Part shown: positions 1-64,000 of the stretch, piece after piece
How positions within the stretch are numbered: the stretch's first letter is position 1
How the letters are laid out: the number at the start of each line of letters is the position of its first letter
Notes under the pieces: generated by a model
Told to the model about the DNA's origin: nothing
The model's database searches: none
Seen by the model: only the letters and a program-made list of their open reading frames with translations
Assembly (NCBI RefSeq): GCF_054482525.1
Contig: NZ_JBTHVG010000007.1
Origin: a plasmid
Reading direction: 5' to 3' (one strand)
DNA: 64,000 bases
Translations under genes and position numbers: made by a program

Positions 1-329
1 CCATAGCTGGAGATGCCGAGCGCAAAAAGGATCAAGGCTATGGCAGACGGCAGCGTGAAGCCAGCCCAAGCAGCCAGCGCCCCGCTGTATCCAGCCCGAG
101 ACAGTCCTACCGCTATGCCGACCTGGCTGCTTGCAGGCCCTGGCAAGAACTGACAAAGCGCGACCAAGTCAGCATAGCTCCGTTCGGAGAGCCAGCGCCG
201 CCGTGTGACAAATTCGGCGCGGAAGTAGCCCAAGTGCGCAATGGGGCCGCCAAAAGATGTCAATCCAAGCCGCAGAAAAATAAGAAAGACCGACCATGGT
301 CTGCTGTCATCGGTAGGGTTATTCGTCAT
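1..329 (-). CDS. chrA: Chromate transporter ChrA, 5' portion (gene runs off the window start)
   Basis: Minus-strand translation reads MTNNPTDDSRPWSVFLIFLRLGLTSFGGPIAHLGYFRAEFVTRRRWLSE..., matching the ChrA N-terminus as I recall it; fits the known sul1-orf5(truncated)-chrA arrangement. Confidence 0.6.
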   Translation of the reverse strand, partial: MTNNPTDDSRPWSVFLIFLRLGLTSFGGPIAHLGYFRAEFVTRRRWLSERSYADLVALCQFLPGPASSQVGIAVGLSRAGYSGALAAWAGFTLPSAIALILFALGISSY

Positions 330-484
330 ACTTTCGCCTTCATGATCTGCAACGAGTTGATCAATAATAAGCGAAATTCGATAACGAAATTCGATATAAA
401 TCTAGAAAAAAATACCTCTATGTGTACTACGCAGTTTTAGCTGTGGCTTTCACAGGAGCACGCTTACTTACGGCTTAGCGTGCT

Positions 485-688
485 TTATTTTCCGTTTTCT
501 GAGGCGATCCCTAGGAGCTCGGATCTCAGGACGAAGGTCTCCGCGAATGTCCGGTCGATCCGCGCGACGTCCCAGGCGGGCGTTCCCTTGGCGGACATCC
601 ACGCCGCAGCGTCGTGCATCAGCCGCACAACCTCGTCGATATCACCCGAGCAGGCGACCCGAACGTTCGGAGGCTCCTCGCTGTCCAT
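485..688 (-). pseudogene. Truncated orf5 (GNAT acetyltransferase) of the integron 3'-conserved segment
   Basis: MDSEEPPNVRVACSGDIDEVVRLMHDAAAWMSAKGTPAWDVARIDRTFAETFVLRSELL matches the orf5 N-terminus, then diverges and stops after about 59 native codons. Confidence 0.7.
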
Positions 689-815
689 TCGCTCCCCTGG
701 CGCGGTATGAACCGCCGCCTCATAGTGCAGTTTGATCCTGACGAGCCCAGCATGTCTGCGCCCACCTTCGCGGAACCTGACCAGGGTCCGCTAGCGGGCG
801 GCCGGAAGGTGAATG

Positions 816-1655
816 CTAGGCATGATCTAACCCTCGGTCTCTGGCGTCGCGACTGCGAAATTTCGCGAGGGTTTCCGAGAAGGTGATTGCGCTTCGCAGA
901 TCTCCAGGCGCGTGGGTGCGGACGTAGTCAGCGCCATTGCCGATCGCGTGAAGTTCCGCCGCAAGGCTCGCTGGACCCAGATCCTTTACAGGAAGGCCAA
1001 CGGTGGCGCCCAAGAAGGATTTCCGCGACACCGAGACCAATAGCGGAAGCCCCAACGCCGACTTCAGCTTTTGAAGGTTCGACAGCACGTGCAGCGATGT
1101 TTCCGGTGCGGGGCTCAAGAAAAATCCCATCCCCGGATCGAGGATGAGCCGGTCGGCAGCGACCCCGCTCCGTCGCAAGGCGGAAACCCGCGCCTCGAAG
1201 AACCGCACAATCTCGTCGAGCGCGTCTTCGGGTCGAAGGTGACCGGTGCGGGTGGCGATGCCATCCCGCTGCGCTGAGTGCATAACCACCAGCCTGCAGT
1301 CCGCCTCAGCAATATCGGGATAGAGCGCAGGGTCAGGAAATCCTTGGATATCGTTCAGGTAGCCCACGCCGCGCTTGAGCGCATAGCGCTGGGTTTCCGG
1401 TTGGAAGCTGTCGATTGAAACACGGTGCATCTGATCGGACAGGGCGTCTAAGAGCGGCGCAATACGTCTGATCTCATCGGCCGGCGATACAGGCCTCGCG
1501 TCCGGATGGCTGGCGGCCGGTCCGACATCCACGACGTCTGATCCGACTCGCAGCATTTCGATCGCCGCGGTGACAGCGCCGGCGGGGTCTAGCCGCCGGC
1601 TCTCATCGAAGAAGGAGTCCTCGGTGAGATTCAGAATGCCGAACACCGTCACCAT
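816..1655 (-). CDS. sul1: Sulfonamide-resistant dihydropteroate synthase Sul1
   Basis: 279-aa product [28 protein letters not shown]...; start overlaps qacEdelta1 stop as in the 3'-CS. Confidence 0.95.
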
Positions 1656-1996
1656 GGCGTCGGCCTCCGCAGCGACTTCCACGATGGGGATCGGGCGAGC
1701 AAAAAGGCAGCAATTATGAGCCCCATACCTACAAAGCCCCACGCATCAAGCTTTTGCCCATGAAGCAACCAGGCAATGGCTGTAATTATGACGACGCCGA
1801 GTCCCGACCAGACTGCATAAGCAACACCGACAGGGATGGATTTCAGAACCAGAGAAAGAAAATAAAATGCGATGCCATAACCGATTATGACAACGGCGGA
1901 AGGGGCAAGCTTAGTAAAGCCCTCGCTAGATTTTAATGCGGATGTTGCGATTACTTCGCCAACTATTGCGATAACAAGAAAAAGCCAGCCTTTCAT
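1649..1996 (-). CDS. qacEdelta1: QacEdelta1 small multidrug resistance efflux protein
   Basis: 115-aa [30 protein letters not shown]...; position immediately upstream of sul1. Confidence 0.9.
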
Positions 1997-2201
1997 GATA
2001 TATCTCCCAATTTGTGTAGGGCTTATTATGCACGCTTAAAAATAATAAAAGCAGACTTGACCTGATAGTTTGGCTGTGAGCAATTATGTGCTTAGTGCAT
2101 CTAACGCATAGTTGAGCGGCGGGCGCAGCCCGTCCGCTTGAACGCCGAGTTAGGCATCAGATGCCCTCGGCGCGGGTCGATGCACTTTTCGCACATGCCG
2201 C

Positions 2202-2990
2202 TCAACGCAAGATTCTCTCAATCGTTGCTTTGGCATATCGAACGAACGCGGCCGTCTCTTCGACGCGCATTGCTAGGTCGTCGTCCTCGCTACCCAGGTA
2301 CGCCGCGCGTGCCTTGCAGATGAGGGGCCGATGCTCGGCAGGCAAACGCTCCGATACCCATGCGGCAGCAACGTCCTTAGGAGCAATGAGACCAGTTGAA
2401 GCGCTGTACCAAATGCGAGCAAGAGCAAGAACGACGTTCCGCTCGTCACCCTTCCAATCCGACTCTGCATTCCACTGGGCAATAGTGTCGAAAAGCGCCT
2501 TGGAGAAATGCTCCTTCGGCACCGGCTCGAAAAACGTGGCTGCGGATGGGCCTAGAAGCGCAAGGCTGTGTTGCCTCGCCTTGGTCAGCAAAATCGCAAG
2601 ATCGTGATCCAGAACGGCAGGCTCGAACGTTCCGGAAAGGATGTCGTGGCGGAGCCACTCACCGAACTGAAGCTCACGCCGCGCCGGATAGCGCCAAGGC
2701 ACTACTTCGCTTCGAGCGACAACAGTTAGCTCCAGCGGTCGCCATGTTCCGCCATCGCCTGGCGGTGATGAGACTTTCAGCAAATCGAGCATTAGCGCCT
2801 GCCGGAGCGAATCGTTAGGTGCGGCGCTGACGGTCACGAGCAAGTCTATGTCGCTGTCCGGCTTCAGCCCTCCATCGATCGCAGATCCGAACAGGTGGAT
2901 TGTGTCCAGTGTCGCAGCCAGATGGCGCTCGATCACCGCGCGAGCGTGGGACAGCTGCTTGAAAACTTGTGCAGGGAAAAATTCACCCAT
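2202..2990 (-). CDS. aadA: Aminoglycoside 3''-adenylyltransferase AadA (streptomycin/spectinomycin resistance); allele not determined, possibly aadA16-like
   Basis: 262-aa ORF with AadA motifs (ERHL...HL[FY]GSA[IV]DGGLKP.SDIDLLVTV...GDERNVVL.L.RIWYSA.TG.IAPKDVAA.W); gene cassette between dfrA and 3'-CS with attC-like sequence downstream. Confidence 0.9.
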   Translation of the reverse strand: MGEFFPAQVFKQLSHARAVIERHLAATLDTIHLFGSAIDGGLKPDSDIDLLVTVSAAPNDSLRQALMLDLLKVSSPPGDGGTWRPLELTVVARSEVVPWRYPARRELQFGEWLRHDILSGTFEPAVLDHDLAILLTKARQHSLALLGPSAATFFEPVPKEHFSKALFDTIAQWNAESDWKGDERNVVLALARIWYSASTGLIAPKDVAAAWVSERLPAEHRPLICKARAAYLGSEDDDLAMRVEETAAFVRYAKATIERILR

Positions 2991-3120
2991 GATGCCTAAC
3001 GTTAAGTTCAGCGGCAGCTTTTAAGTTGCGGCTTTGTGGAATACTTTTGCGCAGCAAAACCACAAAGACGCGACTTAAAAGCTGTCCAAGGAGCGAAGCG
3101 ACTGGTGCTGCAACGCATTG

Positions 3121-3594
3121 TTAGCCTTTTTTCCAAATCTGGTATGTATAATTTATATTAGACATAAAAAACTGTTCAAAAACCAAATTGAAATTCTCAG
3201 GCATTATAGGGAATTTGATATCACCTTCGACTTCAACGTGAACAGTAGACAAATGAATTATATCTGCTTTTTCAATAAGGCTATTATAGATTTGACCCCC
3301 GCCAGAGACATATACATGATCTGTAACTTTTGATAGCTCTTTCAAAGCATTTTCTATTGAAGGAAAAACTAGGACGTTTTCATTTGAGCTTGAAATTCCG
3401 TTCTTTGACACTACTGCATATTTGCGATTTGGAAGAACACCCATAGAGTCAAATGTTTTTCTTCCGACAAGGAGCCATTGATTATATGTGAGCGCTTTAA
3501 AGAGTAGTTGCTCACCTTTTACTGACCACGGGATATCAGGACCACTACCGATTACGCCATTTTCTGACACTGCAGAAATCAATGATATTTTCAA
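3121..3594 (-). CDS. dfrA: Trimethoprim-resistant dihydrofolate reductase DfrA (dfrA1-like family; allele not determined, possibly dfrA27-like)
   Basis: 157 codons from a TTG start preceded by AAGGGAG; product [48 protein letters not shown]... typical of dfrA1-family; first cassette next to attI1. Confidence 0.85.
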
Positions 3595-3751
3595 TTTAAC
3601 TCCCTTAATGGCTAACTTTGTTTTAGGGCGACTGCCCTGCTGCGTAACATCGTTGCTGCTCCATAACATCAAACATCGACCCACGGCGTAACGCGCTTGC
3701 TGCTTGGATGCCCGAGGCATAGACTGTACAAAAAAACAGTCATAACAAGCC

Positions 3752-4765
3752 ATGAAAACCGCCACTGCGCCGTTACCACCGCTGCGTTCGGTCAAGGTTC
3801 TGGACCAGTTGCGTGAGCGCATACGCTACTTGCATTACAGTTTACGAACCGAACAGGCTTATGTCCACTGGGTTCGTGCCTTCATCCGTTTCCACGGTGT
3901 GCGTCACCCGGCAACCTTGGGCAGCAGCGAAGTCGAGGCATTTCTGTCCTGGCTGGCGAACGAGCGCAAGGTTTCGGTCTCCACGCATCGTCAGGCATTG
4001 GCGGCCTTGCTGTTCTTCTACGGCAAGGTGCTGTGCACGGATCTGCCCTGGCTTCAGGAGATCGGAAGACCTCGGCCGTCGCGGCGCTTGCCGGTGGTGC
4101 TGACCCCGGATGAAGTGGTTCGCATCCTCGGTTTTCTGGAAGGCGAGCATCGTTTGTTCGCCCAGCTTCTGTATGGAACGGGCATGCGGATCAGTGAGGG
4201 TTTGCAACTGCGGGTCAAGGATCTGGATTTCGATCACGGCACGATCATCGTGCGGGAGGGCAAGGGCTCCAAGGATCGGGCCTTGATGTTACCCGAGAGC
4301 TTGGCACCCAGCCTGCGCGAGCAGCTGTCGCGTGCACGGGCATGGTGGCTGAAGGACCAGGCCGAGGGCCGCAGCGGCGTTGCGCTTCCCGACGCCCTTG
4401 AGCGGAAGTATCCGCGCGCCGGGCATTCCTGGCCGTGGTTCTGGGTTTTTGCGCAGCACACGCATTCGACCGATCCACGGAGCGGTGTCGTGCGTCGCCA
4501 TCACATGTATGACCAGACCTTTCAGCGCGCCTTCAAACGTGCCGTAGAACAAGCAGGCATCACGAAGCCCGCCACACCGCACACCCTCCGCCACTCGTTC
4601 GCGACGGCCTTGCTCCGCAGCGGTTACGACATTCGAACTGTGCAGGATCTGCTCGGCCATTCCGACGTCTCTACGACGATGATTTACACGCATGTGCTGA
4701 AAGTTGGCGGTGCCGGAGTGCGCTCACCGCTTGATGCGCTGCCGCCCCTCACTAGTGAGAGGTAG
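3752..4765 (+). CDS. intI1: Class 1 integron integrase IntI1
   Basis: 337-aa [53 protein letters not shown]..., tyrosine recombinase motifs (HTLRHSFAT...[15 protein letters not shown]). Confidence 0.95.
3839..3867 (-). promoter_or_regulatory. Integron cassette promoter Pc (TGGACA - 17 bp - TAAACT, the hybrid PcH1 configuration) inside the 5' end of intI1
   Basis: Minus-strand -35 TGGACA (3862-3867) and -10 TAAACT (3839-3844) with 17-bp spacer, directed into the cassette array. Confidence 0.6.
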
Positions 4766-4942
4766 GGCAGCGCAAGTCAATCCTGGCGGATTCACTACCC
4801 CTGCGCGAAGGCCATCGGTGCCGCATCGAACGGCCGGTTGCGGAAAGTCCTCCCTGCGTCCGCTGATGGCCGGCAGCAGCCCGTCGTTGCCTGATGGATC
4901 CAACCCCTCCGCTGCTATAGTGCAGTCGGCTTCTGACGTTCA

Positions 4943-4967
4943 GTGCAGCCGTCTTCTGAAAACGACA
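4943..4967. repeat. IRi, 25-bp terminal inverted repeat at the intI1 end of the class 1 integron
   Basis: Sequence gtgcagccgtcttctgaaaacgaca is the complement of TGTCGTTTTCAGAAGACGGCTGCAC. Confidence 0.75.
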
Positions 4968-5318
4968 ATGGAGGTGGTAGCCGAGGGTGTGGAAACACCC
5001 GACTGCCTTGCGTGGTTGCGGCAGGCGGGTTGCGACACGGTGCAGGGTTTCCTGTTCGCCAGGCCGATGCCGGCGGCGGCCTTCGTCGGCTTCGTCAACC
5101 AATGGAGGAACACCACCATGAACGCCAATGAACCGAGCACCAGTTGCTGCGTGTGCTGCAAGGAAATCCCGCTCGATGCCGCCTTCACGCCGGAAGGGGC
5201 CGAGTACGTGGAGCATTTCTGCGGGCTGGAGTGCTATCAGCGCTTCCAGGCGCGGGCCAGCACTGCGACCGAAACCAGCGTCAAACCGGACGCTTGTGAT
5301 TCGCCGCCGTCAGGTTGA
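4968..5318 (+). CDS. tnpM: TnpM (C-terminal remnant of urf2, EAL-domain protein) of Tn21
   Basis: 116-aa ORF starting immediately after IRi: [42 protein letters not shown]...; Tn21 backbone context. Confidence 0.7.
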
Positions 5319-5443
5319 GGCATACCCTAACCTGATGTCAGATGCCATGTGTAAATTGCGTCAGGATAGGATTGAATTTTGAATTTATTGACATATCTCG
5401 TTGAAGGTCATAGAGTCTTCCCTGACATTTTGCAGGGAATTCC

Positions 5444-5601
5444 ATGACTGGACAGCGCATTGGGTATATCAGGGTCAGCACCTTCGACCAGAACCCGGAA
5501 CGGCAACTGGAAGGCGTCAAGGTTGATCGCGCTTTTAGCGACAAGGCATCCGGCAAGGATGTCAAGCGTCCGCAACTGGAAGCGCTGATAAGCTTCGCCC
5601 G
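5444..5601 (+). pseudogene. tnpR: Tn21 resolvase tnpR, 5' fragment truncated by IS26
   Basis: MTGQRIGYIRVSTFDQNPERQLEGVKVDRAFSDKASGKDVKRPQLEALISFAR then the IS26 inverted repeat; serine recombinase N-terminus. Confidence 0.8.
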
Positions 5602-6421
5602 GGCACTGTTGCAAAGTTAGCGATGAGGCAGCCTTTTGTCTTATTCAAAGGCCTTACATTTCAAAAACTCTGCTTACCAGGCGCATTTCGCCCAGGGGAT
5701 CACCATAATAAAATGCTGAGGTCTGGCCTTTGCGTAGTGCACGCATCACCTCAATACCTTTGATGGTGGCGTAAGCCGTCTTCATGGATTTAAATCCCAG
5801 CGTGGCGTTGATTATCCGTTTCAGTTTGCCATGATCGCATTCAATCACGTTGTTCCGGTACTTAATCTGTCGGTGTTCAACGTCAGACGGGCACCGGCCT
5901 TCGCGTTTGAGCAGAGCAAGCGCGCGACCATAGGCGGGCGCTTTATCCGTGTTGATGAATCGTGGGATCTGCCACTTCTTCACGTTGTTGAGGATTTTAC
6001 CCAGAAACCGGTATGCAGCTTTGCTGTTACGACGGGAGGAGAGATAAAAATCGACAGTGCGGCCCCGGCTGTCGACGGCCCGGTACAGATACGCCCAGCG
6101 GCCATTGACCTTCACGTAGGTTTCATCCATGTGCCACGGGCAAAGATCGGAAGGGTTACGCCAGTACCAGCGCAGCCGTTTTTCCATTTCAGGCGCATAA
6201 CGCTGAACCCAGCGGTAAATCGTGGAGTGATCGACATTCACTCCGCGTTCAGCCAGCATCTCCTGCAGCTCACGGTAACTGATGCCGTATTTGCAGTACC
6301 AGCGTACGGCCCACAGAATGATGTCACGCTGAAAATGCCGGCCTTTGAATGGGTTCATGTGCAGCTCCATCAGCAAAAGGGGATGATAAGTTTATCACCA
6401 CCGACTATTTGCAACAGTGCC
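5602..6421 (-). mobile_element. IS26 copy 1 (820 bp, IS6 family)
   Basis: Bounded by GGCACTGTTGCAAA terminal inverted repeats; encodes Tnp26. Confidence 0.95.
5654..6358 (-). CDS. tnpA: IS26 transposase Tnp26 (copy 1; carries a Thr where copies 2 and 3 have Ala in ...RKGQ[T/A]SAFYY...)
   Basis: MNPFKGRHFQRDIILWAVRWYCKYGISYRELQEMLAERGVNVDHSTIYRWVQRYAPEMEK... Confidence 0.95.
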   Translation of the reverse strand: MNPFKGRHFQRDIILWAVRWYCKYGISYRELQEMLAERGVNVDHSTIYRWVQRYAPEMEKRLRWYWRNPSDLCPWHMDETYVKVNGRWAYLYRAVDSRGRTVDFYLSSRRNSKAAYRFLGKILNNVKKWQIPRFINTDKAPAYGRALALLKREGRCPSDVEHRQIKYRNNVIECDHGKLKRIINATLGFKSMKTAYATIKGIEVMRALRKGQTSAFYYGDPLGEMRLVSRVFEM

Positions 6422-7713
6422 GTCGTAAACGGTCGAGTTTCATGATCCGTTTGAGGTGGGCGAAAAGCATCTCCACCTTCTTTCGTTCGCAGCGAGAGAC
6501 GAGGTACTCCGGTGTCTTGGCGATGCGTCGAGCCACGTCGCGGGCAGCCTCATGGATGCTGCGGACGATCTTCCGATTCGGCGTGTTGGGGCAGCATTTC
6601 GCTTTCAACGGGCAGGTGGCGCAGTCGGTTTGGCTGGAGCGGTAAATGACGGTTTTGGCCTTAGTTACCCGCGACCTTTGCTGGGTGAAGGCGCGCCATT
6701 CACTGCGTAGCGGTTTGCCGGCTGGGCAGCGATATTCATTGGCGTCCTGACTCCAGTGAAAGTCGTTACTGGAGAGGCTGTCGTCCTTGCGCTCGGTCTT
6801 GTCCCACACCGGCACATGCGGTTCGATGTCCTTTTCTTCGACCATCCAGGCCAGCATCGGGGCGGTGCCATAAGCGGTATCGCCGATAAGGCGTTCCGGT
6901 GTGAGATCGAACTGCGCCTCGACACGCTCGACCATCGTCCTAGTCGAATCGACTTCGGCGGTACGGTGCGCCGGGGTAGCTTCCACGTCCATGATCACAC
7001 CGTGCTCAGTGTCGATCAGGTAATTCGTGGAGTAGGCAAAAAAGGCCGGGCCACCTGGCGCTGCTGTCCAACGGGACTGAGGATCAGTGAGCGAAATTTT
7101 CTTGGGAAGAGCCTCAGCCAGCGCCTCTTCATCAAGGGCTTCGAGGTACTCGCGCACTGCGCGGCTGCTGAGCTTTGGATCGTTCCAATCGACCTCATCT
7201 CCCGCCACCCCACGTTGCCGGCTGGCATCCGCCTTAATGATGCTGGCGTCGACGGCGAAACCTTCACCCTTGACTAGGCCGGCTGCCATGCAGCGCCGCA
7301 GCACCTCATTGAATAACCAGCGGAATAGATCGCTGTCACGAAAACGCCCATGGCGATTCTTCGAGAAGGTCGAGTGATTGGGGACTTCGTCTTCCAGACC
7401 CAACCGGCAGAACCAGCGATAGGCCAGGTTCAGGTGCACCTCTTCGCACAATCGCCGCTCGGAACGAATGCCATAGCAAGTAGCCGACGACCAGCATGCG
7501 CACCATCAACTCCGGGTCAATCGAGGGACGCCCGATGGGGCTATAGAAATCTGCCAGGTAGGCACGTAGATCACTGAGATCCAAGCACTGGTCGATGCTG
7601 CGCAGGAGATGTTGGGCCGGGACGTGATCTTCCAGATTGAACGAGTAGAACAGGCGCTGCTGTCCTCCCGGTAACTGTCCCATCATGCTGTTCGCCCCCA
7701 CGCTCGCTGACAA
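6422..7713 (-). pseudogene. IS5/IS1182-family transposase, frameshifted and 3'-truncated by IS26
   Basis: Two overlapping minus-strand frames (N-part MSASVGANSMMGQLPGGQQRLFYSFNLEDHVPAQHLLRSIDQ...; C-part with DDE-like region) that together resemble one transposase; reading frame runs into the IS26 end. Confidence 0.55.
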
Positions 7714-7800
7714 AGCAATTTTGCCAACGGCATGGGGAGGCCGCTACTTTTTCAACAGAATCGGCCGCACACAGCCATTCGGCTCAACAGAACCCTGCCT

Positions 7801-8958
7801 TTACCCCACCAAACTCCGGAAACTCGCCCGGTAGTCCGTCGGCTTGAGATGCACATGTTGGCTGAGGTCGCCGGGTAGCGTGAACAGGCGCGGACCGTCC
7901 CGAAACTGGAACACGCGATACAGATGGAATTGATCGCCCGCCTCCTTGGAGAATTCGAGTTCGTTGTGGCTGACCAAGAAAGACGAGCCTACCCCGCCAT
8001 TGGTGGTTTTCACCTCGATGAAGCGCTCATGGGCGTCCTCTTCGAACGACAGGATGTCGAACCCCGCACCGTCTCCCTGGGTGTCGGACACCCAATCCAG
8101 CCGCTGAAAAAGCTCTGGGTGGCCGAGCTCGGTCAGGCGTTGCTGTTCGTAGCCAATCACCCACTGCTCCCCTGCCCGGCCCAGCTTGCGGTTGGCTTCA
8201 TCGCGAGCGGCATAATCGAACTTTCGCGGTAGGCGTTGCCGTAGAGATGCCGGGGTACGCACAAGCACTTCACGGGCGGGTGGTTCTACCAAAGCCGCTC
8301 GGTAGGTTTTGTCACCCGGAAGTTTTACCTCCTCCAGGGCATCGACAAGAGCGCCGACCGTCTGCTGATGTTCCAGAACGTAGGCGTGTACGGATTTACG
8401 CAGCAGCAGTTGGCTGTTGCCGCGTGGCTTGTAGCCGTTGATATAGGGCAGGCCCAGGGCATCGAGTACGGCGCTAATGTTCTGGTGCTTGAGCTCGACT
8501 GAAGACTTGCTGCGACCGTTCAGCAGTTGGCGCAGTGCCTGGTTGTGCTCGGACTTGTTGTACGGCTCCCCAGCCGCCTCGGCACGCAGCATGTCGAAAT
8601 AGTCTTCGACCGTGGCCAGGACCTCTTCTTCGGACCAGTCTTCGCCGATGCGAATGATGCGAAACCCGAGCCGCGTCAGCGCCGGAACGACGGTCGCCTC
8701 GCCACCGGAGAAGCTGTCAGCAGTGAGCGGGCCCTGCTCGGGAAATTGCTTGCCGAAGGCCACACCGGCGATGGCCTTGGAATCGCAATCGGTGCCGGTC
8801 TTCGGATCACGTACCAGGAAGTCGCGGGACTTGCCGTAGCCGTGGCGCGCCAGGAATTTCGTGCGGCCCAGTTGCACGAACTCATCGATGGCAGCCTGCA
8901 CGGCGGCGGGGCTTCGAAGCTGGGAGAGTTGAGACACAGGGTCCTTCCTTACTGTCAT
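7801..8958 (-). CDS. Putative restriction-endonuclease-like protein: N-terminal DNA-binding-like domain plus C-terminal DUF3883/NOV-C-like PD-(D/E)xK nuclease domain (function inferred)
   Basis: 385 aa from ATG at 8958 (MTVRKDPVSQ...); C-terminal region ...GAGFDILSFEEDAHERFIEVKTTNGG...HLYRVFQF resembles a D...E.K nuclease core. The ORF track extends to 9114 but the upstream part overlaps a separate small ORF. Confidence 0.45.
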   Translation of the reverse strand: MTVRKDPVSQLSQLRSPAAVQAAIDEFVQLGRTKFLARHGYGKSRDFLVRDPKTGTDCDSKAIAGVAFGKQFPEQGPLTADSFSGGEATVVPALTRLGFRIIRIGEDWSEEEVLATVEDYFDMLRAEAAGEPYNKSEHNQALRQLLNGRSKSSVELKHQNISAVLDALGLPYINGYKPRGNSQLLLRKSVHAYVLEHQQTVGALVDALEEVKLPGDKTYRAALVEPPAREVLVRTPASLRQRLPRKFDYAARDEANRKLGRAGEQWVIGYEQQRLTELGHPELFQRLDWVSDTQGDGAGFDILSFEEDAHERFIEVKTTNGGVGSSFLVSHNELEFSKEAGDQFHLYRVFQFRDGPRLFTLPGDLSQHVHLKPTDYRASFRSLVG

Positions 8959-8987
8959 GGTGTGCCGGGAACCGCCGAGCCACGAGA

Positions 8988-9233
8988 TTATGAGTAGCCC
9001 CTGAACAGAAACGTCACGATAAAAGCCGTGAACGCCACCAGGCCCATTAAATCCCTTGCGTATTTGCAGCCCGTGCTGTCCAAACCTGTACCAGGTCCGA
9101 TCAACACGCTCCAACCATTGAGGTACGAAAACACCGCCTGACCGAACAAAAAATGCGTGATAGCCGCCGCAGCCATGACGCCGGAATCGTCAGACAGGCT
9201 GTAGCTGTTGACCATTGCCCTGTACGCCTGCAT
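8988..9233 (-). CDS. Small hydrophobic protein (81 aa), possibly co-transcribed with the downstream nuclease-like gene
   Basis: ORF MQAYRAMVNSY...GLVAFTAFIVTFLFRGYS with hydrophobic stretches; ends about 30 bp before the ATG of the next gene on the same strand. Confidence 0.25.
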   Translation of the reverse strand: MQAYRAMVNSYSLSDDSGVMAAAAITHFLFGQAVFSYLNGWSVLIGPGTGLDSTGCKYARDLMGLVAFTAFIVTFLFRGYS

Positions 9234-9519
9234 CTGAAATGGCTATTGCCCTGATGGGAGCCGGCTTTTCAGCCACCGACACCAGCGATGCCGTCAATAT
9301 TCTTTACCCGATAACCATGACCGTACAAGCTAACAAGGCCTGGCAAGCCAGCGGACTTAAAAAGTCTTTTTTTCTACCATCCCACAAAAAAGTTCGTGGT
9401 GGAGAAAAGATAAGCTATGCAAGGCTTTAGGAGACGTGGTTTTTCAGGATGACGAAGAACGATTCGGCGCTAGGTGCAACATAGGTGCATCGCACGAGCG
9501 CTAGGAACGGCGAAAAAAG

Positions 9520-9552
9520 GCGGACGTGGCGAAATCGGTAGACGCAGCAGAC
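9520..9552 (+). tRNA. tRNA-Leu(UAA) exon 1 fragment (positions 1-32: acceptor 5' strand, D-arm, anticodon-stem 5' strand), cut by IS26
   Basis: GCGGACG-UG-GCGAAAUCGGUAGACGC-A-GCAGA-C has a tRNA-Leu-like D-arm; acceptor strand is exactly complementary to CGUCCGC at 12929-12935 on the minus strand. Confidence 0.6.
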
Positions 9553-10372
9553 GGCACTGTTGCAAATAGTCGGTGGTGATAAACTTATCATCCCCTTTTG
9601 CTGATGGAGCTGCACATGAACCCATTCAAAGGCCGGCATTTTCAGCGTGACATCATTCTGTGGGCCGTACGCTGGTACTGCAAATACGGCATCAGTTACC
9701 GTGAGCTGCAGGAGATGCTGGCTGAACGCGGAGTGAATGTCGATCACTCCACGATTTACCGCTGGGTTCAGCGTTATGCGCCTGAAATGGAAAAACGGCT
9801 GCGCTGGTACTGGCGTAACCCTTCCGATCTTTGCCCGTGGCACATGGATGAAACCTACGTGAAGGTCAATGGCCGCTGGGCGTATCTGTACCGGGCCGTC
9901 GACAGCCGGGGCCGCACTGTCGATTTTTATCTCTCCTCCCGTCGTAACAGCAAAGCTGCATACCGGTTTCTGGGTAAAATCCTCAACAACGTGAAGAAGT
10001 GGCAGATCCCACGATTCATCAACACGGATAAAGCGCCCGCCTATGGTCGCGCGCTTGCTCTGCTCAAACGCGAAGGCCGGTGCCCGTCTGACGTTGAACA
10101 CCGACAGATTAAGTACCGGAACAACGTGATTGAATGCGATCATGGCAAACTGAAACGGATAATCAACGCCACGCTGGGATTTAAATCCATGAAGACGGCT
10201 TACGCCACCATCAAAGGTATTGAGGTGATGCGTGCACTACGCAAAGGCCAGGCCTCAGCATTTTATTATGGTGATCCCCTGGGCGAAATGCGCCTGGTAA
10301 GCAGAGTTTTTGAAATGTAAGGCCTTTGAATAAGACAAAAGGCTGCCTCATCGCTAACTTTGCAACAGTGCC
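9553..10372 (+). mobile_element. IS26 copy 2 (820 bp)
   Basis: GGCACTGTTGCAAA inverted repeats; Tnp26 ORF on plus strand; 8 bp to its left (9545-9552) are CAGCAGAC. Confidence 0.95.
9616..10320 (+). CDS. tnpA: IS26 transposase Tnp26 (copy 2)
   Basis: Translation identical to copy 3. Confidence 0.95.
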   Translation: MNPFKGRHFQRDIILWAVRWYCKYGISYRELQEMLAERGVNVDHSTIYRWVQRYAPEMEKRLRWYWRNPSDLCPWHMDETYVKVNGRWAYLYRAVDSRGRTVDFYLSSRRNSKAAYRFLGKILNNVKKWQIPRFINTDKAPAYGRALALLKREGRCPSDVEHRQIKYRNNVIECDHGKLKRIINATLGFKSMKTAYATIKGIEVMRALRKGQASAFYYGDPLGEMRLVSRVFEM

Positions 10373-11381
10373 GGACTTTTCAAGTCTCGGAAGGTTTCTT
10401 CAATCTGCATTCGCTTCGAATAGATATTAACAAGTTGTTTGGGTGTTCGAATTTCAACAGGTAAGTTAGTTGCTAGAACCCATGGCTCCTTTGCCGACGC
10501 TGAGTAGATTTTAGGTGACGGGTGGTGACAATGAGTCCGTGTCGAGCGCTGATTTTTTCGGCCTTTAGAGCGAGATTTATACAATAGAATTTGGCATGAG
10601 ATTGGATTGCTTTTAGTCAGCCTCTTATAGCCTAAAGTCTTTGAGTGACTAGATGACATATCATGTAAGTTGCTGATAGGTTTCCAGTTTTCCGCTCCTA
10701 GGTCTGCATATTGTACTTTTCCTCTTACTCGACTTAACCAGTACCAACCCAGCTTCTCAACGGATTTATACCATGGCACTTTAAAGCCAGCATCACTGAC
10801 AATGAGCGGTGTGGTGTTACTCGGTAGAATGCTCGCAAGGTCGGCTAGAAATTGGTCATGAGCTTTCTTTGAACATTGCTCTGAAAGCGGGAACGCTTTC
10901 TCATAAAGAGTAACAGAACGACCGTGTAGTGCGACTGAAGCTCGCAATACCATAAGTCGTTTTTGCTCACGAATATCAGACCAGTCAACAAGTACAATGG
11001 GCATCGTATTGCCCGAACAGATAAAGCTAGCATGCCAACGGTATACAGCGAGTCGCTCTTTGTGGAGGTGACGATTACCTAACAATCGGTCGATTCGTTT
11101 GATGTTATGTTTTGTTCTCGCTTTGGTTGGCAGGTTACGGCCAAGTTCGGTAAGAGTGAGAGTTTTACAGTCAAGTAATGCGTGGCAAGCCAACGTTAAG
11201 CTGTTGAGTCGTTTTAAGTGTAATTCGGGGCAGAATTGGTAAAGAGAGTCGTGTAAAATATCGAGTTCGCACATCTTGTTGTCTGATTATTGATTTTTCG
11301 CGAAACCATTTGATCATATGACAAGATGTGTATCCACCTTAACTTAATGATTTTTACCAAAATCATTAGGGGATTCATCAG
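10373..11381 (-). mobile_element. Truncated IS10 (outer end plus 5' two-thirds of the transposase gene), cut by IS26
   Basis: Outer end ...CTGATGAATCCCCTAATGATTTTGGTAAAAATCATTAAG (complement at 11343-11381); partial transposase MCELDILHDSLYQFCPELHLKRLNSLTLACHALLDCKTLTLTELGRNLPTKARTKHNIKRIDRLLGNRHLHKERLAVYRWH... (IS4 family, IS10-like) whose frame runs into IS26. Confidence 0.85.
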
Positions 11382-11416
11382 CGTATAGTGTTTTGCAGTT
11401 TAGAGGAGATATCGCG

Positions 11417-12277
11417 ATGCATACGCGGAAGGCAATAACGGAGGCGCTTCAAAAACTCGGAGTCCAAACCGGTGACCTCTTGATGGTGCATGCCTCACTT
11501 AAAGCGATTGGTCCGGTCGAAGGAGGAGCGGAGACGGTCGTTGCCGCGTTACGCTCCGCGGTTGGGCCGACTGGCACTGTGATGGGATACGCGTCGTGGG
11601 ACCGATCACCCTACGAGGAGACTCTGAATGGCGCTCGGCTGGATGACGAAGCCCGCCGTACCTGGCTGCCGTTCGATCCCGCAACAGCCGGGACTTACCG
11701 TGGGTTCGGCCTGCTGAATCAATTTCTGGTTCAAGCCCCCGGCGCGCGGCGCAGCGCGCACCCCGATGCATCGATGGTCGCGGTTGGTCCGCTGGCTGAA
11801 ACGCTGACGGAGCCTCACGAACTCGGTCACGCCTTGGGGGAAGGATCGCCCGTCGAGCGGTTCGTTCGCCTTGGCGGGAAGGCCCTGCTGTTGGGTGCGC
11901 CGCTAAACTCCGTTACCGCATTGCACTACGCCGAGGCGGTTGCCGATATCCCCAACAAACGGTGGGTGACGTATGAGATGCCGATGCTTGGAAGAGACGG
12001 TGAAGTCGCCTGGAAAACGGCATCGGATTACGATTCAAACGGCATTCTCGATTGCTTTGCTATCGAAGGAAAGCCGGATGCGGTTGAAACTATAGCAAAT
12101 GCTTACGTGAAGCTCGGTCGCCATCGAGAAGGTGTCGTGGGCTTTGCTCAGTGCTACCTGTTCGACGCGCAGGACATCGTGACGTTCGGCGTCACCTATC
12201 TTGAGAAGCATTTCGGAACCACTCCGATCGTGCCTCCGCACGAGGCCGTCGAGCGCTCTTGCGAGCCTTCAGGTTAG
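11417..12277 (+). CDS. aac(3)-II: Aminoglycoside N(3)-acetyltransferase AAC(3)-II (gentamicin/tobramycin resistance)
   Basis: 286-aa product MHTRKAITEALQKLGVQTGDLLMVHASLKAIGPVEGGAETVVAALRSAVGPTGTVMGYASWDRSPYEETLNGARLDDEARRTW... Confidence 0.95.
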   Translation: MHTRKAITEALQKLGVQTGDLLMVHASLKAIGPVEGGAETVVAALRSAVGPTGTVMGYASWDRSPYEETLNGARLDDEARRTWLPFDPATAGTYRGFGLLNQFLVQAPGARRSAHPDASMVAVGPLAETLTEPHELGHALGEGSPVERFVRLGGKALLLGAPLNSVTALHYAEAVADIPNKRWVTYEMPMLGRDGEVAWKTASDYDSNGILDCFAIEGKPDAVETIANAYVKLGRHREGVVGFAQCYLFDAQDIVTFGVTYLEKHFGTTPIVPPHEAVERSCEPSG

Positions 12278-12289
12278 AGGCCGTCGACA

Positions 12290-12832
12290 ATGATAATCTG
12301 GATCAACGGACCTTTCGGCGCCGGAAAGACGACGCTCGCTAAGCGGCTGCGCGATCGGCGTTCCAAATCGCTGATCTTTGACCCCGAGGAAATCGGGTTC
12401 GTGGTGAAAGAAACGGTCCCCATGCCAGCGAGCGGAGACTATCAGGATCTCCCCTTGTGGAGGGGACTTACGATCGCGGCGGTCAGGGAGATTCGAAGGA
12501 ATTACTCGCAGGACATCATCATCCCAATGACGCTCGTGCACCCGGACTATCTGACTGAGATACTCGACGGGGTAAGGCGGATCGACGATCAGCTGCTGCA
12601 CATCTTTCTGACGCTCAACGAGGACCTATTGCGTCACCGGATCGCGAACCAGACCATGCATCCTGACCCGAATCGAAATGCGGAGATTCGAGAGTGGCGA
12701 TTAGCGAATGTCGCCCGATGCTTGGCCGCAAGGGAACGGCTTCCATGCACAACCCGTGTTCTCGATAGTGGTGCACACACCAGCGATGAACTCGCAGCGA
12801 TGGTGCTCGACGGAATCGATGGGCGCACCTGA
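12290..12832 (+). CDS. tmrB: TmrB-like ATP-binding protein (tunicamycin resistance family)
   Basis: 180-aa ORF with P-loop MIIWINGPFGAGKTTLAKRL; known aac(3)-II/tmrB pairing. Confidence 0.85.
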   Translation: MIIWINGPFGAGKTTLAKRLRDRRSKSLIFDPEEIGFVVKETVPMPASGDYQDLPLWRGLTIAAVREIRRNYSQDIIIPMTLVHPDYLTEILDGVRRIDDQLLHIFLTLNEDLLRHRIANQTMHPDPNRNAEIREWRLANVARCLAARERLPCTTRVLDSGAHTSDELAAMVLDGIDGRT

Positions 12833-12924
12833 TCGCCTTCGACGCCTGCGCAAAGCGTAGCGCGAGGGTGGCGGGCTCACGACCAAACGCCCAGAGGTCG
12901 ATCATCGCAGGGATGTTTGGCTTT

Positions 12925-12975
12925 GTGGTGCGGACGACGGGACTCGAACCCGTACTCTCACAGAGAAGCAGATTT
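12925..12975 (-). tRNA. tRNA-Leu(UAA) exon 2 (A35 to CCA: anticodon AA, anticodon-stem 3' strand, long variable arm, T-arm, acceptor 3' strand)
   Basis: Minus-strand RNA AAAA-UCUGC-UUCUCUGUGAGAGU-ACGGGUUCGAGUCCCGU-CGUCCGC-A-CCA; stems pair with the exon 1 fragment at 9520-9552. Confidence 0.6.
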
Positions 12976-13189
12976 TCGTACCACCTCGACTTTCGCCGCC
13001 GTCTGATGACGTTCGTGGTCTGGACTGTCCCTTCGCCATTGCCCGAAGGCTTTAGGCGCCGCCCGTCCAGTCTCTACACCTTCCCCCGAAGGGGCTTGGC
13101 TCGGGATTGGCTTAGGGTATTGCCCGTTAGCGTTCCCCGACTTTGAGCGGTTCTACTCCGCGGATTTCCCCGCGGGCACTCCAATTTTA
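12976..13189 (-). ncRNA. Group I (tRNA-Leu-type) intron, about 214 nt, inserted between U34 and A35 of tRNA-Leu(UAA)
   Basis: Follows exon ...CUU; ends with G before exon 2; contains elements recalled from cyanobacterial tRNA-Leu and Azoarcus tRNA-Ile introns (CCCGAGCCAAGCC; GAAGGUGUAGAGACUGGACGGG...CCUAA). Confidence 0.6.
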
Positions 13190-13199
13190 AAGTCTGCTG

Positions 13200-14019
13200 G
13201 GCACTGTTGCAAAGTTAGCGATGAGGCAGCCTTTTGTCTTATTCAAAGGCCTTACATTTCAAAAACTCTGCTTACCAGGCGCATTTCGCCCAGGGGATCA
13301 CCATAATAAAATGCTGAGGCCTGGCCTTTGCGTAGTGCACGCATCACCTCAATACCTTTGATGGTGGCGTAAGCCGTCTTCATGGATTTAAATCCCAGCG
13401 TGGCGTTGATTATCCGTTTCAGTTTGCCATGATCGCATTCAATCACGTTGTTCCGGTACTTAATCTGTCGGTGTTCAACGTCAGACGGGCACCGGCCTTC
13501 GCGTTTGAGCAGAGCAAGCGCGCGACCATAGGCGGGCGCTTTATCCGTGTTGATGAATCGTGGGATCTGCCACTTCTTCACGTTGTTGAGGATTTTACCC
13601 AGAAACCGGTATGCAGCTTTGCTGTTACGACGGGAGGAGAGATAAAAATCGACAGTGCGGCCCCGGCTGTCGACGGCCCGGTACAGATACGCCCAGCGGC
13701 CATTGACCTTCACGTAGGTTTCATCCATGTGCCACGGGCAAAGATCGGAAGGGTTACGCCAGTACCAGCGCAGCCGTTTTTCCATTTCAGGCGCATAACG
13801 CTGAACCCAGCGGTAAATCGTGGAGTGATCGACATTCACTCCGCGTTCAGCCAGCATCTCCTGCAGCTCACGGTAACTGATGCCGTATTTGCAGTACCAG
13901 CGTACGGCCCACAGAATGATGTCACGCTGAAAATGCCGGCCTTTGAATGGGTTCATGTGCAGCTCCATCAGCAAAAGGGGATGATAAGTTTATCACCACC
14001 GACTATTTGCAACAGTGCC
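13200..14019 (-). mobile_element. IS26 copy 3 (820 bp)
   Basis: GGCACTGTTGCAAA inverted repeats; 8 bp to its left (13192-13199) are GTCTGCTG, the reverse complement of CAGCAGAC. Confidence 0.95.
13252..13956 (-). CDS. tnpA: IS26 transposase Tnp26 (copy 3)
   Basis: Translation identical to copy 2. Confidence 0.95.
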   Translation of the reverse strand: MNPFKGRHFQRDIILWAVRWYCKYGISYRELQEMLAERGVNVDHSTIYRWVQRYAPEMEKRLRWYWRNPSDLCPWHMDETYVKVNGRWAYLYRAVDSRGRTVDFYLSSRRNSKAAYRFLGKILNNVKKWQIPRFINTDKAPAYGRALALLKREGRCPSDVEHRQIKYRNNVIECDHGKLKRIINATLGFKSMKTAYATIKGIEVMRALRKGQASAFYYGDPLGEMRLVSRVFEM

Positions 14020-15095
<1,076 letters not shown>

Positions 15096-15251
15096 TGAGA
15101 GCAGAGATAGCGCTGATGTCCGGCGGTGCTTTTGCCGTTACGCACCACCCCGTCAGTAGCTGAACAGGAGGGACAGCTGATAGAAACAGAAGCCACTGGA
15201 GCACCTCAAAAACACCATCATACACTAAATCAGTAAGTTGGCAGCATCACC
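15096..15251 (-). mobile_element. IS1 fragment (left inverted repeat plus first ~33 codons of insA), interrupted by the Tn2/Tn3 IRR
   Basis: Complement of GGTGATGCTGCCAACTTACTGATTTAGTGTATGATGGTGTTTTTGAGGTGCTCCAGTGGCTTCTGTTTCTATCAGCTGTCCCTCC...; ends where the Tn3-family IR begins. Confidence 0.85.
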
Positions 15252-16535
15252 TCCCTGTTTAAAATCATAATTTGGTTGTTCTGTTCTTGAGTTATTAAGT
15301 AGAGTTCTTATCAGTGTTTGCCAAGCATGATTGATAAATTTATTTTCTGATTCTTTAAAATATCGTCTGATTAAAGCACATAAATCTTCGACACTTTTCT
15401 GACGAGCGCTAGCTGCCCAACGGCCCCCTTCGGTTTGCACCATTGAACGTTGTACACTGTCTCCTAACTGAGCGATAAATTTCTGTTCATCGTCAAGTTG
15501 CATGTTTTCATTTATGATTAATTCATACAAAGCAAGAAAAACAGCTTGATAGTAACGAGGACATTCTTGAGATGAAGATGCATTGCCCAGAATGTGTGAT
15601 CTAAAGTTCAAATTATTTGCATCAAATAATTTTTGAATCATCTCATAAACGAAGAGGTAATTATTGACAATTTTATCTGCACCATTTGTCTGAATGTAAT
15701 TCTCTAATTGAGTTCGTGTATGGATTGCATGACTCGTCGAACCTTCACCGTAAAATGTATCGAGCGATGTTGATCCTGATGTTGGCTTATCATCTAAAAA
15801 TATATAGCCCAAGATATTTGCAACTAACTCTTCATCGTCAGAGTCTCTAATGCTAGGCCTACTAATGATATGATTTCTAATATAGAAATGATTGTCTATA
15901 TTTATTCCATAATCGAGTCCATCATTGCAAATTGATATGTTATGTATTTTATTCAGTCCCATTATATCGCTATGTGTAGTATCTCCTCTTATAATTGTCG
16001 ATATTTTCCTTACTAACTCTGAAAAATTACTAACGCACCCCGCACTTCGTAGTTCTTGTTTTGATAAAATTTTACCATTGGAATTTATGCGTCGAAACAC
16101 TTCGTCAATGTGGTCCTCTGTTGAAGAGTATTCAGATATAGCAAATCTATAGCGAGCAATTAATGTAGAACTTTCGCGGGATAGCACTGGCTCTTTTTGT
16201 TGAAGTTTACCACTGTCTTTTAGTTGTTTTGTTAATGCAATGGCATCTAAATTAAAGTATTTACCATTTAATGAAAATCGCTGCTCAATAAAACTCATTA
16301 AAGCTTCTAGTCTTTGCATTCCATCAAGGATTTCTCTTTTGTTGTCAATGGAAACAAACAATAGCAAAGGGATAGGGTATTGCTGAGTCATTGATGAAAT
16401 CAGTGCTGTTTTCTCTTCGAGGGACCATACTAATTTTCTTTGGTATCTTCGATTTATAATTAATTTATCATCCAGATACCACTCGTATAATTCTTCTGCT
16501 GTCTTGGAGTCAATATCTAAGTTTTCATTAGCCAT
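15225..16535 (-). CDS. DUF262 (ParB-like nuclease/NTPase, GmrSD-family N-terminal domain) protein, C-terminus replaced by IS1 sequence
   Basis: 436-aa ORF with DUF262-like motifs (RRYQRKLVWSLEEK...ILDGMQRLEAL); about 33% GC; last 8 codons and stop (GDAANLLI*) are encoded by the IS1 inverted repeat. Confidence 0.5.
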   Translation of the reverse strand: MANENLDIDSKTAEELYEWYLDDKLIINRRYQRKLVWSLEEKTALISSMTQQYPIPLLLFVSIDNKREILDGMQRLEALMSFIEQRFSLNGKYFNLDAIALTKQLKDSGKLQQKEPVLSRESSTLIARYRFAISEYSSTEDHIDEVFRRINSNGKILSKQELRSAGCVSNFSELVRKISTIIRGDTTHSDIMGLNKIHNISICNDGLDYGINIDNHFYIRNHIISRPSIRDSDDEELVANILGYIFLDDKPTSGSTSLDTFYGEGSTSHAIHTRTQLENYIQTNGADKIVNNYLFVYEMIQKLFDANNLNFRSHILGNASSSQECPRYYQAVFLALYELIINENMQLDDEQKFIAQLGDSVQRSMVQTEGGRWAASARQKSVEDLCALIRRYFKESENKFINHAWQTLIRTLLNNSRTEQPNYDFKQGGDAANLLI

Positions 16536-16819
16536 TAGATGTATCTCGAGTATTTAGTTAAGAAACTGATAGGTCAGTATTTGCATCAATGTTCATTGAA
16601 TTTGTATCCGAAGTCAATCTGATGTAGGAACTTCAAAACTGCGCAAAACACGCAAATACGCACAAGAAAGTAGGGCTGCGCTTGGAATTCGGAAAATAAA
16701 CCACATCAAAACTACTTTTTAGCCAAATAACGTTTGGGAATCACCAGAATGGTGGGACAACAGCGGTTTTAGTGCCCTAAATCGTACGTTTTCATCCAGT
16801 TGCCCCTCAAACCCCATGT

Positions 16820-17152
16820 TCAAGTCAGAATAGTGGACAGGCGGCCAAGAACTTCGTTCATGATAGTCTCCGGAACCCGTTCGAGTCGTTTTCCGCCCCG
16901 TGCTTTCATATCAATTGTCCGGGGTTGATCGCAACGTACAACACCTGTGGTACGTATGCCAACACCATCCAACGACACCGCAAAGCCGGCAGTGCGGGCA
17001 AAATTGCCTCCGCTGGTTACGGGCACAACAACAGGCAGGCGGGTCACGCGATTAAAGGCCGCCGGTGTGACAATCAGCACCGGCCGCGTTCCCTGCTGCT
17101 CATGACCTGCGGTAGGATCAAGCGAGACAAGCCAGATTTCCCCTCTTTCCAT
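16820..17152 (-). CDS. pemK: PemK (MazF/Kid-family endoribonuclease toxin)
   Basis: MERGEIWLVSLDPTAGHEQQGTRPVLIVTPAAFNRVTRLPVVVPVTSGGNFARTAGFAVSL... Confidence 0.9.
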   Translation of the reverse strand: MERGEIWLVSLDPTAGHEQQGTRPVLIVTPAAFNRVTRLPVVVPVTSGGNFARTAGFAVSLDGVGIRTTGVVRCDQPRTIDMKARGGKRLERVPETIMNEVLGRLSTILT

Positions 17153-17153
17153 G

Positions 17154-17411
17154 TCAGATTTCCTCCTGACCAGTCGCCGGTGCATCCAGCCATTCTCGTT
17201 CTTCAGCTGATATTTCAGCATTCGGATCACACTGTGCCAGTAGCTCAGCCAGTGAATATTGCGGGCGTCTGTACGGCTCAACAATCAGCCGGCCATTATC
17301 AATGACCATGCCAACTTCATTATCTGTGCCCAGAGACAGCGCATTCAGCAGTGCCGGTGGGACGGTCAGCATAACTGAGCCGCCAACCCTCTTCAGTCGG
17401 GTGGTATGCAT
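17154..17411 (-). CDS. pemI: PemI antitoxin
   Basis: 85-aa ORF MHTTRLKRVGGSVMLTVPPALLNALSLGTDNEVGMVIDNGRLIVEPY... directly upstream of pemK. Confidence 0.85.
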   Translation of the reverse strand: MHTTRLKRVGGSVMLTVPPALLNALSLGTDNEVGMVIDNGRLIVEPYRRPQYSLAELLAQCDPNAEISAEEREWLDAPATGQEEI

Positions 17412-17503
17412 TCTTCACCTCCATAAAAGTTATATTTAAATATAACATCCACTAAAAAAACACACCAGGCTTTAACGCACAATGTTTAATAAAAATATAA
17501 CTT

Positions 17504-18157
17504 TCAACCAAACAGTAAACCCAGCGTGGTTGCTTCCATATGCAGCAATACCGGCAGCAGCAGGCCACCACTTCTGATCCTGGCCACTGATGTAATCAAC
17601 CCCACCAGGAACAGTTCTGCCAGTGTCAGCAGGTTCTGATACTGGCTGTGCGCGGCGACGAACAACAACGACGTTATCAGCGCCCCCAGCCACATCGTCC
17701 AGCAGTACCGTGAACGGAAGACGTTCAGCATAATCCCCCGGAACAGCGTTTCCTCATTCAACGGGGCAAGGATAAAGATGGTCAGCAACGTCAGGATCAC
17801 GTCAGGTATGGACTTATCGGCAAAAAGTTTCGTCATAAATGGCTCAGCAGGCAGAGCCAGCGCCTTACCGAGCAGAAATACACCGACATACACCACGGCC
17901 ATCGCACCGACCAGCCACGGTACGCCAACGTTGCGCAGCTGACCAACGACCGGTAGCGGAGCTATCCAACGGCGGTATACCAGGAAAACACACAGCAGGT
18001 ACATCAGAACAGTACCATGACTGAAGAACAAATAGTTTTTTCCTGATCCATAAAGCAGAACGGCCTGCTCCATGACAAATCTGGCTCCCCAACTAATGCC
18101 CCATGCAGCCAGCATAACCAGCATAAACTGCAGATATTGATTACGTGTTTGAATCAT
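17504..18157 (-). CDS. CPBP-family intramembrane metalloprotease (CAAX protease-like)
   Basis: 217-aa multi-pass membrane ORF with EE..FRG and ..H....N-like motifs (NEETLFRGIMLNVF; FVAAHS). Confidence 0.5.
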   Translation of the reverse strand: MIQTRNQYLQFMLVMLAAWGISWGARFVMEQAVLLYGSGKNYLFFSHGTVLMYLLCVFLVYRRWIAPLPVVGQLRNVGVPWLVGAMAVVYVGVFLLGKALALPAEPFMTKLFADKSIPDVILTLLTIFILAPLNEETLFRGIMLNVFRSRYCWTMWLGALITSLLFVAAHSQYQNLLTLAELFLVGLITSVARIRSGGLLLPVLLHMEATTLGLLFG

Positions 18158-18779
18158 TGCATCGCCTGTAAATTTTTAACTTGTCCTATTTTTGTCATTA
18201 CCACGTATATACACATGTATAACAATTCAGATATCGTTACCAGGATATGCCGCATCAGCGGCATGGAAGGCGGCACTCTGTTGTTTCATATGATACAGGA
18301 GTAAAACCGCCGAAGCCCGGCGTAAGCCGGTACTGATTGATAGATTTCACCTTACCCATCCCCAGCCCTGCCAGACCATACCCGCTTTCAGCCATGAGAG
18401 AGCTTCTGTGCGCGGTCGGAGTGGTCCCGACGAGGGTTTACCCGAAGTCGGGGCGTATCTCCGCGTTAGCGGGCCGTGAGGGCCGCTTACGAGCGTGTAC
18501 TGAGAACTTCCAGCGAGAAGACTGACAGCGATGAAGATGTAGTTACAACATTCATAATTAAAAGCGACTCTGTTCCGGCCCTTTGGGCCGGGGCGGGGCC
18601 GCTTTTCAGTTATGAGGGAGGGGCTTTGTGGTTTCGGTTCTGCGCTGGACCGGGGTTTTTCTGGAGGTTGTTTTTGTGTGTTGTAACTAAAGTGACTCCG
18701 GTAGGGGCCCGCGGCTTGCGGTGGGAGGTGCATATCTGTCTGTCCACAGGACAGGCAGTGAATAGGTTTTCTTTTTAAA

Positions 18780-19095
18780 TGAATGTAATTAAGTAGTTTA
18801 AAGGAGATATAAACAGGTGTTTAAAAGATACATTGCACCCTGTAAGGCTGGCGCCTGGTGCTTTATGACATGAACGGTTGTAACCTTATGGGGAAGTCCA
18901 TTGCAGTTAAATGTGGATAAGCAAAATTCCCCGTCTGTGAGGCGTGTTTTGTATCAAAAACAGGGGGGGCCAGATGCACCAGAAGGTGGATGATGAGGTT
19001 GTTTTTTGTATGAGGTGCTGCTTTTTTGTTCGCTGGCAGGCTTCAGGCGTGCGAATGCCTCCGGTGCGGGCCGGATTATTCAGAAGAGGTCACTT
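18780..19095. other. RepFII origin region (oriR) downstream of repA1, approximate
   Basis: AT-rich stretch with a DnaA-box-like TTATCCACA (complement near 18912) immediately 3' of repA1. Confidence 0.35.
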
Positions 19096-19953
19096 TCAGG
19101 GGGAAGCTGTGGCCAGCCGGCTGTAATTACGGTTACGTGACAGAATCATGCGCTCTTTCACACGACGCTCCACTTCGCGTTTTACCGCCTCACGATTGGC
19201 AGTGAAGCGCCCTTCCGAGATTTCACGCGTCAGCTGCCGTTTCACCAGGGTGACGATATCCTGACGTTCCCTGTTCGCATCACGACGCGCACGGGCACGC
19301 TTTATTCCACGGGACTTAAGCTCTGTCTGGTAACTGCGGAAACGCTCACGCACAAAACGCCAGGCTTTCGCTATCAGTTCATCCATACCCAGGGTATCCA
19401 GCCCCTGCTTTTTGCGCTGTCTGTTTTCCCATTCAACACGACTGCGGCGCGCAGCAACCACTGCATCCTCAGACACATCAAGGGCGGCAAATAACGCCGG
19501 TGTGAACGTGATATCGGTCGGAATGTAGCACCCGATAAGCGGATCATATTCCGTCTGGTAGGTAATCAGTCCCAGCTCTGCAAGGAACGTCAAGGCTCGG
19601 GAGGCCCGGGTGATGGAGAGTTTTCCGGCAGCAGACTCCGTCGCCAGTCCGCACTCAATGGCCAGCGTAGTGATGGAGCACTGGACGCGGTTGGCCAGCG
19701 GGTCATAGTGAAAACACAGCCCCTGCAGCAGCGCATCAATAGCCCGGCGACGCAGTACCGGTGGCATGCGCCGACGCAGTCCCTTCGAACGGGCATGTGC
19801 CACATGAATGGCGAAATCAAAACGGGAGGTGAAGCCCACCGCCTTTTCCATCAGTTTTTCGCAGAACTTCAGCGTTCCGGCACCTTCACGGGGTGTGAAC
19901 ACCGGATTCGGATTTTTAACCTGTGAATAGTATTTTTGAAGGAGATCAGCCAT
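19096..19953 (-). CDS. repA1: IncFII replication initiator RepA1
   Basis: 285-aa product [56 protein letters not shown]...; RBS GGAGGGGGAC. Confidence 0.93.
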
Positions 19954-20428
19954 GTCCCCCTCCAACACTATTCCCCCTCCTACGGGCGGTAACTAGCTCG
20001 TCTGGGCCGACACGTAAAGTTTCGAACATATCTGGTCTGAACCAGATGGTTCCTCCATCAAAAGCGATGAGATGAAGATCATTATCAAGAGTTTTGAGGG
20101 CTCTCCAAACACGAGTGTATGAACCTCCACTACAAACTGAAAGCTCTTTAACAGATAAGTTAACTTTGTTCGTATCAGGGATGTAGTGTGCGCACATTAC
20201 TTGTACGAGGGAAACATAAAAACTAACCATCGACGCGCTGATTTTATTTTTACGTTTGCCATGCGCTATTGCAAGCAAACCTCTGATGAAGATCAGATGC
20301 TTGAAGGAGTCAAAATGAGCCCTTTTCTGGAGAAGGCTGCAAAACGGGTGAGGATACTTGCTGGAATCAATGTGAAGATCTGATTCAATCCCACCCGCTA
20401 TTACTGAATGTGTTTCATGATTAGCCAC
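19946..20428 (-). CDS. Extra ORF between tap and repA1 encoding a divergent homolog of the RepA1 N-terminal half (about 160 aa)
   Basis: GTG start overlaps the tap stop (GTGGCTAA) and TGA stop overlaps the repA1 ATG (ATGGCTGA); by-eye alignment to RepA1 residues ~30-165 (FC..L..KA..F...C.HY.P..N.V..S...L...CG...R...AL..L..LGLI...ARR); about 42% GC versus about 58% for repA1. Alternative in-frame GTG at 20440. Confidence 0.5.
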
Positions 20429-20495
20429 ACCATCCTGCACTTACAATGCACAGAAGGAGTGAGCACAGAAAGAAGTCTTGAACTTTTCCGGGCAT
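20421..20495 (-). CDS. repA6: RepA leader peptide Tap (repA6), 24 aa
   Basis: ATGCCCGGAAAAGTTCAAGAC... = [24 protein letters not shown], near-identical to the R100/R1 tap peptide as I recall it. Confidence 0.7.
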
Positions 20496-20544
20496 ATAAC
20501 TATACTCCCCGCATAGCTGAATTGTTGGCTATGCGGTTTTATGG

Positions 20545-20640
20545 GGCCCCGGTAATCTTTCTAGTCGCCAAACTTGAAGAAGATTATCGGGGTTTTCGCT
20601 TTTCTGGCTCCTGTAAATCCACATCAGAACCAGTTCCCTG
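20545..20640 (+). ncRNA. copA: CopA antisense RNA region (copy-number control; FII typing locus), approximate
   Basis: Plus-strand region antisense to the repA leader between repA2 and tap; lies within the span bounded by the FII typing primer sequences (CACACCATCCTGCACTTA ... AAAATTCCTTAAACGATCAG) as I recall them; exact ends not determined. Confidence 0.35.
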
Positions 20641-20726
20641 CCACCTTACGGCGTGGCCAGCCACAAAATTCCTTAAACGATCAGCAATCTACCACTCACT
20701 CCTGAGATAAGCAAGAATGTGAATAT

Positions 20727-20984
20727 TTACGAAGTCGCTCTGCGTTTCAGCTCTGATTCAATCAGTTTTTCAAGCATCTGCGCCTGAGTAATACCTTCCT
20801 CATCCGCCAGTTCACTCAGCCTGTCTTTTAACCGGGCCTGAATAACCGCATGAAAAGCCTTATGAGTGTTGCTTCTGCGAGCCAGAGAAGCTCTTTGCCT
20901 CTCTCTGGCCGGAACAGGGTTACCTTTCCGGTATGTACGCTTGGTGCCTGATGAGGAAGTCACTGCATTTTCTGTCTGCGACAT
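20727..20984 (-). CDS. repA2: RepA2 / CopB transcriptional repressor of repA1
   Basis: 85-aa [28 protein letters not shown]...[20 protein letters not shown]. Confidence 0.85.
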
Positions 20985-21267
20985 CTCGCCTCCTCAATTC
21001 TCAAACAGGGATCGTTTCGCAGAGAATACTACAGTTTTTTGAAATCAGCGACTTGAAAGTTGTGACGATGATCTGTGTTGGCGCACAAATCATGTCTGAT
21101 TACGACCGTTTAATGTGATTTTGATAATGAAATGACTGAAAAGCTGGAAATGCCTTAGCCAGGGTGCCGGCCCCGGGCGGGACCGGCTGTTTCTGGTATA
21201 TAGGGTGTCTGCCCCTGAAATACCTCACACTTCCGGAAAGCGGGGACTTCCGTCCCCGCCCGGCAGC

Positions 21268-21474
21268 TTACTTCCGTGCTTCGTAGGCCAGAGTTACCTG
21301 CACCACTGTATTTCCTCTGTGAATATTCAGCTCACATAACCGTTCCCTGAATATCAGTGAAAAACACAACACCGTGGCGCACACGGCGAGCAACCCGATA
21401 AGGGCATATTTCGTCATAAACTTTGACCTCTCAGCAAAGAAGAGGCTACAATCAGTAGTGTTAAGGTACTTCAT
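21268..21474 (-). CDS. srnB: Hok/SrnB-family type I toxin (start uncertain)
   Basis: C-terminal MTKYALIGLLAVCATVLCFSLIFRERLCELNIHRGNTVVQVTLAYEARK is Hok-family; structured GC-rich leader upstream. Confidence 0.6.
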   Translation of the reverse strand: MKYLNTTDCSLFFAERSKFMTKYALIGLLAVCATVLCFSLIFRERLCELNIHRGNTVVQVTLAYEARK

Positions 21475-22097
21475 GCAGACCTCACGAGTTAATGGATTAA
21501 CGAGTGGGGTCTTCGCATTTCTGGTACCTGCGTCTTGCCTGAACCAGAAAGGCTCAAACACCCGCCGCGATAATACCACATTCCCTGTTGCTGACTATTA
21601 CCCCCATTTGCCTGTTTTTGTTACAAAAACGCCGGGAGCGGGGGAAAACTTACTTTTTCCCGTTTCCGGGGGGGACAACTGAGCATTGCGAACGCGTCAG
21701 CTACGATGTTCCGGTGATTGCTGATCAGCCCCTGTTGTATTCATAAACTAATTAACATTCATTCTGTCTGGTGCATAAATCTGCCCGTGAACATCTGCAG
21801 ACAATACCGGCCATGAAAAGATAAATAATACCAGTGGAATATATTTCCTCATGTTATTCTCCATATCAGATAAATGGCACCTGTATTTCAGCCCCCCTGA
21901 ATATCGCAGCACACATTGAATAAGACCTTATTTTGTGAAATTAATCACAAAATATAAAATCGCGACTTAATACGGAAAAAACTCTGTGCTACTCAGAACT
22001 GGCCGGTCATACTGCCCGACCGGATATTAAAAAAAGCAAATCTCATAAACTCCTTTCAGCCTTCTGACTCCTGGAGTAATGAAGGCTGCTTTTTTCG

Positions 22098-22310
22098 TTA
22101 CACCCTTCCCCGGCAGCGCCGGTGGCAGTGTTCAGCCCTTTTCCGGGCAAACTGTTGCCAGTCTGTCCGGGGAGCTATGCAGGCAGCCCGTCGCCATGCT
22201 TCTGCCGCTTCCATCCAGCGTCCACTGACCTCCAGAATAACGGCCCGCCCGCCGGCACGCTGGTAACGCCAGACCTGACCGTTCCGTGAACTGTTTCTGA
22301 ATCCATTCAT
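22098..22310 (-). CDS. Conserved F-plasmid hypothetical protein downstream of finO
   Basis: 70-aa ORF in the finO-repA intergenic backbone; no recognised function. Confidence 0.3.
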   Translation of the reverse strand: MNGFRNSSRNGQVWRYQRAGGRAVILEVSGRWMEAAEAWRRAACIAPRTDWQQFARKRAEHCHRRCRGRV

Positions 22311-22445
22311 TTTTCTGCTCCTCCCTTTTAGTCGTCAGTATTATTGTGGTAAATAATTCAGTGGACTGGCTTCCTTTCGGGTACGGAAGTTATTTCCTTT
22401 TAAGCCTTATTGTTTCAGCCTCCCCGGTTTCCGGGGAGGCTTTTT

Positions 22446-23006
22446 TTATTTCCCATCAAGCACGGCCTGAAGTTCTGCCTTTGTCCGGTTCTGGCGGCGA
22501 ATTTTCTCCAAACGCCCTGCCGCATACGCTTCCTCCTCCTGAGAAATATGCTCCGTCACATACCCTTCCGTGTCATACCGGCAGGCACCGGCTTTCATGG
22601 CACACAGATAGCTTTCTGAACGGGTGATGGCCTTCAGCGCCCGGCGCAGTTTTTTATGCGAGAGCGGGATATTCCGCTGCGCCACGTCTTCCAGTAACAC
22701 GTCCCGGATACCGCAGGCCAGAAGCCGGGGCGTGTTACCGTCAAACAATCCCGGCCACCAGGGTTTCAGAGTGTTCACCGCCTCATCCAGCGAGGGCAGC
22801 GTCAGATAAATGGACAGCGCCTGTCTGGCCTGTGCTTTCTTCGCCGCCAGCTCTGCTTCCCGGGCAGCCTTCTCCGCCAGTTTCTGCTTTTTCACCTTCC
22901 ATTTTGGTGGCGTGGTGACATTGATGATGGTTTTCCGGCTCCGGGTCGGTGTTTCCCCTTCCGTTTTCCGTTTCAGTGTCAGTACCGGTCGTTTCTGCTC
23001 TGTCAT
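22446..23006 (-). CDS. finO: Fertility inhibition protein FinO (RNA chaperone)
   Basis: 186-aa [67 protein letters not shown]... Confidence 0.9.
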
Positions 23007-23108
23007 GATTGCCCTGACCTTTGTGAAAATATGTCCTCCAGGTCGTTGAAACTACTCACTATGATATTAAGCTGACCTCAACGACCTCTGACATATTAAT
23101 ACCGACAA

Positions 23109-23969
23109 TTAAAGATGTTTTTTAAACCATTGCGTCTGTACTGCCGCCACACGTTCAAAAAACGCGCCTTTATAAATATCATAATGGCATGCGTCAGCTT
23201 CCTCGTATAATTCCTTAGTACCAGAAGCAACAGCATCATATAAGGCTCTTCCCTGTTCTGGTGGATTAACACTATCCTGGCCGGCAATAACAACCAAAAC
23301 TGGGCACTGTACTTTGGCTGCGCTCTCTGCCGGTTTATATTGCAACGTCTCCATAACCGTAAGGAAAGGTATTTTTATATCCATTTCAGGATACTGACCT
23401 TTTACCTTCTCGAAGAATACCTTTGATTCATTATCACTCAGTACCCGGGTAACCCCCACAAACATCTCTTTCCCGGTATTTTTCTTCTTTTCTGCCATTT
23501 TATTCAGCGTGGACAGAAAAGAAGCTTTCTCCAGTTCATTCATTTCTCCGGTAACCAGAACCTCACCGTCAGCAAAAGCCAGCTGGCTGACAATACATTT
23601 TACGCGTTGGTCCTGCGCAGCTGCACTGAAGACATGCCCCCCTCCCAGCGATGTTCCCCATAACCCAATACGCTGATTATCAATACATACCTGCTTTTCT
23701 GCCCAATTGATAACTGAAATAATATCTTCGGTCTGCATTGCCGGAACCAGACGACCTCGTTCCCCTTCACTCTCACCGAATCCACGATAATCAAAAGTAA
23801 TCGTTGCAAACCCGGCTTCTGTAAACGCATTCGCAAAGGAAGGCAGCAGAACATTCCGGATACCGCAAAATCCATGGCATAAGAGAATCAAAGGATGTTT
23901 TATATTTCCTTCCGGGACACGAAATGTCAGGGCAATACCTTCAGGGAGTTTGTGATCCGTAATTTTCAT
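23109..23969 (-). CDS. Alpha/beta-hydrolase (dienelactone hydrolase-like) between traX and finO
   Basis: 286-aa ORF with GxSxG nucleophile elbow (GLWGTSLGGG) and C-terminal D/H residues. Confidence 0.55.
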   Translation of the reverse strand: MKITDHKLPEGIALTFRVPEGNIKHPLILLCHGFCGIRNVLLPSFANAFTEAGFATITFDYRGFGESEGERGRLVPAMQTEDIISVINWAEKQVCIDNQRIGLWGTSLGGGHVFSAAAQDQRVKCIVSQLAFADGEVLVTGEMNELEKASFLSTLNKMAEKKKNTGKEMFVGVTRVLSDNESKVFFEKVKGQYPEMDIKIPFLTVMETLQYKPAESAAKVQCPVLVVIAGQDSVNPPEQGRALYDAVASGTKELYEEADACHYDIYKGAFFERVAAVQTQWFKKHL

Positions 23970-24027
23970 AAATATCCTGTGTTATGTTGTTTATTAATAA
24001 GCAGAATCAGCGCCAGCATCATACCAG

Positions 24028-24774
24028 TCACACAGCCAGAACGCCCAGCACAGTAAGATGACAGGCATAGAACGTCGGGAAAAAATCCCCGTACCAGAAA
24101 CGGGGTAGTGATTTCCCTGTACAGGACACCAGACCAACAGTCAGCACCGTCATCACAAGGCCGGCCACCGCCGCTGCATCACTGGTGGCAAGGTTAAGCG
24201 CCGGAATAACAGCCAGCAGGCAGGCGACCAGCGCCAGACGTTCCATTCTGTCTTCCGCCCGGTACAGCCTGTGGCTGACTGCCAGCATCAGCAGCCCGGC
24301 AATGCCGTAACTGGTGCCGGAGAAAGGCAACCACATTGCCAGAAGCAACATGGTCTCTGCGGAACGCCACCAGGTGCGCGTTTCACACCATGTCAGCACC
24401 TGTGCCGCAACTGCAAAGGCAAACAGGATATTCCCCTCATACCAGGGAAAGCCGGCCAGATAATATGCGAACTGGGCAATCACCGCCCATCCCCACAGCC
24501 GGTTAATGGCCTCCTGCCGGATATGCGTATGACGGGACAGATTCAGCCCCCACACCAGGGCAAACAGCGGAAAGGCCCCACGCCCGACCAGAAACATCCA
24601 CGACTGGTCCAGATGCAGAATGCGGTTTGCATGGTCCAGAACCATCAGCACCAGTGCCACCGTTTTGATGATATCCCGCTGTCCGGGTGACCAGACCAGC
24701 AACGACTGCAACCAGGTATCGGTCCGGGCAGCCAGTGAATCATTACGTGTTGTGTTCGTGTTATCCGTTGTCAT
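24028..24774 (-). CDS. traX: TraX, F-pilin N-acetylase
   Basis: 248-aa polytopic membrane ORF; position after traI. Confidence 0.85.
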   Translation of the reverse strand: MTTDNTNTTRNDSLAARTDTWLQSLLVWSPGQRDIIKTVALVLMVLDHANRILHLDQSWMFLVGRGAFPLFALVWGLNLSRHTHIRQEAINRLWGWAVIAQFAYYLAGFPWYEGNILFAFAVAAQVLTWCETRTWWRSAETMLLLAMWLPFSGTSYGIAGLLMLAVSHRLYRAEDRMERLALVACLLAVIPALNLATSDAAAVAGLVMTVLTVGLVSCTGKSLPRFWYGDFFPTFYACHLTVLGVLAV

Positions 24775-24793
24775 CAGCGTTTATCTTCCTGTG

Positions 24794-27700
24794 TCAGTCT
24801 CCGCCCAGGGTTTTCTCTTTCTGCAGGTCACGAACCATATCCCGCTCCATCTGCTGCAGTCGCTCCTGCAGCAGATTTTCCCGGGCAACCTCCCGGACCG
24901 CTTCCCGCACCCGTTGTGGTTCACGCAGTACACTCTCCGGCAGCGCGGCTTCCCGTTCAGATATGGCAGACCGGTCACGCTCCAGCCCGGCAATATCCCT
25001 GACAGCCTGCTCTGTTTTGCCGTCCGGCAGGTCAGGTTTGTTCTCTGCCATTTTACGGACAATTTCATCCGCACGGCGTTCCGTTTCACGGCGGATGGCC
25101 TCTTCAGCCTGCCGCTGTGCCAGTACCTCTGCCGTGACCGGTTCGCCATTTCCGGCTCCCGGCTGAACGCTGTTGTCCGGGATATCCCCCCACACGCGAC
25201 CACCGGTGATGGTTCTGGGATTCCACGGACGACCTTCACCGGCGATTCTTACCACCACACCGCTGTCAGGATTATCACGGGCAATCCGGACACCATCCTG
25301 CATATTATCAGCCAGCAGGCTCTCTCCGTTACGGCTGCCCTGCAGGGCCACGAACTGCGCATCCCCGCTGCCTTTCACCCGGCCTTCACCACTGAAGCCC
25401 CGCAGCCCGTTTCCGTCATCCGTGGTCAGCGGGTTCAGCCAGATACCAGCTGACTTGCCGTTACGGTCAAAAGCCGGCAGTGCCACATACGGCTGCGGAT
25501 ATTTGCGCCCGGGTGCAATAAACCGTGCAGGACTGTCTCCCCCGGCCAGCCCTGCCTGACGGAGAACGGCACGGCCGGCCACCACGTCCCGCAGCTCCCG
25601 CGCCGTACTGAACAGCCGCTCTGCATTCATGACCTCCCGGTCCGATTTCGGCTCTAGCACATCGTGGGCAGTTCCTTTCTGTACGGCATTGTTGATGGCA
25701 TCCGTCCAGCCCTGACGGTTATCGGTGTACACCTGCACATGCTGCTTCATACGCGACAGGGCCACGTAGGCTGACTCAAAGCCGGCCATCAGTTTCCGGT
25801 TACCTTCCGTGCCTTCAAGCGCGATGGCAAAGGTTTCACTTGCCCCCTGCGCACCGTGGGCGGTGATGGCATAAGCCAGGTCAATATGTTGCTCTGCCCG
25901 CTCCTGACCTGGGCGAATCACCCGGATCTGCTGTCCGTCCGACAGCGTGACACTGTCACCGGAAACCGCTGTCACCGTCCAGACGCTGTTGGCCACATAA
26001 CCTCGCTCCCGGTCACTCTTCGTGAAGCGCATCCGGTCACCGGTTCCCACCCGGATGGTGTCCGGGGTGTACAGTGTGACGCCTTCAGCCACCGCCTCCC
26101 GGGGCGAAATCAGCCGCGTGTTACCTTCCGCATCCTCCAGGGTTATCAGCCCGTCATCCTTGCTGATACCGGCAATCCGGTGATACACACTATCCACCAG
26201 GGCAAGGGCATCCGGGTTATTCTCCCAGGTGGAGAGACGACGCAGTTCTCCGTCACGTATATTCGCTGTGTTCAGGACAGGCACCATGACCTGCTCTTTG
26301 CCCAGCTCACCGGCCTTTTCCCGTGCATCATGAATCATGCTGTTCAGTACGCGCCGGTCCTCATTCAGGTGTGTGACAATCAGCGTCTGCTCCCGTGCTT
26401 CCGGTGTCCTGCCGGTATAGTCGCGGACAATGGCTTCATACAGTGTCATGGGGATATCCGGGAAAGCCTCGCCTTTCAGCATCGCCTTCTGCTGCGCTTC
26501 TGCCAGTTTCGCTTCCTGGCTGTGACTGAACTCCGTCACGGAGTGCTCCGGTGCCCATGCGCCCTCCTGACGGGGAACCTGAGACGGTTTCACACTCTCA
26601 AGCCCGGACAGTGCCCTTTCCACATCCCGGTTAATCAGGCTGTATACCGCCTCCCGCAGTTCCGGCGTCTGACGCACAATCTCCTTCATGATGACCACAT
26701 CGGCAGCACTGCGCGTCTGCTGGAGACGGAAAGGCTGACCGGGCGCGATGGCCTGCAACTGGTCCGTGTCACCACTGGCCACGGCACGACCGCCACCGGC
26801 CGCAATCAGGGCGTATGCCCGTGCCATGTCGGTATTGCCCACCATAGAGCTCTCATCGAGCAGGAACAGCGTGTTGCTGAAATTCGGCGTTTCTCCGCTG
26901 CGCTGCAGCAGCTGCGTGTCATGCAGAAAGGACGCCAGCGTCTGTGCATCCACGCCGGCGCTGCGCATCTCACCGACCGCACGGTGCGTGGGCCCCAGCC
27001 CCACGACACGGGGACGTTCACTCTCCGGCAGCATGTTCACGGCTGACATCACCGCCCGGAACTGTGTGGTCTTACCCACACCGGCATAGCCCTGCACCAC
27101 CGTGAAACGGTCGGACGTTTCCAGTATCATGCGGGTAGCGGCACGCTGTCCTGATGTCAGTTTCTCCATGAGTTCGCCAGGTACTCTCTCCATCAGTGGC
27201 GTGACCGCCTCCTTACCTTCGAGAATATGGCGAAGAATGCTCTTTTCTGCCTCATACGACGCACGGGAAACCAGCAGGCCTGTGCCATAGCCTTTTGCCA
27301 CATCCACATACAGTAAATCACCGCGTTTTATCTGCGCATTGATTTCCCCTCCCAGTTCAGTAAAACTGGTTCCTTCTGCAGCAAACGACTTCGCCTCTGT
27401 CAGCAGGTCCACCATGCTGAAGGCCAGGTTTTTACTTTCCACCACAGGAAGCGCCAGATGAATAGCCTGCTGTGCCGGCGTGTGAAGCCCGGTTTTCTGC
27501 AGACTGATAGCGGTTTCCAGCAATGTCTCACCGGCACGCGCCTTTATCTGCTCAGAAACCACCGTAAAGGAGGGATGGCGGGCAAGTTTTTCCGCAGTAC
27601 GGGTTTCATCCAGTGAGGAATACAGCCGGACATCACGACCGCTGCGGGCCAGACCGTTCAGGGTGGCGTTGTCCATTGCCATCTGTGTGACGGAGGCAAA

Positions 27701-30064
27701 AACCTTCGCACTGTCGCTGACGGAATGCCCGGGCGTTTCCACCCAGCCGTTCTCCAGCTTCAGTGCCATGAATGGTGAATCGCTCACAGGCAGGGAGGCC
27801 GGTTCAGCCCGCCCCGGCACAACAACCGTCATCGCATCTTCACTGACGGATGCCACCTGCAGGCGGTCACCGCCGGAGACGCGGAGTCCGGGAATTTTCC
27901 CTGTCACCCTCAGTCGCTCGCCGTCTGCCACCGGCATTTTTTCCGGCCGGAACAGCGACCAGCTGCTGTCCAGGGAGGAAATACGCACCACCTGCGTTTC
28001 ATCCTGCGCATCCCGCAGGGTCAGGCTGTTACTCTGCGCCGTCACCCGGTCGATAACATAGCGGTCATGACTGCGTGTCTCCGGGTTCCACTGCTCCATC
28101 ACCATCCCCGGACGGTACATATCCCGCAGATAACGGCTCCGGCTGTCCAGCCAGACCGGCGACAGGGCGGTCATGGTTACCTCCGGGCGTCCGAGCACGC
28201 CCTGTGTTTTCAGCTCACTGCGAATGGCCTGTGTCAGTATGGCCTGTTCCCGTACCCCGCTGACCTGTGCCACGCTCTCTTCTCCGGCTTTCACGCTGGC
28301 AGCAAAATCTCCTGCCAGCCGGGCATAGCGGACATTACGGTCCGGTTCACTGATGATGGTGGCCGGCCGCTGTTCTCCCCCCTGCCAGCGATATGTGTTC
28401 ACCCCGGCATCTTTCATGGCCATCAGTGCACTGCCTGTACCGGTTCGCTGCCCGCTGTCGGTTATCAGGACCTGTACGTTATGACGTGCGGCACCGTCCA
28501 GCAGGGTTAACGTCTCTTTCAGGGAGAGTTTTTCGCCCTGGTCAACGATAACAGTATTGCCCGGCGTGAAGGCCATGCCCTCCTGCAGCTGACGACGTCC
28601 GGTTATCAGCTCACCGGACAGCCGTTCATCCTGCTTCAGGTTCATCTGCGAGCGACGGTCAGCGGCGATAATCTGCACCTCCCGCCCCTGCTCCCGGGCC
28701 ATCATGACCAGCTCCGCCACCCGCTCACGCTGCCCGGCTGCACCGCCCTGCCCGGACACAATAGCCAGCGACGGGCGATCCTGTGCCAGAACACTGACCG
28801 CATCGCTGTAACCGGCCGTCCGGGGGACACTTTTCTCCGGATGTACGGTCACCCGGTTCTGTTTCATGATGTCACGACTGAGTGCCCGGACTGACAGCTC
28901 ATCGAGCACATGAATCCCGGACGTGAACAGCCCCTTCTCACGATCGAGGGGGATAAGCTGCTCACGGCTGATGGCCTCATCGATACCGGCGCGTGCCCGT
29001 TCAATCACACCATTTTCCGGCGGCAGTATGCCGACCGTTCTGGCCAGCACGTCCGTGTACGTAAACTGCACTTTGCGTTCACTTAATCCGGCAATGGCCT
29101 GTGTCACCGCCTGCTGCACATCCGGCCCGTCCTGTGAAGCGGGTCCGGGCGTCTGCGTGCGGGTCTCCGCCCGTTGGTCCGCCGCGTCACGATACGCCCG
29201 GATGTCGAACCCGGTTTCCTTCAGCGTCTGCATCCATTCAGCCATTCTGACTTCAGGATCGACGTGCTGTTTGGATTTTCGCGTATCCAGTGCCGCCACA
29301 TCCCGGGATTTCAGCGAGGCGTCTTCCCCGACGGCCTCCCGGATAGCCTGTGAGCGTCCGGAGAAGGCCTCCACCGGTACGCCCGGCATCTCCCACATAC
29401 CGTGCTTACCAACCACTTCCGTTTCATAGCCTAGCGCCTCAACCTGCTCTTTCAGTTTTTCCCGGTAGAGCCTGCCGAAGGCAATCTGATTAGCGTACAC
29501 ATTCTCAATGAACCCCGTTTTCCCCACTTTGTCACTGCTCAATGTCTTCCACTCGCCGTTATGCTGCGTGACATTGGCCACTACCGCATGTGTGTGTAAC
29601 TGTGGTTCCTGATCGCGACTGGTGTCGTGGTTAAACAGTGCCATCACCAGATTACCGGTCAGCACCGTTTCTGACTGTCCGTCCGTCATAACCCGTGTGG
29701 AAGCCAGCGCCTCCACCTGACGGACAGCAAAATCCACGGCCTGGTTATGTGCATCAATAAGACGTTTATCACCGCCTAACATGGCCATCACGGAGACACT
29801 TTTGGGGGCGGAGAAGGTCAGGTCGTAGCCGGGACGATGCTTATTACTGCCATCCTGCATGCGGCTTAAATCCGCTCCGTCCGGCAGCTTCCCCTCCAGA
29901 AGACGGGTAAAAACATCCTTATCGACGCTGCCCTGCAGCCCCAGCTGTTCAGCCCCCCTGCCGGCCCAGCGTTCTCCCATGCTGCCCAGCACATAGTAAT
30001 TATCCTTGTCGGTATAATAGTTACCGGCACTTCCGGCCGATCTGACCTGCGCGATACTCATCAT
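24794..30064 (-). CDS. traI: TraI relaxase/helicase
   Basis: About 1756-aa product starting MMSIAQVRSAGSAGNYYTDKDNYYVLG...; relaxase N-terminus and Walker-type helicase motifs. Confidence 0.95.
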   Translation of the reverse strand: MMSIAQVRSAGSAGNYYTDKDNYYVLGSMGERWAGRGAEQLGLQGSVDKDVFTRLLEGKLPDGADLSRMQDGSNKHRPGYDLTFSAPKSVSVMAMLGGDKRLIDAHNQAVDFAVRQVEALASTRVMTDGQSETVLTGNLVMALFNHDTSRDQEPQLHTHAVVANVTQHNGEWKTLSSDKVGKTGFIENVYANQIAFGRLYREKLKEQVEALGYETEVVGKHGMWEMPGVPVEAFSGRSQAIREAVGEDASLKSRDVAALDTRKSKQHVDPEVRMAEWMQTLKETGFDIRAYRDAADQRAETRTQTPGPASQDGPDVQQAVTQAIAGLSERKVQFTYTDVLARTVGILPPENGVIERARAGIDEAISREQLIPLDREKGLFTSGIHVLDELSVRALSRDIMKQNRVTVHPEKSVPRTAGYSDAVSVLAQDRPSLAIVSGQGGAAGQRERVAELVMMAREQGREVQIIAADRRSQMNLKQDERLSGELITGRRQLQEGMAFTPGNTVIVDQGEKLSLKETLTLLDGAARHNVQVLITDSGQRTGTGSALMAMKDAGVNTYRWQGGEQRPATIISEPDRNVRYARLAGDFAASVKAGEESVAQVSGVREQAILTQAIRSELKTQGVLGRPEVTMTALSPVWLDSRSRYLRDMYRPGMVMEQWNPETRSHDRYVIDRVTAQSNSLTLRDAQDETQVVRISSLDSSWSLFRPEKMPVADGERLRVTGKIPGLRVSGGDRLQVASVSEDAMTVVVPGRAEPASLPVSDSPFMALKLENGWVETPGHSVSDSAKVFASVTQMAMDNATLNGLARSGRDVRLYSSLDETRTAEKLARHPSFTVVSEQIKARAGETLLETAISLQKTGLHTPAQQAIHLALPVVESKNLAFSMVDLLTEAKSFAAEGTSFTELGGEINAQIKRGDLLYVDVAKGYGTGLLVSRASYEAEKSILRHILEGKEAVTPLMERVPGELMEKLTSGQRAATRMILETSDRFTVVQGYAGVGKTTQFRAVMSAVNMLPESERPRVVGLGPTHRAVGEMRSAGVDAQTLASFLHDTQLLQRSGETPNFSNTLFLLDESSMVGNTDMARAYALIAAGGGRAVASGDTDQLQAIAPGQPFRLQQTRSAADVVIMKEIVRQTPELREAVYSLINRDVERALSGLESVKPSQVPRQEGAWAPEHSVTEFSHSQEAKLAEAQQKAMLKGEAFPDIPMTLYEAIVRDYTGRTPEAREQTLIVTHLNEDRRVLNSMIHDAREKAGELGKEQVMVPVLNTANIRDGELRRLSTWENNPDALALVDSVYHRIAGISKDDGLITLEDAEGNTRLISPREAVAEGVTLYTPDTIRVGTGDRMRFTKSDRERGYVANSVWTVTAVSGDSVTLSDGQQIRVIRPGQERAEQHIDLAYAITAHGAQGASETFAIALEGTEGNRKLMAGFESAYVALSRMKQHVQVYTDNRQGWTDAINNAVQKGTAHDVLEPKSDREVMNAERLFSTARELRDVVAGRAVLRQAGLAGGDSPARFIAPGRKYPQPYVALPAFDRNGKSAGIWLNPLTTDDGNGLRGFSGEGRVKGSGDAQFVALQGSRNGESLLADNMQDGVRIARDNPDSGVVVRIAGEGRPWNPRTITGGRVWGDIPDNSVQPGAGNGEPVTAEVLAQRQAEEAIRRETERRADEIVRKMAENKPDLPDGKTEQAVRDIAGLERDRSAISEREAALPESVLREPQRVREAVREVARENLLQERLQQMERDMVRDLQKEKTLGGD

Positions 30065-30145
30065 AAACGTATATCCCTTTGACATATCCCGGTATCAATC
30101 CCACAATGGATATACACAAGACATATCCACATAAGGAGGCAAATA

Positions 30146-30373
30146 ATGGAAACCACCGTATTTTTCAGCAACCGCAGCCAGGCGGTCAGACTGCCAAAAG
30201 CGGTTGCATTGCCGGAAAACGTAAAACGCGTTGAAGTGATTGCTGTCGGACGAACCAGAATCATTACGCCAGCCGGAGAGACATGGGACGAATGGTTCGA
30301 CGGACACAACGTCAGCGCCGATTTTATGGATAACAGGGAACAGCCCGGCATGCAGGAAAGGGAGTCATTCTGA
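30146..30373 (+). CDS. vapB: VapB-family antitoxin (AbrB/SpoVT-like)
   Basis: 75-aa ORF METTVFFSNRSQAVRLPKAVALPENVKRVEVIAVGRTRIITPAG...; overlaps vapC start. Confidence 0.75.
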   Translation: METTVFFSNRSQAVRLPKAVALPENVKRVEVIAVGRTRIITPAGETWDEWFDGHNVSADFMDNREQPGMQERESF

Positions 30374-30771
30374 TGCTGAAGTTTATGCTCGATACCAACA
30401 TCTGCATTTTCACGATAAAGAACAAACCCGCCAGCGTCAGGGAGCGTTTTAACCTGAACCAGGGGAGAATGTGTATCAGTTCGGTCACCCTGATGGAGCT
30501 GATATATGGTGCAGAAAAAAGCCAGATGCCTGAACGTAATCTCGCTGTGATCGAGGGATTTGTTTCCCGCATTGATGTTCTGGATTACGACGCTGCCGCA
30601 GCCACACACAGCGGCCAGATAAGAGCAGAACTTGCCCGTCAGGGACGCCCTGTCGGGCCATTTGATCAAATGATCGCAGGTCATGCCCGCAGTCGGGGAC
30701 TGATTATTGTGACTAATAACACCCGGGAATTTGAACGTGTGGACGGTCTGAGAATTGAAGACTGGAGCTGA
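30373..30771 (+). CDS. vapC: VapC PIN-domain toxin
   Basis: 132-aa ORF MLKFMLDTNICIFTIKNKPASVRERF... with PIN acidic residues. Confidence 0.8.
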   Translation: MLKFMLDTNICIFTIKNKPASVRERFNLNQGRMCISSVTLMELIYGAEKSQMPERNLAVIEGFVSRIDVLDYDAAAATHSGQIRAELARQGRPVGPFDQMIAGHARSRGLIIVTNNTREFERVDGLRIEDWS

Positions 30772-30779
30772 CCTGTTCA

Positions 30780-32933
30780 TCAGAAATCATCTCCCGGCTC
30801 AACATCCTCCCCGCGCTCCCGGTGCACATTGATGTTCACCTCTTCACGACGCTGCATCTTCTGCTGGATATCCGGATTCTGCTCCCGTTGCCATGCCTCA
30901 TAAACGGCCATATCCACCACTTCACCGGATTCACTGATCCCGGGTGGCAGTTGCTGTTCCATCTCTTCTTCCGGTTTCATTTTCAGCTCCTGCTCGATCC
31001 CCCCTGCCGGAACATTCACACCTGCATCTGACTTCTTATCGTTGATGGCAGGAGACACCGGCTGTTGCGGCTGTTCAGCCTGAGTCACGTCTTCTCCGGA
31101 AACAACCTCCGGGACATCCGGTTCGAAGAGGCTGGCCATCTGACGACCTTCTGCTTCCCTTGCGGCAAGTACGGCACTCAGACGGTTCTCCATTTCCGGG
31201 TTGATGTCACGCGGAATAAACTCCGGAGCGACCTTCGGTCGTGTCTGATATTTCAGGGAGAGTTTTACTGCCGGATACGGTCCGGGCAGGGTGACATAAC
31301 AGGTCAGATCCGGCAGAGACTGAATGTCGGAATAACTGACCAGCGTCTGACGCTCCATATCCTTACCGGTCGATACCCCGTCACGTACCGGATCAGCACC
31401 GTAGGAATACTGCTCGCTGGCTTTCAGGTGCTCTTTCTCACCAATTTCACCGGCAGCGAACTCTGCAATCTTATGGCTGGGAGAACGGAAAAAGGCACGG
31501 GTGTTCATGACGTCAAACAGCGTGGCAGCCGCTTTCTCACCGTAGATATCTTCCAGCTGGGCATAGGACTGGATACCAAACACATAACAGCCACCGAACT
31601 TACGGGCTTCCGGCAGGATCTCCACCAGATCCGGCAGTTTGTGTAACGTGGGTAACTCGTCACAGAAAAACCACACACGACGGTTACGGTTTTCTCCCAT
31701 TGCCAGCAGACCACGAATAGCAATGGACAGCCACATGGAGATCACCGGCTTCAGGGAGGCATGGGTGTCGGCGTTCGACGAAATAAACAGCCAGCCGTTT
31801 TTCTGATCTTCCCGGACACCACGCATCCAGTCACGGATGGTGAAGGGCTCACCGTTATGCTCAATCCCCTGCAGGTAACGGATGGCTTTCACGTAGTTGG
31901 TCAGCACAGCACGGATGGATATGGCCGTTTTCTCGATTTTCTCTTCCACCAGGTTGGCCGCCGGTGAATTACGCAGGAAGGTACGCAGCTTTTCAATTTT
32001 GATGGAAAGCAGTGTGTCCACCAGTTTGCTGTAGCTGCGGTTGGGGTCATTACGCATCAGGTATGCCGCTTCCGCAAAAATGGTACGTCCTGAACCCTGC
32101 CAGAACGGGTCCTCTTTTGTCCCCATCGGGATCAGAGTATTTGCGGTATTATCAAAATCTGGCTGTGTCAGGCACTCCTTCCACAAATCCCAGGCAGCAC
32201 AGCGTGCATCCAGCGGATTCAGGATTTTATCGATGGAGGGATCATAGTAACTTTTAACAAATTCCCCCGAACGGTCATAAATCACCACCATATCACCACG
32301 CTGACGGGCGTAGTTGGCCAGACGACGGATAACCTCCGACTTACCGGCCCCGACAGTGCCGTGCAGACAGAAGTTCTGGATTTCAGAATCCCGGATAATC
32401 GGCAGATCGCCAATCCGGATATCGGAATCCTTGCCATCTTTTTTCAGCATCCTGGCCACCTCTTTCGGATTGTCAGTCAGCTGACGACCACCTGTGATTT
32501 CATTTTCGCTCTGTTGTTTACCCTGACGCCCCAGAATCCAGGAGACAACAAAGAAGGTGATCAGGCAGATAACCAGGGCCACGACAGACGCCAGAACGAA
32601 TGCCGACCATAACTGCTCACCGCACCAGATCATATATTTATCATGCAGTACCTGAGCCGCGTTCATCCGGAAGGTTTTGCCGTAATACTGGATCTCATAG
32701 ACCGGCTGGGACCTGATTAAATCCCGCATGCCTTCCAGCGTGGTGCACCACCAGTAAATGCAGCCATTCACAAACGTCTGCCAGCTTATTTTTACCCATA
32801 AAACCAGACCAACTAGGATCCAGAAAAAAATAAACAGGCAGTAAAGTATGATATTGGCGATCTGACTGAACATGCGGATACGCATGGACGCAATCTGACC
32901 GCCCTGGGTCATATCCTTTGCGTTAAAACTCAT
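30780..32933 (-). CDS. traD: TraD type IV coupling protein
   Basis: 717-aa ORF with Walker A GTVGAGKS and acidic C-terminal tail. Confidence 0.95.
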
Positions 32934-33185
32934 GATGATATTCTGAAGAAAGAAAGTCAGTCGGACTGATTATTAATGATGAAAAGATTAATAACCGTTA
33001 AATTCCGGCTTCGCCGGCAACACTTCACGGTCGCACAAAGAATTTGCACAACCGCTCAGTGTTTTCATATTTATTTCGGAAACGCCGGGGAGAAATAAAA
33101 TTTATTTTATTTCTCCCCGGGGTTGGACAACGAGCAAAGCGAGGCGTCAGTCAGGAGGCCGGTCAGACCAGCCTCCGGAAGATAA

Positions 33186-33917
33186 TCAGAGAATATTTGC
33201 GATTGATTTGGCCAGCTGGTCTTCGAGAACAGGCTTCGCCTCTTCAAATTTCAGGTTAACCTTGTTCGCATTTGAGACCACACGGGTCTGGTATTTATGC
33301 TGGTTACCTGTTTCAGTACTGGTCTGAATTTTCGCACCTGATGTGCCCTGACGCAGGGCGGCAACATTATCCGTTGTCACCGTTGCCTTAGTACGCTCTG
33401 CAATCTGCACATCCGTGATCATGGTATAGTTCACATCTTCCACCATCGCATCTGCAGCCATACCCACCAGACCGGCAGCAAGGCCCACACCGAGTGTGGC
33501 ACCGGCAGAATTGGAATTATATCCGGTGATACCGGCACCTAACGCTGCACCAACTGCTGCGCCTTCATAACCACGGTTCAGCCATCCCTGAGACTCCCGC
33601 AGATCCATCTTATCGGCCTTCAGCACATTCGCCTGAATCCAGTAGTAGGCTTTATCCGGAGAAGTCACCACCTGATACCCTTTTGCTTTCACAGCATCAG
33701 CAATTTTGCCCTGCAGCCCACTCATGTCTTTATCAGACGTGTTTTTGATCTGCAGAAATACCGTGCGTTCGCTGGCGGGTTCAAGCCAGATGGTCTCACT
33801 CATCTGAGTCTTCACCTCAAGGTTACGCTTCTTGATTGCTGTGCTCATCGCACCACACCCTGAAAGGGCCAGAGTGGAACTGACCAGTGTAACCATCATC
33901 AATTTTTTTGTTTTCAT
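33186..33917 (-). CDS. traT: TraT surface-exclusion / complement-resistance lipoprotein
   Basis: [47 protein letters not shown]... with lipobox LSGC. Confidence 0.93.
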
Positions 33918-33948
33918 CAAATTACCTTTTTTACAAACTACAGTTTTC

Positions 33949-34446
33949 TTATTGCCTGTCATAATAGTCCTGCCAACGAGTCCCAAAAGTATTTCCCGCT
34001 GAATCAAAGCCTCCATGCATAGGATATCCGGTTGAAGGGTTATAGTAGATCGTTGGGGTCTGTTCAATGCCCCCGAAGTCTAACTTTTCACTCCCATCAT
34101 ATTGGTCTTTGAGTTGATTTTGCCCCCATTTTTTTATGCTTATGCAACCACTAACTTGCCTTAATTCGTATAGTGTACCAATGATAAAAACCATCAGGCT
34201 TAATAACGGAGAGAGTAAGGAAGATACTGGCATCGTTATATACCAAACGCCTTTACTAAACTTAAACTCATCCGACACATCCCGTTTTTTTCGTATTTGA
34301 GAGAACAACCAGATAAACAGTCCCTGCCATAGCACTATGAAGAACAGCATAAAAACTGTTTCGGCATTCCCCCAATCAGCCAGATAACAGGCGATAAACT
34401 GTATCACTGTTACCAGAGCAATATGGGCTAAACATCTCATTATCAT
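33949..34446 (-). CDS. traS: TraS entry-exclusion inner-membrane protein
   Basis: 165-aa hydrophobic low-GC ORF between traG and traT. Confidence 0.7.
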
Positions 34447-34461
34447 CTCCCAAACACAGTA

Positions 34462-37284
34462 TTATTGCTTATACTTATCCTGATACTCCTTTGCCCTTTT
34501 CATCAGTTCCTGTGGACTGTCAGCCCCGGGCATTCTTTCCTGAGCCGACTTTTCTTCATTATATTTATTATTCTGAGATAATGCCTCTGTTTTATGGTGA
34601 TTCTGCAGTTCAGAATACTGTCCTCTTACAATATTTTCCTCGCCACGTATGCTGTTCTGAGTATCACCTATATTCCCTTTATATTCTGTGACCATATTAT
34701 CAACCTGATGTTTTACATCATTACGGATATTACTGTCCTGCGTTCTTTGCTCAATAATGGCCTGATGTCCCTGATGGTCAGCAATAATATCCTGACTGCC
34801 TCCACCCGAAGGTACGCTCTCCATTCCTTTACCAATATCGCCACGGGATTCCCGCCAGGCATTATCAACACCAGGCTGTATCTGTTCCTGCACAAAAGAC
34901 CAGGCCATTGCCCGACGGCGTTCTGCAATCTCCGGCGAACTGGTATTTGTCAGAATAGCTTCGGCATCCTGCGGTGCGTGTTTCATCACATACTGTGCAA
35001 ACTGTTGCGACAAATCTTCGCTCATCTGCCCACTCATGCTTTCAGTACGGGATGCCATTTCAGCATATTCATGGCTGCGGGTCATATTCGTCGTGTACTG
35101 GTCGTAACTCTGTTTCGCTGAATTCAGGGCTGCAGACAGTTGATCCACCCGGGAATCAGCATTATTGTCAGTATGGCTGCCGGATTCACTGACTTTGCGA
35201 CTGGTAAAGTAATCGCTGGCCTCTTTAAAGTCCTTACTGGCTTTAGCGTCAATATCATGACGAGCATCATAGCTGGCCCGTGAACCACTGCTGGCCTGAT
35301 GCGCATCATCATCACTCCAGTCAATGCCAGCCCGACCACCACCTCTAACGCCTAATCCTCCACCAACACCAAGAATTTTAGGTTTAACCCCCCATTCAGC
35401 ATGAGCATCTCCATACATCCCGGCAGAAGCTCTCGTACTTCTGGATGCCAGTTCCTGAGTCGCCTGCTCATTACTGATATTATGCGCCTTCGCATAGCTT
35501 TCCACTGCACTGCGCATACGGCTGGCCATCATGGAGTCCTGTGCACTCATCGTACTGTCAGCACCACTGGTGACAGAGTCACTGCTCCCCCGGTTAGAAC
35601 CAAACTGACTGAGCGTGTTCCAGGCACTGGCAATACTGCTGCTGAAACCATGCAGGGCACTTTCTGCTCTGTTCGACGCCTCCCGGGCCATTTCCTGTTG
35701 TGCCACTGCAATCTGACGCGTTGCATTGATACCGACCGGTAAACGGGACATCGCTCCGCTTGCATCCATCACCATATTACCGTCACGGGTCTGTGTGGCG
35801 GTTGCGCCACTGCCGGTCTGGTACATCATCTGACCAAACGACGTGGTGCTGTTGGTGCTCCAGCTGAAGCCGTTCACGTTTTCCGTCTGCATGTTGCCGT
35901 AGGAGTAATTACCGTCAACCACACTACCTGCCGCACTGGCAGTCGGGCTGATAGCAGAGGAAGCGAAATGGCTGTACACACTGGAAAATCCGGCCCCAAG
36001 CCCCCTGACCATCATCCAGGATAATGGCGGGATCATCATGGAAAGATACCCGGCAGTGGAAGCCAGATCGGAGTATTTCAGTTGTATCTGTGAAATTTCA
36101 GAGAGCACCACCGGCGCACCATTCTGTTTCGCATAAAATGTCATGGCACTGTTCAGAATGGCGTACAAGAGTGGCCATGACTGCAGCCACATCAGGGCAA
36201 ACACATAACCTTTCAGGACAGACAGCGTCAGTTTGTTGAATACAGCCGCCAGTACCAGGAGCGGGAAAATACCGATGGCGATCCCCGTCAGGATGGTCTG
36301 CGTCATGGGCAGTGTCCGCATCGCCACATGACCGATGGAGACATGTGCCAGACGTTGTTTCTCCATCGATGACGTGGTGGCCAGATTCACCAGGCTGGCC
36401 GAATCACCATTACGTGCGGCATAACTGGTGATCCCCTCCTTCAGCGCATTGATGGTGACATTCTGGCGGATGATCTGGCTGGCTGATTTACTTGAGCCAT
36501 AGAAGTAACTGTAACTGTCGCCAATCAGCGTACTGAACAGCAGGTTAGGATCAGGGCGTCCACCAAATAGCTGCTGGGCATAATAATGCCAGGTTTTTCC
36601 GCCACTCTGTGTGTCCAGATTCAGCTTGTCTTTCAGCGAAACCGACGCGTCCTTACAGGTTACGAAATTATTATTGCTGTCATAAACGCCCCGCAGCGGG
36701 CTGGGGCGGGAAAAAATCAGCGTGTAGGGATCAGCGGAGGCCATCAGCTCCTCCAGCGTGTATTTGTGGTTCAGGTAAATATCCCCCATAACACAGTTCT
36801 GCACATAATCCTGGAAAAGATTGGCGATTTCCGGATTGCGGGACAAAAAGTCGGTGCTTTTTGATACCAGTTCTGCGCCAAACAGCATCCCCGTTTTGCT
36901 GTAGGTGACACTGTCCGGTTGCGTGAAGATCATCTCGTAACTGGCCACCATTGCATGCCCGATACGGGTCGTCAGTGAAAGTGGCATCGCCAGTCCGACC
37001 GGCACATTATCCACCCGGTGAACTTTGACCAGGTCACTGTTATCAATAATCTGCACCGATGTGCGGACATTAACCAGCAGGCTGATAAGCACAAATACGG
37101 CCACCCAGCCCAGCAAATCCATCACGTTGTGCCGCTGTACCCACATTACGGCCACCGCGAGAACAGACAATGTGAGCGCAATTTTTTCAATGGAATCCCA
37201 CGTCCTGGTTCCCATAAAGGCGGCAATGGCGTTCAGGTTATTCCGCAACCACTCACCACCGGCAATCACATAAACTTCATTCAC
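34462..37284 (-). CDS. traG: TraG mating-pair stabilisation / entry-exclusion protein
   Basis: 940-aa ORF, N-terminal membrane domain, position between traH and traS. Confidence 0.9.
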   Translation of the reverse strand: MNEVYVIAGGEWLRNNLNAIAAFMGTRTWDSIEKIALTLSVLAVAVMWVQRHNVMDLLGWVAVFVLISLLVNVRTSVQIIDNSDLVKVHRVDNVPVGLAMPLSLTTRIGHAMVASYEMIFTQPDSVTYSKTGMLFGAELVSKSTDFLSRNPEIANLFQDYVQNCVMGDIYLNHKYTLEELMASADPYTLIFSRPSPLRGVYDSNNNFVTCKDASVSLKDKLNLDTQSGGKTWHYYAQQLFGGRPDPNLLFSTLIGDSYSYFYGSSKSASQIIRQNVTINALKEGITSYAARNGDSASLVNLATTSSMEKQRLAHVSIGHVAMRTLPMTQTILTGIAIGIFPLLVLAAVFNKLTLSVLKGYVFALMWLQSWPLLYAILNSAMTFYAKQNGAPVVLSEISQIQLKYSDLASTAGYLSMMIPPLSWMMVRGLGAGFSSVYSHFASSAISPTASAAGSVVDGNYSYGNMQTENVNGFSWSTNSTTSFGQMMYQTGSGATATQTRDGNMVMDASGAMSRLPVGINATRQIAVAQQEMAREASNRAESALHGFSSSIASAWNTLSQFGSNRGSSDSVTSGADSTMSAQDSMMASRMRSAVESYAKAHNISNEQATQELASRSTRASAGMYGDAHAEWGVKPKILGVGGGLGVRGGGRAGIDWSDDDAHQASSGSRASYDARHDIDAKASKDFKEASDYFTSRKVSESGSHTDNNADSRVDQLSAALNSAKQSYDQYTTNMTRSHEYAEMASRTESMSGQMSEDLSQQFAQYVMKHAPQDAEAILTNTSSPEIAERRRAMAWSFVQEQIQPGVDNAWRESRGDIGKGMESVPSGGGSQDIIADHQGHQAIIEQRTQDSNIRNDVKHQVDNMVTEYKGNIGDTQNSIRGEENIVRGQYSELQNHHKTEALSQNNKYNEEKSAQERMPGADSPQELMKRAKEYQDKYKQ

Positions 37285-38657
37285 CGCGTGCTCCCTCCGA
37301 AGTGATAGTTGTTTTGGTAACGACTGAGCATGCGGGCGGAAAGCTGCTGACGCATGTAGCTCATCTGACGATCGACAACCAGCAGCGCATCCTGCTGTAC
37401 CTGCACCTGTGACTGAAACGCCGCAATCTGCCGGGTGGCATCATTCATGTTGTCGTTAATATGTCCGATAACCGCTTCGTCATAATTTCCCGTGGCCACC
37501 ATCGCCCGGGCCTGCTGTATCAGCTCCTGAATGTACTGCAGCAGGATGTCGTAACCGATATAGTCCGTCAGCTGGTAAATCATGCTGTTGGAAACTCCGA
37601 GCATCTGCGGGTCAACCAGGTATTTGAAGACGGGGATGGTGGTACTGGAAATAAAGCCTTTTTCCTTGTCATCCAGAGGCGTGTCACTGACCGCCTTGTT
37701 CTGAATGCTGGCCAGAAGTTTAGTAATCTGAGACTTCAGTGCATTATCCCGGCTGATAGTCACCGGTGTGTCTGCCACCACTTTCAGGCATTTATCAGAA
37801 TCGTTGCAGTGATAAATTTTTGCTGTGCCGCCTTCCATCATGGCCCGGATAATTGAGCGGTCAGTGGTTCTGGCTGACAGCGGTGTGATTTCGCCGTTGG
37901 GACCAAACACCAGTGAGCCGGTCAGCGTCATCACAAATTCTTTCAGCTCTTTGTTGCCGTCAAACATTCTGTTTTTGGAAAGCGCATTCCACATGATGTT
38001 GATGTTTTTGGTCACCCGCTCCTTATCCTTGTCGCTGGCTTTATCCCTGACACTGTCAGATTTCCCGCCAACGGTACATCCCTGCCGGGAAGCCGCCCAG
38101 TCAGCAAAAATATTGCTCTCACCGGCAATGTCCTGACAGACTTTCTGCTGGGACACCTGCGTCCGGGGGAAAAGCCCGCCGATAATCCCCTGTGCAGCCT
38201 GGCAGGAACTGAGGTTCATACTGTTAATGTCGCTTGCCATTTTCTGCACGAAGTCTTTTGCGGTTTTTATTTCCGGCACCGTTGTCTGCAGGGCAAGGTC
38301 AAAAAAGTAACCGGCAGCATTGCTCATAATCTGCTTAACAAAACGCTGCAACTGCTCACCATTAATAAAACTGAACGAGCCGAGATAGGCGTCGATGCCG
38401 CCACATCCAGCATTGATATCCGGCAGCGTCATGGAAATTAGCTGAACATTTTTGACCTGAGTACGGGCATACAGGGAGCCACCGTAAGCATAGCCGGCGG
38501 CCTGCCCCTGCCAGACGCCCGGCTGTGTGGTATTGGAAGCAAATCCCAGCTTATTAAAGAACTGATTCATGTCGCTGTTCACATCCGCTGACGCTGCAGG
38601 CGTCACCGTCAGTAAGGCGGCACAAAGAACCAGAAGAGGTTTAATGCGTGGCATCAT
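37281..38657 (-). CDS. traH: TraH pilus assembly protein
   Basis: 458-aa ORF with signal peptide MMPRIKPLLVLCAALLTVTPAASA. Confidence 0.9.
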   Translation of the reverse strand: MMPRIKPLLVLCAALLTVTPAASADVNSDMNQFFNKLGFASNTTQPGVWQGQAAGYAYGGSLYARTQVKNVQLISMTLPDINAGCGGIDAYLGSFSFINGEQLQRFVKQIMSNAAGYFFDLALQTTVPEIKTAKDFVQKMASDINSMNLSSCQAAQGIIGGLFPRTQVSQQKVCQDIAGESNIFADWAASRQGCTVGGKSDSVRDKASDKDKERVTKNINIMWNALSKNRMFDGNKELKEFVMTLTGSLVFGPNGEITPLSARTTDRSIIRAMMEGGTAKIYHCNDSDKCLKVVADTPVTISRDNALKSQITKLLASIQNKAVSDTPLDDKEKGFISSTTIPVFKYLVDPQMLGVSNSMIYQLTDYIGYDILLQYIQELIQQARAMVATGNYDEAVIGHINDNMNDATRQIAAFQSQVQVQQDALLVVDRQMSYMRQQLSARMLSRYQNNYHFGGSTR

Positions 38658-39067
38658 TCTTGCCCTCCCTTAATGTGTTCTCCCGGTGCATACGACATTT
38701 CAGCAGGAATATCTCGATATTTCCGTATATTAATTCGTACATTGGGGACAGAAAAAAATGTAACAAGAAACCCGGCTGCAAGCGCATATAACGCATACGG
38801 AATGGCATATATCAGGATATTCCACATATAACTCGAATTATTTAATTCCGGGTCCGCTTTCCACGAATCAATACAGGCATCAAAAATAATATCCATAACT
38901 GTCCATAAAACAATTCCGGCAGTCAGGAATACCAGAGACAACCCAGCATACCTGCCAGTAATTCTGGAAATGTATTTATAATCTCGTTCTGTACTTCTGA
39001 TTTTGAGCTCAGGATTACTTTTATTTTCTCTCATTATAAGTTCCCTCTGATATTTCCGATGATTCAT
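38654..39067 (-). CDS. trbF: TrbF
   Basis: Small membrane ORF immediately upstream of traH in F gene order. Confidence 0.6.
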   Translation of the reverse strand: MNHRKYQRELIMRENKSNPELKIRSTERDYKYISRITGRYAGLSLVFLTAGIVLWTVMDIIFDACIDSWKADPELNNSSYMWNILIYAIPYALYALAAGFLVTFFSVPNVRINIRKYRDIPAEMSYAPGEHIKGGQE

Positions 39068-39305
39068 TCAGACCGGTCATGCGGCTGTAATATATTTCAG
39101 ACACCGAAATCCATCCCACAATTGCCCCCACAAAAAACACAACAGAAACAGAAAAGGTAAGACTCAGCGAAACGACAATTTCTACAGGGCTGGCGGGATA
39201 AAAAAGCCCCTGACGGATAAAGGGGATATTCAGGCTGACGATTATTCCCGTCACGATGCCGGATATTCCGGCAATGAGTAACACCACCTGCTTATTTCGC
39301 ACCTT
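39021..39305 (-). CDS. trbJ: TrbJ (start uncertain)
   Basis: Membrane ORF ...KQVVLLIAGISGIVTGIIVSLNIPFIRQGLFYPASPVEIVVSLSL... between trbB and trbF. Confidence 0.55.
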   Translation of the reverse strand, partial: KVRNKQVVLLIAGISGIVTGIIVSLNIPFIRQGLFYPASPVEIVVSLSLTFSVSVVFFVGAIVGWISVSEIYYSRMTGLNESSEISEGTYNERK

Positions 39306-39837
39306 TTTTTCCTCCGTACATCTGCAAAACGGTATCCACCCGCGCCATAAAACCGGCGGCATCCGTTGCCCCCTGTAAAAGCGGTAATGCCTCAAGCGTG
39401 TTGACGTTGACCAGGAAGGTGGTCGGTGTGGCCACCGGGATATTCGGGAAGAAGGTCTGCATCACCTCCGGTGGCACCGGTAATGCTTCAGGAAAGGCCG
39501 TATCCCCCTGACCATCCAGGGTGTAGGAAAAAACGGAAAAGCCGTACTGCTGTGCCAGCTGTTTCAGTACCGGGTCAAACTGGTGACAGTAAGGGCAATG
39601 CCCCTGCATAAACAGCACCACCTTCCAGTCGGCCAGGTTAACCTGCCTGCCATTACTGAGGCGGAACCAGCGGGGAGCCGGCTTTGCTGTCCTGGCTGAC
39701 GTGCCTGCTGCCGGTTGTGCAGGCTGCGTAGCCATACCCTGCGGATTCCAGAGTCGCTCTATTTCATCCCGGGTGGAGGCCTGCACAGCAGCGGCGCTCA
39801 GCAACAGGGTGAACAGCAGTGATTTAGTGAGAGACAT
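39292..39837 (-). CDS. trbB: TrbB thioredoxin-like periplasmic disulfide isomerase
   Basis: 181-aa ORF with signal peptide and CPYC active site. Confidence 0.85.
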   Translation of the reverse strand: MSLTKSLLFTLLLSAAAVQASTRDEIERLWNPQGMATQPAQPAAGTSARTAKPAPRWFRLSNGRQVNLADWKVVLFMQGHCPYCHQFDPVLKQLAQQYGFSVFSYTLDGQGDTAFPEALPVPPEVMQTFFPNIPVATPTTFLVNVNTLEALPLLQGATDAAGFMARVDTVLQMYGGKKGAK

Positions 39838-40108
39838 GTCCGCCCTCCTGCTGCCCTTCCATCATGGCCTGTTGCCTGGCTTCCAGTGCCTCACGCTCTT
39901 CCCGGCTGACACGGGCAATCCATGCATCCAGCACCTGGTATGCGCCGAACAGTACGAGAATGGCCGCAATCAGCTCCGCCAGAAAAAAAGCCATCCAGGG
40001 TTTGCTGTAAACAAGACGGGCGACGATATGAAACCAGACACCCAGGGAAAATACCCACATTCCCGTAATATCAAGCCGGGGTAAAGAGAATCTGCGTTTA
40101 CTTATCAT
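39824..40108 (-). CDS. traQ: TraQ pilin chaperone
   Basis: 94-aa membrane ORF in the expected position. Confidence 0.8.
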   Translation of the reverse strand: MISKRRFSLPRLDITGMWVFSLGVWFHIVARLVYSKPWMAFFLAELIAAILVLFGAYQVLDAWIARVSREEREALEARQQAMMEGQQEGGHVSH

Positions 40109-40188
40109 GTTAAACTCCGGTTATTATTTACATGAGAGTATTCATGTCTGTAATATTCGCGTTTGTGTGATATTAATCAGAGGTACAA

Positions 40189-40503
40189 ATGGAAAAGCGA
40201 TCTTTTAAAGAAAAACTGGAAATAATCAGAAACATAATAAGAGAGTCGTTACCGGGAAATGCGGCAATTATTGCGCTGATATATGCAGCATCACATTCAT
40301 TACCGGTCAATGCCTTCCCTGACTATCTTGTAATAAGTTTATTAAGTATCGCAGCAGGCATCGTTGTATTATGGTTATTTTCAATTATCTATATTTATTT
40401 TTGTGAGCTATTCAGAAGCCACTGGATTGCGGTATGGTTTATCATATGGTCTTCAGTAATCAACCTCATTATTTTGTATGGTTTTTATGACCGTTTTATA
40501 TGA
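40189..40503 (+). CDS. artA: ArtA (anti-tra-strand ORF)
   Basis: 104-aa low-GC hydrophobic ORF on the strand opposite the tra operon between traQ and trbA, as in F. Confidence 0.6.
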   Translation: MEKRSFKEKLEIIRNIIRESLPGNAAIIALIYAASHSLPVNAFPDYLVISLLSIAAGIVVLWLFSIIYIYFCELFRSHWIAVWFIIWSSVINLIILYGFYDRFI

Positions 40504-40504
40504 C

Positions 40505-40852
40505 TTAGCCTGTCATAAGCCCCCTTATAAAAAACCACATCACTCCGGACCATACCGATGACAACACAATACAGATAAATATTCTTCTGAACCTGTCGAA
40601 GCTCGTAACGTCCGGTAATGCGGCCGCAACTATTGAAACAACCAGTGCTGCGCCCTGACTCATAATTGCACCACACAGAAACCAGAGACTGGCGGTAAGC
40701 ACATATAAACACGCGATATTAATAACAAGGAAAACCAGTGAGCTCAGGAGAAACATTTTCCTGTCATTACGCTCAGAAAAGAAATAACCGGCAATAATGA
40801 CAAATATTAACAGAACAACACCTGTAAACATTTTCAAATAATCTTCACTCAT
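40505..40852 (-). CDS. trbA: TrbA
   Basis: 115-aa membrane ORF in F gene order. Confidence 0.7.
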   Translation of the reverse strand: MSEDYLKMFTGVVLLIFVIIAGYFFSERNDRKMFLLSSLVFLVINIACLYVLTASLWFLCGAIMSQGAALVVSIVAAALPDVTSFDRFRRIFICIVLSSVWSGVMWFFIRGLMTG

Positions 40853-40867
40853 AAATCAAATCCGCGA

Positions 40868-41641
40868 TTAAAAATTGGGTTTAAAATCTTCAGAAACGTT
40901 CAGGAACTGTTTTGCCAGGTCGTCCTGCGAAATAAAGCCGTATGATAACGGGCGAATACTGCCCTGTTTCGGGTCAACCAGCATCATGGCCGGGAAATAT
41001 TTCACGCCGAGGCGCTGCGCCTGCCCCTGGTCAGTCCGGGAATCCGGCAACAGCGGATTAATCACGCCATCCACGGAAACGGGAATAACACTCAGACCAT
41101 ACGTATCCCGGAAGCCATTAATGACCTGCGCCAGTTGCCCGTCGATGGGGTCCTGCCCCCGGTAAAAAAACATGATGCCGTAGTGTTCAGCCAGTTTCGC
41201 AATGGCCTGTCGCTGCTGCGCCTGGTCTGCTGCCAGCTGGTTCCGTACCGTGCCGTTGTAATGGCTGTACTGCAGGTTATAGTCCAGTTCAGGATGTGCC
41301 AGCATGGCCTTTCTGGCGCTCATGGTGAAAAGCCCGGCCTGCTGAGTCCAGTAATTTTGCAGCCGGAAATATTTCACAAAATTATCCACGCCGGGATACA
41401 GAATGGCTTCGTACAGCGCCCGCTTTGTTGCCGTCTGCAGTGCGGCCAGTTTCTGCATAATATCCGGTTCCTGACGGGGGGCTGCAGATACAGGTTTATT
41501 TTCTTTTTCCTTCGGATTTATTTTCTCGTTATACCACTGCCAGCCTGCATCTTTTCCTGACGCCGGAAAAATAAAGCAGCAGAGTAACAGTGGCAGTAAT
41601 GCTTTATTCATCTTCATTCCTTTCATCACTTTTTCTTTCAT
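40868..41641 (-). CDS. traF: TraF pilus assembly protein (thioredoxin-like fold)
   Basis: 257-aa ORF with signal peptide; F gene order. Confidence 0.85.
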   Translation of the reverse strand: MKEKVMKGMKMNKALLPLLLCCFIFPASGKDAGWQWYNEKINPKEKENKPVSAAPRQEPDIMQKLAALQTATKRALYEAILYPGVDNFVKYFRLQNYWTQQAGLFTMSARKAMLAHPELDYNLQYSHYNGTVRNQLAADQAQQRQAIAKLAEHYGIMFFYRGQDPIDGQLAQVINGFRDTYGLSVIPVSVDGVINPLLPDSRTDQGQAQRLGVKYFPAMMLVDPKQGSIRPLSYGFISQDDLAKQFLNVSEDFKPNF

Positions 41642-41864
41642 CAGGTTTCTGCAGGTCAGTCAGGGCAGAAAAACAAAAATACAGAATAAACAGGAGCACA
41701 CCGGAGTAAAGGATAACGAAAGCAGCGGCAAGCATCCCGTCTGCCGTGGTTTCTTTTACCGTATCCCACGACCAGATAATTACCGGAGAAATGACAATCG
41801 CTGTAATCAAAAGCCGGATAAGAAAATCAATAAAACGGTTCGACGTGAATATGACTTTCATCAT
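41604..41864 (-). CDS. trbE: TrbE
   Basis: 86-aa membrane ORF between traN and traF. Confidence 0.7.
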   Translation of the reverse strand: MMKVIFTSNRFIDFLIRLLITAIVISPVIIWSWDTVKETTADGMLAAAFVILYSGVLLFILYFCFSALTDLQKPDERKSDERNEDE

Positions 41865-41887
41865 TTCCCCCGGTTATTTCCCATACC

Positions 41888-43696
41888 TTACTGTCCTGCC
41901 TGTTTCAGCTGGTCAGCAATCTGCTCTTTCACTTTCTGCGTCAGAACGCCACTGTCCGGGATTTTCTGGTTATTCATCAGGTCTTCGTAGAAGTTAGTGA
42001 AATCCAGTCTGTTGAACTGAATTTTCTGCAGCTCATCAACCGTAATCCCCCGACAGTCAGGATGCTTCGCACTACCAAAACTGATACGCAACTGACCGTT
42101 GCGCCCCTGCTGCTGGACTATCTGCGCCAGCTTCGAATCAAACTGACAGTAGCTGCGTTTTTTCTCCAGACAGACACCCAGCACTTTCTTCGAACAGAAC
42201 TCCCCGACGCTGACGGTCAGTTTGTTTGATTTTGCTTTAGCCAGGGCCTTTTCATCACTGCTGCATTTGGCCAGCCCGATATCCTGTCCCCAGCCGCTGT
42301 CCTTACAGCAGTTGCTGTATCCGGCTGCAGCCTTCTTACAAAATTTCGCCTGACCGGTGAAAGCACGGACATCCCCCCCGTTCAGCGCCGCAACATCCTT
42401 ACCTGCTGCGGCCAGTGCCGCCAGCTGAGAAACGGCTTCGGCAAAATCATTACTCTGCCCGCTCTGAGCCTTATCGCATTCGCCATCGAGACAGAATACG
42501 TCTCCCCCACAGACCATCACTTTCCCGGATGTTTTTGACTCACAGGAGTACGTGGCATATTCATGCAGACAGGCACCTTCTTCGGAGTAAAAGGCACACT
42601 GGTGTGACACCAGGGTACAGGCAGGATTGTCGGTGTAGGTCTGACAGGTTCCCTTGTCTGCTGACTGCGTGACATACGTGTCCCGGTATGCCCAGCAGCT
42701 CTGGTACATGCTGTATGACTGACCGTCTTTCACCAGCGTCCTGTTCCCGCCAGCCTCCGTACATTCTGTTTTTGTCAGTTTCCCCTGCTCCTTGCTGAAC
42801 GGGCAGCTTTCAGACCAGACAACATACGGGGTGTACGAGGCTTTTTTTACCCTGACAACCAGACGCAGCTTCATTGCCGTATGACGTTTGAATTTTGTAT
42901 TCCCGACCCGGACGGGGTGAGATGACGTAAAAGCCACACCGGCAGTCAGTGTTTTCTGTACTGGTGTAAATGAGGCATCTGCTGAGTATTTGGCATTCCA
43001 GCTCAGTGGGGTTCCCAGTACTGTAATTGTCATAGGTACACTCTTCTGCAAGTAAGTACGACTCCAGCTGTAATGCGCATCGACAATTTCACCGGTAACG
43101 GGAGAGGTAATGGAGACAACATACTGACCATTCACTTCACGTGCAGGTAGCTGACTCATTTCATACTCCAGCGTCCGGGTTTCCCATGTGGTACTCCCCT
43201 GCAGCTCCATACGGGCAGTTCGTGTGCAGTACTGCTCCACCTGTAAATCCCGCTCACAGGTGTAATTCGTGTATTCACTCCTGCTAATCTCCTGCGCACT
43301 GCACTGCTGCCCGGTGTTTCCCACAATGCTGTCAGCCCGGTTCACCACATCCCTGCCGGTCTGGATAAACGGTGCATCCGGTGAAAGAATGTCTTTCGGC
43401 TTGTTCATGAATGACTCTGTAATGGTTTTTCCGGTTTCACCGGTCGCCCATTCCGTGGTGCCGTCATTTTTCAGGCCGCCATCCCCGCCGGCAGTCACGC
43501 CACCGTAATATTTTGTCTCGTCCGGATTCGCGTTATAGCCGGGGATACTCTCCTGTGGCTTAAAGCCCTGAATACTGCTGCTTCCCTGCCCTTTGATCTG
43601 GTGAGCAAAATCAGAACCGGCCCGGTAATCACTGTTGCTGTCAGCCTGTGCCATGCCGGCAACCAGAGCCAGTATCAGAGGTAAAATACGTTTCAT
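41888..43696 (-). CDS. traN: TraN outer-membrane mating-pair stabilisation protein
   Basis: 602-aa cysteine-rich ORF with signal peptide. Confidence 0.9.
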   Translation of the reverse strand: MKRILPLILALVAGMAQADSNSDYRAGSDFAHQIKGQGSSSIQGFKPQESIPGYNANPDETKYYGGVTAGGDGGLKNDGTTEWATGETGKTITESFMNKPKDILSPDAPFIQTGRDVVNRADSIVGNTGQQCSAQEISRSEYTNYTCERDLQVEQYCTRTARMELQGSTTWETRTLEYEMSQLPAREVNGQYVVSITSPVTGEIVDAHYSWSRTYLQKSVPMTITVLGTPLSWNAKYSADASFTPVQKTLTAGVAFTSSHPVRVGNTKFKRHTAMKLRLVVRVKKASYTPYVVWSESCPFSKEQGKLTKTECTEAGGNRTLVKDGQSYSMYQSCWAYRDTYVTQSADKGTCQTYTDNPACTLVSHQCAFYSEEGACLHEYATYSCESKTSGKVMVCGGDVFCLDGECDKAQSGQSNDFAEAVSQLAALAAAGKDVAALNGGDVRAFTGQAKFCKKAAAGYSNCCKDSGWGQDIGLAKCSSDEKALAKAKSNKLTVSVGEFCSKKVLGVCLEKKRSYCQFDSKLAQIVQQQGRNGQLRISFGSAKHPDCRGITVDELQKIQFNRLDFTNFYEDLMNNQKIPDSGVLTQKVKEQIADQLKQAGQ

Positions 43697-44334
43697 TTCC
43701 CGGAATCTCCTTTCCCTGCCAGTAAATCATGAGCCACCTGCCGGCAGTCACCCGTGGCGGCCACTTTCTCCAGCGCCTGGCCGACCCGCAGGTTTCCCCG
43801 GATGATGTCGTATCCCTGACTGCAGAACACCACCAGTGCCGGTACAGTGCGAATGCCGTACTGTGAAAACAGCGTCGGGTCGATCTGAACACCATCAGTC
43901 GCTCCGTCTTTCACCAGGGACAACACAGCTTCAGCGGTGGTCTTCAGGTCATTGTTCACCATGCCCCGCAGTGTGGCCGGAATACCGTAGTGCCGGGTTT
44001 CGCCCAGCATTCGTTTCAGCCCCTCTTCGGGAATGGAAAACGACACAAAATACAGAGCACCCTGCCGGGGTTTCCCGTCCTGCGAAGCCTGCTGTTTACG
44101 AACCAGCTCATCCAGGAAATGGTTATCTGAACGCTGAAGGGGGGTTTCCAGCACCTGTTTCTCCGCCCAGGCTTTCAGCTGATGGTCAGGTTTTTCACGC
44201 AGTTGTCTGCTTAAATTTTCCTGCTGCTTCAGGAACTGGCGGTTTTCAGGAGTGTTCACGTTTTCTGACGCCATAACCGCCCCGTTCAGCATCATCAGCA
44301 GTGCTGCCAGAGATTTCATACTCAGCTTCATCAT
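43693..44334 (-). CDS. trbC: TrbC pilus assembly protein
   Basis: 213-aa ORF with signal peptide; F gene order. Confidence 0.85.
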   Translation of the reverse strand: MMKLSMKSLAALLMMLNGAVMASENVNTPENRQFLKQQENLSRQLREKPDHQLKAWAEKQVLETPLQRSDNHFLDELVRKQQASQDGKPRQGALYFVSFSIPEEGLKRMLGETRHYGIPATLRGMVNNDLKTTAEAVLSLVKDGATDGVQIDPTLFSQYGIRTVPALVVFCSQGYDIIRGNLRVGQALEKVAATGDCRQVAHDLLAGKGDSGK

Positions 44335-44339
44335 TCACC

Positions 44340-45332
44340 TCACAGGAAGACACAGTTACGTTTACGCCACATCAGGTAGCCGAAGTTTTTCTTTGTGTTG
44401 GGCGGATTTTTCCCGGTTTCCCAGCGGGTCACGCTGCGCCCGAACGGGTGGCACTGCCCGCTGTCCGGATACATATTCACCATCTGGTAACGCCAGCGTT
44501 CTTTGGGCAGGATTGGGGACGGATATTCATTACAGACGGCGTTATTTTTCCCGATGGTTTCCATAATCATGCCCTGACGGTGCAGCTTGAACGCCATGCG
44601 TTCACTGACCAGCAGGGAGGACTGCAACGGACTGGACTCATTACTCACCCAGCCATTGAACGGGTACATACTTCCCTGCGAACCGGCACACCAGAACAGA
44701 ACATCGAGAGGCATATTAAAGGCGCTGGCAATCGCATCTGCTGCGCAGGCTCCCTGTGCTATCGGATTGGCAAAGATGACAGCTTCCGGATTGAGAATGG
44801 TGGTCAGGCTGCTGTCCGTCCAGGTGGGGTCGATTTCAGAAAGATAAGCGATATCCAGGTCACCACCTTCCAGACAGCCCAGCGATGTGATGATGTTCAG
44901 CCAGTACGTCAGCGGGTATTTGTACCAGTGAACGTGATAGAACGCCCCATTTACCTGCTTCTCATCCTTTTTCGCCGTTCCCTGTGCCGTTTTACCAAAA
45001 GCCGGCAGGCTGAAGCCCAGGTTCACCATGCATCCCGGTGACCGGGTGACGTCCGTCAACGCCATCGGCTCCCAGTAACCAATGGCCAGCCCGATACGCC
45101 TGAACAGCGGCGGCGGTGCCGGACAAATCTGAATGGGCATCGACGGGTTCGCCGTGTCGGGGACCTTACCCTGACTGACTTTGATACTGCCCAGCGAGAG
45201 CGGGAAAATACAGCTCCAGCAGATATCTGTGATCGGGTTTACAAAACGCCCCTCACAGGCAGAATCCGCAGACGCCGCAGGGACATGACCGGCGAAAAGG
45301 AATAACATCAGCAGCCACAGCCTTCGCTTCAT
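44340..45332 (-). CDS. traU: TraU
   Basis: 330-aa ORF with signal peptide; F gene order. Confidence 0.9.
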   Translation of the reverse strand: MKRRLWLLMLFLFAGHVPAASADSACEGRFVNPITDICWSCIFPLSLGSIKVSQGKVPDTANPSMPIQICPAPPPLFRRIGLAIGYWEPMALTDVTRSPGCMVNLGFSLPAFGKTAQGTAKKDEKQVNGAFYHVHWYKYPLTYWLNIITSLGCLEGGDLDIAYLSEIDPTWTDSSLTTILNPEAVIFANPIAQGACAADAIASAFNMPLDVLFWCAGSQGSMYPFNGWVSNESSPLQSSLLVSERMAFKLHRQGMIMETIGKNNAVCNEYPSPILPKERWRYQMVNMYPDSGQCHPFGRSVTRWETGKNPPNTKKNFGYLMWRKRNCVFL

Positions 45333-45964
45333 TTTCTGCCCTCCTCTGCCGGAATAAATTCCACCTTCAGGAAGCGATCGCCGGGAACGGCGCTCACCCG
45401 TGCCGGGACCTGATCAATGCCGAGGCGCTGGCAGAGCACACCGTTCTGGTCAAAGTAAACACGGCTGTCCAGAGACTTCTGCATCTCCGGGATACTGCCT
45501 TGCACGAGGATAATTTTGCTCTCCAGTGTGGGCGGCGTCTGGCGTTTCATCCAGGCCACCTGCGCCGGATCATCGCCATTGATGAAATACAGCGTCTGGT
45601 TAAAAGGAACATACTGCAGCGGATTCATCACTTCACCCTGACGGGCAAACACCCGCCCTTCGTTATCCCGGATATCCGCAGCCAGTCTGACGGACGGGTC
45701 AAACAACCGGCTGCCGTATTTCTCCGTGCGTCCGATACCGGGCACGGCAGGGGGCCGCAGACTGTTGCGGATCACCCGCTCCTTAAAGGCATCCATTTTC
45801 CGGCCCATCTCACCGGACTGCTCCAGTGCCGTCAGGCGCTGCATGATCACCGTCAGCATGTCCGGCTCCTTTACCGGCCACAGATCGCCCCAGGTACCAA
45901 GATCGGCGGCGGCCACACTCTGCCCCCATATCAGCAGGGCAATCAGCCCCCGGCATCTCATGGT
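45329..45964 (-). CDS. traW: TraW
   Basis: About 210-aa product from MRCRGLIALLIWGQSVAAADLGTWG...; ORF track start further upstream is probably not used. Confidence 0.8.
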   Translation of the reverse strand, partial: TMRCRGLIALLIWGQSVAAADLGTWGDLWPVKEPDMLTVIMQRLTALEQSGEMGRKMDAFKERVIRNSLRPPAVPGIGRTEKYGSRLFDPSVRLAADIRDNEGRVFARQGEVMNPLQYVPFNQTLYFINGDDPAQVAWMKRQTPPTLESKIILVQGSIPEMQKSLDSRVYFDQNGVLCQRLGIDQVPARVSAVPGDRFLKVEFIPAEEGRK

Positions 45965-46344
45965 TCCGCCCTCATTCGCCGGGCAATATCCTGCTGGATT
46001 TCCCGGGTGATATCCGGTGCCCCCTGTACCACAGCAGGCGACACCAGAATGACCGCGTGGTGTTTCTGCTGCCACGCCTGCAGGCTGGCTTCCAGTGCCG
46101 TGTTAAAACGCGCTGAAAGGGCTTTTGACTGCGCTTCTGACAGTTGTTTCTGACTGGCTCTGTCAAAAAACGCATCCACGGTCTGTTTCATGTTGAAGGC
46201 GACAGTCACCGGTGCGTTCAGTCTGACAATGCCGTAACTGACGGCTGCGTTCAGTAACACCATTGCCAGGCATCCCGGCACCGTCCACCACCAGTGGCTG
46301 CGTCGTTCTGCCATGACGTCGGCGGGTTTCTGCGTTGAACTCAT
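45958..46344 (-). CDS. trbI: TrbI
   Basis: 128-aa ORF between traC and traW. Confidence 0.8.
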   Translation of the reverse strand: MSSTQKPADVMAERRSHWWWTVPGCLAMVLLNAAVSYGIVRLNAPVTVAFNMKQTVDAFFDRASQKQLSEAQSKALSARFNTALEASLQAWQQKHHAVILVSPAVVQGAPDITREIQQDIARRMRAEP

Positions 46345-48968
46345 GCCACACTCCTGTATTTCTCATGTTCTTCCAGCCAGGCTTCCAGCGAAGCCATTTC
46401 CGGCCCTGACTTCTTCCACGCCAGCTGCCACACTGCCTCATGAATACTCAGCCCCTCTTTACGCTTCTGCTGCACAAACTCAAAATCCGGGCCGTCAGAG
46501 CTGTACATGGCGCGGCTTAACGGGTCCACAAACAGACGGTGCCAGGAGGAATGGTTTTCCACCTGCAGCAGGAAGGAACTGAACCACTGGTCTTTGGCCG
46601 CACCAAACTTACCAATCATGTCGCGCTGCAGTGGCAGGAACTGGTCCGGATACAGTTGGTTGTATTTCGCGAACTCCTTCGCACTCTGTTTGAGGATAAT
46701 TTTGTAGGAGGAGTTACCCCATGCCGCGCGGGCAGCACTGGAGGCCTTATCAGAGTCAAAGTCGACGATGTTCTGTGTGATGGTGATATAGGCACCGGTA
46801 TGACGGCGGGCCGTACGGTAGCCTTTCTCAATAAATTCACCGACCTTGTGATTTTTGAAGTCCAGCAGACGCCAGCCTTCATCAATAACGTTCAGTTTCT
46901 TGAGGTTACGCGGCGTGCGGTACATCCTGTTCTCGATGTAGATAATCAGGGAGAACATCACCGCAACCAGCAGTGACGGACGGTCTTCCAGTCCGCCCAG
47001 CTCCAGCACCACCATTTTTGCGTCATCCCGCAGGGACGGCTCATCAGAGTTAAAATACTGGCCGTAAGTGCCGTTGGCAGTGTACTGGTCAAGCAGCACA
47101 ATCATTTCGTCCAGACGGCTGCGGATAGTCGGTGACTCGGCATACTGCTCGCTGTCACTGGCGTTTTTCAGGAAATCCACCACGTCATCAATACGTGCTC
47201 TGTTCTCTTTGGCCAGCCAGGAGGCTCTGACCGCCTGCAACAGCAGACCTTCATGCACTTCATCCAGGTTACCGTTGGGGCTGGCCATCACTGACAACTG
47301 GTCACGGACACGCTCCGCTGACTGGTCAATATCGGTGATGTTCGCAAACGGGTTAAAACGCAGGGTTTCACCGTCCAGATACACCCCGCCCATGTTCTCA
47401 CACAGGGACTTGTATCCATCCCCCATGTCGAACACCACGGCAAAGCCTCCGGAGTCCAGCACGCTGCGGATAAGTGGCTGTATCAGCCCGGTTTTACCGG
47501 CCCCGGAGGTGCCACAGACCGCCATGTTGTAGTTGGTGTTATTCATCCCCCGGAAGAAAATATCGATAAACGCCAGCTGGTTACGGTAGGTGGGTGCCAG
47601 CAGACCTGCCGGTGTCAGGGGGTTATCCGCCACTAACGGCATCAGGTTGGCAACATTAAAGCTCTCTGCGCGCTGAACCACTCCGGCCTCTTTCAACTGT
47701 TTAAACAGCCCTTTCCCGGCCATAAAGGGCAGGCAGGTCAGGAAATTGCGCATGTGGTTAAAGCGCGGTGAAATCAGCTCAAAACCGTTTTTACGAAAGC
47801 TGTTCAGGATGTCCTGCTCCACTTCCAGCGCCGTTTCATTATTGTCCTTGCAGAATGCTGTGATGTTGAGGAAGTAGGACACCACGGAGGACTGACCGGA
47901 GCCCAGCCGCTGACGCAGTTCCCCCCACTCCTTCGCCTCTTTCTCCACGGACGGAAACCATTTGGCATAGGAGGTCTTCGACTTTTTCTCCAGGTCCATG
48001 TACTTCAGGTTGGCTTCGCTGTGGGTTTTCACCTGGTCTTCCACCACCAGAGTCAGCGTCAGGATGAACGGACAGGAGATGGACAGTTCCGGGTTCAGCA
48101 GGTTGCTGTAGTTGTCGGCCACGTTCCACAGGAAGGCGATTTCCGGGTTACGGGCCAGATGGAAATTCAGGATGCGGGCCGTGCTGTTCCTGCCGTTCTC
48201 ACGCAGGCCCAGCGTCAGGTAATCAGCCCGGACTTTCAGATCAAAACTGTCCTCCACACACTGATAATTCAGATCAGAATACGGGTCCAGCTGACGTCTT
48301 TTCGGGTACAGGGAGTCCGGGTTATGGTTAATCATCTCCCCGACAATATCGATAAAGGCCTGTGCATCCACCGTCTGTGTGGTGATACTGGCCCCCTGTA
48401 ACGACGCCCGGATGATTTTCACCAGGTTTTCCATTTCCAGAATGTCGGCCCGGCTTTTTTTCTTCGAAGGAGAACAGTACGAGATAAACACCCGGTAATG
48501 GCGCAGGGTCAGGGGCAGATTCATCCCCTCCGGCAGCGGAAACTGTGTCGCTGCCGCTTTCATATAATAGGCCCGGGTAATGGCGTTAAACCGTTCAGCC
48601 TGTTCACCTGACCAGGAGAACTCACGCAGCCCGTATTCAATCCTGTCACCAACCAGCTGACTGGACATCAGATGGATACACAACGGAATACCGCGCGGCA
48701 GTTTGGTGCGCAGCATGTGATCGAGGGCCTCCACAATGGACTCATTCGCCCCATTGATGGGGATGGCTTCCAGCATAAAGCCCATCGTGGTGTCATTCAT
48801 GAACAGACCGGATTCCTGGTTGTAATCACGGTACGGCAGCAGACGGCTGAACTGCGGGAAGCTCATTTCGCCCAGAACTTCATTGGCCTTTGCGGATTCG
48901 TCAGGCAGTTTCAGTGCTGTGACGAGGGAGTTAACCGCCTGAGTGACGGCCTCAAGTGGGTTATTCAC
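46341..48968 (-). CDS. traC: TraC (VirB4-like ATPase)
   Basis: 875-aa ORF with Walker A (GTSGAGKT). Confidence 0.95.
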   Translation of the reverse strand: MNNPLEAVTQAVNSLVTALKLPDESAKANEVLGEMSFPQFSRLLPYRDYNQESGLFMNDTTMGFMLEAIPINGANESIVEALDHMLRTKLPRGIPLCIHLMSSQLVGDRIEYGLREFSWSGEQAERFNAITRAYYMKAAATQFPLPEGMNLPLTLRHYRVFISYCSPSKKKSRADILEMENLVKIIRASLQGASITTQTVDAQAFIDIVGEMINHNPDSLYPKRRQLDPYSDLNYQCVEDSFDLKVRADYLTLGLRENGRNSTARILNFHLARNPEIAFLWNVADNYSNLLNPELSISCPFILTLTLVVEDQVKTHSEANLKYMDLEKKSKTSYAKWFPSVEKEAKEWGELRQRLGSGQSSVVSYFLNITAFCKDNNETALEVEQDILNSFRKNGFELISPRFNHMRNFLTCLPFMAGKGLFKQLKEAGVVQRAESFNVANLMPLVADNPLTPAGLLAPTYRNQLAFIDIFFRGMNNTNYNMAVCGTSGAGKTGLIQPLIRSVLDSGGFAVVFDMGDGYKSLCENMGGVYLDGETLRFNPFANITDIDQSAERVRDQLSVMASPNGNLDEVHEGLLLQAVRASWLAKENRARIDDVVDFLKNASDSEQYAESPTIRSRLDEMIVLLDQYTANGTYGQYFNSDEPSLRDDAKMVVLELGGLEDRPSLLVAVMFSLIIYIENRMYRTPRNLKKLNVIDEGWRLLDFKNHKVGEFIEKGYRTARRHTGAYITITQNIVDFDSDKASSAARAAWGNSSYKIILKQSAKEFAKYNQLYPDQFLPLQRDMIGKFGAAKDQWFSSFLLQVENHSSWHRLFVDPLSRAMYSSDGPDFEFVQQKRKEGLSIHEAVWQLAWKKSGPEMASLEAWLEEHEKYRSVA

Positions 48969-49127
48969 ATGAATTCCTTAGTTGAAAAATAAAGCGAGAA
49001 ATGCGGTAGCCATGAAGGGAATACCTGTAATTAACGCGCCATTTCCCGGCGCATATACAAAGATTTCTGTTTTCTGAATATCCACTCATGTTCATCCGGA
49101 ATTAAATCACTATGTTCTGCGACTGAC

Positions 49128-49349
49128 TTATGCATAATGTTTTCTCTGTCTTTCCTGATACGCCTGACATTCAACGCACAACGTCACACCGGGAAATATT
49201 TTCCGCCGGGCTTCCGGAATAGGATTTCCGCATGCTTCACAGAGATAAACAGGAATACCATGAGCATTTATTTTCTGGCGTATCCGGTTTATTCCTGTCA
49301 TGGTCAGTTGTTCTGTCACTGAATATGCTTCATCGGCTTCATCACTCAC
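49128..49349 (-). CDS. traR: TraR (DksA/TraR-family zinc-finger protein)
   Basis: 73-aa ORF with CxxC...CxxC. Confidence 0.85.
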   Translation of the reverse strand: MSDEADEAYSVTEQLTMTGINRIRQKINAHGIPVYLCEACGNPIPEARRKIFPGVTLCVECQAYQERQRKHYA

Positions 49350-49483
49350 GGAATATTCCTCCCGACATGTTCTGACACGCTACCGCCCATCCCTTTTCAC
49401 GCACAGGGCACTCGTTTTACAGGCAGATTTTGAATACAGAAAGCCCGCCGGCATTGCCGGCTGATATACAACTTCAGGGCCAG

Positions 49484-49999
49484 TTAATTAATACGTGGTT
49501 TTCCCCACGCAGACGGTTTAATAACAAAAAACACGCTGGATGGCTGATGATAAACATCCTGGTTATCAATATAAGGCGCTATCCATAATGCTGCCGTCTG
49601 CTCACCCGTTCTTAGCGGACGAGGAGGTGTTACCGGCGTAACTGAACTGACCGGAACAACCGTTTTCACTTCCCGGGCAGCGGTAAACAGCGGGCGAGGT
49701 GCCAGCAGTTTCTGCTCCGGATGTGCTGTCACCGCAGGTCTGCTGCCGGACGGAGTGGTCGCGGTGACGGTCTGCACCGGCATTGTCCGGAAGTTCCCTT
49801 CAGCCAGGCGCGGCAGTGATGCCGCAACCGGCTTTGCTTCTGAGGACTGCTCCAGTTTTTTGGCCTTCTCATTGGCCTGCTCCATCGTCATACAGGTATC
49901 GGATGTGGTGGCGTTACACTCAAATTCCGTACTGGTTCCGGCACAGCCGGAAAGTAATAAGGTCCCCAGCAGAGGAATAAAGAAAGAAATCTGTTTCAT
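49484..49999 (-). CDS. traV: TraV outer-membrane lipoprotein
   Basis: 171-aa ORF with lipobox LSGCAG. Confidence 0.85.
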   Translation of the reverse strand: MKQISFFIPLLGTLLLSGCAGTSTEFECNATTSDTCMTMEQANEKAKKLEQSSEAKPVAASLPRLAEGNFRTMPVQTVTATTPSGSRPAVTAHPEQKLLAPRPLFTAAREVKTVVPVSSVTPVTPPRPLRTGEQTAALWIAPYIDNQDVYHQPSSVFFVIKPSAWGKPRIN

Positions 50000-50247
50000 T
50001 GTCCCTCACCTTTCTCATCGCAGTTCACAAAATCCTTCTTCAAATCCCTGACCGTACAGGTTTTTACAATGTCAGGATTTTCAAAAACCGTACTCCGTGA
50101 TGATTTATAAACATATGCCACAATGCGTTTCCCACCCGCATCAGGTTCTGGTGCACTGACTTCACATAACGGAGGTGTTATTCCGGACTCATACAGCACC
50201 GGATAATTTATTTTTTTGACGCTGCCATCAGAAACCAGCTTATTCAT
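49996..50247 (-). CDS. trbG: TrbG
   Basis: 83-aa ORF in F gene order. Confidence 0.7.
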   Translation of the reverse strand: MNKLVSDGSVKKINYPVLYESGITPPLCEVSAPEPDAGGKRIVAYVYKSSRSTVFENPDIVKTCTVRDLKKDFVNCDEKGEGQ

Positions 50248-50258
50248 CGAAGGGTTCC

Positions 50259-50489
50259 TTATATTTCTGAATTCTTCATCACACCGACAGCAGTCATATT
50301 AAAATTGTCCGGCAATGACTCAGAACCGAATTTCTCCGGTGCAGGAAGTACGATTCTTGTGGCGCAGTTACTGAGAACAGCATGCATAAAATCATCTGAC
50401 ACGGTTTTACCCGGCACAGAGAGGGCTGTAATAACATTAATATTACGCATGTTCATTTTTATCTCCGTTGTTTCTGTTTGTTCTGTCAT
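50259..50489 (-). CDS. trbD: TrbD
   Basis: Small ORF between traP and trbG in F gene order. Confidence 0.55.
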   Translation of the reverse strand: MTEQTETTEIKMNMRNINVITALSVPGKTVSDDFMHAVLSNCATRIVLPAPEKFGSESLPDNFNMTAVGVMKNSEI

Positions 50490-51036
50490 CAGGAAGATAA
50501 ACAGGGCATTTCCTGATTTTTCCCGGCAGGGAAGCGTCTTCCGTATAAACTTCCTTCAGATGTTCATCTGCGGTTACCACCCGGATACATTTCATTTTTC
50601 CGGGTCGCACCGGATATTTCCCGGTGATCGCTGCCAGCGAGACATACATCAGTGCCAGTGTTGCCCATAATGCGGTGACCAGTTGCATCAGTGACCGGTC
50701 AGTCTCCCTGACATAATCTGCAGCATCAGCCGCGCGGTAATGGCAGATATCCTGTATTTCTGATCTGCCTGAAGAATCAGAGGAAGAAAACCAGCATTCA
50801 CTGACCGGGAACTGTCCGGCAGGTGCTGTTTGTCTTACGAAGTTAATCTCCTTAACCAGTAATTTCCCCGGCGTGGTGTTGTCCTTCCATAAAACAAACA
50901 GAGCCATCAGGGCCATTGTGGCCAGTGGCAGAATGACGGTGTACTTCAGACACCAGAACAGTCCTCGCAGAACCCGGGCGACAACATACCGGGCGGCATG
51001 GCCCGCCTGACGGGACGACGTATTATTTGCCATCAT
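50443..51036 (-). CDS. traP: TraP
   Basis: 197-aa membrane ORF in F gene order. Confidence 0.8.
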   Translation of the reverse strand: MMANNTSSRQAGHAARYVVARVLRGLFWCLKYTVILPLATMALMALFVLWKDNTTPGKLLVKEINFVRQTAPAGQFPVSECWFSSSDSSGRSEIQDICHYRAADAADYVRETDRSLMQLVTALWATLALMYVSLAAITGKYPVRPGKMKCIRVVTADEHLKEVYTEDASLPGKIRKCPVYLPDDRTNRNNGDKNEHA

Positions 51037-52450
51037 TGCCCCCTCCCTGACTGCCGGACATAAACTGCTGCGGATTCAGGTTGCCCAGCTGCTTCAGCAT
51101 CTGGTCAGTATTAAAGCCGTTAAGATGACTTTCAGCTGATGGCGGAACAGGAACCGGACTTTCCGGATTGTCTTCTTCCGCTCTGCTCTGCGTGCGTTCC
51201 AGCGCCATCTCTTCCACGGTTTTCAGCTGGAAGCCGTCCTGGAACACCACGGTCACTTCGTTGCCCGCACCAATCGGTATCACCGGGTGATACTGTTCGG
51301 CACGTTTGATGTAGTAGTCACTGAGCGTCTGTGCGGCTTTCGATGCGCCGCCACCGATACCCATTTTAAGGACATCGCCGGCCCCGTAAGCAGCAGTGGC
51401 ACCCAGCCCGACAGCCGGCTGGGAGGCGCGCTCCATTCCCTGACCGATACCGTCAACAAATCCCGCGCCCCATGCCCAGCCGAGGATTTTGCCGTTACGC
51501 ATCACCACTTCGCCCTTGATACCGTTTTTACCCCGGAAGCTGACATGCCCCTTAATCGGCATATCAATAGTTTTGCCGTCCTTCAGGCAGCTGATATTGC
51601 GGGTACGTACAATGGCACGCTCACTGGACACATCCCCCCAGGCTTCCAGACCAACAAAACATCCCGTTGCGTCATACGTCTTGCTGTTCGGCATTTCCAC
51701 CAGGCCGGTGATACGCAGCTGCATCGGCACCGTGGATTCATTACCGGTGACAGAGGCATTGGCATCCGCCCCTTCAATCAGCATGGCTTTCGCAAAACTT
51801 CCTGACGGAATGTACGGCAGTGATGGTCCCTGTTTTCCCTCATTACGGGTAAACACCTTACGCTGTATCCGGTTAGGCACCGGCACAGACTGGTACGTCA
51901 CCTGTGGTGGTGGCGTGACACCATTCCCGGGATAAAACGCCGTCGGCGGTGGAACAGCAACGCTGCCCTGCGGCGGGAAGGATACGGGGGTGTTTCCTGG
52001 CTGTGGTTCGCCTTCCGGGCCGGGCGGTGAGGCAGGCATCTGCGGTACAGGCTCACCGGTCGCCGTGACGGGATTAGCACCCAGGGCTTTTACCTGCTCT
52101 GCCAGGGCGGCATTGTCCTGTCCCAACTTTTCAATACGACGCTGGTCATCACCGCGCTGTTTGTTCAGAACATCCAGCTCACGACGGATTTCCTCATACT
52201 GCTTCTGCATCTGCGCTGCCGTCACCTGCATCTCGGTGGTGGCATGCTGACGCACCTTGTCATCAAAGGTCGTATCCACCACACCGGTCATATCCGGCAC
52301 AGGCTCCTGTTCAGCCACGGTTTCACCGTTACCGGACATGTCCACATCAGACAGATACAGTGCCCCACCAATCGCGGAGGCTGTACCGACAACCACAATC
52401 CCCAGCCACAGGTACTGCTTGCGTTTCACAATGGTATTGATACTGGCCAT
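51023..52450 (-). CDS. traB: TraB (VirB10-like)
   Basis: 475-aa ORF with N-terminal TM segment and proline-rich region. Confidence 0.9.
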   Translation of the reverse strand: MASINTIVKRKQYLWLGIVVVGTASAIGGALYLSDVDMSGNGETVAEQEPVPDMTGVVDTTFDDKVRQHATTEMQVTAAQMQKQYEEIRRELDVLNKQRGDDQRRIEKLGQDNAALAEQVKALGANPVTATGEPVPQMPASPPGPEGEPQPGNTPVSFPPQGSVAVPPPTAFYPGNGVTPPPQVTYQSVPVPNRIQRKVFTRNEGKQGPSLPYIPSGSFAKAMLIEGADANASVTGNESTVPMQLRITGLVEMPNSKTYDATGCFVGLEAWGDVSSERAIVRTRNISCLKDGKTIDMPIKGHVSFRGKNGIKGEVVMRNGKILGWAWGAGFVDGIGQGMERASQPAVGLGATAAYGAGDVLKMGIGGGASKAAQTLSDYYIKRAEQYHPVIPIGAGNEVTVVFQDGFQLKTVEEMALERTQSRAEEDNPESPVPVPPSAESHLNGFNTDQMLKQLGNLNPQQFMSGSQGGGNDGK

Positions 52451-53178
52451 CAGTTGCCCTCCCCGTCACGGATGACATACACATCCATGCGCGCACCTGC
52501 CAGTAACTGGCTGGCAGGCTGGCTGAACATCACGGCACGGGTTCCCGGCTGCCAGAAGTCACTTTCCCGGATATTCAGGGCAGACAGCGTTTTATTTTCC
52601 ACGGCAAAGCGGACCATCTTCAGGTGATTCCCCGTCCATACGGCATCTGCCACTGAAGACAGCCCCGCCGGGGCCTGCAGGGTTTCCTTTGTCACTGGGA
52701 CCTGATACCAGCCTGCGGGTAATTTTCCGCCACGGACGGCCTGGCTGATGGTCACAAGCAGGGATTCGTAAGGCGTGGACGTTTCCCACGCACCGGCTTC
52801 TTCTCCGGTTCCGCGCAGGTCACTGACCAGCTGAATGGTACGCCCCGCGCCTTCACGGGGAACGGCCTGAATGGAAAGATTCAGACCACGTTCTGTTTCC
52901 AGAATGAACGTAAAGGGCTTTTTGTTGACGGTGGCAACCACCACACCGCCGGAGGCGGTCTGCTCATTATTGGTCAGGGCACCATCCAGACTGTTCACGG
53001 CGATAATCCGGTCACCGGGAACGGTAAACAGATTCGGGCTGGTATTGCTGATGGCAATACTGGCCTGACCACCGTTCACCATTGGCACCACGGTGGGGGC
53101 CAGCGTACCGTTTGCGGCCATCACGCTGCAGGAAAAAAACAGGCTGCCGAATATTATTGCCGTATTATTTTTTCTCAT
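52450..53178 (-). CDS. traK: TraK (secretin-like)
   Basis: 242-aa ORF with signal peptide. Confidence 0.9.
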
Positions 53179-53731
53179 CGTCTGTTTCCCCGAAATTATC
53201 CAGCCAGGTCACCCCGTTTTCCCGCTTCAGAATAAGGATGTAATGTTTGATATCAGTGAAAGGTTTTGAATCACCAATCCAGGTTTTAAGCACACCTCGA
53301 ATTTCCACACGGCCATACTGAGGCCAGACACGAACACTGGTCTGGAAAAAGGCTGAGTTCACGTTATCGTTTTTAATACGCTTCGCTTCTTCAGCCAGAA
53401 TAACTTTCATCTGGTTCTGTGCGCCCGGGCGGATATATTGCAGAAGCGCCTGATGTGAGGCATCGACGGTTTCTGATGAAACATTCAGACGGAGGGCAAT
53501 AAATGACAGCGCCATCTGCTGTAAATAAGAGGCGTCGGCACTGTTCTGTGACACGGCAAAGGGGGCATTAAATGCCATTGGCGTCACGGCAGTGCGTTGC
53601 TCATTCTGAAGACGGTAGTTATTCACCCCCTGAATGACGTTAACAGAGAGGCTGAGAACAATAAGCACTGACATAAATATAAAGGCGATGGCCATTACAC
53701 GACTGGTACTTAAACGGGCACCGTGTTCCAT
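53165..53731 (-). CDS. traE: TraE
   Basis: 188-aa ORF with N-terminal TM segment. Confidence 0.9.
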
Positions 53732-53752
53732 ATAACAATCCTGGTATCAGTT

Positions 53753-54064
53753 CTATTTAATCCACTGCCGGAAACACGAATCGGGAACATTATGAAAAAT
53801 ACCGCGCAGCAGGGCTGTTGGCATATACCAGTAAATCAGGTCACGTAACCAGGAACTGCCCCGCCCTTTTTTCAGTTTTTTAATCCCGAAATAAACCAGA
53901 ACCGCTGCACCAATACCGAACAGATATTTCGATGTTGTGATACCCCAGCCAATACAGATTGCTGCGGGGATCAGTTCATCCAGTGGCAGGCCAAACCAGC
54001 GGCTCTGGTTGGTCAGTGTTTCCGGGAAACGATATTTCTTAAGTTTATTCTCGTCTCCCGACAT
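53753..54064 (-). CDS. traL: TraL
   Basis: Small membrane ORF upstream of traE. Confidence 0.8.
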
Positions 54065-54078
54065 CGTTTTATTTCCTG

Positions 54079-54444
54079 TCAGAGGCCAACGACGGCCATA
54101 CCCACAGCAATAAATACAGAGATGATGGCAAAACCGGCCAGGAACTTGACGTTTTTGGTCATCATGTACATGACAGCACCGACCAGAACTTCAGCCAGAA
54201 CAACCCATTTAACAACACTGGAGTCCTTACCGAAGGTCGCCTTAACCGTGGTGTTACCGCTTGCCATCAGGTCCTGACCACTGCTGCCGGCGGCCATCGC
54301 CAGCTGCGGGAAGAACATCATCAGAACAGCAGCCGGGATCACTGCGCGAGCCAGGCGAAGCATATTCAGACGAGTGAATTTAGAAAAAAACGACTTCTTT
54401 TTGACGGGCGCAGAAGCACCCTGAACACTTAAAACAGCATTCAT
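54079..54444 (-). CDS. traA: TraA propilin (F pilin precursor)
   Basis: 121-aa [124 protein letters not shown]. Confidence 0.95.
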
Positions 54445-54476
54445 AAGTTACCTCAATTTCGGATAAATGAATAAAA

Positions 54477-54878
54477 CTAGAGTGTATTAAATGTTATATC
54501 TTCCTCTTTATCTGCCTCCCTGAATATCTCCGAGTTATAAAAATCAGGAAACTTGATCAAATGATCAATAACTCTGTCTGCAGCCTCATCTGTTTTACAC
54601 CATCCACTACGATTTTTGGCTGCAATAAGTAGCTGGTTAGTTTCATCATCCAGACGCATTGTCAGATACTTAACCAGCGACTTACCATAGATATTCCCTG
54701 CCCTGTTAAACTTTGGATAGCGGTGAAGATGATCTTTAAGTCTTATTACTGCCTCAAACGATCGACTTCTTCCGCTTCTGTTACTTGCCTCAATTAATAG
54801 ACTTTCCACATCTACAGGTAATTTTAGTTTTACCATCTTACCTGTTGCAGAACGTGTACCAAATCTTTTCAATAACAC
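54477..54878 (-). CDS. traY: TraY (ribbon-helix-helix relaxosome accessory protein)
   Basis: 133-aa ORF with duplicated RHH-like segments; position upstream of traA. Confidence 0.85.
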   Translation of the reverse strand: MLLKRFGTRSATGKMVKLKLPVDVESLLIEASNRSGRSRSFEAVIRLKDHLHRYPKFNRAGNIYGKSLVKYLTMRLDDETNQLLIAAKNRSGWCKTDEAADRVIDHLIKFPDFYNSEIFREADKEEDITFNTL

Positions 54879-54970
54879 CTCCCGCTGTTTATCTTCTGGT
54901 TACCACTTATGTTTACAGAATAATCAGAAAAGGTAAATAGACGGAAAGTCTATATTTTATTAACACCTTA

Positions 54971-55660
54971 TTAACGCGTATTTATGATACACATAGCCTT
55001 CTCGTATAAATAATAAATAAACTTTTTATTGTAGAGTAAGATAATTAACTCATCTTTATTAGAAACAGAGAAGTAGTCGCATATCAGAGATGCGTGTTTC
55101 TTTGATGTGGAGATGGATATATTTAATATTCTTGCTATAGCATTATGACTGATTCCGGTGCTATATAAGTAAAAGACATCATTTACATATGATGATACAG
55201 AAGAATCATCACTCATTCTTCTGATTATATTTCTGATATCATCACTGACAATCGTTTTTTGATTATAACTGTCTTTATGACGAACATGAGCAGCATCATA
55301 AAATTGCCACAGAATAATATTTCTGTGTCCATTAAGAAATGACTGGACAGATATTGTCCAGAATCTGTTCTGAATAAAAACATCCTCTACAAGATTAAGA
55401 TGCGTATGCTCATTCCTGTATGCTTCCATCTCTGTGACAGAGATCAATTCACAAAAATCTCTCTGCGACAGAAGCCATTTTTCAGCACTTTGATCTTGTG
55501 TAAGAAATGACTCATGAAACAGCGTATTGCAAAAAATAAATTTTCCAGTTTCGTCCCTGATACAGGCTGGATTTGGATAATCCTGAATAACTGCCGTCAG
55601 ATTTTCCAGCAGATCTATTTGACGAGCATGTTTTTGTTGAATACGATCCATCGGATACAT
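54971..55660 (-). CDS. traJ: TraJ transfer activator
   Basis: 229 aa from MYPMDRIQQKH... preceded by GAGGAGG; low-GC gene between traM and traY. Confidence 0.85.
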   Translation of the reverse strand: MYPMDRIQQKHARQIDLLENLTAVIQDYPNPACIRDETGKFIFCNTLFHESFLTQDQSAEKWLLSQRDFCELISVTEMEAYRNEHTHLNLVEDVFIQNRFWTISVQSFLNGHRNIILWQFYDAAHVRHKDSYNQKTIVSDDIRNIIRRMSDDSSVSSYVNDVFYLYSTGISHNAIARILNISISTSKKHASLICDYFSVSNKDELIILLYNKKFIYYLYEKAMCIINTR

Positions 55661-55662
55661 AG

Positions 55663-55741
55663 GAACCTCCTCACAAAGGATTCTATGGACAGTCGATGCA
55701 GGGAGGAGAGAACTCCCTGCATCGGCGATTTTCAAATTCAA
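55663..55741 (+). ncRNA. finP: FinP antisense RNA (approximate ends)
   Basis: Plus-strand stem-loop GATGCAGGGAG...CTCCCTGCATCG followed by GCGATTTT, antisense to the traJ leader. Confidence 0.55.
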
Positions 55742-55846
55742 ATTTTAACGTGGCATTAACCACGTAATTAATATACTAATTATCTTTCGTACTGTCACCT
55801 TTTTAAATCATAAAAACTCTGATATTTGAACGAAGTCAAATTTCTT

Positions 55847-56230
55847 TTATTCATCATCATTTTTTGGAAAAAATCGTTCCATCTCAGATGATACCTTCTC
55901 CCTGATATCTTCAACCATATTGGCATATTCAAACTTTGGATTTCCGGAGACATGAGGACTGAGAGACTCAATACCCAAAATTTTCGCTACTGATGATTGT
56001 GTTTTTACAACGCATTCAAGAAGCAATTTATTAAACTCAGTCTGATTAAATGCAGACTCTTTACGCTCCATCTGAGCCTCATGTACACGAAGCCCCAGTT
56101 CAAGAAGCATTGAAGCTGTTGCTGAAAAACTGACATCTTTTTCCCTTGCCCCTTCCTGTCGACGCTTCTCAATAATCGCATTTATTTTTTCATAGGCATC
56201 ATTGCTGATATACAGGTTCACCTTAGCCAT
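55847..56230 (-). CDS. traM: TraM relaxosome protein
   Basis: 127-aa ORF MAKVNLYISNDAYEKINAIIEKRRQEGAREKDVSFSATASMLLELGLRVHEAQ... Confidence 0.95.
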   Translation of the reverse strand: MAKVNLYISNDAYEKINAIIEKRRQEGAREKDVSFSATASMLLELGLRVHEAQMERKESAFNQTEFNKLLLECVVKTQSSVAKILGIESLSPHVSGNPKFEYANMVEDIREKVSSEMERFFPKNDDE

Positions 56231-56249
56231 TAGAGATTACCTTTTTTGA

Positions 56250-56640
56250 ACATAAAATAAAGTTAATTTCGAAACACTAAAATTCATAATGCAAACAGGG
56301 ACGCACCGCTAGCAGCGCCCCTAGCGGTATCCTATAAAAAAACACACCGCGCCGCTAGCAGCACCCCTAATATAAAATAATGTTTTTTATAAAAATAGTC
56401 AGTACCACCCCTACAAAGCGGTGTCGGCGCGTTGTTGTAGCCGCGCCGACACCGCTTTTTTAAATATCATAAAGAGAGTAAGAGAAACTAATTTTTCATA
56501 ACTCTCTATTTATAAAGAAAAATCAGCAAAAACTTGTTTTTGCGTGGGGTGTGGTGCTTTTGGTGGTGAGAACCACCAACCTGTTGAGCCTTTTTGTGGA
56601 GTGGGTTAAATTATTTACGGATAAAGTCACCAGAGGTGGA
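56250..56640. other. oriT region (nic site, TraM/TraY/IHF binding repeats)
   Basis: F-type nic region GTGGGGTGTGGTGCTTTTGGTGGTGAGAACCACCAAC near 56545-56580; long perfect inverted repeat AAGCGGTGTCGGCGCG...CGCGCCGACACCGCTT and direct repeats upstream. Confidence 0.8.
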
Positions 56641-56643
56641 AAA

Positions 56644-57153
56644 ATGAAAAAATGGATGTTAGCCATCTGCCTGATGTTTATAAATGAGATCTGCCAGGCC
56701 ACTGATTGCTTTGATCTTGCAGGCCGGGATTACAAAATAGATCCTGATTTACTGAGAGCAATATCATGGCAAGAATCCCGTTACCGGGTTAATGCCATCG
56801 GTATTAATCCGGTAACGGGATATGGCAGCGGACTGATGCAGGTAGATTCCCAGCATTTTAACGAACTGGCCCGCTACGGAATTAAGCCAGAACATCTGAC
56901 AACAGATCCCTGCATGAACATTTATACCGGTGCTTATTATCTGGCAATAGCATTTAAAAAATGGGGCGTCACCTGGGAGGCCGTTGGTGCATACAATGCC
57001 GGATTCAGGAAAACCGAACGCCAGAACCAGAGACGTCTTGCCTACGCATCAGATGTTTACCGGATTTATACTGGGATAAAAAGCAGTAAAGGTATCCGGC
57101 TTCCGGCCACGAAGAAATCACTTCCGGAAATTAACAGCGTGCAGAACAATTAA
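56644..57153 (+). CDS. Gene X / orf169 lytic transglycosylase (leading region)
   Basis: 169-aa product [19 protein letters not shown]... with lytic transglycosylase motifs ([13 protein letters not shown]...GLMQV). Confidence 0.8.
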
Positions 57154-57449
57154 TCTTACAGACATTGTCAGATACCGGTTATGCCGCAAAAGCGGCATGG
57201 AAGGCCACACACAAAAATATCATATGAGTGACAATACTGACTGGCCGAAGCCCCGCGAAGCGGGAACCCATCTTATATATACCCGGTAACTGTGCAGCCT
57301 CCTGCCAGACCATTTTTCGCGGGCACAATATTTACAGACAACCGGAAATCCGGTTGATGAAATTGAGGTATATCAGACGACACAGCAATGCCGAAAAATG
57401 ATAATATAAGTAAAGCCCCGAAAATTTTTTCGGGGCTTTACTTATATTA

Positions 57450-58271
57450 TCATGACTTCCACTTTCTGAACTGTTCGGCAATCACCCATAACGCCTTGTT
57501 GATTCTTATATCACCATCAATACCTGTAATGGCTCTTGTCCTGGTATTTTTCCCGGAGGCACTTCGCCCCGATAATCCACCTTTTATCATATTCTCCTGA
57601 ACCCGCTGCCAGGTTGTCCAGAGATCGTTCTGTTTGTCTTCCCGACGACGGGGAGTAATTATCTGTTCAGGTGTCACTGGCGTTTTATTTTCATCTTCAT
57701 ACCTGACCATCAGTGCAGCTCTGCCAAATAAATGTTGCTCGTCACTGTTAAGATGAATTTCTTTCATCGCCTCCATATTATCAGTGACCTTATCAAAGAC
57801 ACCGAGCACTTCATACGCTCCCTCGATAACCTGCCCGACAATATCACCTTTATGTGGAACGCGGATTTCGCCAAAATTATTTCCGCACACCAGGCCATTT
57901 GTGCAGACAAAACGAAAAATTCCGGGGATCATCTGATAACTGGATGAACCATCATGTGAATTAAGCAGGATAATTTCAGGAACTTCCTGTCCGTTAATAT
58001 GCCCTTCCCTGCGAAGACGTAACATATGTTTACTGTATTCGCGACGTCCCAAATCACGAATCCGACTCTGACAGGCAAAGAATGGCTGGAAACCTTCATC
58101 ACGTAACTTATTGATGATATTGATTGTTGGAATATACGTATAACGTTCACTCCGGGACTCATGTTTATCACCGGAAAATACCGAAGGCACGAACTGCATT
58201 AATTCATCATCCGTTAAAGGACGTTCACGGCGGATGGAATTATACCGACCAAAACGGGAAGCTAATCGCAT
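57450..58271 (-). CDS. Conserved leading-region protein (DUF932-like)
   Basis: 273 aa from MRLASRFGRYNSIRRERPLTDDELMQF... preceded by AAAGGAG; 5' extension in the ORF track is probably untranslated. Confidence 0.5.
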   Translation of the reverse strand: MRLASRFGRYNSIRRERPLTDDELMQFVPSVFSGDKHESRSERYTYIPTINIINKLRDEGFQPFFACQSRIRDLGRREYSKHMLRLRREGHINGQEVPEIILLNSHDGSSSYQMIPGIFRFVCTNGLVCGNNFGEIRVPHKGDIVGQVIEGAYEVLGVFDKVTDNMEAMKEIHLNSDEQHLFGRAALMVRYEDENKTPVTPEQIITPRRREDKQNDLWTTWQRVQENMIKGGLSGRSASGKNTRTRAITGIDGDIRINKALWVIAEQFRKWKS

Positions 58272-58388
58272 AACAGCTACTCCTTTATGAAAGAATAAAT
58301 TTAATAAAAAATTTTTCCGCTTAATATCATCCCCCCGATCTCCATTAACAAGATTGCAACAATCAGGAGGGATATTCATCACATCCGG

Positions 58389-58676
58389 TCAGCAGATCGC
58401 CCGGATATCGAGGCCGGCACGCTTAATCTGACGCAGGAACTGTTTGAAGTGATCGGCTTCCGCAATGTTGATATGGCGGAACTGCTTATCCACACCCTGA
58501 CTGAGCGCGTAGCTATAACTGAAGGCCATCTTTTCCGGGTGGCTTTTGCGATATTTTTTCAGCTCAGTCAGGCTGCTGAATTCCAGGACGTCCCACTCTT
58601 CCCCGGTGTTTTTTTTCTTCCCGGCAACAAGAAGCGTGTACGACGCGGTGTTAACGTGGATATTTCGGGTACTCAT
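58389..58676 (-). CDS. Conserved leading-region hypothetical protein (95 aa)
   Basis: ORF tightly spaced with the downstream gene. Confidence 0.4.
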   Translation of the reverse strand: MSTRNIHVNTASYTLLVAGKKKNTGEEWDVLEFSSLTELKKYRKSHPEKMAFSYSYALSQGVDKQFRHINIAEADHFKQFLRQIKRAGLDIRAIC

Positions 58677-58721
58677 CCTGCTTTCTCCTCTCTCTGGTTT
58701 TCAGCCCCCATCATCTGTTGA

Positions 58722-60867
<2,146 letters not shown>

Positions 60868-61555
60868 TCACCCCTGGACTGGCGGAGACGGTTGTGGCTG
60901 TCTATGCCCCCGGCGACAGGGGCTTAAACTGGTGAATGGCACCGGACACAACAACGGGCAGGGACCCGCCGCAACGACGTGAAGCGCGGTTTGCGAAACG
61001 GCGTTGCGCCTTACATCCCGGCGCCTTTTGCCGGGATGCCGGGAGCGCAGGTCACGGCGCGACAGAGGCGGCGCGACCGGAACGGTCGCTGCAAGCCAGG
61101 GGTTTTCACGCATCGGACCGTAGCGACAGCCCGAAACCGCGCCAGCGGGTTCGGCGGAGACTGGCAGGTGCGCCAGCAGCTGCCTGTCGGAGTCGGGCCT
61201 GACGACCGGATGCCGCCAGGCAGCCGGGAGCCGAAGGTACGCCCGGCAGACAGGACAACACTGCAGTAGTCAGAATCAGAGCAGGAAGAAAAAGAGAATA
61301 ATCACAGGGAAGGTGATGTGATTTCTGACAGGCCATAACCAGAGAAGGCGGGGGAAAAGAACGGGCGCCGCAGGCGCGCGTTCATCCCCGTTCCTGAAGG
61401 GAAACGACCTTCCTGAAGTCAGGTTGTTCATGCCCGTACAACATCAGCAAGGAGAAAGGGGCTACCGGCGAACCAGCAGCCCCTTTATAAAGGCGCTTCA
61501 GTAGTCAGACCAGCATCAGTCCTGAAAAGGCGGGCCTGCGCCCGCCTCCAGGTTG

Positions 61556-61714
61556 CTACTTACCGGATTCGTAAGCCATGAAAGCCGCCACCTCCCTGTG
61601 TCCGTCTCTGTAACGAATCTCGCACAGCGATTTTCGTGTCAGATAAGTGAATATCAACAGTGTGAGACACACGATCAACACACACCAGACAAGGGAACTT
61701 CGTGGTAGTTTCAT
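61556..61714 (-). CDS. hok: Hok toxin (flm/hok locus of the leading region)
   Basis: 52-aa product [52 protein letters not shown]; terminator hairpin AGGCGGGCGCAGGCCCGCCTTTT downstream. Confidence 0.9.
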
Positions 61715-61772
61715 GGCCTTCTTCTCCTTGCGCAAAGCGCGGTAAGAGGCTATCCTGATGTGGACTAGACAT
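61560..61772 (-). CDS. mok: Mok (modulator of killing) overlapping reading frame
   Basis: 70-aa ORF overlapping hok in a different frame. Confidence 0.6.
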
Positions 61773-61790
61773 AGGGATGCCTCGTGGTGG
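61715..61790 (+). ncRNA. sok: Sok antisense RNA region (approximate)
   Basis: Expected antisense to the mok/hok leader by homology of the locus; ends not determined. Confidence 0.35.
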
Positions 61791-61993
61791 TTAATGAAAA
61801 TTAACTTACTACGGGGCTATCTTCTTTCTGCCACACAACACGGCAACAAACCACCTTCACGTCATGAGGCAGAAAGCCTCAAGCGCCGGGCACATCATAG
61901 CCCATATACCTGCACGCTGACCACACTCACTTTCCCTGAAAATAATCCGCTCATTCAGACCGTTCACGGGAAATCCGTGTGATTGTTGCCGCA

Positions 61994-62713
61994 TCACGCT
62001 GCCTCCCGGAGTTTGTTCGGCACCATCCACCGCTCCATCTCACGAACAGCATGACCGACCACCCTTGCCGCCATACCAGCCTCTGCGATGACCTGCCAGA
62101 ATGGCATATCCTGCCACTGCCAGCGTTCCATTCCGGCCAGTGACGGAAAACGCTCGCCCCACTGCCAGAACAGGGTTTCCAGGTCATGCTCTGCCACCCG
62201 GTCACTCCAGCGTGCATACCAGCTTCCGACTGTTTCCGGCGAATGGAATGCCAGTTCGATTTCAGCCTGAGCGACCAGCGCCTGGTACGCACGGGCTTTC
62301 TGCTCTGCCTCCCTCGCCTGCTGGCGGCTGTACTTCTGCATGACCAGCGCGGATTTATGGCGACTGCGTTCCCTGACACGAAACCGCACCGACGGGAACA
62401 AGCGTTCTGCTGCATCGCCTGGAAGGGGAAGGAGGCAAACCTCGCCCTGTGTTTCAATCAGCACATCGATGGCATACAGCCACTGAAGACGGTTGCCGTG
62501 CAGTTCTTCTGCGGTCAGGGACGGCATGAAAAATCGCAGGTCAGACAGCGATATCCTGCGGCTTCCGTTCAGACAGCGGAAAAACGCCCCCGCATACGGA
62601 TATTCAGCCAGCGTGTTACCCTGATGGCGGCGTTTTTCGGTCTCCGCCACCGCCCGCCATGCGGCCTGTTGCTCTGTGCTGAGAGGAACCAGTGCCTGTG
62701 AACGTGCGCTCAT
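61994..62713 (-). CDS. psiA: PsiA (plasmid SOS inhibition protein A)
   Basis: 239-aa [56 protein letters not shown]... Confidence 0.9.
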
Positions 62714-63147
62714 GCCTGACTTCCTTCCGCCATCAGGATATGGATGATGTCACTGACGCTGTACCCCTGCGCGTCCAGTGACGCCGCCAGTGCCAGTGAA
62801 TGGCTGACAGCTTCCGGTGCAAACCGCCGCTGTACCTGAACCACCGCAAACGGCTCACCACCGGCATTCACCAGAACCAGCACCCAGACCTGAGAGACAT
62901 CGCCCGGTGAACATAACGCCAGGTGAAAACGTTCGTGGGCAGGCGTGAAACGGACCTGGACGGGGAAAAAGCCGCCAAACTCGCTGCCGTACTCGCCGTT
63001 CATCGTCCAGTTATCCGGCGCATCCAGCTCCCGCATCACGGCGTGAGTCAGCTCACGGCGTTCATCACTTCCGGCAGCCCGGATATCTTCATATTCCTGT
63101 GTGTTCATGGTCTGTAATACATTCAGGGTCAGTTCAGTTTTCATCAC
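62710..63147 (-). CDS. psiB: PsiB (anti-SOS, RecA inhibitor)
   Basis: 145-aa [77 protein letters not shown]... Confidence 0.9.
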
Positions 63148-63423
63148 GGTATCTCCCTTGCTGCCGCCCCGTCTCCGGCGGGGCGGTGTGGTTGTTCATC
63201 AGGCGGCATCAGCCAGGTTATCGGTGCGTTCAGTGGCATCCGTCTGTGGGCGTGGTGCACACATCCAGCCTGGAACCCAGCGGTTGTCTTTCATATGGTG
63301 CTCTGCATGTTCAGCCGCATCACCTTTCTTCATCTTCTCCGCGTCCCGTGCGGCACCGGACAGCCCTGCCTTATTCAGGGCTGCGATAATCTGCGGCGGA
63401 CGTTCGCGCGTCGGGCACCTCTC

Positions 63424-64000
<577 letters not shown>

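Follow-up and report, generated by a model that had tools for sequence, protein, structure and literature searches.

On the minus strand of the plasmid stretch analysed here, a window of 64,000 nucleotides, positions 474 to 4967 almost certainly represent (with a probability of about 0.97) an In54-type clinical class 1 integron that has a full-length integrase gene and occupies the Tn21 position, and it is just as nearly certain that this integron is part of a widespread IS26-bounded resistance module. The element is already known, and is an ordinary antibiotic-resistance gene-capture element (trimethoprim, streptomycin, sulfonamide); the module, In54 and the inverted repeat IRchrA were all described in PMC5725488, the single paper from which the In54 number is taken. 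The module would read IS26-mph(A)-mrx-mphR-IS6100-padR-chrA-IRchrA-Δorf5-sul1-qacEΔ1-aadA5-dfrA17-intI1-IRi-ΔTn21-IS26, its left part (padR, IS6100, mph(A) and IS26) lying outside the window and being reconstructed from the identical copy in plasmid p2HS-C-2. Most of the components that define class 1 were found, namely intI1, attI1 with a cassette junction, a Pc promoter inside intI1, two attC sites and a 3'-CS with qacEΔ1-sul1. The features, allele identities and breakpoints (Table 1), like the prevalence figures given below, were observed directly, and no sequence feature conflicts with the reading as an In54-type integron.

Table 1. Features of the integron and its flanks, with positions counted in the window.
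Feature	Position	Strand	Details
chrA (chromate efflux transporter)	1..329	-	First 109 codons; TIGR00937, E = 8e-39; continues past window start
chrA leader	330..473	-	144 bp; tandem 12-mer CGAAATTCGATA at 372..383 and 385..396
IRchrA	474..511	-	38-bp Tn21-family terminal inverted repeat, GGGATCGCCTCAGAAAACGGAAAATAAAGCACGCTAAG; outer end abuts orf5 remnant
orf5 remnant (GNAT gene)	511..688	-	First 178 of 501 nt, 59 of 166 codons
3'-CS	511..2104	-	About 1,594 bp retained; 99.4% identity to R100 11887..13523; starts TTAGAT after aadA5 attC
sul1	816..1655	-	NF000294 Sul1, 641.5 bits (cut-off 600); AMRFinder 100%; intact
qacEΔ1	1649..1996	-	NF000276 QacE family, 206 bits; annotated QacE delta 1, 100%; intact
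aadA5 cassette	2999..2105	-	895 bp; gene 2990..2202; attC 2155..2099; GTTAGGC and GTTAGAT core sites set boundaries
dfrA17 cassette	3615..3000	-	616 bp; gene 3594..3121 (TTG start); attC 3126..2994
attI1	3616..3680 (inner limit approximate)	-	Identical to In2 attI1 up to crossover
P2 region	3748..3723	-	TTGTTA-14 bp-TACAGT; GGG insertion absent
LexA box	3724..3739		CTGTACAAAAAAACAG; overlaps intI1 promoter; intact
intI1	3752..4765	+	Full length, 337 aa; NF011946, 799.5 bits over 1-337/337
Pc, variant PcH1	3867..3839	-	TGGACA, 17-bp spacer, TAAACT; inside intI1, facing cassettes
IRi	4943..4967	-	25-bp inverted repeat at integrase end; exact match; 0 expected by chance
Tn21 remnant	4968..5601	+	urf2/tnpM, 3' part only (EAL domain); res region; tnpR, first 158 nt (5444 onwards)
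IS26	5602..6421	-	820 bp; 14-bp terminal IRs at both ends; annotated IS26 on identical DNA

An initial annotation of this DNA had proposed an array of two cassettes, dfrA followed by aadA, in an arrangement already known and useful for typing. Identical copies in many plasmids and published surveys bear out the latter view, and the array is as proposed, the alleles being dfrA17 and aadA5. DfrA17 and AadA5 are each called at 100% in the AMRFinderPlus annotation of p2HS-C-2 (NZ_CP038182.1), from which the allele calls were carried over, its DNA being string-identical to window 1..6421. Profile searches placed the two products in the DfrA1-like (NF000330, 299 bits) and AadA (NF012157, 449.5 bits) families, respectively. 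The first cassette joins attI1 at the crossover AAACAAAG|TTAGCC (3616/3615), and both attC sites are intact, with R''/R' cores present. The dfrA17 attC folds into a hairpin of -36 kcal/mol (z = -6.1), and the bottom strand of the aadA5 attC into one of -14.5 kcal/mol (z = -2.0). A Shine-Dalgarno sequence belonging to dfrA17 itself (AAGGGAG) lies 6 nt before its TTG start.

The cassette promoter had likewise been recognised as PcH1-type from its TGGACA/TAAACT hexamers, an assignment that agrees with the PcH1 row (same hexamers, 17-bp spacer) in Table 1 of Jové et al. 2010 (PMC2791841). The pattern TGGACA-N17-TAAACT has a single match in the 64-kb window, against a chance expectation of 0.01, and the site was recovered independently by a generic sigma-70 scan, in which no other promoter directed at the cassettes was close to consensus, the matches inside the dfrA17 region being weak and no more than promoter-like. 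Its full sequence is TGGACATAAGCCTGTTCGGTTCGTAAACT, and the triplet preceding the -10 hexamer is TCG, so that it is neither a TGN-10 nor a TTN-10 variant. A 17-bp spacer is what distinguishes an active P2 (PMC2791841, Table 1); in the absence of the GGG insertion the spacer here is 14 bp and P2 is thus inactive, which leaves Pc as the sole cassette promoter. Transcription would start at Pc, on the strand opposite to intI1, and proceed through attI1 into dfrA17 and then aadA5; qacEΔ1 and sul1 follow in the 3'-CS. The association of this promoter with this array is a general one, since dfrA17-aadA5 was described as "invariably under the PcH1 promoter" (PMC11213556) and PcH1 was found in 55 of 55 dfrA17-aadA5 arrays (PMC9058876). 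PcH1 is of intermediate strength, measured elsewhere as about 4.5 times as strong as PcW and about one fifth as strong as PcS (PMC2791841). With this configuration, resistance to trimethoprim and streptomycin/spectinomycin should be expressed modestly and from Pc only, alongside sul1-mediated sulfonamide resistance.

The integrase product, annotated on identical DNA as IntI1 (WP_000845048.1, NZ_CP038182.1), is the R32_H39 variant (residues 31-39 are LRTEQAYVH), that is, the variant encoded with PcH1 (PMC2791841, Table 3). The LexA site overlaps PintI1 and is disrupted by the GGG insertion (PMC2791841); as the insertion is absent here and the box undamaged, intI1 expression is predicted to be under SOS control. 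Integrase activity, like promoter strength and SOS control, would be as in published measurements, which were obtained with the same promoter and integrase variants.

At the integrase end, the limit of 4967 set by the initial annotation coincides with the exact outer end of IRi. The DNA beyond it belongs to Tn21, with 99.75% identity between window 3613..5601 and R100 14334..16325, and the EAL-domain C-terminus of urf2/tnpM was also matched in the NCBIfam search. Tn21 tnpR is truncated at 5602 by IS26, which forms the right boundary of the resistance module. Of the pair IRi/IRt and the tni genes that characterise a class 1 integron, the window holds IRi only, with no tni genes and no second repeat (IRt) within 3 mismatches. 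Clinical integrons whose 3' end has been rearranged usually show this loss of IRt and tni. Without tni genes and IRt in the window, the integron is incapable of transposing by itself, and it moves along with IS26 and with the conjugative plasmid, of IncF type. The module of p2HS-C-2, which is identical, has a copy of IRt next to IS6100, oriented like IRi.

The opposite end of the integron was described initially as a 3'-CS cut inside orf5 that continues into chrA. The cut was confirmed by DNA alignment to R100 orf5 (11564..12064), which also identified the remnant: walking outwards, the first mismatch falls at window 510, the alignment stops at 511, and comparison with the intact 3'-CS of R100/Tn21 shows that 474..510 is not ordinary orf5. 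The open frame of orf5 extends for 8 extra codons into the inverted repeat, with a stop at 485, and the 67-aa product found no match in the NCBIfam search, being too short. It is also correct that chrA is the next gene, as would be expected from a direct orf5-chrA fusion produced by a simple or IS-mediated deletion that involved no transposon end. A direct continuation into chrA did not hold, however, because the 38-bp IRchrA and the 144-bp chrA leader intervene; the initial annotation had overlooked the repeat and had not given the strand of the integron. At the very point of the break there is a complete Tn21-family repeat, its outer end adjoining orf5, which differs from Tn21 IRtnp of R100 at 2 positions (36/38 identical) and from IRmer at 3. 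It resembles the 38-bp terminal repeats of the Tn21 family (Tn3 superfamily) not only in sequence but also as a target of IS5075, which in the sister plasmid pECAZ162_KPC is inserted within IRchrA, at 490/491. The IS family of IS5075 reportedly targets Tn21-family terminal repeats specifically, a finding attributed to Partridge and Hall (2003). Recognition by IS5075 in related plasmids and the naming of the repeat as IRchrA (PMC5725488) argue further for a transposon end, and a deletion fusion, rejected on the R100 alignment and the repeat at the break, is extremely unlikely. Under the preferred reading, orf5 would have been destroyed at nt 178 by the joining of the end of a Tn21-family element carrying chrA-padR; the lack of this element's other end prevents a reconstruction of the event.

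The position of the integron raises the question of its relationship with In2 of Tn21 (R100, NC_002134), which shares IRi next to urf2/tnpM as well as the 5'-CS and 3'-CS at >99% identity. It could be proposed that the present integron is In2 with its aadA1 cassette exchanged, still carrying PcW, an active P2 and a de-repressed integrase, and both the location of IRi and the Tn21 origin of the flanking urf2, res and tnpR sequences would fit this proposal. The two integrons differ, however, in that In2 has aadA1 only, PcW and an active P2 (GGG, 17-bp spacer), as opposed to dfrA17-aadA5, PcH1 and an inactive P2, and in that In2 has an intact orf5, beyond which lie IS1326/IS1353 and tni remnants with IRt, while here orf5 is cut by IRchrA. 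Within the 5'-CS the two differ only in the Pc -10 base (A here, G in In2; TAAACT versus TAAGCT) and in the GGG of P2, that is, at the two sites that define the promoters. The In2 promoter configuration was rejected for this integron on the finding of PcH1 and the 14-bp P2 spacer, and the proposal can practically be discarded. Cassette exchange alone is insufficient, since the 5'-CS promoter sites differ from those of In2, and it is more likely that the segment from 5'-CS to 3'-CS was replaced when integrons underwent homologous recombination with each other. The exact Tn21 position of In2 combined with a PcH1/no-GGG 5'-CS and an IRchrA-truncated 3'-CS suggests such a swap into a Tn21 backbone; tentatively, with the odds somewhat against it, the segment may have been introduced in this way, and the ΔintI1 form truncated by IS26 that is seen in pEC958-type ST131 plasmids would then descend from the present form with full-length intI1. 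A different view would take the integron for an inert relic, with its cassettes fixed and resistance independent of Pc, either through other promoters or because the integrase is never made. The lack of a tni module and IRt, the weak promoter-like matches in the dfrA17 region and an identical array in hundreds of genomes, which suggests little cassette turnover, are compatible with this view. Against it stand the full-length intI1, whose promoter and LexA box are undamaged, the two intact attC sites, the position of Pc as the only good consensus promoter towards the cassettes, and published work tying cassette expression to Pc (PMC2791841), all of which make an inert relic very unlikely.

At a coverage of 80% or more, the 5-kb unit occurs in 654 of 5,426 complete E. 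coli genomes and in no fewer than 692 plasmids; the orf5/IR junction was found in at least 1,478 plasmids. The closest system, p2HS-C-2, shares gene order, promoter variant, cassette alleles, orf5 breakpoint and IRchrA with the window. In pKP1814-3 and pEC958, intI1 was reported to be truncated by IS26 (PMC5725488), whereas here the gene is full length and IS26 cuts Tn21 tnpR, 634 bp beyond IRi. No record among the complete E. coli genomes covers at least 80% of window 1..25000; this larger mosaic is specific to the present plasmid, yet assembled from known pieces. The value of the element is practical only: it can be typed by PcH1, the inactive P2, IntI1 R32_H39, the |dfrA17|aadA5| array and orf5 nt 178 against IRchrA; its presence identifies the window as a carrier of the co-trimoxazole and macrolide resistance module of IncF plasmids, which is disseminated worldwide, and in plasmid epidemiology the exact breakpoints (511 and 5601/5602) are of use as lineage markers.

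The chrA element itself, annotated on identical DNA in NZ_CP038182.1 as chrA (WP_000184001.1), is a remnant and not a transposon: in the window it has a single inverted repeat, where the Tn21 family has a pair, and no tnpA or tnpR of its own. Its leader holds the 12-mer CGAAATTCGATA twice in tandem, with 0 occurrences expected by chance, and this repeat could act as an operator, hitherto undescribed, for the PadR regulator encoded downstream.

The integron at the start of the window, which the initial annotation had read as a class 1 element, was confirmed as observed and its interpretation is supported. By sequence, all parts are intact, orf5 excepted; the integron occupies the minus strand of the window, with intI1 on the plus strand and the parts under its control all running leftwards. 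The arrangement, known already, is extremely common, its value lying in typing and epidemiology.

Coordinates and supporting evidence of the integron and its flanks
Feature	Position	Strand	Evidence or remark
chrA, continues off window start	329..1	-	TIGR00937, E = 8e-39; annotated chrA in NZ_CP038182.1
IRchrA, complete 38-bp Tn21-family terminal inverted repeat, GGGATCGCCTCAGAAAACGGAAAATAAAGCACGCTAAG	474..511	-	2 mismatches to Tn21 IRtnp
3'-CS, starts TTAGATGCACTAAGC, ~1,594 bp	2104..511	-	motif boundaries
aadA gene	2990..2202	-	AadA family, score above cut-off
aadA5 cassette, 895 bp	2999..2105	-	motif boundaries
dfrA gene	3594..3121	-	DfrA1-like family, score above cut-off
dfrA17 cassette, 616 bp	3615..3000	-	motif boundaries
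attI1 crossover, AAACAAAG/TTAGCC	3616/3615	-	motif boundaries
LexA box, CTGTACAAAAAAACAG	3724..3739		intact
Second promoter region (P2)	3748..3723	-	TTGTTA-14 bp-TACAGT
intI1	3752..4765	+	ORF
IRi, TGTCGTTTTCAGAAGACGGCTGCAC	4943..4967	-	integrase-side integron end
IS26	5602..6421	-	interrupts Tn21 remnant

The pattern TGGACA-N17-TAAACT occurs once in the 64 kb, within intI1 at 3867..3839 (-) (pattern search; chance expectation ~0.01), and the same site was found by a generic sigma-70 scan made without prior knowledge. The PcH1 type proposed from these hexamers is thus matched exactly, 17-bp spacer included (Table 1 of Jové et al. 2010, PMC2791841). TCG precedes the -10 box, meaning that neither a TGN nor a TTN extended -10 is present. 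The spacer of P2 falls short of the 17 bp needed for activity (PMC2791841 Table 1). According to Jové et al. (PMC2791841), the LexA site and the intI1 promoter overlap, and a GGG insertion disrupts the site; here the site is intact because GGG is absent from the P2 region. Alignment of the attI1-Pc region with In2, the integron of Tn21 in plasmid R100 (NC_002134), served as a clean internal control. Across ~390 bp of 5'-CS it revealed only two differences: one base of the Pc -10 box (TAAACT in the window, TAAGCT in In2) and the GGG, which creates an active P2 in In2 but is missing from the window. With an NF011946 match of 799.5 bits over positions 1-337/337, IntI1 is full length, and its residues L31 R32 ... 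V38 H39 define the R32_H39 variant, which accompanies PcW and PcH1 (PMC2791841). Going by published measurements on the same variants, Pc would be the sole cassette promoter, dfrA17, as first cassette, would be expressed at a higher level than aadA5, and the integrase would be SOS-repressed and recombination-proficient; PcH1 is ~4.5 times as strong as PcW and reaches about one fifth of PcS (PMC2791841).

The array proved to hold two cassettes, dfrA then aadA, as initially read. The dfrA gene has a TTG start with a Shine-Dalgarno sequence (AAGGGAG) 6 nt upstream. PLSDB's AMRFinderPlus annotation of plasmid p2HS-C-2 (NZ_CP038182.1) calls DfrA17, AadA5, QacEΔ1 and Sul1, each at 100%, and these calls, which answer the allele check for dfrA and aadA, are valid for the window because its positions 1..6421 are string-identical to that record. 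Each attC site carries an inverse-core site and a core site, and the bottom strands of both fold into R''/R'-closed hairpins, that of dfrA17 (GGCTAAC...GTTAGGC) at -36 kcal/mol (z = -6.1) and that of aadA5 (GCCTAAC...GTTAGAT) at -14.5 kcal/mol (z = -2.0).

The 3'-CS had been described as cut inside orf5 and continuing into chrA. The first part stands: window 511..2144 shares 99.4% identity with the In2 3'-CS of R100 and the BLAST alignment ends at 511, the first mismatch in a base-by-base walk being at 510. The orf5 remnant retains 178 of 501 nt (59 of 166 codons), its frame continuing for eight foreign codons (GIASENGK) up to a stop at 485. A direct fusion to chrA is ruled out, since the outer end of the complete 38-bp IRchrA (474..511) adjoins the remnant and a 144-bp leader follows before chrA; window 471..513 is similar to both Tn21 ends (BLAST against R100). 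What the 3'-CS joins is one end of a remnant Tn21-family element, whose first gene, past the leader, is chrA; this join is the sole refinement needed. Tn21-family terminal repeats are specific targets of IS4321/IS5075. In the otherwise identical region of pECAZ162_KPC, IS5075 is inserted inside the repeat at window 490/491. This predicts an outer piece of 21/22 bp, consistent with PMC5725488, where IRchrA is named and an IS5075-disrupted 22-bp remnant described; the two constitute independent supports for a transposon-end join. Within the chrA leader (372..396), the 12-mer CGAAATTCGATA occurs twice in tandem with a 1-bp gap (0 matches expected by chance), and may be a putative operator for the downstream PadR-family regulator.

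The 5-kb unit is found at 100% identity in many E. coli IncF plasmids, and at least 80% of it in at least 692 PLSDB plasmids and in 654 of 5,426 complete E. coli genomes. At least 1,478 plasmids from Klebsiella, Escherichia, Citrobacter and other genera carry the 160-bp orf5/IRchrA junction. Matches end exactly at window 511 in intact-orf5 records and at 490 in IS-interrupted ones, a pattern explained by one ancestral junction event. The array is named In54 in PMC5725488, where its module is said to be widely disseminated; dfrA17-aadA5 was reported "invariably under the PcH1 promoter" (PMC11213556), with PcH1 in 55/55 such arrays (PMC9058876).

On the integrase side, the initially proposed end (4967) is exactly that of IRi. 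Beyond it lies Tn21 sequence with 99.75% identity to R100, made up of urf2/tnpM (3' part), res, and tnpR limited to its first 158 nt. Neither IRt nor tni genes were found within the 64-kb window, which precludes movement of the integron in the manner of a Tn402-type element. Outside the shared stretch, p2HS-C-2 carries an IRt copy (6741..6765) between IS6100 and padR; it has the same orientation as IRi, so the two cannot serve as paired transposon ends. Its module, ordered IS26-mph(A)-mrx-mphR-IS6100-padR-chrA-...-intI1-ΔTn21-IS26, is identical to that of the window over 1..6421.

The window belongs to an IncFII/F-type conjugative multiresistance plasmid, with blaTEM-1, aac(3)-IId, pemIK, repA, finO, traX, traI and the F tra operon, and contains three IS26 copies. 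At 6421/6422 IS26 interrupts an IS1182-family (ISCfr1-like) transposase fragment (6422..7713), whose frame is broken into two ORFs (6405..7451 and 7336..7713). A third IS26 copy is in inverted orientation, and segment 10373..13199 (aac(3)-IId/tmrB-like) is inverted relative to pZ0117EC0036-1, which lacks the copy numbered IS26#2 (9553..10372). The 8-bp CAGCAGAC at 9545..9552, left of IS26#2, recurs in reverse-complement form at 13192..13199, left of IS26#3: the signature of intramolecular replicative IS26 transposition. Every piece of window 1..25000 has 97-100% identity to known plasmids, no complete E. coli genome record holds at least 80% of it in one place, and the mosaic order appears specific to this plasmid. 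Within the mosaic, beside resistance genes, a DUF3883 ("NO VEIN"-type) protein (7801..9114) and a DUF262/GmrSD-type restriction endonuclease domain protein (15225..16535) may represent putative defence-related cargo.

Follow-up and report, generated by a model that had tools for sequence, protein, structure and literature searches.

A Rare Single-Base Variant of IS26-v1 Distinguishes One of Three IS26 Copies in an IncF Multiresistance Plasmid

All three IS26 copies in the 64-kb stretch of plasmid DNA that we analyzed (in the following the window) are IS26-v1 or a derivative of it, and one of them, copy 1, is set apart by a single further base, G700A, which is a rare allele tied to one insertion site in the tnpR gene of Tn21. 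We consider it probable that IS26-v1 inserted into tnpR, that G700A then arose in place as a near-neutral marker, that the IRL side of the element was exchanged later, and that copies 2 and 3 go back to a separate inversion. The window is part of an IncF multiresistance plasmid, since its positions 20001-45000 hold an F-type conjugative transfer region (traI, traD, traG, traN, traH and others), which matches many E. coli and Shigella IncF plasmids and one Klebsiella plasmid at 100% identity along 25 kb.

Results and Discussion

The terminal repeat GGCACTGTTGCAAA matches the window six times, where 0.07 matches are expected by chance, and these matches delimit three units of 820 bp (Table 1). 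Each unit is bounded by the 14-bp perfect terminal inverted repeats of IS26 and contains, as expected of this IS6/IS26-family element, a single intact ORF for a 234-aa DDE transposase, Tnp26, with a Pfam DDE_Tnp_IS240 match over residues 75-212 (E=5e-49). A 20-mer scan gave no additional IS26 fragments in the 64-kb window.

Table 1. Features of the window around the three IS26 copies.
Feature	Position	Strand	Remarks
tnpR 5' remnant (Tn21 resolvase)	5444-5601	+	cut by copy 1; coordinates transferred by offset 1301
IS26 copy 1	5602-6421	-	IS26-v1 backbone (A459, AA613-614, Tnp26 G184N) plus G700A (A213T); tnp26 on the minus strand
Differing base	5722	-	T on the plus strand; C at 13320 in copy 3, G at 10252 in copy 2 (opposite strand)
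Truncated ISCfr1 (IS1182-like) transposase gene	6423-7686	-	adjoins the IRL end of copy 1; coordinates transferred from pAH62-3
8-bp target copy CAGCAGAC	9545-9552	+	directly left of copy 2
IS26 copy 2	9553-10372	+	plain IS26-v1; exact reverse complement of copy 3
Inverted segment between copies 2 and 3	10373-13191	.	ISVsa5 fragment, aac(3)-IId, tmrB-like ATPase gene
aac(3)-IId	11417-12277	+	within the inverted segment
tmrB-like ATPase gene	12290-12832	+	within the inverted segment
8-bp target copy GTCTGCTG	13192-13199	+	directly left of copy 3; reverse complement of 9545-9552
IS26 copy 3	13200-14019	-	plain IS26-v1; adjoins blaTEM-1
blaTEM-1	14088-14948		adjoins copy 3

A full base-by-base comparison gave 0 differences between copy 2 and the reverse complement of copy 3, and exactly one between copy 1 and the other two, at window position 5722 (copies 1 and 3 lie in the same orientation). 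In transposase-sense IS26 coordinates this base is G700A, and it lies 120 bp inward from the end of copy 1 that carries IRR. It changes codon 213 from GCC to ACC and hence Ala213 of the 234-aa Tnp26 to Thr, so that copy 1 reads RKGQTSAFYY and copies 2 and 3 read RKGQASAFYY. The original prediction had described this difference of one nucleotide from the peptides, and the alignment of all three copies bears it out, with no misreading involved.

A single base in a repeated element could in principle reflect a consensus error or mis-assigned reads, with three copies that are in truth identical. The probability of this is close to nil: at least 16 independent complete E. coli assemblies, from several countries and hosts, have this base equally far from an identical junction, and the resulting protein with G184N and A213T has its own RefSeq accession, WP_073520228.1. 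We therefore rejected a sequencing or assembly error at 5722.

For the assignment of the alleles we took as reference IS26 the copy from pHCM1 with the standard transposase WP_001067855.1. [quoted passage not shown] Copies 2 and 3 depart from the reference at three positions, namely G459A, which is silent, and GG613-614AA, which gives G184N. Copy 1 carries the same three changes together with G700A and thus departs at four. By definition, IS26-v1 departs from IS26 at three nucleotides, two of them accounting for G184N (PMC9412624), and G184N has itself been used as the definition (PMC11137137). The variant was formerly named IS26* (Pong et al. 2019) and owes its present name to Harmer, Pong and Hall 2021, both as cited in PMC9412624, PMC11137137 and PMC12540391; the same three papers report it to have an enhanced cointegration activity. 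Copies 2 and 3 match this definition exactly and are IS26-v1. Copy 1, with its one extra change and its doubly substituted Tnp26, is a derivative of IS26-v1 and not plain v1. Reference IS26 is absent among the three window copies, which is the main addition to the original prediction.

In the papers accessible to our search, no mention of A213T together with IS26 was found, and those dealing with IS15DI and IS15DIV do not describe these elements at the nucleotide level. Single-base divergence between co-resident IS26 copies is also seen in pHCM1 itself, where one of the two copies that we compared (96-915 of the extracted segment) has a private C348T relative to the other.

Intramolecular replicative transposition of IS26 and other IS6-family elements in inverse orientation leads to an inversion with reverse-complementary 8-bp flanks. 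Copies 2 and 3 carry this classical signature: they are identical and inverted, each has beside it one of the reverse-complementary targets CAGCAGAC and GTCTGCTG (chance about 1.5e-5 per comparison), and the segment between them is inverted relative to pAH62-3. We rebuilt the window before the inversion by removing copy 2 and one target copy and by re-inverting 10373-13191. An alignment of the rebuilt window with pAH62-3 runs collinearly and free of gaps for 12,371 bp, with 4 mismatches, and pAH62-3 has the target CAGCAGAC as an intact 8-bp stretch (13244-13251 of the extracted segment). The data thus support copies 2 and 3 as sister copies from such an event. It is a textbook example with no unusual feature; a chromosomal inversion caused by IS26-v1 has been described as well (PMC6787325).

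The original prediction had likewise given copies 2 and 3 a recent shared origin, consistent with an inversion, and this conclusion holds. The identity of the two copies, on which it had been based, does not carry it, because IS26-v1 is very common and any two v1 copies are identical. Indeed, an exact-protein look-up placed the G184N protein on at least 1000 contigs, and a survey of plasmids arrived at 1,385 identical IS26-v1 copies (PMC11137137). The sister status rests on the reverse-complementary flanks and on the collinearity with pAH62-3 after re-inversion.

The flank pattern fits copy 3 as the resident donor and copy 2 as the new copy. We rejected the opposite assignment, which would need matching right-hand flanks, and none are present. 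Copy 3, next to blaTEM-1, would thus have transposed replicatively (copy-in), in inverse orientation and within its own molecule, into the target CAGCAGAC at a distance of 2.8 kb. Copy 2 and the inversion of the aac(3)-IId segment would both have come from this event, which would be independent of copy 1 and more recent. Because the relatives show the un-inverted arrangement, we regard the inversion as a distinct event that probably came later. As a side observation, pAH62-3 contains two partial ISVsa5 transposase fragments (15169-17146 of the extracted segment) compared to one in the window (10373-11381), which corresponds to a tandem duplication of about 1 kb.

Copy 1 has different neighbors. 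Its IRR end adjoins the tnpR' remnant of Tn21, which lies downstream of tnpM, intI1, dfrA17, aadA5, qacEΔ1 and sul1, and its IRL end adjoins the truncated ISCfr1, with which a tmrB-aac(3)-IId module begins that is also present in pAH62-3. The flanks TTCGCCCG and GTCGTAAA differ, and the 8-bp direct duplication of a simple insertion is not found around copy 1 in the window. Once the inversion is undone, copies 1 and 3, both with tnp26 on the minus strand, bracket ΔISCfr1...tmrB-aac(3)-IId-ISVsa5Δ as in pAH62-3. By its structure, with directly oriented copies flanking a passenger, the unit from copy 1 through aac(3)-IId to copy 3 before the inversion is a predicted IS26 pseudo-compound transposon or translocatable unit.

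In relatives, the IS is flanked on either side by the last 8 bp of the tnpR remnant, TTCGCCCG, as a target-site duplication (TSD). In p2HS-C-2, whose left flank is 100% identical to the window over 4.3 kb, a v1 copy with 700A sits inside tnpR between direct TTCGCCCG repeats, and 'tnpR-tnpA is intact. The plasmids p118C_1_p1 and pPE131_2 have the same tnpR insertion with the same TSD, but with plain v1 (700G). The 3' part of tnpR and tnpA of Tn21 are absent from the entire 64-kb window, where the ΔISCfr1-aac(3)-IId module replaces them. Given the TSD in the relatives and the unlike flanks in the window, copy 1 has therefore lost its original IRL-side flank.

To see how 700A is distributed, we searched PLSDB and the E. 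coli RefSeq complete genomes with a 61-bp probe centered on the SNP. In PLSDB 21 plasmids matched exactly for 700A, and in E. coli RefSeq 22 records did; all are from E. coli. By comparison, more than 5,800 IS26-bearing records (22,717 places) have G at this position. A 60-bp probe across the tnpR'/IS26 junction found the identical junction in 22 PLSDB plasmids, again all from E. coli; 15 of these 22 have 700A and 7 have 700G. Insertions of IS26 into Tn21 tnpR are known from IncF multiresistance regions with the dfrA17-aadA5 integron, mph(A), IS6100 and chrA. With a 300-bp probe, the E. coli RefSeq genomes gave 16 records with the tnpR' junction and 700A and at least 7 with 700G. All records that combine the tnpR' junction with 700A match the query only up to 4 bp beyond the IS and therefore retain 'tnpR on the other side. 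The IS26/ΔISCfr1 junction is widespread with 700G, and both junctions of the window (tnpR' and ΔISCfr1) occur together in four plasmids, all four with 700G. The full combination of tnpR', IS26 with 700A and ΔISCfr1 (window 5302-6721) had no record in PLSDB or the E. coli RefSeq complete genomes, and hence comes from a source that the two collections do not cover, or represents an arrangement newly made by recombination. The allele 700A is accordingly rare and tied to one Tn21 tnpR insertion site. The separate history that the original prediction had ascribed to copy 1 is borne out by this rare site-linked SNP and by the copy's own tnpR site with the TSD TTCGCCCG in relatives.

Two further plasmids with v1 and 700A, pEC0430-2 and pEC21Z014-112K, have a changed IRR-side junction, with orf5Δ-sul1 instead of tnpR'. 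The dfrA17-aadA5-sul1 integron is inverted here between IS6100 and the variant IS26 (15718-21533 of the extracted segment of pEC0430-2, 13728-19543 of that of pEC21Z014-112K). Its other boundary is at IS6100, chrA-padR and tnpR' are lost, and in pEC21Z014-112K about 53 bp more of 'tnpR are deleted beside the IS. At the inverted integron of the two plasmids no partner IS26 or TSD remains. The changed junctions hint that the ends of the double variant may have been active since the mutation.

Such activity would fit an origin in which v1 with 700A transposed (copy-in) into tnpR as an already mutated element and the 700G copies found there go back to later conversion by other v1 copies. The majority of 700A at the tnpR junction (15/22 in PLSDB) points in the same direction. 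We nevertheless regard this as unlikely. No v1 copy with 700A and a TSD of its own was found at another site, and every other double-variant context that we examined keeps the 'tnpR side or a nearby deletion and so traces back to the tnpR insertion. Moreover, conversion events are needed here that a mutation in place does not require. Of the original prediction, by which copy 1 had arrived or diverged separately, divergence in place is thus the better supported half, because the same tnpR insertion exists with unmutated v1; arrival in the mutated state is less well supported.

The sequences, alleles and flanks, the collinearity after re-inversion and the linkage of the SNP to the tnpR junction among the plasmids are direct observations. 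For a mutation in place, the most probable reading, we infer from them the following order of events. On an IncF plasmid of E. coli, IS26-v1 would have inserted into Tn21 tnpR, upstream of a class 1 integron with dfrA17-aadA5 and with duplication of TTCGCCCG, and the G-to-A change at position 700 would have arisen in the resident copy and been inherited with the plasmid lineage. On the IRL side, 'tnpR-tnpA would later have been exchanged for the ΔISCfr1...tmrB-aac(3)-IId module, either by homologous (RecA-dependent) recombination between IS26 copies or by Tnp26-mediated incorporation of a translocatable unit. The SNP would have stayed with the tnpR' junction because it is only 120 bp away: an exchange anywhere in the remaining 700 bp of the IS keeps it, and leaves it linked to the left junction only. 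This exchange step is a deduction, as no record in either collection joins 700A with ΔISCfr1. SNPs in the flanks are not numerous enough to reveal where copy 1 came from: the 5.6 kb to its left hold a single informative difference, and the 3.1 kb to its right hold none. We also considered pCUVET18-62.1 (blaTEM/IS26/tnpR') as the ancestral state with a single IS and rejected it, given its differing junctions, an extra IS26 fragment and blaTEM in two partial predictions.

Two observations count against the mutation in place. The mutated allele outnumbers the unmutated one at the tnpR site (15 vs 7), so that the polarity is not proven, and 700A is also present on two other IS26 backbones, so that the SNP of copy 1 could have been imported. 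In four extracted segments, each with IS26 at 2911-3730, the same 700A change is found on differing backbones: on the standard one in CP059945 and MH329870, and on one with C43T/G181A/T276G (V40M, D71E) in CP091692 and CP104845. By exact protein, A213T alone is encoded on 91 contigs, G184N with A213T on 46 and V40M/D71E/A213T on 7. The contexts of A213T on the standard backbone are unrelated: one is an IncF plasmid of Canadian turkey origin, another an IncHI2 mcr plasmid. The 613-614 and 700 markers are thus known in all four combinations, which takes either recurrent mutation or recombination between IS26 alleles.

Recombination would make copy 1 a hybrid, in which an IS26 with A213T passed 700A to a v1 backbone through homologous recombination or gene conversion, with a crossover between 614 and 700. 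The numbers above, with A213T commoner on the standard backbone (91 vs 46 contigs), its unrelated contexts when alone and the complete set of marker combinations, argue for this, as does the frequent presence of different IS26 alleles on one replicon (PMC11137137). Allele replacement has a precedent of its own: at identical repC/IS26/mph(A) junctions, pEC0430-2 has standard IS26 (10730-11549 of the segment) and pEC21Z014-112K a mixed v1/standard allele with AA613-614 and G459, possibly IS26-v3 (8740-9559), which suggests replacement or conversion at a fixed site. In the relatives with the TSD, however, both flanks are tnpR. A single crossover would change one of them, so that the transfer would have to be a short conversion patch, no longer than about 206 bp and confined to the IRR end. 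A copy with A213T only did not turn up at the tnpR site. Among spontaneous changes, G-to-A transitions are the most frequent, and homoplasy is therefore cheap. Taken together, we consider a hybrid origin possible but doubtful, and keep to the mutation in place.

Residue 213 of Tnp26 is the first one beyond the Pfam match, in a C-terminal tail described as having no known motif (PMC8477213). The ORF and both terminal repeats of copy 1 are intact. We regard the substitution as probably near-neutral. The 90% Tnp26 cluster has 4,851 members, and other variants such as I122T and G184N with Y143N are each encoded on hundreds of contigs. The SNP of copy 1 is in this respect ordinary, one of thousands of minor Tnp26 variants and already present in public databases. 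The occurrence of A213T on three backbones might also reflect convergent selection for a change in the C-terminal tail that alters activity or regulation, or frequent recombination within the IS that shuffles substitutions among IS26 alleles. The double variant of copy 1 would in either case represent a new functional allele. [quoted passage not shown]

Conclusion

In summary, no new element was found and the understanding of IS26 biology is unchanged; the practical value of the SNP is modest. It separates copy 1 from copies 2 and 3 and thereby allows the order and mechanism of rearrangements in the multiresistance region to be reconstructed. It also marks out, among the IncF plasmids of E. 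coli, a small lineage with IS26-v1 in Tn21 tnpR. Finally, all three copies carry G184N and are thus of the variant with enhanced activity, which bears on how readily this region rearranges and amplifies.

Follow-up and report, generated by a model that had tools for sequence, protein, structure and literature searches.

An IS26-truncated, frameshifted ISCfr1 remnant in a rearranged aac(3)-IId-tmrB module carrying an unannotated, intron-bearing tRNA-Leu(UAA) gene

Features of the locus

The window, a 64,000-nucleotide stretch of plasmid DNA (RefSeq assembly GCF_054482525.1, contig NZ_JBTHVG010000007.1), carries a truncated insertion sequence beside a nuclease-like gene, part of a tRNA gene, a gentamicin-resistance region and three copies of IS26, arranged as follows.

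5602..6421, minus strand: IS26 copy a, 820 bp, which truncates ISCfr1; terminal repeats GGCACTGTTGCAAA / TTTGCAACAGTGCC
6422..7766, minus strand: truncated, frameshifted ISCfr1 (IS1182 family), recognised by profile NF033551, by identity to annotated ISCfr1 and by its differences from plasmid pEl1573 (L002)
7767..7800, minus strand: 34-bp spacer that separates the stop codon of the DUF3883 gene from the point where ISCfr1 inserted (target GGCC); in metagenome contig L140 the homologous spacer is uninterrupted
7801..8937, minus strand: DUF3883 / NOV_C "nuclease-like" gene, orf1182, 378 aa (Pfam NOV_C, PADLOC PDC-S36)
8988..9215, minus strand: orf228, the 3' three-quarters of a 100-aa gene (P0244, 100 aa, 96% identity, in contigs L139-L142)
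9215..9519, plus strand: 305 bp upstream of the tRNA, with a G+C content of 49.5%, holding "orf192"; no Pfam match
9520..9552, plus strand: first 33 nt of the 5' exon of tRNA-Leu(UAA), cut by IS26; identical to positions 7098-7130 of plasmid pEGY3 (L001)
9553..10372, plus strand: IS26 copy b, in the opposite orientation to copies a and c; the original IS26 beside the IS10 fragment
10373..12925, plus strand: inverted remainder of the module, matching pEGY3 reversed: IS10 fragment (10373-11381), aac(3)-IId (11417-12277), tmrB (12290-12832) and spacer
12926..13199, minus strand: remaining tRNA-Leu(UAA) gene, an exact match to pEGY3 7123-7396, with the last 10 nt of the 5' exon (13199-13190), the group I intron (13189-12977) and the 3' exon plus CCA (12976-12926)
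13200..14019, minus strand: IS26 copy c, the new copy from the intramolecular transposition that inverted 10373-13199

Most of these features belong to a known structure. The "aacC2-tmrB region" has been described as a Tn2 derivative with the order aacC2-tmrB-orf192-orf228-orf1182-ISCfr1, complete in the prototype pEl1573, where it took the place of tnpR-res-tnpA of Tn2 (PMC7096625). All of its components are present in the window at 99.9-100% identity; unlike the published module, however, the window version is truncated by IS26 at the ISCfr1 end and halved by an IS26 inversion. The ancestral order is ISCfr1, DUF3883 (orf1182), orf228, orf192, the tRNA gene, tmrB and aac(3)-IId, and the published description mentions neither a tRNA nor an intron in the orf192-tmrB interval. 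The non-IS part of the module was found at ≥99% identity in 1,352 plasmid records, and in more than 1,200 plasmids the module continues unbroken past the position of the breakpoint that forms the right edge of 6422-9552. Most module blocks are alike in G+C content (58-60%), and no homologues or domains were found for orf192.

The transposase is encoded on the minus strand by two overlapping ORFs in different frames (7713..7336 and 7451..6405). NF033551, the NCBIfam profile for IS1182-family transposases, matches the 348-aa frame with 305.5 bits (cutoff 270) and the 125-aa N-terminal frame with 59.9 bits (profile positions 6-68). The Pfam matches are DUF772, DDE_Tnp_1 and DDE_Tnp_1_6, with DUF772 divided between the two frames at profile position 28 (1-28 and 28-74). 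The remnant DNA is 99.9% identical to plasmid records annotated as "IS1182-like element ISCfr1 family transposase", and it shares its left repeat and its place beside orf1182/DUF3883 with the ISCfr1 of pEl1573 and hundreds of other plasmids. By these matches window 6422-7766 (minus strand) is identified as ISCfr1, an IS1182-family element; the extent of 6422-7713 given by an earlier, sequence-only reading of the region is exact for the ORFs, and the element itself continues to 7766.

The tRNA-Leu(UAA) gene and its group I intron

In the window a tRNA-Leu gene lies in two pieces, 9520-9552 (plus strand) and 13199-12926 (minus strand). ARAGORN called no tRNA at the 9520-9552 site, either in the window or in uninterrupted copies, because the gene is interrupted by a group I intron. 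Directly after the 5' part of the tRNA, Rfam model RF00028 (group I intron) matches with 36.8 bits (E = 6e-7), under its gathering score of 50. According to a bacteria-wide survey of such introns, the RF00028 seed holds no bacterial sequences and the model under-scores bacterial tRNA introns; the same survey designates the classical tRNA-Leu(UAA) intron "Leu.3Ug", of subgroup IC3 (bioRxiv 10.1101/2020.01.27.920355). When 213 nt are removed between CUU and AAAA, ARAGORN recognises in the spliced sequence an 86-nt tRNA-Leu(taa) with an encoded CCA. A "tRNA-Stop" was discarded as mis-splicing of this gene by the intron mode of ARAGORN, and manual splicing was used instead.

Like the classical Leu.3Ug IC3 introns of cyanobacteria and plastids, the module intron lies between U34 and A35 (CUU/...g/AAAA), with a U-1:G wobble in P1 and a terminal G, and its conserved core is shared with the Azoarcus-type sequence GAAGGTGTAGAGACTRGACGG. 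Unlike them, it is G+C-rich, of alphaproteobacterial type, carried unannotated on enterobacterial resistance plasmids, and disrupted in the window. A scan of species-representative genomes for the intron core motif returned at least 120 loci. Among these matches listed, exons and intron align to the module copy in 30 loci, 28 of which splice in silico to tRNA-Leu(UAA) (one at low confidence), and 27 chromosomal copies share 71-83% identity with the tRNA and intron of the module. The aligned loci among the matches listed are mostly from Alphaproteobacteria, with others in Acidovorax and Bryobacteraceae (Acidobacteria), and the closest are from Phenylobacterium (83%), Acetobacteraceae (81%) and Sphingomonas (79%). 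No donor of the tRNA gene appears among the matches listed, in which identity does not exceed 83% and synteny with DUF3883, tmrB or aac(3) is absent. A match on a Bradyrhizobium plasmid was set aside as a degenerate tRNA-Leu/intron-like copy that Rfam does not recognise.

The predicted fold is consistent across the relatives. In a 29-sequence alignment, 40 of the 86 base pairs tested show compensatory changes, and paired cells reach 97.7%, versus 85.4% in shuffled alignments and 35-45% when partners are slid; the U-1:G wobble occurs in 29/29 sequences, and the plasmid copy retains 85/86 pairs. Neither a sigma-70 consensus promoter nor an intrinsic terminator was found around the tRNA. The tRNA-Leu(UAA) gene of the ancestral module is thus, from its sequence and predicted structure, of alphaproteobacterial type and structurally intact, intron included. 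The intact intron-containing gene, with no feature annotated under it, is present in 645 of 5,426 complete E. coli genomes; it lacks RefSeq annotation and is missing from published module maps, and a literature search returned nothing relevant linking group I introns to tmrB or IS26, or ISCfr1 to tRNA.

Sources of the module

The DUF3883 protein matches Pfam NOV_C (77 bits) and the PADLOC candidate defence family PDC-S36 (355 bits). Its nearest named relatives, which share 84-88% of residues, are from Stutzerimonas and Pseudomonas, where the DUF3883 gene, including that of relatives with 88-90% shared residues, comes after a fused DEAD+UvrD helicase of ~1,700 aa. The same arrangement is seen in four metagenome contigs (L139-L142) with the gene order helicase, 100-aa ORF, DUF3883, and the plasmid gene is a candidate anti-phage defence gene parted from its helicase partner. 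The contigs share 94% nucleotide identity with the module over DUF3883 and the spacer and 97% over orf228 (from L002 7791 downwards). In three of them (L140-L142) the ISCfr1 target site is still empty, reading ...CATTC GGCC AAAAGCGG in L140, and the neighbouring proteins of the metagenome loci fall into 90%-identity clusters with proteins of Pseudomonas aeruginosa and Stutzerimonas. Between the ISCfr1 insertion point and window 9214|9215 the module is homologous to this donor-type locus, and at the latter position a sharp junction cuts the 100-aa gene; apart from that gene in L139-L142, no homologue of orf228 was found outside the module. ISCfr1, the DUF3883 gene and the truncated small ORF therefore derive from a helicase/nuclease defence-type locus of Pseudomonadaceae, an assignment at family or genus level only. 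The sequence-only reading had proposed that the whole segment of about 3 kb, tRNA included, originated in a chromosomal island; this agrees with the L140-L142 loci and their empty site as far as ISCfr1 and the nuclease-like gene are concerned, and fails for the tRNA.

The other half of the module points elsewhere. The nearest non-plasmid relatives of TmrB are alphaproteobacterial, and in seven long metagenome contigs (L133-135, L144-147) there is an aac(3)-tmrB pair with 86-87% DNA identity to the module, the identity beginning 35 bp ahead of aac(3) and ending with the stop codon of tmrB. The context of the pair in these contigs is conserved, chromosomal and 86-88% identical to Sinorhizobium meliloti, at whose locus tmrB is present and aac(3) is absent. 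The aac(3)-II-tmrB pair thus has an apparent origin in a Sinorhizobium-like chromosomal locus. The tRNA gene does not adjoin aac(3)-tmrB in those contigs; the module is therefore a mosaic of two sources at least, and possibly three, with parts from at least two bacterial classes. A metagenome scan with a 20-mer spanning 9214|9215, designed so as not to match the module, found no donor of the tRNA block, and for no block was a donor with ~100% identity found (best 94-97% for DUF3883 and 86-87% for aac(3)-IId-tmrB). Donor assignments accordingly stay at family or genus level, the best match for the tRNA being 83% among the matches listed.

In an alternative scenario, the aac(3)-IId-tmrB-tRNA-DUF3883 block came in its entirety from one donor chromosome and was mobilised by ISCfr1 through one-ended or composite transposition. 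The presence of ISCfr1 at one module end in all complete copies and the shared G+C content of most blocks agree with this, but the nearest relatives of the blocks are spread over different classes: those of DUF3883 and orf228 are in Pseudomonadaceae, those of aac(3)-tmrB in Sinorhizobium-like bacteria and those of the tRNA, among the matches listed, in Caulobacterales, Sphingomonadales and Acetobacteraceae. Furthermore, orf228 is cut at a sharp junction, and there is a single copy of ISCfr1, with the other module end adjoining the Tn2 inverted repeat and holding no second ISCfr1 repeat. Mobilisation by ISCfr1 is therefore improbable, and assembly of the module from separate sources is preferred. 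Within that mosaic, the module may have brought an intact intron of the self-splicing type, in tRNA-Leu(UAA), to Enterobacterales and Acinetobacter (>1,200 plasmids, ~12% of E. coli genomes) unannotated, together with a Sinorhizobium/Ensifer-like aac(3)-II-tmrB; this combined proposal is put forward tentatively, with doubt slightly outweighing confidence.

The IS26 copies and the inversion

Window 6419-9552 corresponds to pEGY3 3997-7130, and window 9551-13199 to pEGY3 10771-7123 reversed (99.9% identity), so that segment 10373-13199 is inverted relative to both pEGY3 and pEl1573. The order in pEGY3 is aac(3)-IId, IS10 fragment, IS26. The 8-bp target (pEGY3 7123-7130) is found in the window as CAGCAGAC at 9545-9552 and as GTCTGCTG at 13192-13199; these two copies adjoin IS26 b and c and are mutually inverted. 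An inverted IS26 pair with a reverse-complement 8-bp duplication is the sequence signature of IS26 intramolecular replicative transposition in inverse orientation. This form of transposition is the inversion pathway described for IS26, and the window agrees with it in the inverted IS26 pair round an inverted segment, the duplicated 8-bp target and the uninterrupted ancestor, with no mechanistic difference. What is particular to the window is the target, the anticodon stem of a tRNA-Leu gene, an insertion absent from both reference collections: the exact tRNA::IS26 junction occurs in 0 of 72,556 plasmids and 0 of 5,426 complete E. coli genomes.

Copy a contains a 240-aa Tnp26 ORF (5654-6376), and its 8-bp flanks differ from each other, which means that there is no target duplication around it. 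Copies a and b are in opposite orientation and have unrelated flanking 8-mers. An IS26 pseudo-compound transposon or translocatable unit was rejected, given that a and b are not directly oriented and share no target duplication. By sequence comparison, truncation and cutting of the module are the work of two different IS26 copies.

These observations bear on the proposal that IS26 took up 6422-9552 as a unit (an island fragment from a chromosome, or else a translocatable unit) whose tRNA fragment marks an integration site. Such a unit would be bounded as the segment is, with IS26 at both edges and a tRNA fragment on one side facing an IS and a defence-like gene on the other, and its ISCfr1-DUF3883 part is truly chromosomal or island-derived. 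Against this, the two IS26 copies are mutually inverted, and the right edge is a breakpoint, with no match in either collection, in a module that is otherwise contiguous. The tRNA piece is the 5' end of a gene that is full-length in uninterrupted copies, whereas islands normally duplicate the 3' end; the island-type homology stops at 9214|9215, 305 bp short of the tRNA, and no integrase ORF is present in 6422-9552. On the same grounds, the reading of the tRNA fragment as an island attachment remnant was rejected. Capture of a unit is thus very unlikely, and inversion within a contiguous module is the preferred explanation. The sequence-only reading does not hold where it made the tRNA part of the nuclease island, treated the ~3 kb segment as one piece (its right edge is the inversion breakpoint, and the other half lies inverted at 10373-13199), or spoke of capture by IS26, whose flanking copies are inverted and lack a common target duplication.

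Lesions of the ISCfr1 remnant

The intact element was defined from four full-length copies (pEl1573, L003, L004 and L126) and from empty sites. Relative to the ISCfr1 of the module, the copy on an Aeromonas plasmid (L003) is 95% identical, that of Azotobacter (L004), which sits inside an EamA gene, 92%, and the chromosomal copy of Stutzerimonas kunmingensis (L126) about 95% (94.9%). Intact ISCfr1 is 1,615 bp long, with perfect terminal inverted repeats GGCCGATTCTGTTGAAAAAGTAG and a single 456-aa ORF. In S. kunmingensis the IS has GGCC on either side and the matching empty sites (L127, L128) contain a single GGCC, in keeping with a target duplication of these 4 bp. This insertion occupies the homologous site downstream of a DUF3883 gene. 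The DUF3883 genes are just 83.5% identical and the IS copies 94.9%, a difference that speaks more for independent insertions and a site preference than for shared ancestry.

Across the IS part, the window copy differs from that of pEl1573 by a single indel. Base-by-base comparison places an extra base at window 7477/7478 (GCAAGT versus GCAGT in the intact pEl1573 copy), which on the coding strand turns GGC TAC TGC into GGC TAC TTG C at codon 70 and shifts the frame. This accounts for the split of the transposase over two frames noted in the sequence-only reading, both of which match NF033551. The loss of the 3' end to IS26, described in the same reading, is also borne out: the remnant stops at 6422, abutting the IS26 terminal repeat ...TTTGCAACAGTGCC that ends at 6421, and 271 bp of the 1,615-bp element are absent, which takes away the final 35 codons with their stop codon and also the right inverted repeat. 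The window copy keeps 1,345 bp, with the start codon at 7686 and the left inverted repeat at 7744-7766, and no second ISCfr1 inverted repeat was found anywhere within the window. Unlike annotated ISCfr1, the window copy is thus a pseudogene or remnant, with one base added at codon 70 and the last 271 bp replaced by IS26.

Although two overlapping frames exist and programmed -1 frameshifting is used by some IS families (IS1, IS3), the idea that ribosomal frameshifting joins them into a functional transposase gene is refuted by the 536 plasmid records with an uninterrupted 456-aa ORF lacking the extra base, the more so as GGCTAC(T)TGC within the frame-junction sequence GGCTACTTGC is not a slippery heptamer and the transposase 3' end and right inverted repeat are missing, and its probability is negligible.

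The frameshift is a real allele and not a sequencing error, since in PLSDB an 81-nt probe found the frameshifted allele in 245 records (beside the 536 with the intact frame), and direct comparison found it in the full-length ISCfr1 of pEGY3. Its presence in a full-length element indicates that the frameshift predates the IS26 cut, an order inferred from allele distribution and not from phylogeny. The exact IS26/ISCfr1 junction, probed with 22 nt of IS26 plus 100 nt of ISCfr1, was present in 6 of the 60 rows sampled at even spacing from 758 records (~10%), and 6/6 were from E. coli. Junction probes were kept to ~20 nt of IS26; 100-nt queries centred on the junction returned IS26 copies and artefactual two-piece joins.

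With an insertion in the frame, 35 codons lost and the right inverted repeat lost, this copy of ISCfr1 is, from its sequence, irreversibly dead; it is unable to make a transposase or to be mobilised by one. Onward movement of its DNA would occur only through IS26 activity or homologous recombination. Region 6422-7766 is very probably a non-functional remnant of ISCfr1, passenger debris in the widespread aac(3)-IId (aacC2)-tmrB module.

A proposed history

A stepwise history is shown by sequence comparison, except where a point has been described above as inferred. ISCfr1 first inserted at GGCC, 34 bp downstream of a DUF3883 gene that came last in a helicase / small ORF / DUF3883 defence-type locus of a Pseudomonadaceae genome. 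ISCfr1 and 1.45 kb of this locus were then joined to an alphaproteobacterial-type block consisting of the tRNA-Leu(UAA) gene with its group I intron, followed by tmrB and aac(3)-IId, and the resulting module took the place of tnpR-res-tnpA in Tn2, an exchange already published for pEl1573. In one sublineage, a 1-nt insertion at codon 70 broke the transposase frame, leaving full-length elements such as that of pEGY3. In the lineage of the window, IS26 deleted the last 271 bp of ISCfr1, including the right inverted repeat. Finally, the IS26 beside aac(3)-IId transposed intramolecularly into the anticodon stem of the tRNA-Leu gene, inverting the aac(3)-IId-tmrB half, duplicating CAGCAGAC in inverted form and creating the apparent 3.1-kb segment bounded by IS26.

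Significance

The finding of a dead ISCfr1 is ordinary, concerning a known IS in a known module, and the remnant is useful only as a lineage marker. Together with its surroundings it provides a nested set of markers by which this resistance region can be followed across IncF-type plasmids: the frameshift allele (in about a third of the copies on plasmids), the IS26/ISCfr1 junction (about 10%, with the sampled ones all in E. coli) and the tRNA::IS26 inversion (apparently unique). Recognition of the 3-kb segment as an artefact of IS26 rearrangement inside a mosaic module also corrects the reading of its neighbourhood.

Two side observations are modestly interesting: the tRNA-Leu gene, and the origin of aac(3)-II-tmrB, which appears to be Sinorhizobium-like. 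An unannotated, intron-containing tRNA-Leu on one of the commonest gentamicin-resistance modules may interest specialists in RNA and annotation, and it offers a new handle on where the module was assembled. If the gene is transcribed, natural E. coli isolates would commonly possess an extra tRNA-Leu(UAA) along with a group I ribozyme that is active and not of phage origin.

The intron-bearing tRNA-Leu(UAA) gene

Between orf192 and tmrB, the aac(3)-IId module contains a complete tRNA-Leu(UAA) gene holding a 213-nt group I intron of the IC3 type, situated at the classical U34|A35 position. The gene is uninterrupted in two other plasmids and parted by IS26 in the window:

Window 9520-9552 (+) and 13199-12926 (-), the two pieces of the gene
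pEGY3 7098-7396, intact copy
pEl1573 8097-8395, intact copy

The intron-bearing gene does not appear on published maps of the module, and it is present, unannotated, in 645 of 5,426 complete E. coli genomes from RefSeq. A degenerate tRNA-Leu/group I intron-like sequence was also observed in the Bradyrhizobium ottawaense plasmid pBoOO100 (L005 2960-3255), just upstream of a TrlF-family ATPase gene; it has 73% identity to the module intron and an aberrant 5' exon, and is not recognized by Rfam.

Mobile element surroundings

Three segments next to IS26 copies in the window carry parts of other mobile elements:

3752-5601, intI1 (class 1 integron integrase), then Tn21-type sequence, then the start of a resolvase gene
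10373-11381, IS10 fragment with IS26 copy b on one side and aac(3)-IId on the other
14020-15096, Tn2 fragment with blaTEM-1, directly after IS26 copy c

The first is typical multiresistance-region scaffolding, in which the resolvase gene retains its first 53 codons before being cut by IS26 copy a. The IS10 fragment carries most of the transposase ORF (10354-11274), and its outer end is the exact point of the Tn2 inverted repeat/module junction in pEl1573. In pEl1573 a 135-bp stretch that contains the Tn2 inverted repeat adjoins the module; in the window it lies at 14961-15095, which indicates that IS26 reshuffled the same Tn2-derived region further.

The DUF3883 gene and the ISCfr1 target

The DUF3883 gene orf1182 (in window 7801-9215, a stretch that also holds orf228) has a match to PDC-S36, a candidate defence family in PADLOC. 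Within Pseudomonadaceae (L126-L129 and metagenome contigs L139-L142), it closes a locus of three genes, after those for a fused DEAD+UvrD helicase of ~1,700 aa and for a small protein of 100 aa. The plasmid-borne gene is an orphan, and what is left of the small-protein gene there, truncated at its 5' end, is "orf228".

Downstream of DUF3883, a homologous site was struck by ISCfr1-type elements in two diverged lineages:

L126 (Stutzerimonas kunmingensis) 9154-10768, occupied
L127/L128 around 9137-9160 and L140 around 3230-3245, empty

Because this site was used twice and GGCC always flanks the elements, ISCfr1-type elements may generate a 4-bp GGCC target duplication and prefer a repeated motif containing GGCC (…GGCCAAAAGCGGCC…).

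Origin of the aac(3)-IId-tmrB pair

No paper proposing a Rhizobiaceae-type origin for aac(3)-II/tmrB was found in the literature. Window 11382-12832 (aac(3)-IId-tmrB) shares 86-87% DNA identity with an aac(3)-tmrB pair on long metagenome contigs (L133-L135, L144-L147), where the surrounding chromosomal DNA is conserved and of Sinorhizobium/Ensifer-like bacteria; at the corresponding chromosomal place, S. meliloti has tmrB only. This match in such a context suggests that the aac(3)-II/tmrB pair is of Rhizobiaceae-type origin.

Follow-up and report, generated by a model that had tools for sequence, protein, structure and literature searches.

Does the minus-strand gene at 7801..8937 of the window (the whole 64,000-nucleotide stretch of plasmid DNA that was analysed) encode a nuclease that can act alone against invading DNA, or is it a leftover of a larger system carried along by a resistance module? 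An earlier note, made from the letters alone, had suggested that it could be an uncharacterised single-protein defence gene, with a small hydrophobic ORF beside it. The segment that contains the gene (6422-9552) is bounded by IS26, and the features of the region are as follows.

5602..6421: IS26 copy 1, the left boundary of the segment, with terminal repeats GGCACTGTTGCAAA at 5602 and 6421 and a transposase ORF
6422..7777, minus strand: ISCfr1 remnant of the IS1182 family, cut by IS26 at 6421/6422 and named in PMC7096625
7763..9214: region of homology to chromosomes or contigs of the Stutzerimonas stutzeri group (blastn, 91.7-94.6% DNA identity; loci L011 and L092-L095)
7801..8937, minus strand: nuclease gene, 378 residues, GTG start
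8988..9233, minus strand: 81-residue ORF ('orf228', 75 residues in RefSeq), a 5'-truncated remnant of a 100-residue ORF
9553..10372: IS26 copy 2, inserted in the anticodon stem of a tRNA-Leu gene
13200..14019: IS26 copy 3

The surroundings agree with those described in the earlier note: the segment lies between IS26 copies, the dead IS1182-family transposase is the ISCfr1 remnant, the tRNA-Leu fragment is real and is split by IS26 in the window, and the GC content of the nuclease gene is 0.61 (about 60% had been stated). The gene itself is listed as 'orf1182' in the aacC2-tmrB-orf192-orf228-orf1182-ISCfr1 module of resistance plasmids (PMC7096625), in which aacC2 is the gentamicin-resistance gene aac(3)-IId, and its RefSeq match (WP_000080860.1) carries the product name 'DUF3883 domain-containing protein'. 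The gene is thus already described and annotated; the defence role of its family is putative.

The nuclease gene is real and intact. The minus-strand ORF at 7801..9114 would encode 437 residues from a TTG start, and an ATG at 8958 gives the 385-residue form considered in the earlier note. That form exists as an ORF, but the true start is likely to be the GTG at 8937, seven codons further in, because the Shine-Dalgarno-like AAGGAAGG placed 5-6 nt ahead of it, the length of WP_000080860.1, the lengths of the orthologues and the onset of DNA homology to them, which falls at this GTG, all agree. A simple consensus scan revealed no sigma-70-like promoter upstream of the gene.

The 378-residue protein is predicted to comprise three modules, with a linker ahead of the last.

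8647..8937, minus strand: ScoMcrA-type N-terminal head domain (PF26345), residues 1-97
8323..8646, minus strand: helical middle domain, residues 98-205
8218..8322, minus strand: variable low-confidence linker, residues 206-240 (pLDDT 55-72 in the full-length model, poorly conserved columns)
7804..8217, minus strand: NOV_C/DUF3883 PD-(D/E)xK nuclease domain, residues 241-378
8167-8169, 8056-8058, 8014-8016 and 8008-8010, minus strand: candidate catalytic residues E257, D294, E308 and K310, respectively

Residues 263-360 (numbered in the 385-residue form) match positions 1-90 of the 91-position Pfam NOV_C model (PF13020) with an E value of 2e-21 and include the motif GAGFDILSF...FIEVKTT. In alignments of 36 and 39 sequences D294, E308 and K310 are invariant and E257 is invariant or nearly so; D294 and the E308/K310 pair sit on adjacent strands in the predicted model. 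Profile matches and alignments show that the E...D...ExK site of this NOV_C PD-(D/E)xK domain is complete, and the protein is a predicted DNA endonuclease. The restriction-endonuclease-fold core of the DUF3883/NOV-C type proposed in the earlier note is borne out, and the catalytic residues are all in place. The head domain, which the same note had likened to those of type IV enzymes, was assigned to ScoMcrA_N (PF26345) by precomputed Pfam and does correspond to the head of such an enzyme, ScoMcrA: a family profile matches this domain in PDB entry 5zmm with an E value of 1.2e-17. The family profile was required to establish this homology, since the window protein as a single sequence gave only a marginal ScoMcrA match in the PDB (E 0.4). 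The first three helices of the middle domain (residues 103-160) adopt a predicted homeodomain/Myb-like fold, and W101, Y113, K128, K150, N153, G168 and Q176 are invariant in this domain, the profile of which has no matches among PDB sequences. PADLOC and Pfam detected neither an NTPase domain nor a modified-DNA reader (SRA, EVE/PUA, SBD, DUF3427, McrB-N or Mrr-N) in the protein, and NCBIfam and PHROGs scans of the nuclease and of the 81-residue ORF gave no matches.

The middle and NOV_C domains together form the core of the PADLOC family PDC-S36 (model PDLC05008), which also occurs as stand-alone proteins of about 280 residues. Residues 105-380 of the 385-residue form match positions 4-279 of 280 in this model with an E value of 6.5e-107, and ten N-extended relatives likewise match it in full; the model has no head, and the window protein adds a ScoMcrA_N domain of about 97 residues. 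PADLOC treats PDC-S36 as a single-gene candidate, PDC families being phage-defence candidates only (PMC11514479), and the searchable literature contained neither a test nor a description of it. The family is large (8,116 cluster representatives at E<=1e-3) and variable in its N-terminus: among the best 148 of the 8,116, 65 consist of the core only, 46 carry ScoMcrA_N and 38 have another N-terminus. An EVE domain is found in three of 39 N-extended members, which have N-termini other than the ScoMcrA head; the extensions of the ten long relatives contain no known module in a PADLOC scan. A protein search with the head profile returned mostly fragments of about 100-190 residues or stand-alone head proteins and no architecture census. 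In phage genomes, the matches to the nuclease domain are all partial and distant.

Family-wide, the nuclease is mostly found alone in surroundings resembling defence islands. No neighbour is conserved, the commonest neighbour cluster being present at seven of the 35 full-length orthologue loci, and no methyltransferase is conserved beside the nuclease at these loci; a type III-like methyltransferase occurs at one of them only. The defence-like neighbours of relatives include, besides this methyltransferase, PDC-S44, a PDC-S41/AbiO/Nhi-like protein, GajA/GajB-like proteins, a ThsC-like HIT protein and a PtuB-like protein.

Several known systems share one part of the protein and differ in the remainder. 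ScoMcrA of Streptomyces coelicolor, a type IV phosphorothioate-dependent enzyme, has the head in common with the window protein but reads DNA through its SBD and SRA domains and cuts it with an HNH domain, none of which is present here; the head is its sole domain without an assigned function (PMC6224610), and for this reason it is not counted as a recognised modification reader in the window protein. The YenY4I/McaZI-type DUF3427-DUF3883 enzymes likewise fuse a reader to a DUF3883 nuclease and do so without a methyltransferase, but their readers (PUA, DUF3427) are absent from the window protein, the middle domain of which is also different; YenY4I cuts 5mC- and 5hmC-containing DNA in vitro (PMC6765204). 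Compared with type IV systems in general, the window protein is a nuclease without a cognate methyltransferase and has no recognised reader of modified DNA. HmaA of the Hma system (Halomonas meridiana) and TmtA of Tiamat end in a NOV_C domain with D...ExK, as does the window protein (best E value to TmtA C-termini 2e-14 in PADLOC), but both exceed 1,100 residues and carry Snf2 helicase or ATPase modules. In HmaA this domain is a DNA nickase needed for defence against T4; it nicks supercoiled DNA with no evident specificity, and the defence proceeds by abortive infection (PMC11232893).

PD-T4-1 is similar in size (383-position model). A C-terminal NOV_C-type nuclease is common to both, the window protein matching positions 231-377 of this model (E 1.8e-18) and not the whole of it; the N-terminal ~230 residues of PD-T4-1 do not match, so that head and middle domains differ. 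PD-T4-1 was reportedly described by Vassallo et al. in 2022 as a single-gene anti-T4 system of E. coli, and the literature searched held no usable description of its domains. A defence role for the window nuclease appears plausible because the protein belongs to a PDC-S36 candidate family, its chromosomal relatives have defence-like neighbours and NOV_C occurs in the validated HmaA, PD-T4-1 and Tiamat systems.

Whether the protein would act alone depends on what was left behind at its origin. By DNA identity, a chromosome of the S. stutzeri group is the source of the nuclease DNA, and the dN/dS of the window gene (0.07 against the S. stutzeri V81 orthologue and 0.06-0.09 across orthologue comparisons) shows that strong purifying selection acted on it in that lineage. 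The donor gene order is a double helicase of about 1,710 residues (a DEAD/RecQ-like or DpdF-like part and a UvrD/GajB-like part), a 100-residue ORF and the nuclease; in L011 the helicase gene occupies 4473-9590. The 100-residue ORF, which is three-TM-like, separates the helicase from the nuclease in genomes resembling that of S. stutzeri V81. Donor homology ends at 9214/9215, the capture breakpoint upstream of the nuclease, which cut this ORF; the 81-residue ORF is homologous to it only from the VNSYSL codons onward and is therefore a remnant. The hydrophobic ORF of the earlier note does exist upstream of the nuclease but is a truncated leftover and not a partner gene; it has no homologues outside its own lineage and no PADLOC match. 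One supposed homologue with 45% identity (P0146) is the resistance module again, in a noisy assembly.

Both the window and the plasmid module certainly lack the helicase, and the two-gene arrangement of Stutzerimonas is thus not present here. The nuclease could on this basis be one half of a broken pair, now inert or an unregulated molecular fossil. At each of the nine closest loci (L003-L006, L011 and L092-L095) the helicase gene immediately precedes the nuclease gene, separated from it by 1-93 nt or by the 100-residue ORF alone; a homologue of 42-44% identity adjoins the nuclease in tandem or divergently in Variovorax, a Comamonadaceae MAG and Cupriavidus; and operons of a nuclease and an NTPase are a common defence design (10.1101/2025.07.10.664194). 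Against this, the helicase is adjacent at only six of the 35 full-length orthologue loci, and the other 29, together with essentially all core-only loci, have intact ORFs and no helicase within 10 kb. Intact orthologues without it are found even at 84% identity (L012 and L013), and the comparison of L012 with the window gene gives a dN/dS of 0.064. In PADLOC the family is modelled as a single gene, and the helicase itself matches no dedicated system model, only the generic helicase cores of DpdF, PsyrT and GajB. These counts rule out the helicase as an obligatory partner family-wide; for the Stutzerimonas clade the broken pair is kept as an unlikely alternative.

The single-protein defence gene of the earlier note stands in part, as a candidate: membership of PDC-S36 and the defence-like neighbours speak for it, while the close relatives have a helicase. 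The term single-protein system derives from the family-wide statistics and not from the donor locus. The reading we prefer, with a probability of roughly 0.55, is that of an intact stand-alone three-module PDC-S36 candidate endonuclease that was captured without the helicase, acts in a type IV-like manner and has spread by linkage. The nuclease is probably autonomous, since it usually stands alone across the family, and perhaps modification-dependent. The middle domain, possibly together with the head, would bind DNA and position the nuclease, which would nick or cut invading DNA in a modification- or structure-dependent restriction. A type IV-like mode seems most likely because there is no conserved methyltransferase and the core is fused to interchangeable N-termini (none, the ScoMcrA head, EVE or unassigned). 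The gene is tolerated in Dam+/Dcm+ E. coli, and an active nuclease therefore could not target Dam or Dcm marks. A more far-reaching version, in which the enzyme is active and autonomous, the head reads a hitherto unassigned DNA modification or backbone feature and the gene forms an unrecognised phage or plasmid barrier in ~11% of sequenced E. coli and on many Klebsiella, Salmonella and Acinetobacter plasmids, is doubtful; if true, it would link the spread of the resistance module to altered susceptibility to phages and plasmids.

The protein might instead be an abortive-infection effector that remains inactive until the head senses infection and then nicks host and phage DNA indiscriminately. 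The behaviour of the HmaA domain described above, the same C-terminal nuclease in PD-T4-1 and TmtA and a head with no known ligand are consistent with this, but the EVE fusions, the ScoMcrA-type head and the conserved DNA-binding-like helix-turn-helix point to direct reading of DNA and the protein contains no antitoxin-like or NTPase regulator, which makes such a role improbable. A chance-carried repair or recombination nuclease (a structure-specific resolvase similar to Hjc or RecU) or an IS accessory is very improbable: in fold, the nuclease domain best matches Holliday-junction resolvases (Hjc) and the homing endonuclease I-Ssp6803I, and an ISCfr1-like element adjoins the gene in two lineages, but the distribution is patchy, the neighbourhoods are variable and rich in defence genes with no syntenic housekeeping context, ISCfr1 is missing from most loci and bacterial NOV_C domains have so far been linked to defence.

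If the preferred reading holds and the enzyme is active, a defence nuclease is being co-mobilized with gentamicin resistance in a high proportion of clinical Enterobacterales, the outcome of phage therapy and plasmid compatibility could be affected, and the gene would offer a first functional handle on the ScoMcrA head, the function of which has been unassigned since the 2018 structure, and on the PDC-S36 core with its thousands of members. If it is inactive, the locus neatly exemplifies how a piece of a defence island becomes fossilized in a resistance module, with Stutzerimonas as one donor of module DNA. Either outcome is cheap to check, the gene being short and already resident in E. coli.

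The module gene is present in 599 of 5,426 complete E. coli genomes (about one in nine). In ~30-40% of carriers IS26 has replaced its final 11 codons, and with them the conserved YRA motif, a loss that speaks against selection for its function in the hosts of today; the IS26-truncated variant is WP_014837927.1. The spread of the gene is best explained by hitchhiking with the resistance gene and not by selection for the nuclease. The Stutzerimonas gene entered the module with only the 3' part of the small ORF and spread with IS26. In the canonical module, read-through from the co-directional aac(3)-IId-tmrB genes could express the nuclease; in the window, IS26 copies 2 and 3 have flipped the orientation of the aac(3)-IId-tmrB part with respect to the nuclease gene, and this potential coupling is gone. 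In S. kunmingensis, a 95%-identical ISCfr1-type element lies directly 3' of the orthologous gene.

The minus-strand ORF claimed in the earlier note is present (open frame 7801..9114), and the segment that holds it, 6422-9552, is bounded by IS26 as claimed. The ATG at 8958 from which a 385-residue protein had been read exists, but the GTG at 8937 is preferred. The sequence immediately upstream reads ...ACCATGACAGTAAGGAAGGACCCTGTG...; the GTG has a strong Shine-Dalgarno sequence (AAGGAAGG) 5-6 nt upstream and the ATG has none. The RefSeq annotation is 378 residues long (WP_000080860.1), nearly all orthologues have 378-380 residues and DNA homology with the orthologous loci starts at 8936-8956. 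For these reasons the gene was taken as 7801..8937 (378 residues), and residues are numbered accordingly.

Features of the segment and its surroundings (window positions)
5602-6421, IS26 copy 1
7762..7777, minus strand, edge of the ISCfr1-like element at the 3' end of the nuclease gene
7801..8937, minus strand, nuclease gene
8988..9233, minus strand, 81-residue ORF
9520..9552, plus strand, piece of the tRNA-Leu gene
9553-10372, IS26 copy 2
13199..12926, minus strand, piece of the tRNA-Leu gene
13200-14019, IS26 copy 3

The protein consists of a ScoMcrA_N head (residues 1-97), a middle domain (residues 98-205) and, after a linker, a C-terminal NOV_C domain (residues 241-378). The proposed restriction-type nuclease domain is borne out by a Pfam match to NOV_C (PF13020, formerly DUF3883; E 2e-21). 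The 280-position PADLOC model PDC-S36 is matched over its full length (E 6.5e-107; residues 105-380 of the 385-residue form). PD-T4-1 and Tiamat TmtA are matched partially, at the C-terminus, and one model of a type IV enzyme weakly, at the N-terminus (E 0.0014). All close homologues carry both PF26345 (ScoMcrA_N) and PF13020 in precomputed Pfam annotation. The sequence alone gives a marginal match to ScoMcrA in the PDB (5zmm, E 0.4), and a 36-member family profile matches the ScoMcrA head domain with E 1.2e-17 (residues 9-94). The type IV-like N-terminal head suspected earlier therefore stands, and by sequence comparison it is homologous to the head of a type IV enzyme. Residue conservation was assessed from two alignments, of 36 full-length and of 39 N-extended relatives. 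Glu257, Asp294, Glu308 and Lys310, which are invariant or nearly so in both, are the E...D...ExK constellation of PD-(D/E)xK enzymes and complete the site on a predicted Hjc-like fold. Neither a missing catalytic residue nor an assignment to a non-nuclease family was found. The middle domain is homeodomain-like, with the invariant Lys150 and Asn153 on its third ('recognition') helix.

HMMER, run over the full set of 1.84 billion cluster representatives, returned 8,116 relatives at E<=1e-3 (778 at E<=1e-30). Among the best 148 of these 8,116, the architecture is core-only in 65 (~280 residues; middle domain plus NOV_C, corresponding to the PDC-S36 model), the ScoMcrA head is present in 46 and other N-terminal extensions of 40-350 residues in 38. 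Three of the 39 N-extended members, a few of which also bear the ScoMcrA head, possess an EVE domain, which is a modified-base reader of the PUA type, and the extensions of the remainder have no Pfam or PADLOC match. The family is a constant DNA-binding-like and nuclease core with exchangeable N-terminal modules, an architecture typical of modification-dependent (type IV) restriction enzymes. PUA/DUF3427-nuclease fusions of the modification-dependent type, including DUF3883 enzymes such as YenY4I, have been reviewed (PMC6765204). Stand-alone ScoMcrA_N head proteins of ~95-105 residues (P0320, P0355 and P0413) are also encoded on long contigs, one example being from Pseudodesulfovibrio senegalensis. 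This suggests that the head is able to act as an independent module.

The nearest chromosomal relatives of the gene are in the Stutzerimonas (Pseudomonas stutzeri) group. The S. stutzeri V81 orthologue has 95% amino-acid and 91.7% DNA identity, and the metagenomic contigs L093-L095 have 94.6% DNA identity with the window. Homology to the Stutzerimonas loci extends from window position 7763, just beyond a terminator-like hairpin 3' of the gene, to 9214, where it ends in every case. Between the window gene and the V81 orthologue there are 75 synonymous and 20 non-synonymous differences (dS 0.33, dN/dS 0.07); the gene was therefore under purifying selection up to capture. The V81-like loci contain a 100-residue ORF (orf100) with three hydrophobic stretches between helicase and nuclease. 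The 81-residue ORF exists, and it is orf100 with the first ~27 codons, including the first hydrophobic stretch, swapped for unrelated sequence (homology begins at ...VNSYSLSDD...). As homologues of the small ORF, a search of 5.8 billion proteins found only copies of the same segment and the Stutzerimonas orf100. It is therefore a truncated leftover of orf100 and not a partner gene. One 45% 'homologue' was rejected, since it comes from a noisy assembly of this resistance module.

In all V81-like loci and in the S. kunmingensis-type loci L003-L006, the gene immediately upstream of the nuclease encodes a helicase of 1,705-1,729 residues. It is a fusion of an SF2 helicase of DEAD/RecQ-like type, for which DpdF and PsyrT are the best PADLOC matches, with an SF1 helicase of UvrD/GajB-like type. 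It matched none of the dedicated system models in PADLOC, and together with the nuclease it may form an undescribed defence pair.

Positions of the ~1,710-residue helicase
L003, S. kunmingensis-type: 2810..7999
L006, S. kunmingensis-type: 2763..7907
L011, S. stutzeri V81: 4473..9590
L092, V81-like: 37..5157

Neighbourhoods were sampled at 80 loci, one genome per species, 35 of them with a full-length head-bearing orthologue. The helicase is close to the nuclease gene in seven of the 80 loci and six of the 35, in tandem in Stutzerimonas and Pseudomonas sp. GOM6 and divergent in Variovorax paradoxus and a Comamonadaceae MAG; in the seventh locus, from Cupriavidus necator (L073), it is in tandem with a truncated nuclease copy. 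That the two recur together in several genera and in either orientation hints at more than coincidence, and in the donor clade the helicase often accompanies the nuclease. It is absent from 29 of the 35 full-length loci, including those of intact orthologues at 84% identity in P. nitroreducens (L012, for which dN/dS relative to the window gene is 0.064) and Pseudomonas sp. CAN1 (L013), and clustering of all neighbours within 6 kb gave no gene common to more than seven of the 35. The nuclease is most probably autonomous, and we think it unlikely that the plasmid carries the crippled remainder of a helicase-nuclease pair.

In HmaA, the NOV_C domain nicks supercoiled DNA in a metal-dependent manner and is required for defence against T4 (PMC11232893). 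A PUA-DUF3427-DUF3883 enzyme cleaves 5mC/5hmC DNA (PMC6765204), and the head of ScoMcrA, a domain with no assigned function, is joined to the rest of that enzyme flexibly (PMC6224610). In the plasmid protein the middle domain, perhaps with the head, would bind DNA, which the NOV_C nuclease would then nick or cut. An autonomous defence-type nuclease that is hitchhiking is our main reading (probability about 0.55). A type IV-like, modification- or structure-dependent mode is favoured because there is no cognate methyltransferase and the N-terminal modules are swappable; the specific type IV mode is proposed tentatively. Since the gene is tolerated in Dam+/Dcm+ hosts, Dam and Dcm marks would not be its target, if it is active. 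An abortive-infection nickase, to which the activity of HmaA might point, seems improbable beside the modular N-termini.

A PDC-S41/AbiO/Nhi-like protein lies near the nuclease in seven loci, and a ThsC-like HIT protein and a PtuB-like protein in four to six. Other neighbours are a mad2-like and a type III-like methyltransferase, PDC-S44, a PbeA/Cas3-like helicase, a GajB-like UvrD and an ATPase of OLD/GajA-like type accompanied by UvrD and integrases. Most neighbours that are recurrent or identifiable belong to defence types; some loci adjoin dnaA-gyrB or umuC instead. A nuclease with a role outside defence is very improbable. A type III-like DNA methyltransferase (L011 2748..4091, plus strand; PADLOC MTase_III, E 6e-96) precedes helicase, orf100 and nuclease in S. 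stutzeri V81, and in Pseudomonas sp. GOM6 a PDC-S44 candidate (L014 11258..12046, plus strand; E 6.5e-119) follows the nuclease.

The nuclease is already catalogued, as a RefSeq 'DUF3883 domain-containing protein', as PDC-S36 and as 'orf1182', and belongs to the single-chain NOV_C nucleases of defence islands. PDC stands for 'phage defence candidate' (PMC11514479); no mention of PDC-S36 was found in the literature searched. What this analysis adds is a description of the protein's three domains, its tracing to Stutzerimonas with the helicase lost, a figure for its prevalence and the finding that the small ORF is no partner gene.

The 'aacC2-tmrB-orf192-orf228-orf1182-ISCfr1 module' has been named without a function (PMC7096625); orf1182 is the nuclease gene and orf228 the small ORF. 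In the canonical module (L002) aac(3)-IId, tmrB, orf228 and orf1182 are all co-directional, so read-through transcription would be possible; no sigma-70-like promoter was detected upstream of the nuclease gene in a scan of the window. Here the insertion site of IS26 copy 2 corresponds to L002 10146-10153, and together with copy 3 this IS26 has inverted the stretch with aac(3)-IId and tmrB. The nuclease gene is intact. The 2.1-kb region occurs in 1,356 PLSDB plasmids (1,295 at >=99% identity), and the gene alone in 1,185 (Escherichia 479, Klebsiella 324, Salmonella 113, Acinetobacter 57, others). Of 5,426 complete E. coli genomes, 599 have the gene. The near-identity of the plasmid copies reflects recent spread and is uninformative on selection. 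In the variant WP_014837927.1 (L091 3475..4602 on plasmid pCP53-92k, and many other records) IS26 replaces the final 35 nt, so that the last 11 codons are exchanged and the conserved YRA motif is gone. When the match rankings are sampled at even intervals, this variant makes up 9 of 30 rows for plasmids and 3 of 8 for E. coli, roughly 30-40% of carriers. Such a loss is consistent with a passenger gene.

The dead IS1182-family transposase reported beside the gene is a remnant of ISCfr1. In S. kunmingensis a 95%-identical ISCfr1-like element lies within a few nucleotides of the orthologue's stop codon (edge at L003 9143..9160). Because the two nuclease genes are 84% identical and the insertion points ~20 nt apart, beside the terminator-like hairpin, the insertions were probably independent events at the same hairpin. 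The pattern suggests that insertion is directed to the hairpin and that the two do not go back to one ancestral event.

The tRNA-Leu fragment is also real, and in the window is one piece of an intron-bearing gene that IS26 has split within the anticodon stem, with an 8-bp duplication (CAGCAGAC). The canonical module contains the complete tRNA-Leu(UAA) gene (L002 10121..10419, plus strand), in which a group I intron of 213 nt separates U34 from A35, the position that is classical for cyanobacteria and plastids. The Rfam Intron_gpI match has 36.8 bits (E 2e-7), below the gathering score of 50. With the intron removed in silico, ARAGORN finds a perfect 86-nt tRNA-Leu(taa) with CCA encoded; it calls no tRNA on the unspliced DNA, so standard annotation probably misses the gene. 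Its source organism, once found, could show where aac(3)-IId/tmrB came from. An IS10 remnant (10373..11274) with a full RNA-OUT antisense RNA (11267..11336, plus strand; Rfam RF00240, 98.8 bits) separates IS26 copy 2 from aac(3)-IId. The stretch 4704..5620, 5' of IS26 copy 1, holds what we take, from ORF translations, to be Tn21-family remnants, namely the tail of a urf2-like ORF with an EAL domain and the 5' portion of a resolvase gene that IS26 has truncated, consistent with the window as a multiresistance region.

Follow-up and report, generated by a model that had tools for sequence, protein, structure and literature searches.

The window analysed here, the whole 64,000-nucleotide stretch of plasmid DNA taken from contig NZ_JBTHVG010000007.1 (RefSeq assembly GCF_054482525.1), contains three copies of IS26 around a gentamicin resistance module. 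Two of these copies adjoin the separated parts of an intron-containing tRNA-Leu gene, which raises the question of how this gene came to be divided and how the DNA between its pieces acquired its present orientation. An initial annotation of the locus had proposed a replicative IS26 event in inverse orientation that inverted the intervening segment and left the target duplication as an inverted repeat.

The three IS26 copies and their flanks

The IS26 terminal repeat GGCACTGTTGCAAA occurs six times in the window, compared with an expectation of zero, and delimits three copies of the element (Table 1). Each copy is 820 bp long, carries 14-bp terminal inverted repeats and contains a single ORF encoding a 234-aa Tnp26, which places it in the IS6 family. 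The Tnp26 of all three copies has the G184N substitution of the IS26-v1 variant, for which raised activity has been reported (Pong et al. 2019, as cited in PMC9019673). G184N is also the only difference from the Tnp26 of pCTX-M3 (NC_004464.2), apart from an additional A213T exchange in copy 1. Copies 2 and 3 are oppositely oriented and had been noted initially for their identical transposases; aligned nucleotide by nucleotide, they are identical over the entire 820 nt. The sole difference in copy 1 is found at IS position 700 (window position 5722) and leads to A213T, the one-residue deviation that had also been recognised at the outset. Copy 1 was considered as the donor and rejected, because its private SNP is absent from copies 2 and 3; its flanks, moreover, are already present as such in the ancestral plasmids.

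Table 1. Features of the rearranged resistance region, in window coordinates.
Feature	Position	Strand	Description
IS26-v1 copy 1	5602..6421	-	Outside the inversion event
ISCfr1 (IS1182-family) remnant	6422..7713	-	Truncated by IS26 copy 1; +1 A frameshift relative to pCTX-M3
DUF3883/NOV_C gene	7801..8937	-	ScoMcrA_N and NOV_C domains; the nuclease-like gene of the initial annotation
Conserved leader	9350..9519	+	About 170 nt; precedes the tRNA gene
tRNA-Leu(UAA) exon 1, first part	9520..9552	+	First 33 of 35 nt; the final 8 nt (9545-9552) are one copy of the target duplication
IS26-v1 copy 2	9553..10372	+	Left end, new joint to the tRNA target; right end, old flank (truncated IS10)
Truncated IS10/ISVsa5	10373..11381	-	Inverted segment; N-terminal 306 aa of an IS4-family transposase; RNA-OUT at 11267-11336
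aac(3)-IId	11417..12277	+	Inverted segment; gentamicin acetyltransferase gene, intact
tmrB-like gene	12290..12832	+	Inverted segment; AAA ATPase
tRNA-Leu(UAA) exon 2	12926..12976	-	51 nt, with encoded CCA end
Group I intron	12977..13189	-	213 nt, between U34 and A35 of the anticodon
tRNA-Leu(UAA) exon 1, last part	13190..13199	-	Last 2 nt (TT), then the second, inverted target duplication (13192-13199)
IS26-v1 copy 3	13200..14019	-	Right end, new joint to the tRNA target; left end, old flank upstream of blaTEM-1
blaTEM-1	14088..14948	+	Complete, 286 aa; fixed flank of the resident IS26
IS26/tRNA junction 40-mers			GGTAGACGCAGCAGACGGCACTGTTGCAAATAGTCGG and TTTTAAAGTCTGCTGGGCACTGTTGCAAAGTTAGCG

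The octamers at 9545-9552 (CAGCAGAC) and 13192-13199 (GTCTGCTG) are exact reverse complements in the window, as the initial annotation had stated. CAGCAGAC adjoins the left end of copy 2 and GTCTGCTG the right end of copy 3, which are the sides required by the inversion model. The two remaining flanks, at the right end of copy 2 and the left end of copy 3, correspond to both flanks of the single resident IS26 in plasmid pZ0117EC0036-1. Among the six IS26 flanks, no other pair of 8-mers matches, either directly or as reverse complement. Two unrelated IS26 insertions or truncations next to reverse-complementary 8-mers could give the same picture, since 8-mers can match by chance, but only about 4.6e-4 such coincidences are expected among six flanks. 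In addition, the flanks in question are the two halves of one gene, which meet exactly at the octamer in 27 alphaproteobacterial genomes and no fewer than 1,210 plasmids, and coincidence can be regarded as effectively refuted.

Restoration of the ancestral sequence

The rearrangement was reversed in silico by re-inverting positions 10373-13191 and deleting copy 2 together with one of the 8-mers. The reversed window is collinear with pZ0117EC0036-1: a gap-free alignment of 16,990 bp contains 6 mismatches. In this plasmid, the tRNA gene is intact and the truncated IS10 is separated from blaTEM-1 by a single IS26, whose junctions are those seen in the window. The inversion proposed initially is supported, while its extent, given as 10373-13199, needs correction: the inverted DNA comprises 10373-13191, to which the 8-bp duplicate at 13192-13199 is added.

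Re-inversion yields the contiguous intron-containing tRNA-Leu gene that had been predicted. At least 1,210 plasmids, pCTX-M3 among them, contain the restored 680-bp junction in one piece with 100% identity; the target octamer is single-copy in this uninterrupted sequence, and the spliced product is canonical. The predicted ancestral order, from the nuclease-like gene through a small ORF, tRNA-Leu, tmrB and aac(3)-II to the truncated IS10, IS26 and blaTEM, is found exactly in pZ0117EC0036-1; only the description of blaTEM as a remnant has to be dropped for a complete gene. The un-inverted left-hand context is also present in pDCE7-2 and pAH62-3.

The exact IS26/tRNA junctions are absent from 72,556 PLSDB records and 5,426 complete RefSeq E. 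coli genomes. Hits that seem to cover a junction completely are in each case composed of two unconnected matches, IS26 being inserted elsewhere in the vicinity, and neither a sibling nor an intermediate of the rearranged locus was detected in PLSDB or the complete E. coli genomes. Among public relatives, none was found that has the present gene order but lacks IS26.

Mechanism of the inversion

The anatomy of the locus, the identity of the two IS26 copies, the exact return to the ancestral sequence and the existence of the ancestor are direct observations. The copy identity, the geometry of the 8-mers and the exact ancestor support the initial reading of a replicative IS26 inversion, and the whole is probably best explained by one-step intramolecular replicative transposition of IS26 in trans; we infer a single transposase-catalysed step rather than several. 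The parent would have been an IncF plasmid carrying, in this order, IS26, the ISCfr1 remnant, the DUF3883 gene, the intron-containing tRNA-Leu(UAA) gene, tmrB, aac(3)-IId, the truncated IS10, IS26 and blaTEM-1, and the active element would have been the IS26-v1 copy lying between the truncated IS10 and blaTEM-1. The target of its two 3'-OH ends would be CAGCAGAC, an octamer within the anticodon-stem sequence of the tRNA-Leu gene, attacked on opposite strands of the same molecule at a distance of 2.8 kb. Replication through the Shapiro intermediate would then duplicate both IS26 and the 8-bp target. The product would be the structure seen in the window, in which the 3' part of the tRNA gene has been inverted along with tmrB, aac(3)-IId and the truncated IS10 between two identical, opposite IS26 copies, the target duplication forms an inverted repeat and the pieces of the tRNA gene are 3.6 kb apart. 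He et al. (2015, PMC4471558) attributed this signature to intramolecular transposition in trans in one step, and a review of the IS6 family gives the same reading (PMC7986276).

A multi-step route could lead to the same structure. First, intermolecular replicative transposition would place IS26 in the tRNA gene and join the plasmid to a second replicon or to a sister plasmid as a cointegrate; RecA-dependent resolution would leave a simple insertion between direct repeats of CAGCAGAC. Homologous recombination with the inverted resident IS26 would finally flip the 2.8 kb and convert the direct repeats into inverted ones, and by this reasoning every base of the final structure would agree with the window. 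Direct 8-bp repeats are known around some IS26 copies, and in recA+ hosts inverted repeats of 820 bp undergo recombination. Recombination between inverted IS26 copies interconverts the isomers with inverted and direct duplications, so that the structure alone cannot separate a one-step inversion from an insertion followed by recombination. The product of a one-step event could likewise be flipped back by the same recombination, and the observed isomer does not discriminate. The public data searched, which contain neither a sibling nor an intermediate, lend independent support to neither route. Cointegrate resolution is described in the IS6-family review (PMC7986276), and a multi-step history was the first interpretation of the pKpQIL-234 inversion, before it was re-interpreted by He et al. 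(PMC4471558). However, such a history takes three events where one suffices, and He et al. argued that simple IS26 insertions are rare relative to intramolecular events (PMC4471558). Moreover, not one of the PLSDB records or complete E. coli genomes searched has IS26 at this tRNA site in any configuration. We consider the multi-step route improbable and favour one-step transposition in trans.

The orientation of the segment also depends on the assembly. Short reads cannot span 820-bp inverted repeats, and the same junction reads therefore fit either orientation; while IS26 would truly be inserted in the tRNA gene, the assembler could have oriented the segment arbitrarily, or the culture could be a mixture of both isomers. 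Since all four IS26/flank junctions are shared by the isomers, the additional copy of IS26 and the duplicated 8 bp are nevertheless genuine, whichever orientation is correct. An artefact of this type, which is very unlikely, would cast doubt only on the present orientation and not on the IS26 event at the octamer.

One-step inversions by IS26 in trans have been described in pKPN-068, pKPC-727, pENT-576 and, by comparison with pKpQIL-10, in pKpQIL-234 (He et al. 2015, mBio, PMC4471558). As in these cases, opposite IS26 copies bracket the inverted segment in the window, the 8-bp sequences are identical but mutually inverted, a gene is split into separated, inverted pieces, and the ancestral form, with a single IS26 and an undisturbed target, exists. 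Only the target, which is a passenger tRNA-Leu gene hit in its anticodon stem, the small size of the 2.8-kb segment and the host plasmid set the locus apart from them; the element here is IS26-v1 (G184N). The inversion is a clean but ordinary case of a well-known rearrangement. It adds a documented example of IS26 remodelling resistance regions by intramolecular replicative transposition, and the availability of the exact ancestor makes it a clean teaching or benchmark case. The passenger tRNA is the only gene destroyed, the resistance genes are undamaged and the event is without consequence for the resistance phenotype. The new IS26-bounded aac(3)-IId-tmrB segment could move as a unit.

The split tRNA-Leu(UAA) gene and its group I intron

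The split tRNA gene, a by-product here, is more interesting than the inversion. It is a real gene for tRNA-Leu(UAA), interrupted by a group I intron. After in-silico splicing of the restored gene, ARAGORN identifies the 86-nt product as tRNA-Leu(taa); its variable arm is long and it ends in CCA. The intron aligns to the Rfam model RF00028 (Intron_gpI) over its full length with 36.8 bits (E = 8.6e-8), below the gathering cut-off of 50 bits; among its homologues, one in Candidatus Liberibacter reaches 54.4 bits and others 35-49. The secondary structure is conserved: compensatory changes back 34 of the 90 pairs in the RNAalifold consensus of 28 homologues. In P1, the last exon nucleotide, U, pairs with G in the U-G wobble of the 5' splice site. 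The intron ends in ...GGUACG, the terminal G of which abuts the AAAA of exon 2, and it contains the conserved core GAGCCAAGCC ... GAAGGUGUAGAGACUGGACGG.

Bacterial tRNA group I introns are known from the cyanobacterial and plastid tRNA-Leu(UAA), from tRNA-Ile(CAU) of Azoarcus and from tRNA-Arg(CCU) of Agrobacterium. The intron described here shares with known examples the insertion between U34 and A35 of tRNA-Leu(UAA), the P1 wobble, the terminal G and the conserved core, but its closest relatives are alphaproteobacterial rather than cyanobacterial, and this copy resides on enterobacterial resistance plasmids. The nearest relatives of the tRNA gene, with up to 95% identity over 299 nt, are found in Alphaproteobacteria such as Pseudochelatococcus, Enterovirga, Mesorhizobium, Phyllobacterium and Roseovarius. 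The leader upstream of the gene is common to genomes of Hyphomicrobiales and Rhodobacterales at 84-90% and matches no Rfam family. A literature search, with most subscription journals outside its scope, returned nothing relevant in which group I introns or tRNAs are connected to tmrB or ISCfr1. We flag this structured RNA, as the tRNA-Leu gene is left unannotated in the one PGAP-annotated RefSeq record examined.

Composition and origin of the resistance module

The stretch from the ISCfr1 remnant through the DUF3883 gene, the small ORFs, the tRNA-Leu gene with its intron and tmrB to aac(3)-IId is shared with pCTX-M3 and more than 1,300 other plasmids at 99.9-100% identity. Its components have different relatives. 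tmrB and aac(3)-IId show 86% nucleotide identity to contigs that are syntenic with the Sinorhizobium meliloti chromosome. The DUF3883 gene, together with an ISCfr1-like element, is 89% identical at the nucleotide level to a contig of Stutzerimonas kunmingensis, and the homology ends at the DUF3883 start codon. This joint match rules out that the DUF3883 gene comes from the same donor; it stems from a different one, and the module is therefore a mosaic.

In the Sinorhizobium-like contigs and next to three other tmrB variants, no tRNA was found beside tmrB, the homology ending at the tmrB stop codon, and tmrB is absent from 27 alphaproteobacterial tRNA loci. It is conceivable, though we hold this only tentatively, that the alphaproteobacterial intron-containing tRNA-Leu(UAA) gene and its native leader of about 170 nt are an overlooked feature of the aac(3)-IId-tmrB module, carried by over 1,300 plasmids of clinical and veterinary origin. 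If so, the tRNA gene would serve as a phylogenetic marker that places the donor of aac(3)-II and tmrB among Hyphomicrobiales-like Alphaproteobacteria, and a putative, potentially self-splicing ribozyme would circulate on enterobacterial plasmids. A conserved alphaproteobacterial tRNA-Leu in a widespread gentamicin resistance module would also limit where the environmental source of aac(3)-II has to be sought. In contrast to pCTX-M3, the module in the window is broken and partly inverted by IS26, and its aac(3)-IId is preceded by the truncated IS10/ISVsa5, whereas in pCTX-M3 IS26 directly adjoins the upstream side of the gene.

Flanks and geometry of the IS26 copies

Six matches to the 14-bp IS26 terminal repeat, against none expected, bound three IS26 copies in the window (see table). 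The initial annotation had assigned identical transposases to copies 2 and 3 and one deviating residue to copy 1, and this holds base by base: copies 2 and 3 are identical, and copy 1 differs only at IS nucleotide 700 (window 5722), which changes Ala213 of Tnp26 to Thr (A213T). All three copies are IS26-v1 (nomenclature in PMC9412624), three nucleotides apart from the IS26 of pCTX-M3 and encoding Tnp26 G184N; A213T is private to copy 1 and comes on top of G184N. PMC9019673, citing Pong et al. 2019, attributes raised activity to IS26-v1.

The octamers to the left of copy 2 (CAGCAGAC) and copy 3 (GTCTGCTG) are, as initially annotated, exact reverse complements, and no other pair among the six IS26 flanks matches. 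As only about 4.6e-4 chance 8-mer matches are expected among six flanks and the remaining pairs are unmatched, this observation is real and no coincidence. An IS that transposes replicatively within its own molecule yields two daughter copies, each with one flank retained from before the event and one newly formed joint. The octamer adjoins copy 2 at its L end and copy 3 at its R end, and these are the new joints. The retained flanks are truncated IS10, which begins at 10373 next to the R end of copy 2, and the sequence upstream of blaTEM-1, which begins at 14020 next to the L end of copy 3. This geometry is exactly that predicted for the "trans" (inversion) outcome.

Features of the rearranged region, with window coordinates
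Feature	Position	Strand	Remarks
IS26 copy 1	5602-6421	-	820 bp, bounded by terminal repeats
IS26 copy 2	9553-10372	+	820 bp, bounded by terminal repeats
IS26 copy 3	13200-14019	-	820 bp, bounded by terminal repeats
tRNA-Leu(UAA), two pieces	9520-9552 + 12926-13191		intact in pZ0117EC0036-1 (6549-6847) and in L001
aac(3)-IId	11417-12277		intact
tmrB	12290-12832		intact
blaTEM-1	14088-14948		intact

Restoration of the ancestral order

The predicted ancestor was rebuilt in silico from window 1-9552, the reverse complement of 10373-13191, and 13200 onwards. A 680-bp piece spanning the restored junction is unbroken at 100% identity in many plasmids; it matches 1,364 PLSDB records, at least 1,210 of them with a coverage of 80% or more. 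These plasmids include pCTX-M3, with the order ISCfr1, DUF3883 gene, two small ORFs, unannotated gap, tmrB-like ATPase and aac(3)-IId. The truncated IS10-IS26-blaTEM-1 joint, also predicted, is found elsewhere in one piece. The proposed ancestral order with a contiguous tRNA-Leu exists in full in pZ0117EC0036-1 (NZ_CP098215.1), an IncF plasmid of E. coli from a dog in Korea, with which the restored window 5602-22591 forms a gap-free alignment of 16,990 bp containing 6 mismatches. In this plasmid, both IS26 copies have exactly the sequence of window copies 2 and 3. The un-inverted left-hand context is present in pDCE7-2 and pAH62-3, where a class 1 integron (dfrA17-aadA5) and IS26 are followed by the ISCfr1 remnant onward.

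Neither PLSDB nor a set of 5,426 complete E. coli genomes contains either of the two IS26/tRNA junctions, so that, at least within these two collections, the event is confined to this plasmid lineage. Apparent full-length junction matches were rejected, all consisting of two pieces with IS26 at another location.

Four of the six mismatches to pZ0117EC0036-1 (window 10516, 10703, 10957 and 10972) fall in a 460-bp stretch of truncated IS10, and this clustering suggests that in one of the lineages the element underwent gene conversion with another IS10/ISVsa5 copy. In pDCE7-2 (20372-22238) and pAH62-3 (18372-20263), a second, duplicated truncated-IS10 segment precedes the IS26 adjoining aac(3)-IId, an arrangement that differs from both the window and pZ0117EC0036-1.

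Mechanism of the inversion

Geometry and restoration support the replicative IS26 event in inverse orientation that was initially proposed. The best-supported account, which we consider probable, is a single intramolecular replicative transposition in trans, in which the IS26 then sitting between truncated IS10 and blaTEM-1 would have been the donor and the octamer, 2.8 kb away, the target. He et al. 2015 (PMC4471558) and a review of the IS6 family (PMC7986276) read the same signature in this way. If IS26 had first inserted with a direct duplication and the two inverted copies had then recombined through RecA, inverting what lay between them, the end sequence would be identical, and recombination of this type would also flip the one-step product back and forth. 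Short reads cannot show which way round a segment lies when 820-bp inverted repeats flank it. The route by insertion and recombination is less parsimonious and no intermediate turned up in the public data searched, so it is unlikely and the one-step route is favoured. The rearrangement is one more case of a type that is already thoroughly known, and of little intrinsic interest. More noteworthy is the passenger it split, an alphaproteobacterial tRNA-Leu gene that is interrupted by a group I intron and carried by a very widespread resistance module.

The split tRNA-Leu and its group I intron

The restored gene of 299 nt consists of exon 1 (35 nt), an intervening sequence (213 nt) and exon 2 (51 nt). 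In agreement with the initial call of an intron-containing tRNA-Leu, ARAGORN identifies the joined exons as a tRNA-Leu(UAA) whose variable arm is long and whose CCA end is encoded. The alignment of the intervening sequence to Rfam Intron_gpI spans the whole model and scores 36.8 bits (E = 8.6e-8), below the curated cut-off of 50 bits; a Candidatus Liberibacter homologue, with 54.4 bits, lies above that cut-off. When GTDB species representatives were searched by pattern, 27 genomes proved to have a homologous interrupted gene, nearly all named ones being Alphaproteobacteria. Over the 299 nt, Pseudochelatococcus and Enterovirga reach 95% identity, and Mesorhizobium, Phyllobacterium, Paramesorhizobium, Pelagibacterium and Roseovarius 92-94%; identity to genes of Hyphomicrobiales and Rhodobacterales is up to 95%. 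An RNAalifold consensus of 28 sequences recovers the tRNA arms and intron helices, with compensatory changes in 34 of 90 pairs. In P1 the last exon U takes part in a U-G wobble, and the final intron nucleotide is a G. The octamer targeted by IS26 is the anticodon stem's 5' strand and ends 2 nt ahead of the 5' splice site.

At least 1,210 plasmids carry the complete gene, 213-nt intron included, in their aac(3)-IId-tmrB module. In the PGAP-annotated RefSeq record of pE2855-3, where the module is intact, the 480-bp gap holding the tRNA gene carries no annotation. A full-text literature search for tmrB/ISCfr1 with group I intron/tRNA, most subscription-journal papers lying outside its scope, gave no relevant match.

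On the upstream side, similarity to alphaproteobacterial genomes reaches about 170 nt beyond the tRNA; on the downstream side it ends directly after CCA. This leader (window 9350-9519) is 84-90% conserved across several alphaproteobacterial families, starts with a terminator-like hairpin (GGACTTAAAAAGTC) and a T run after it, and matched no Rfam family. A further ARAGORN call, tRNA-Thr(GGT) at 37833-37904 within the F-type transfer region, is probably spurious.

Origin of the module

The module has a mosaic structure. tmrB and aac(3)-IId share 86% nucleotide identity with metagenomic contigs on which the surrounding genes are syntenic with the Sinorhizobium meliloti chromosome, and this similarity stops at the tmrB stop codon. 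A Stutzerimonas kunmingensis contig matches the ISCfr1-like element and DUF3883 gene (window 6422-8937) at 89% identity, up to the DUF3883 start codon. On that contig the DUF3883 gene is preceded by a 1,729-aa DEAD/UvrD helicase, possibly forming a two-gene defence system with it; the helicase is missing from the plasmid module, which is therefore a mosaic from at least two donors. A tRNA-Leu adjoining tmrB was found in no genome among the alphaproteobacterial tRNA loci and tmrB-variant contigs compared. The ISCfr1 remnant is truncated by IS26 copy 1 and carries a 1-nt insertion (extra A, window ~7478) relative to pCTX-M3, which frameshifts the transposase.

Consequences for the resistance genes

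The event destroyed only the passenger tRNA gene and created a new IS26-bounded segment with aac(3)-IId-tmrB. blaTEM-1, initially described as a remnant, proved to be intact. The truncated IS10 end, including RNA-OUT/pOUT, was inverted along with aac(3)-IId. At this retained end, RNA-OUT/pOUT (11267-11336) is directed towards aac(3)-IId, the start of which lies 36 bp past the IS10 terminus, and may contribute to aac(3)-IId expression.
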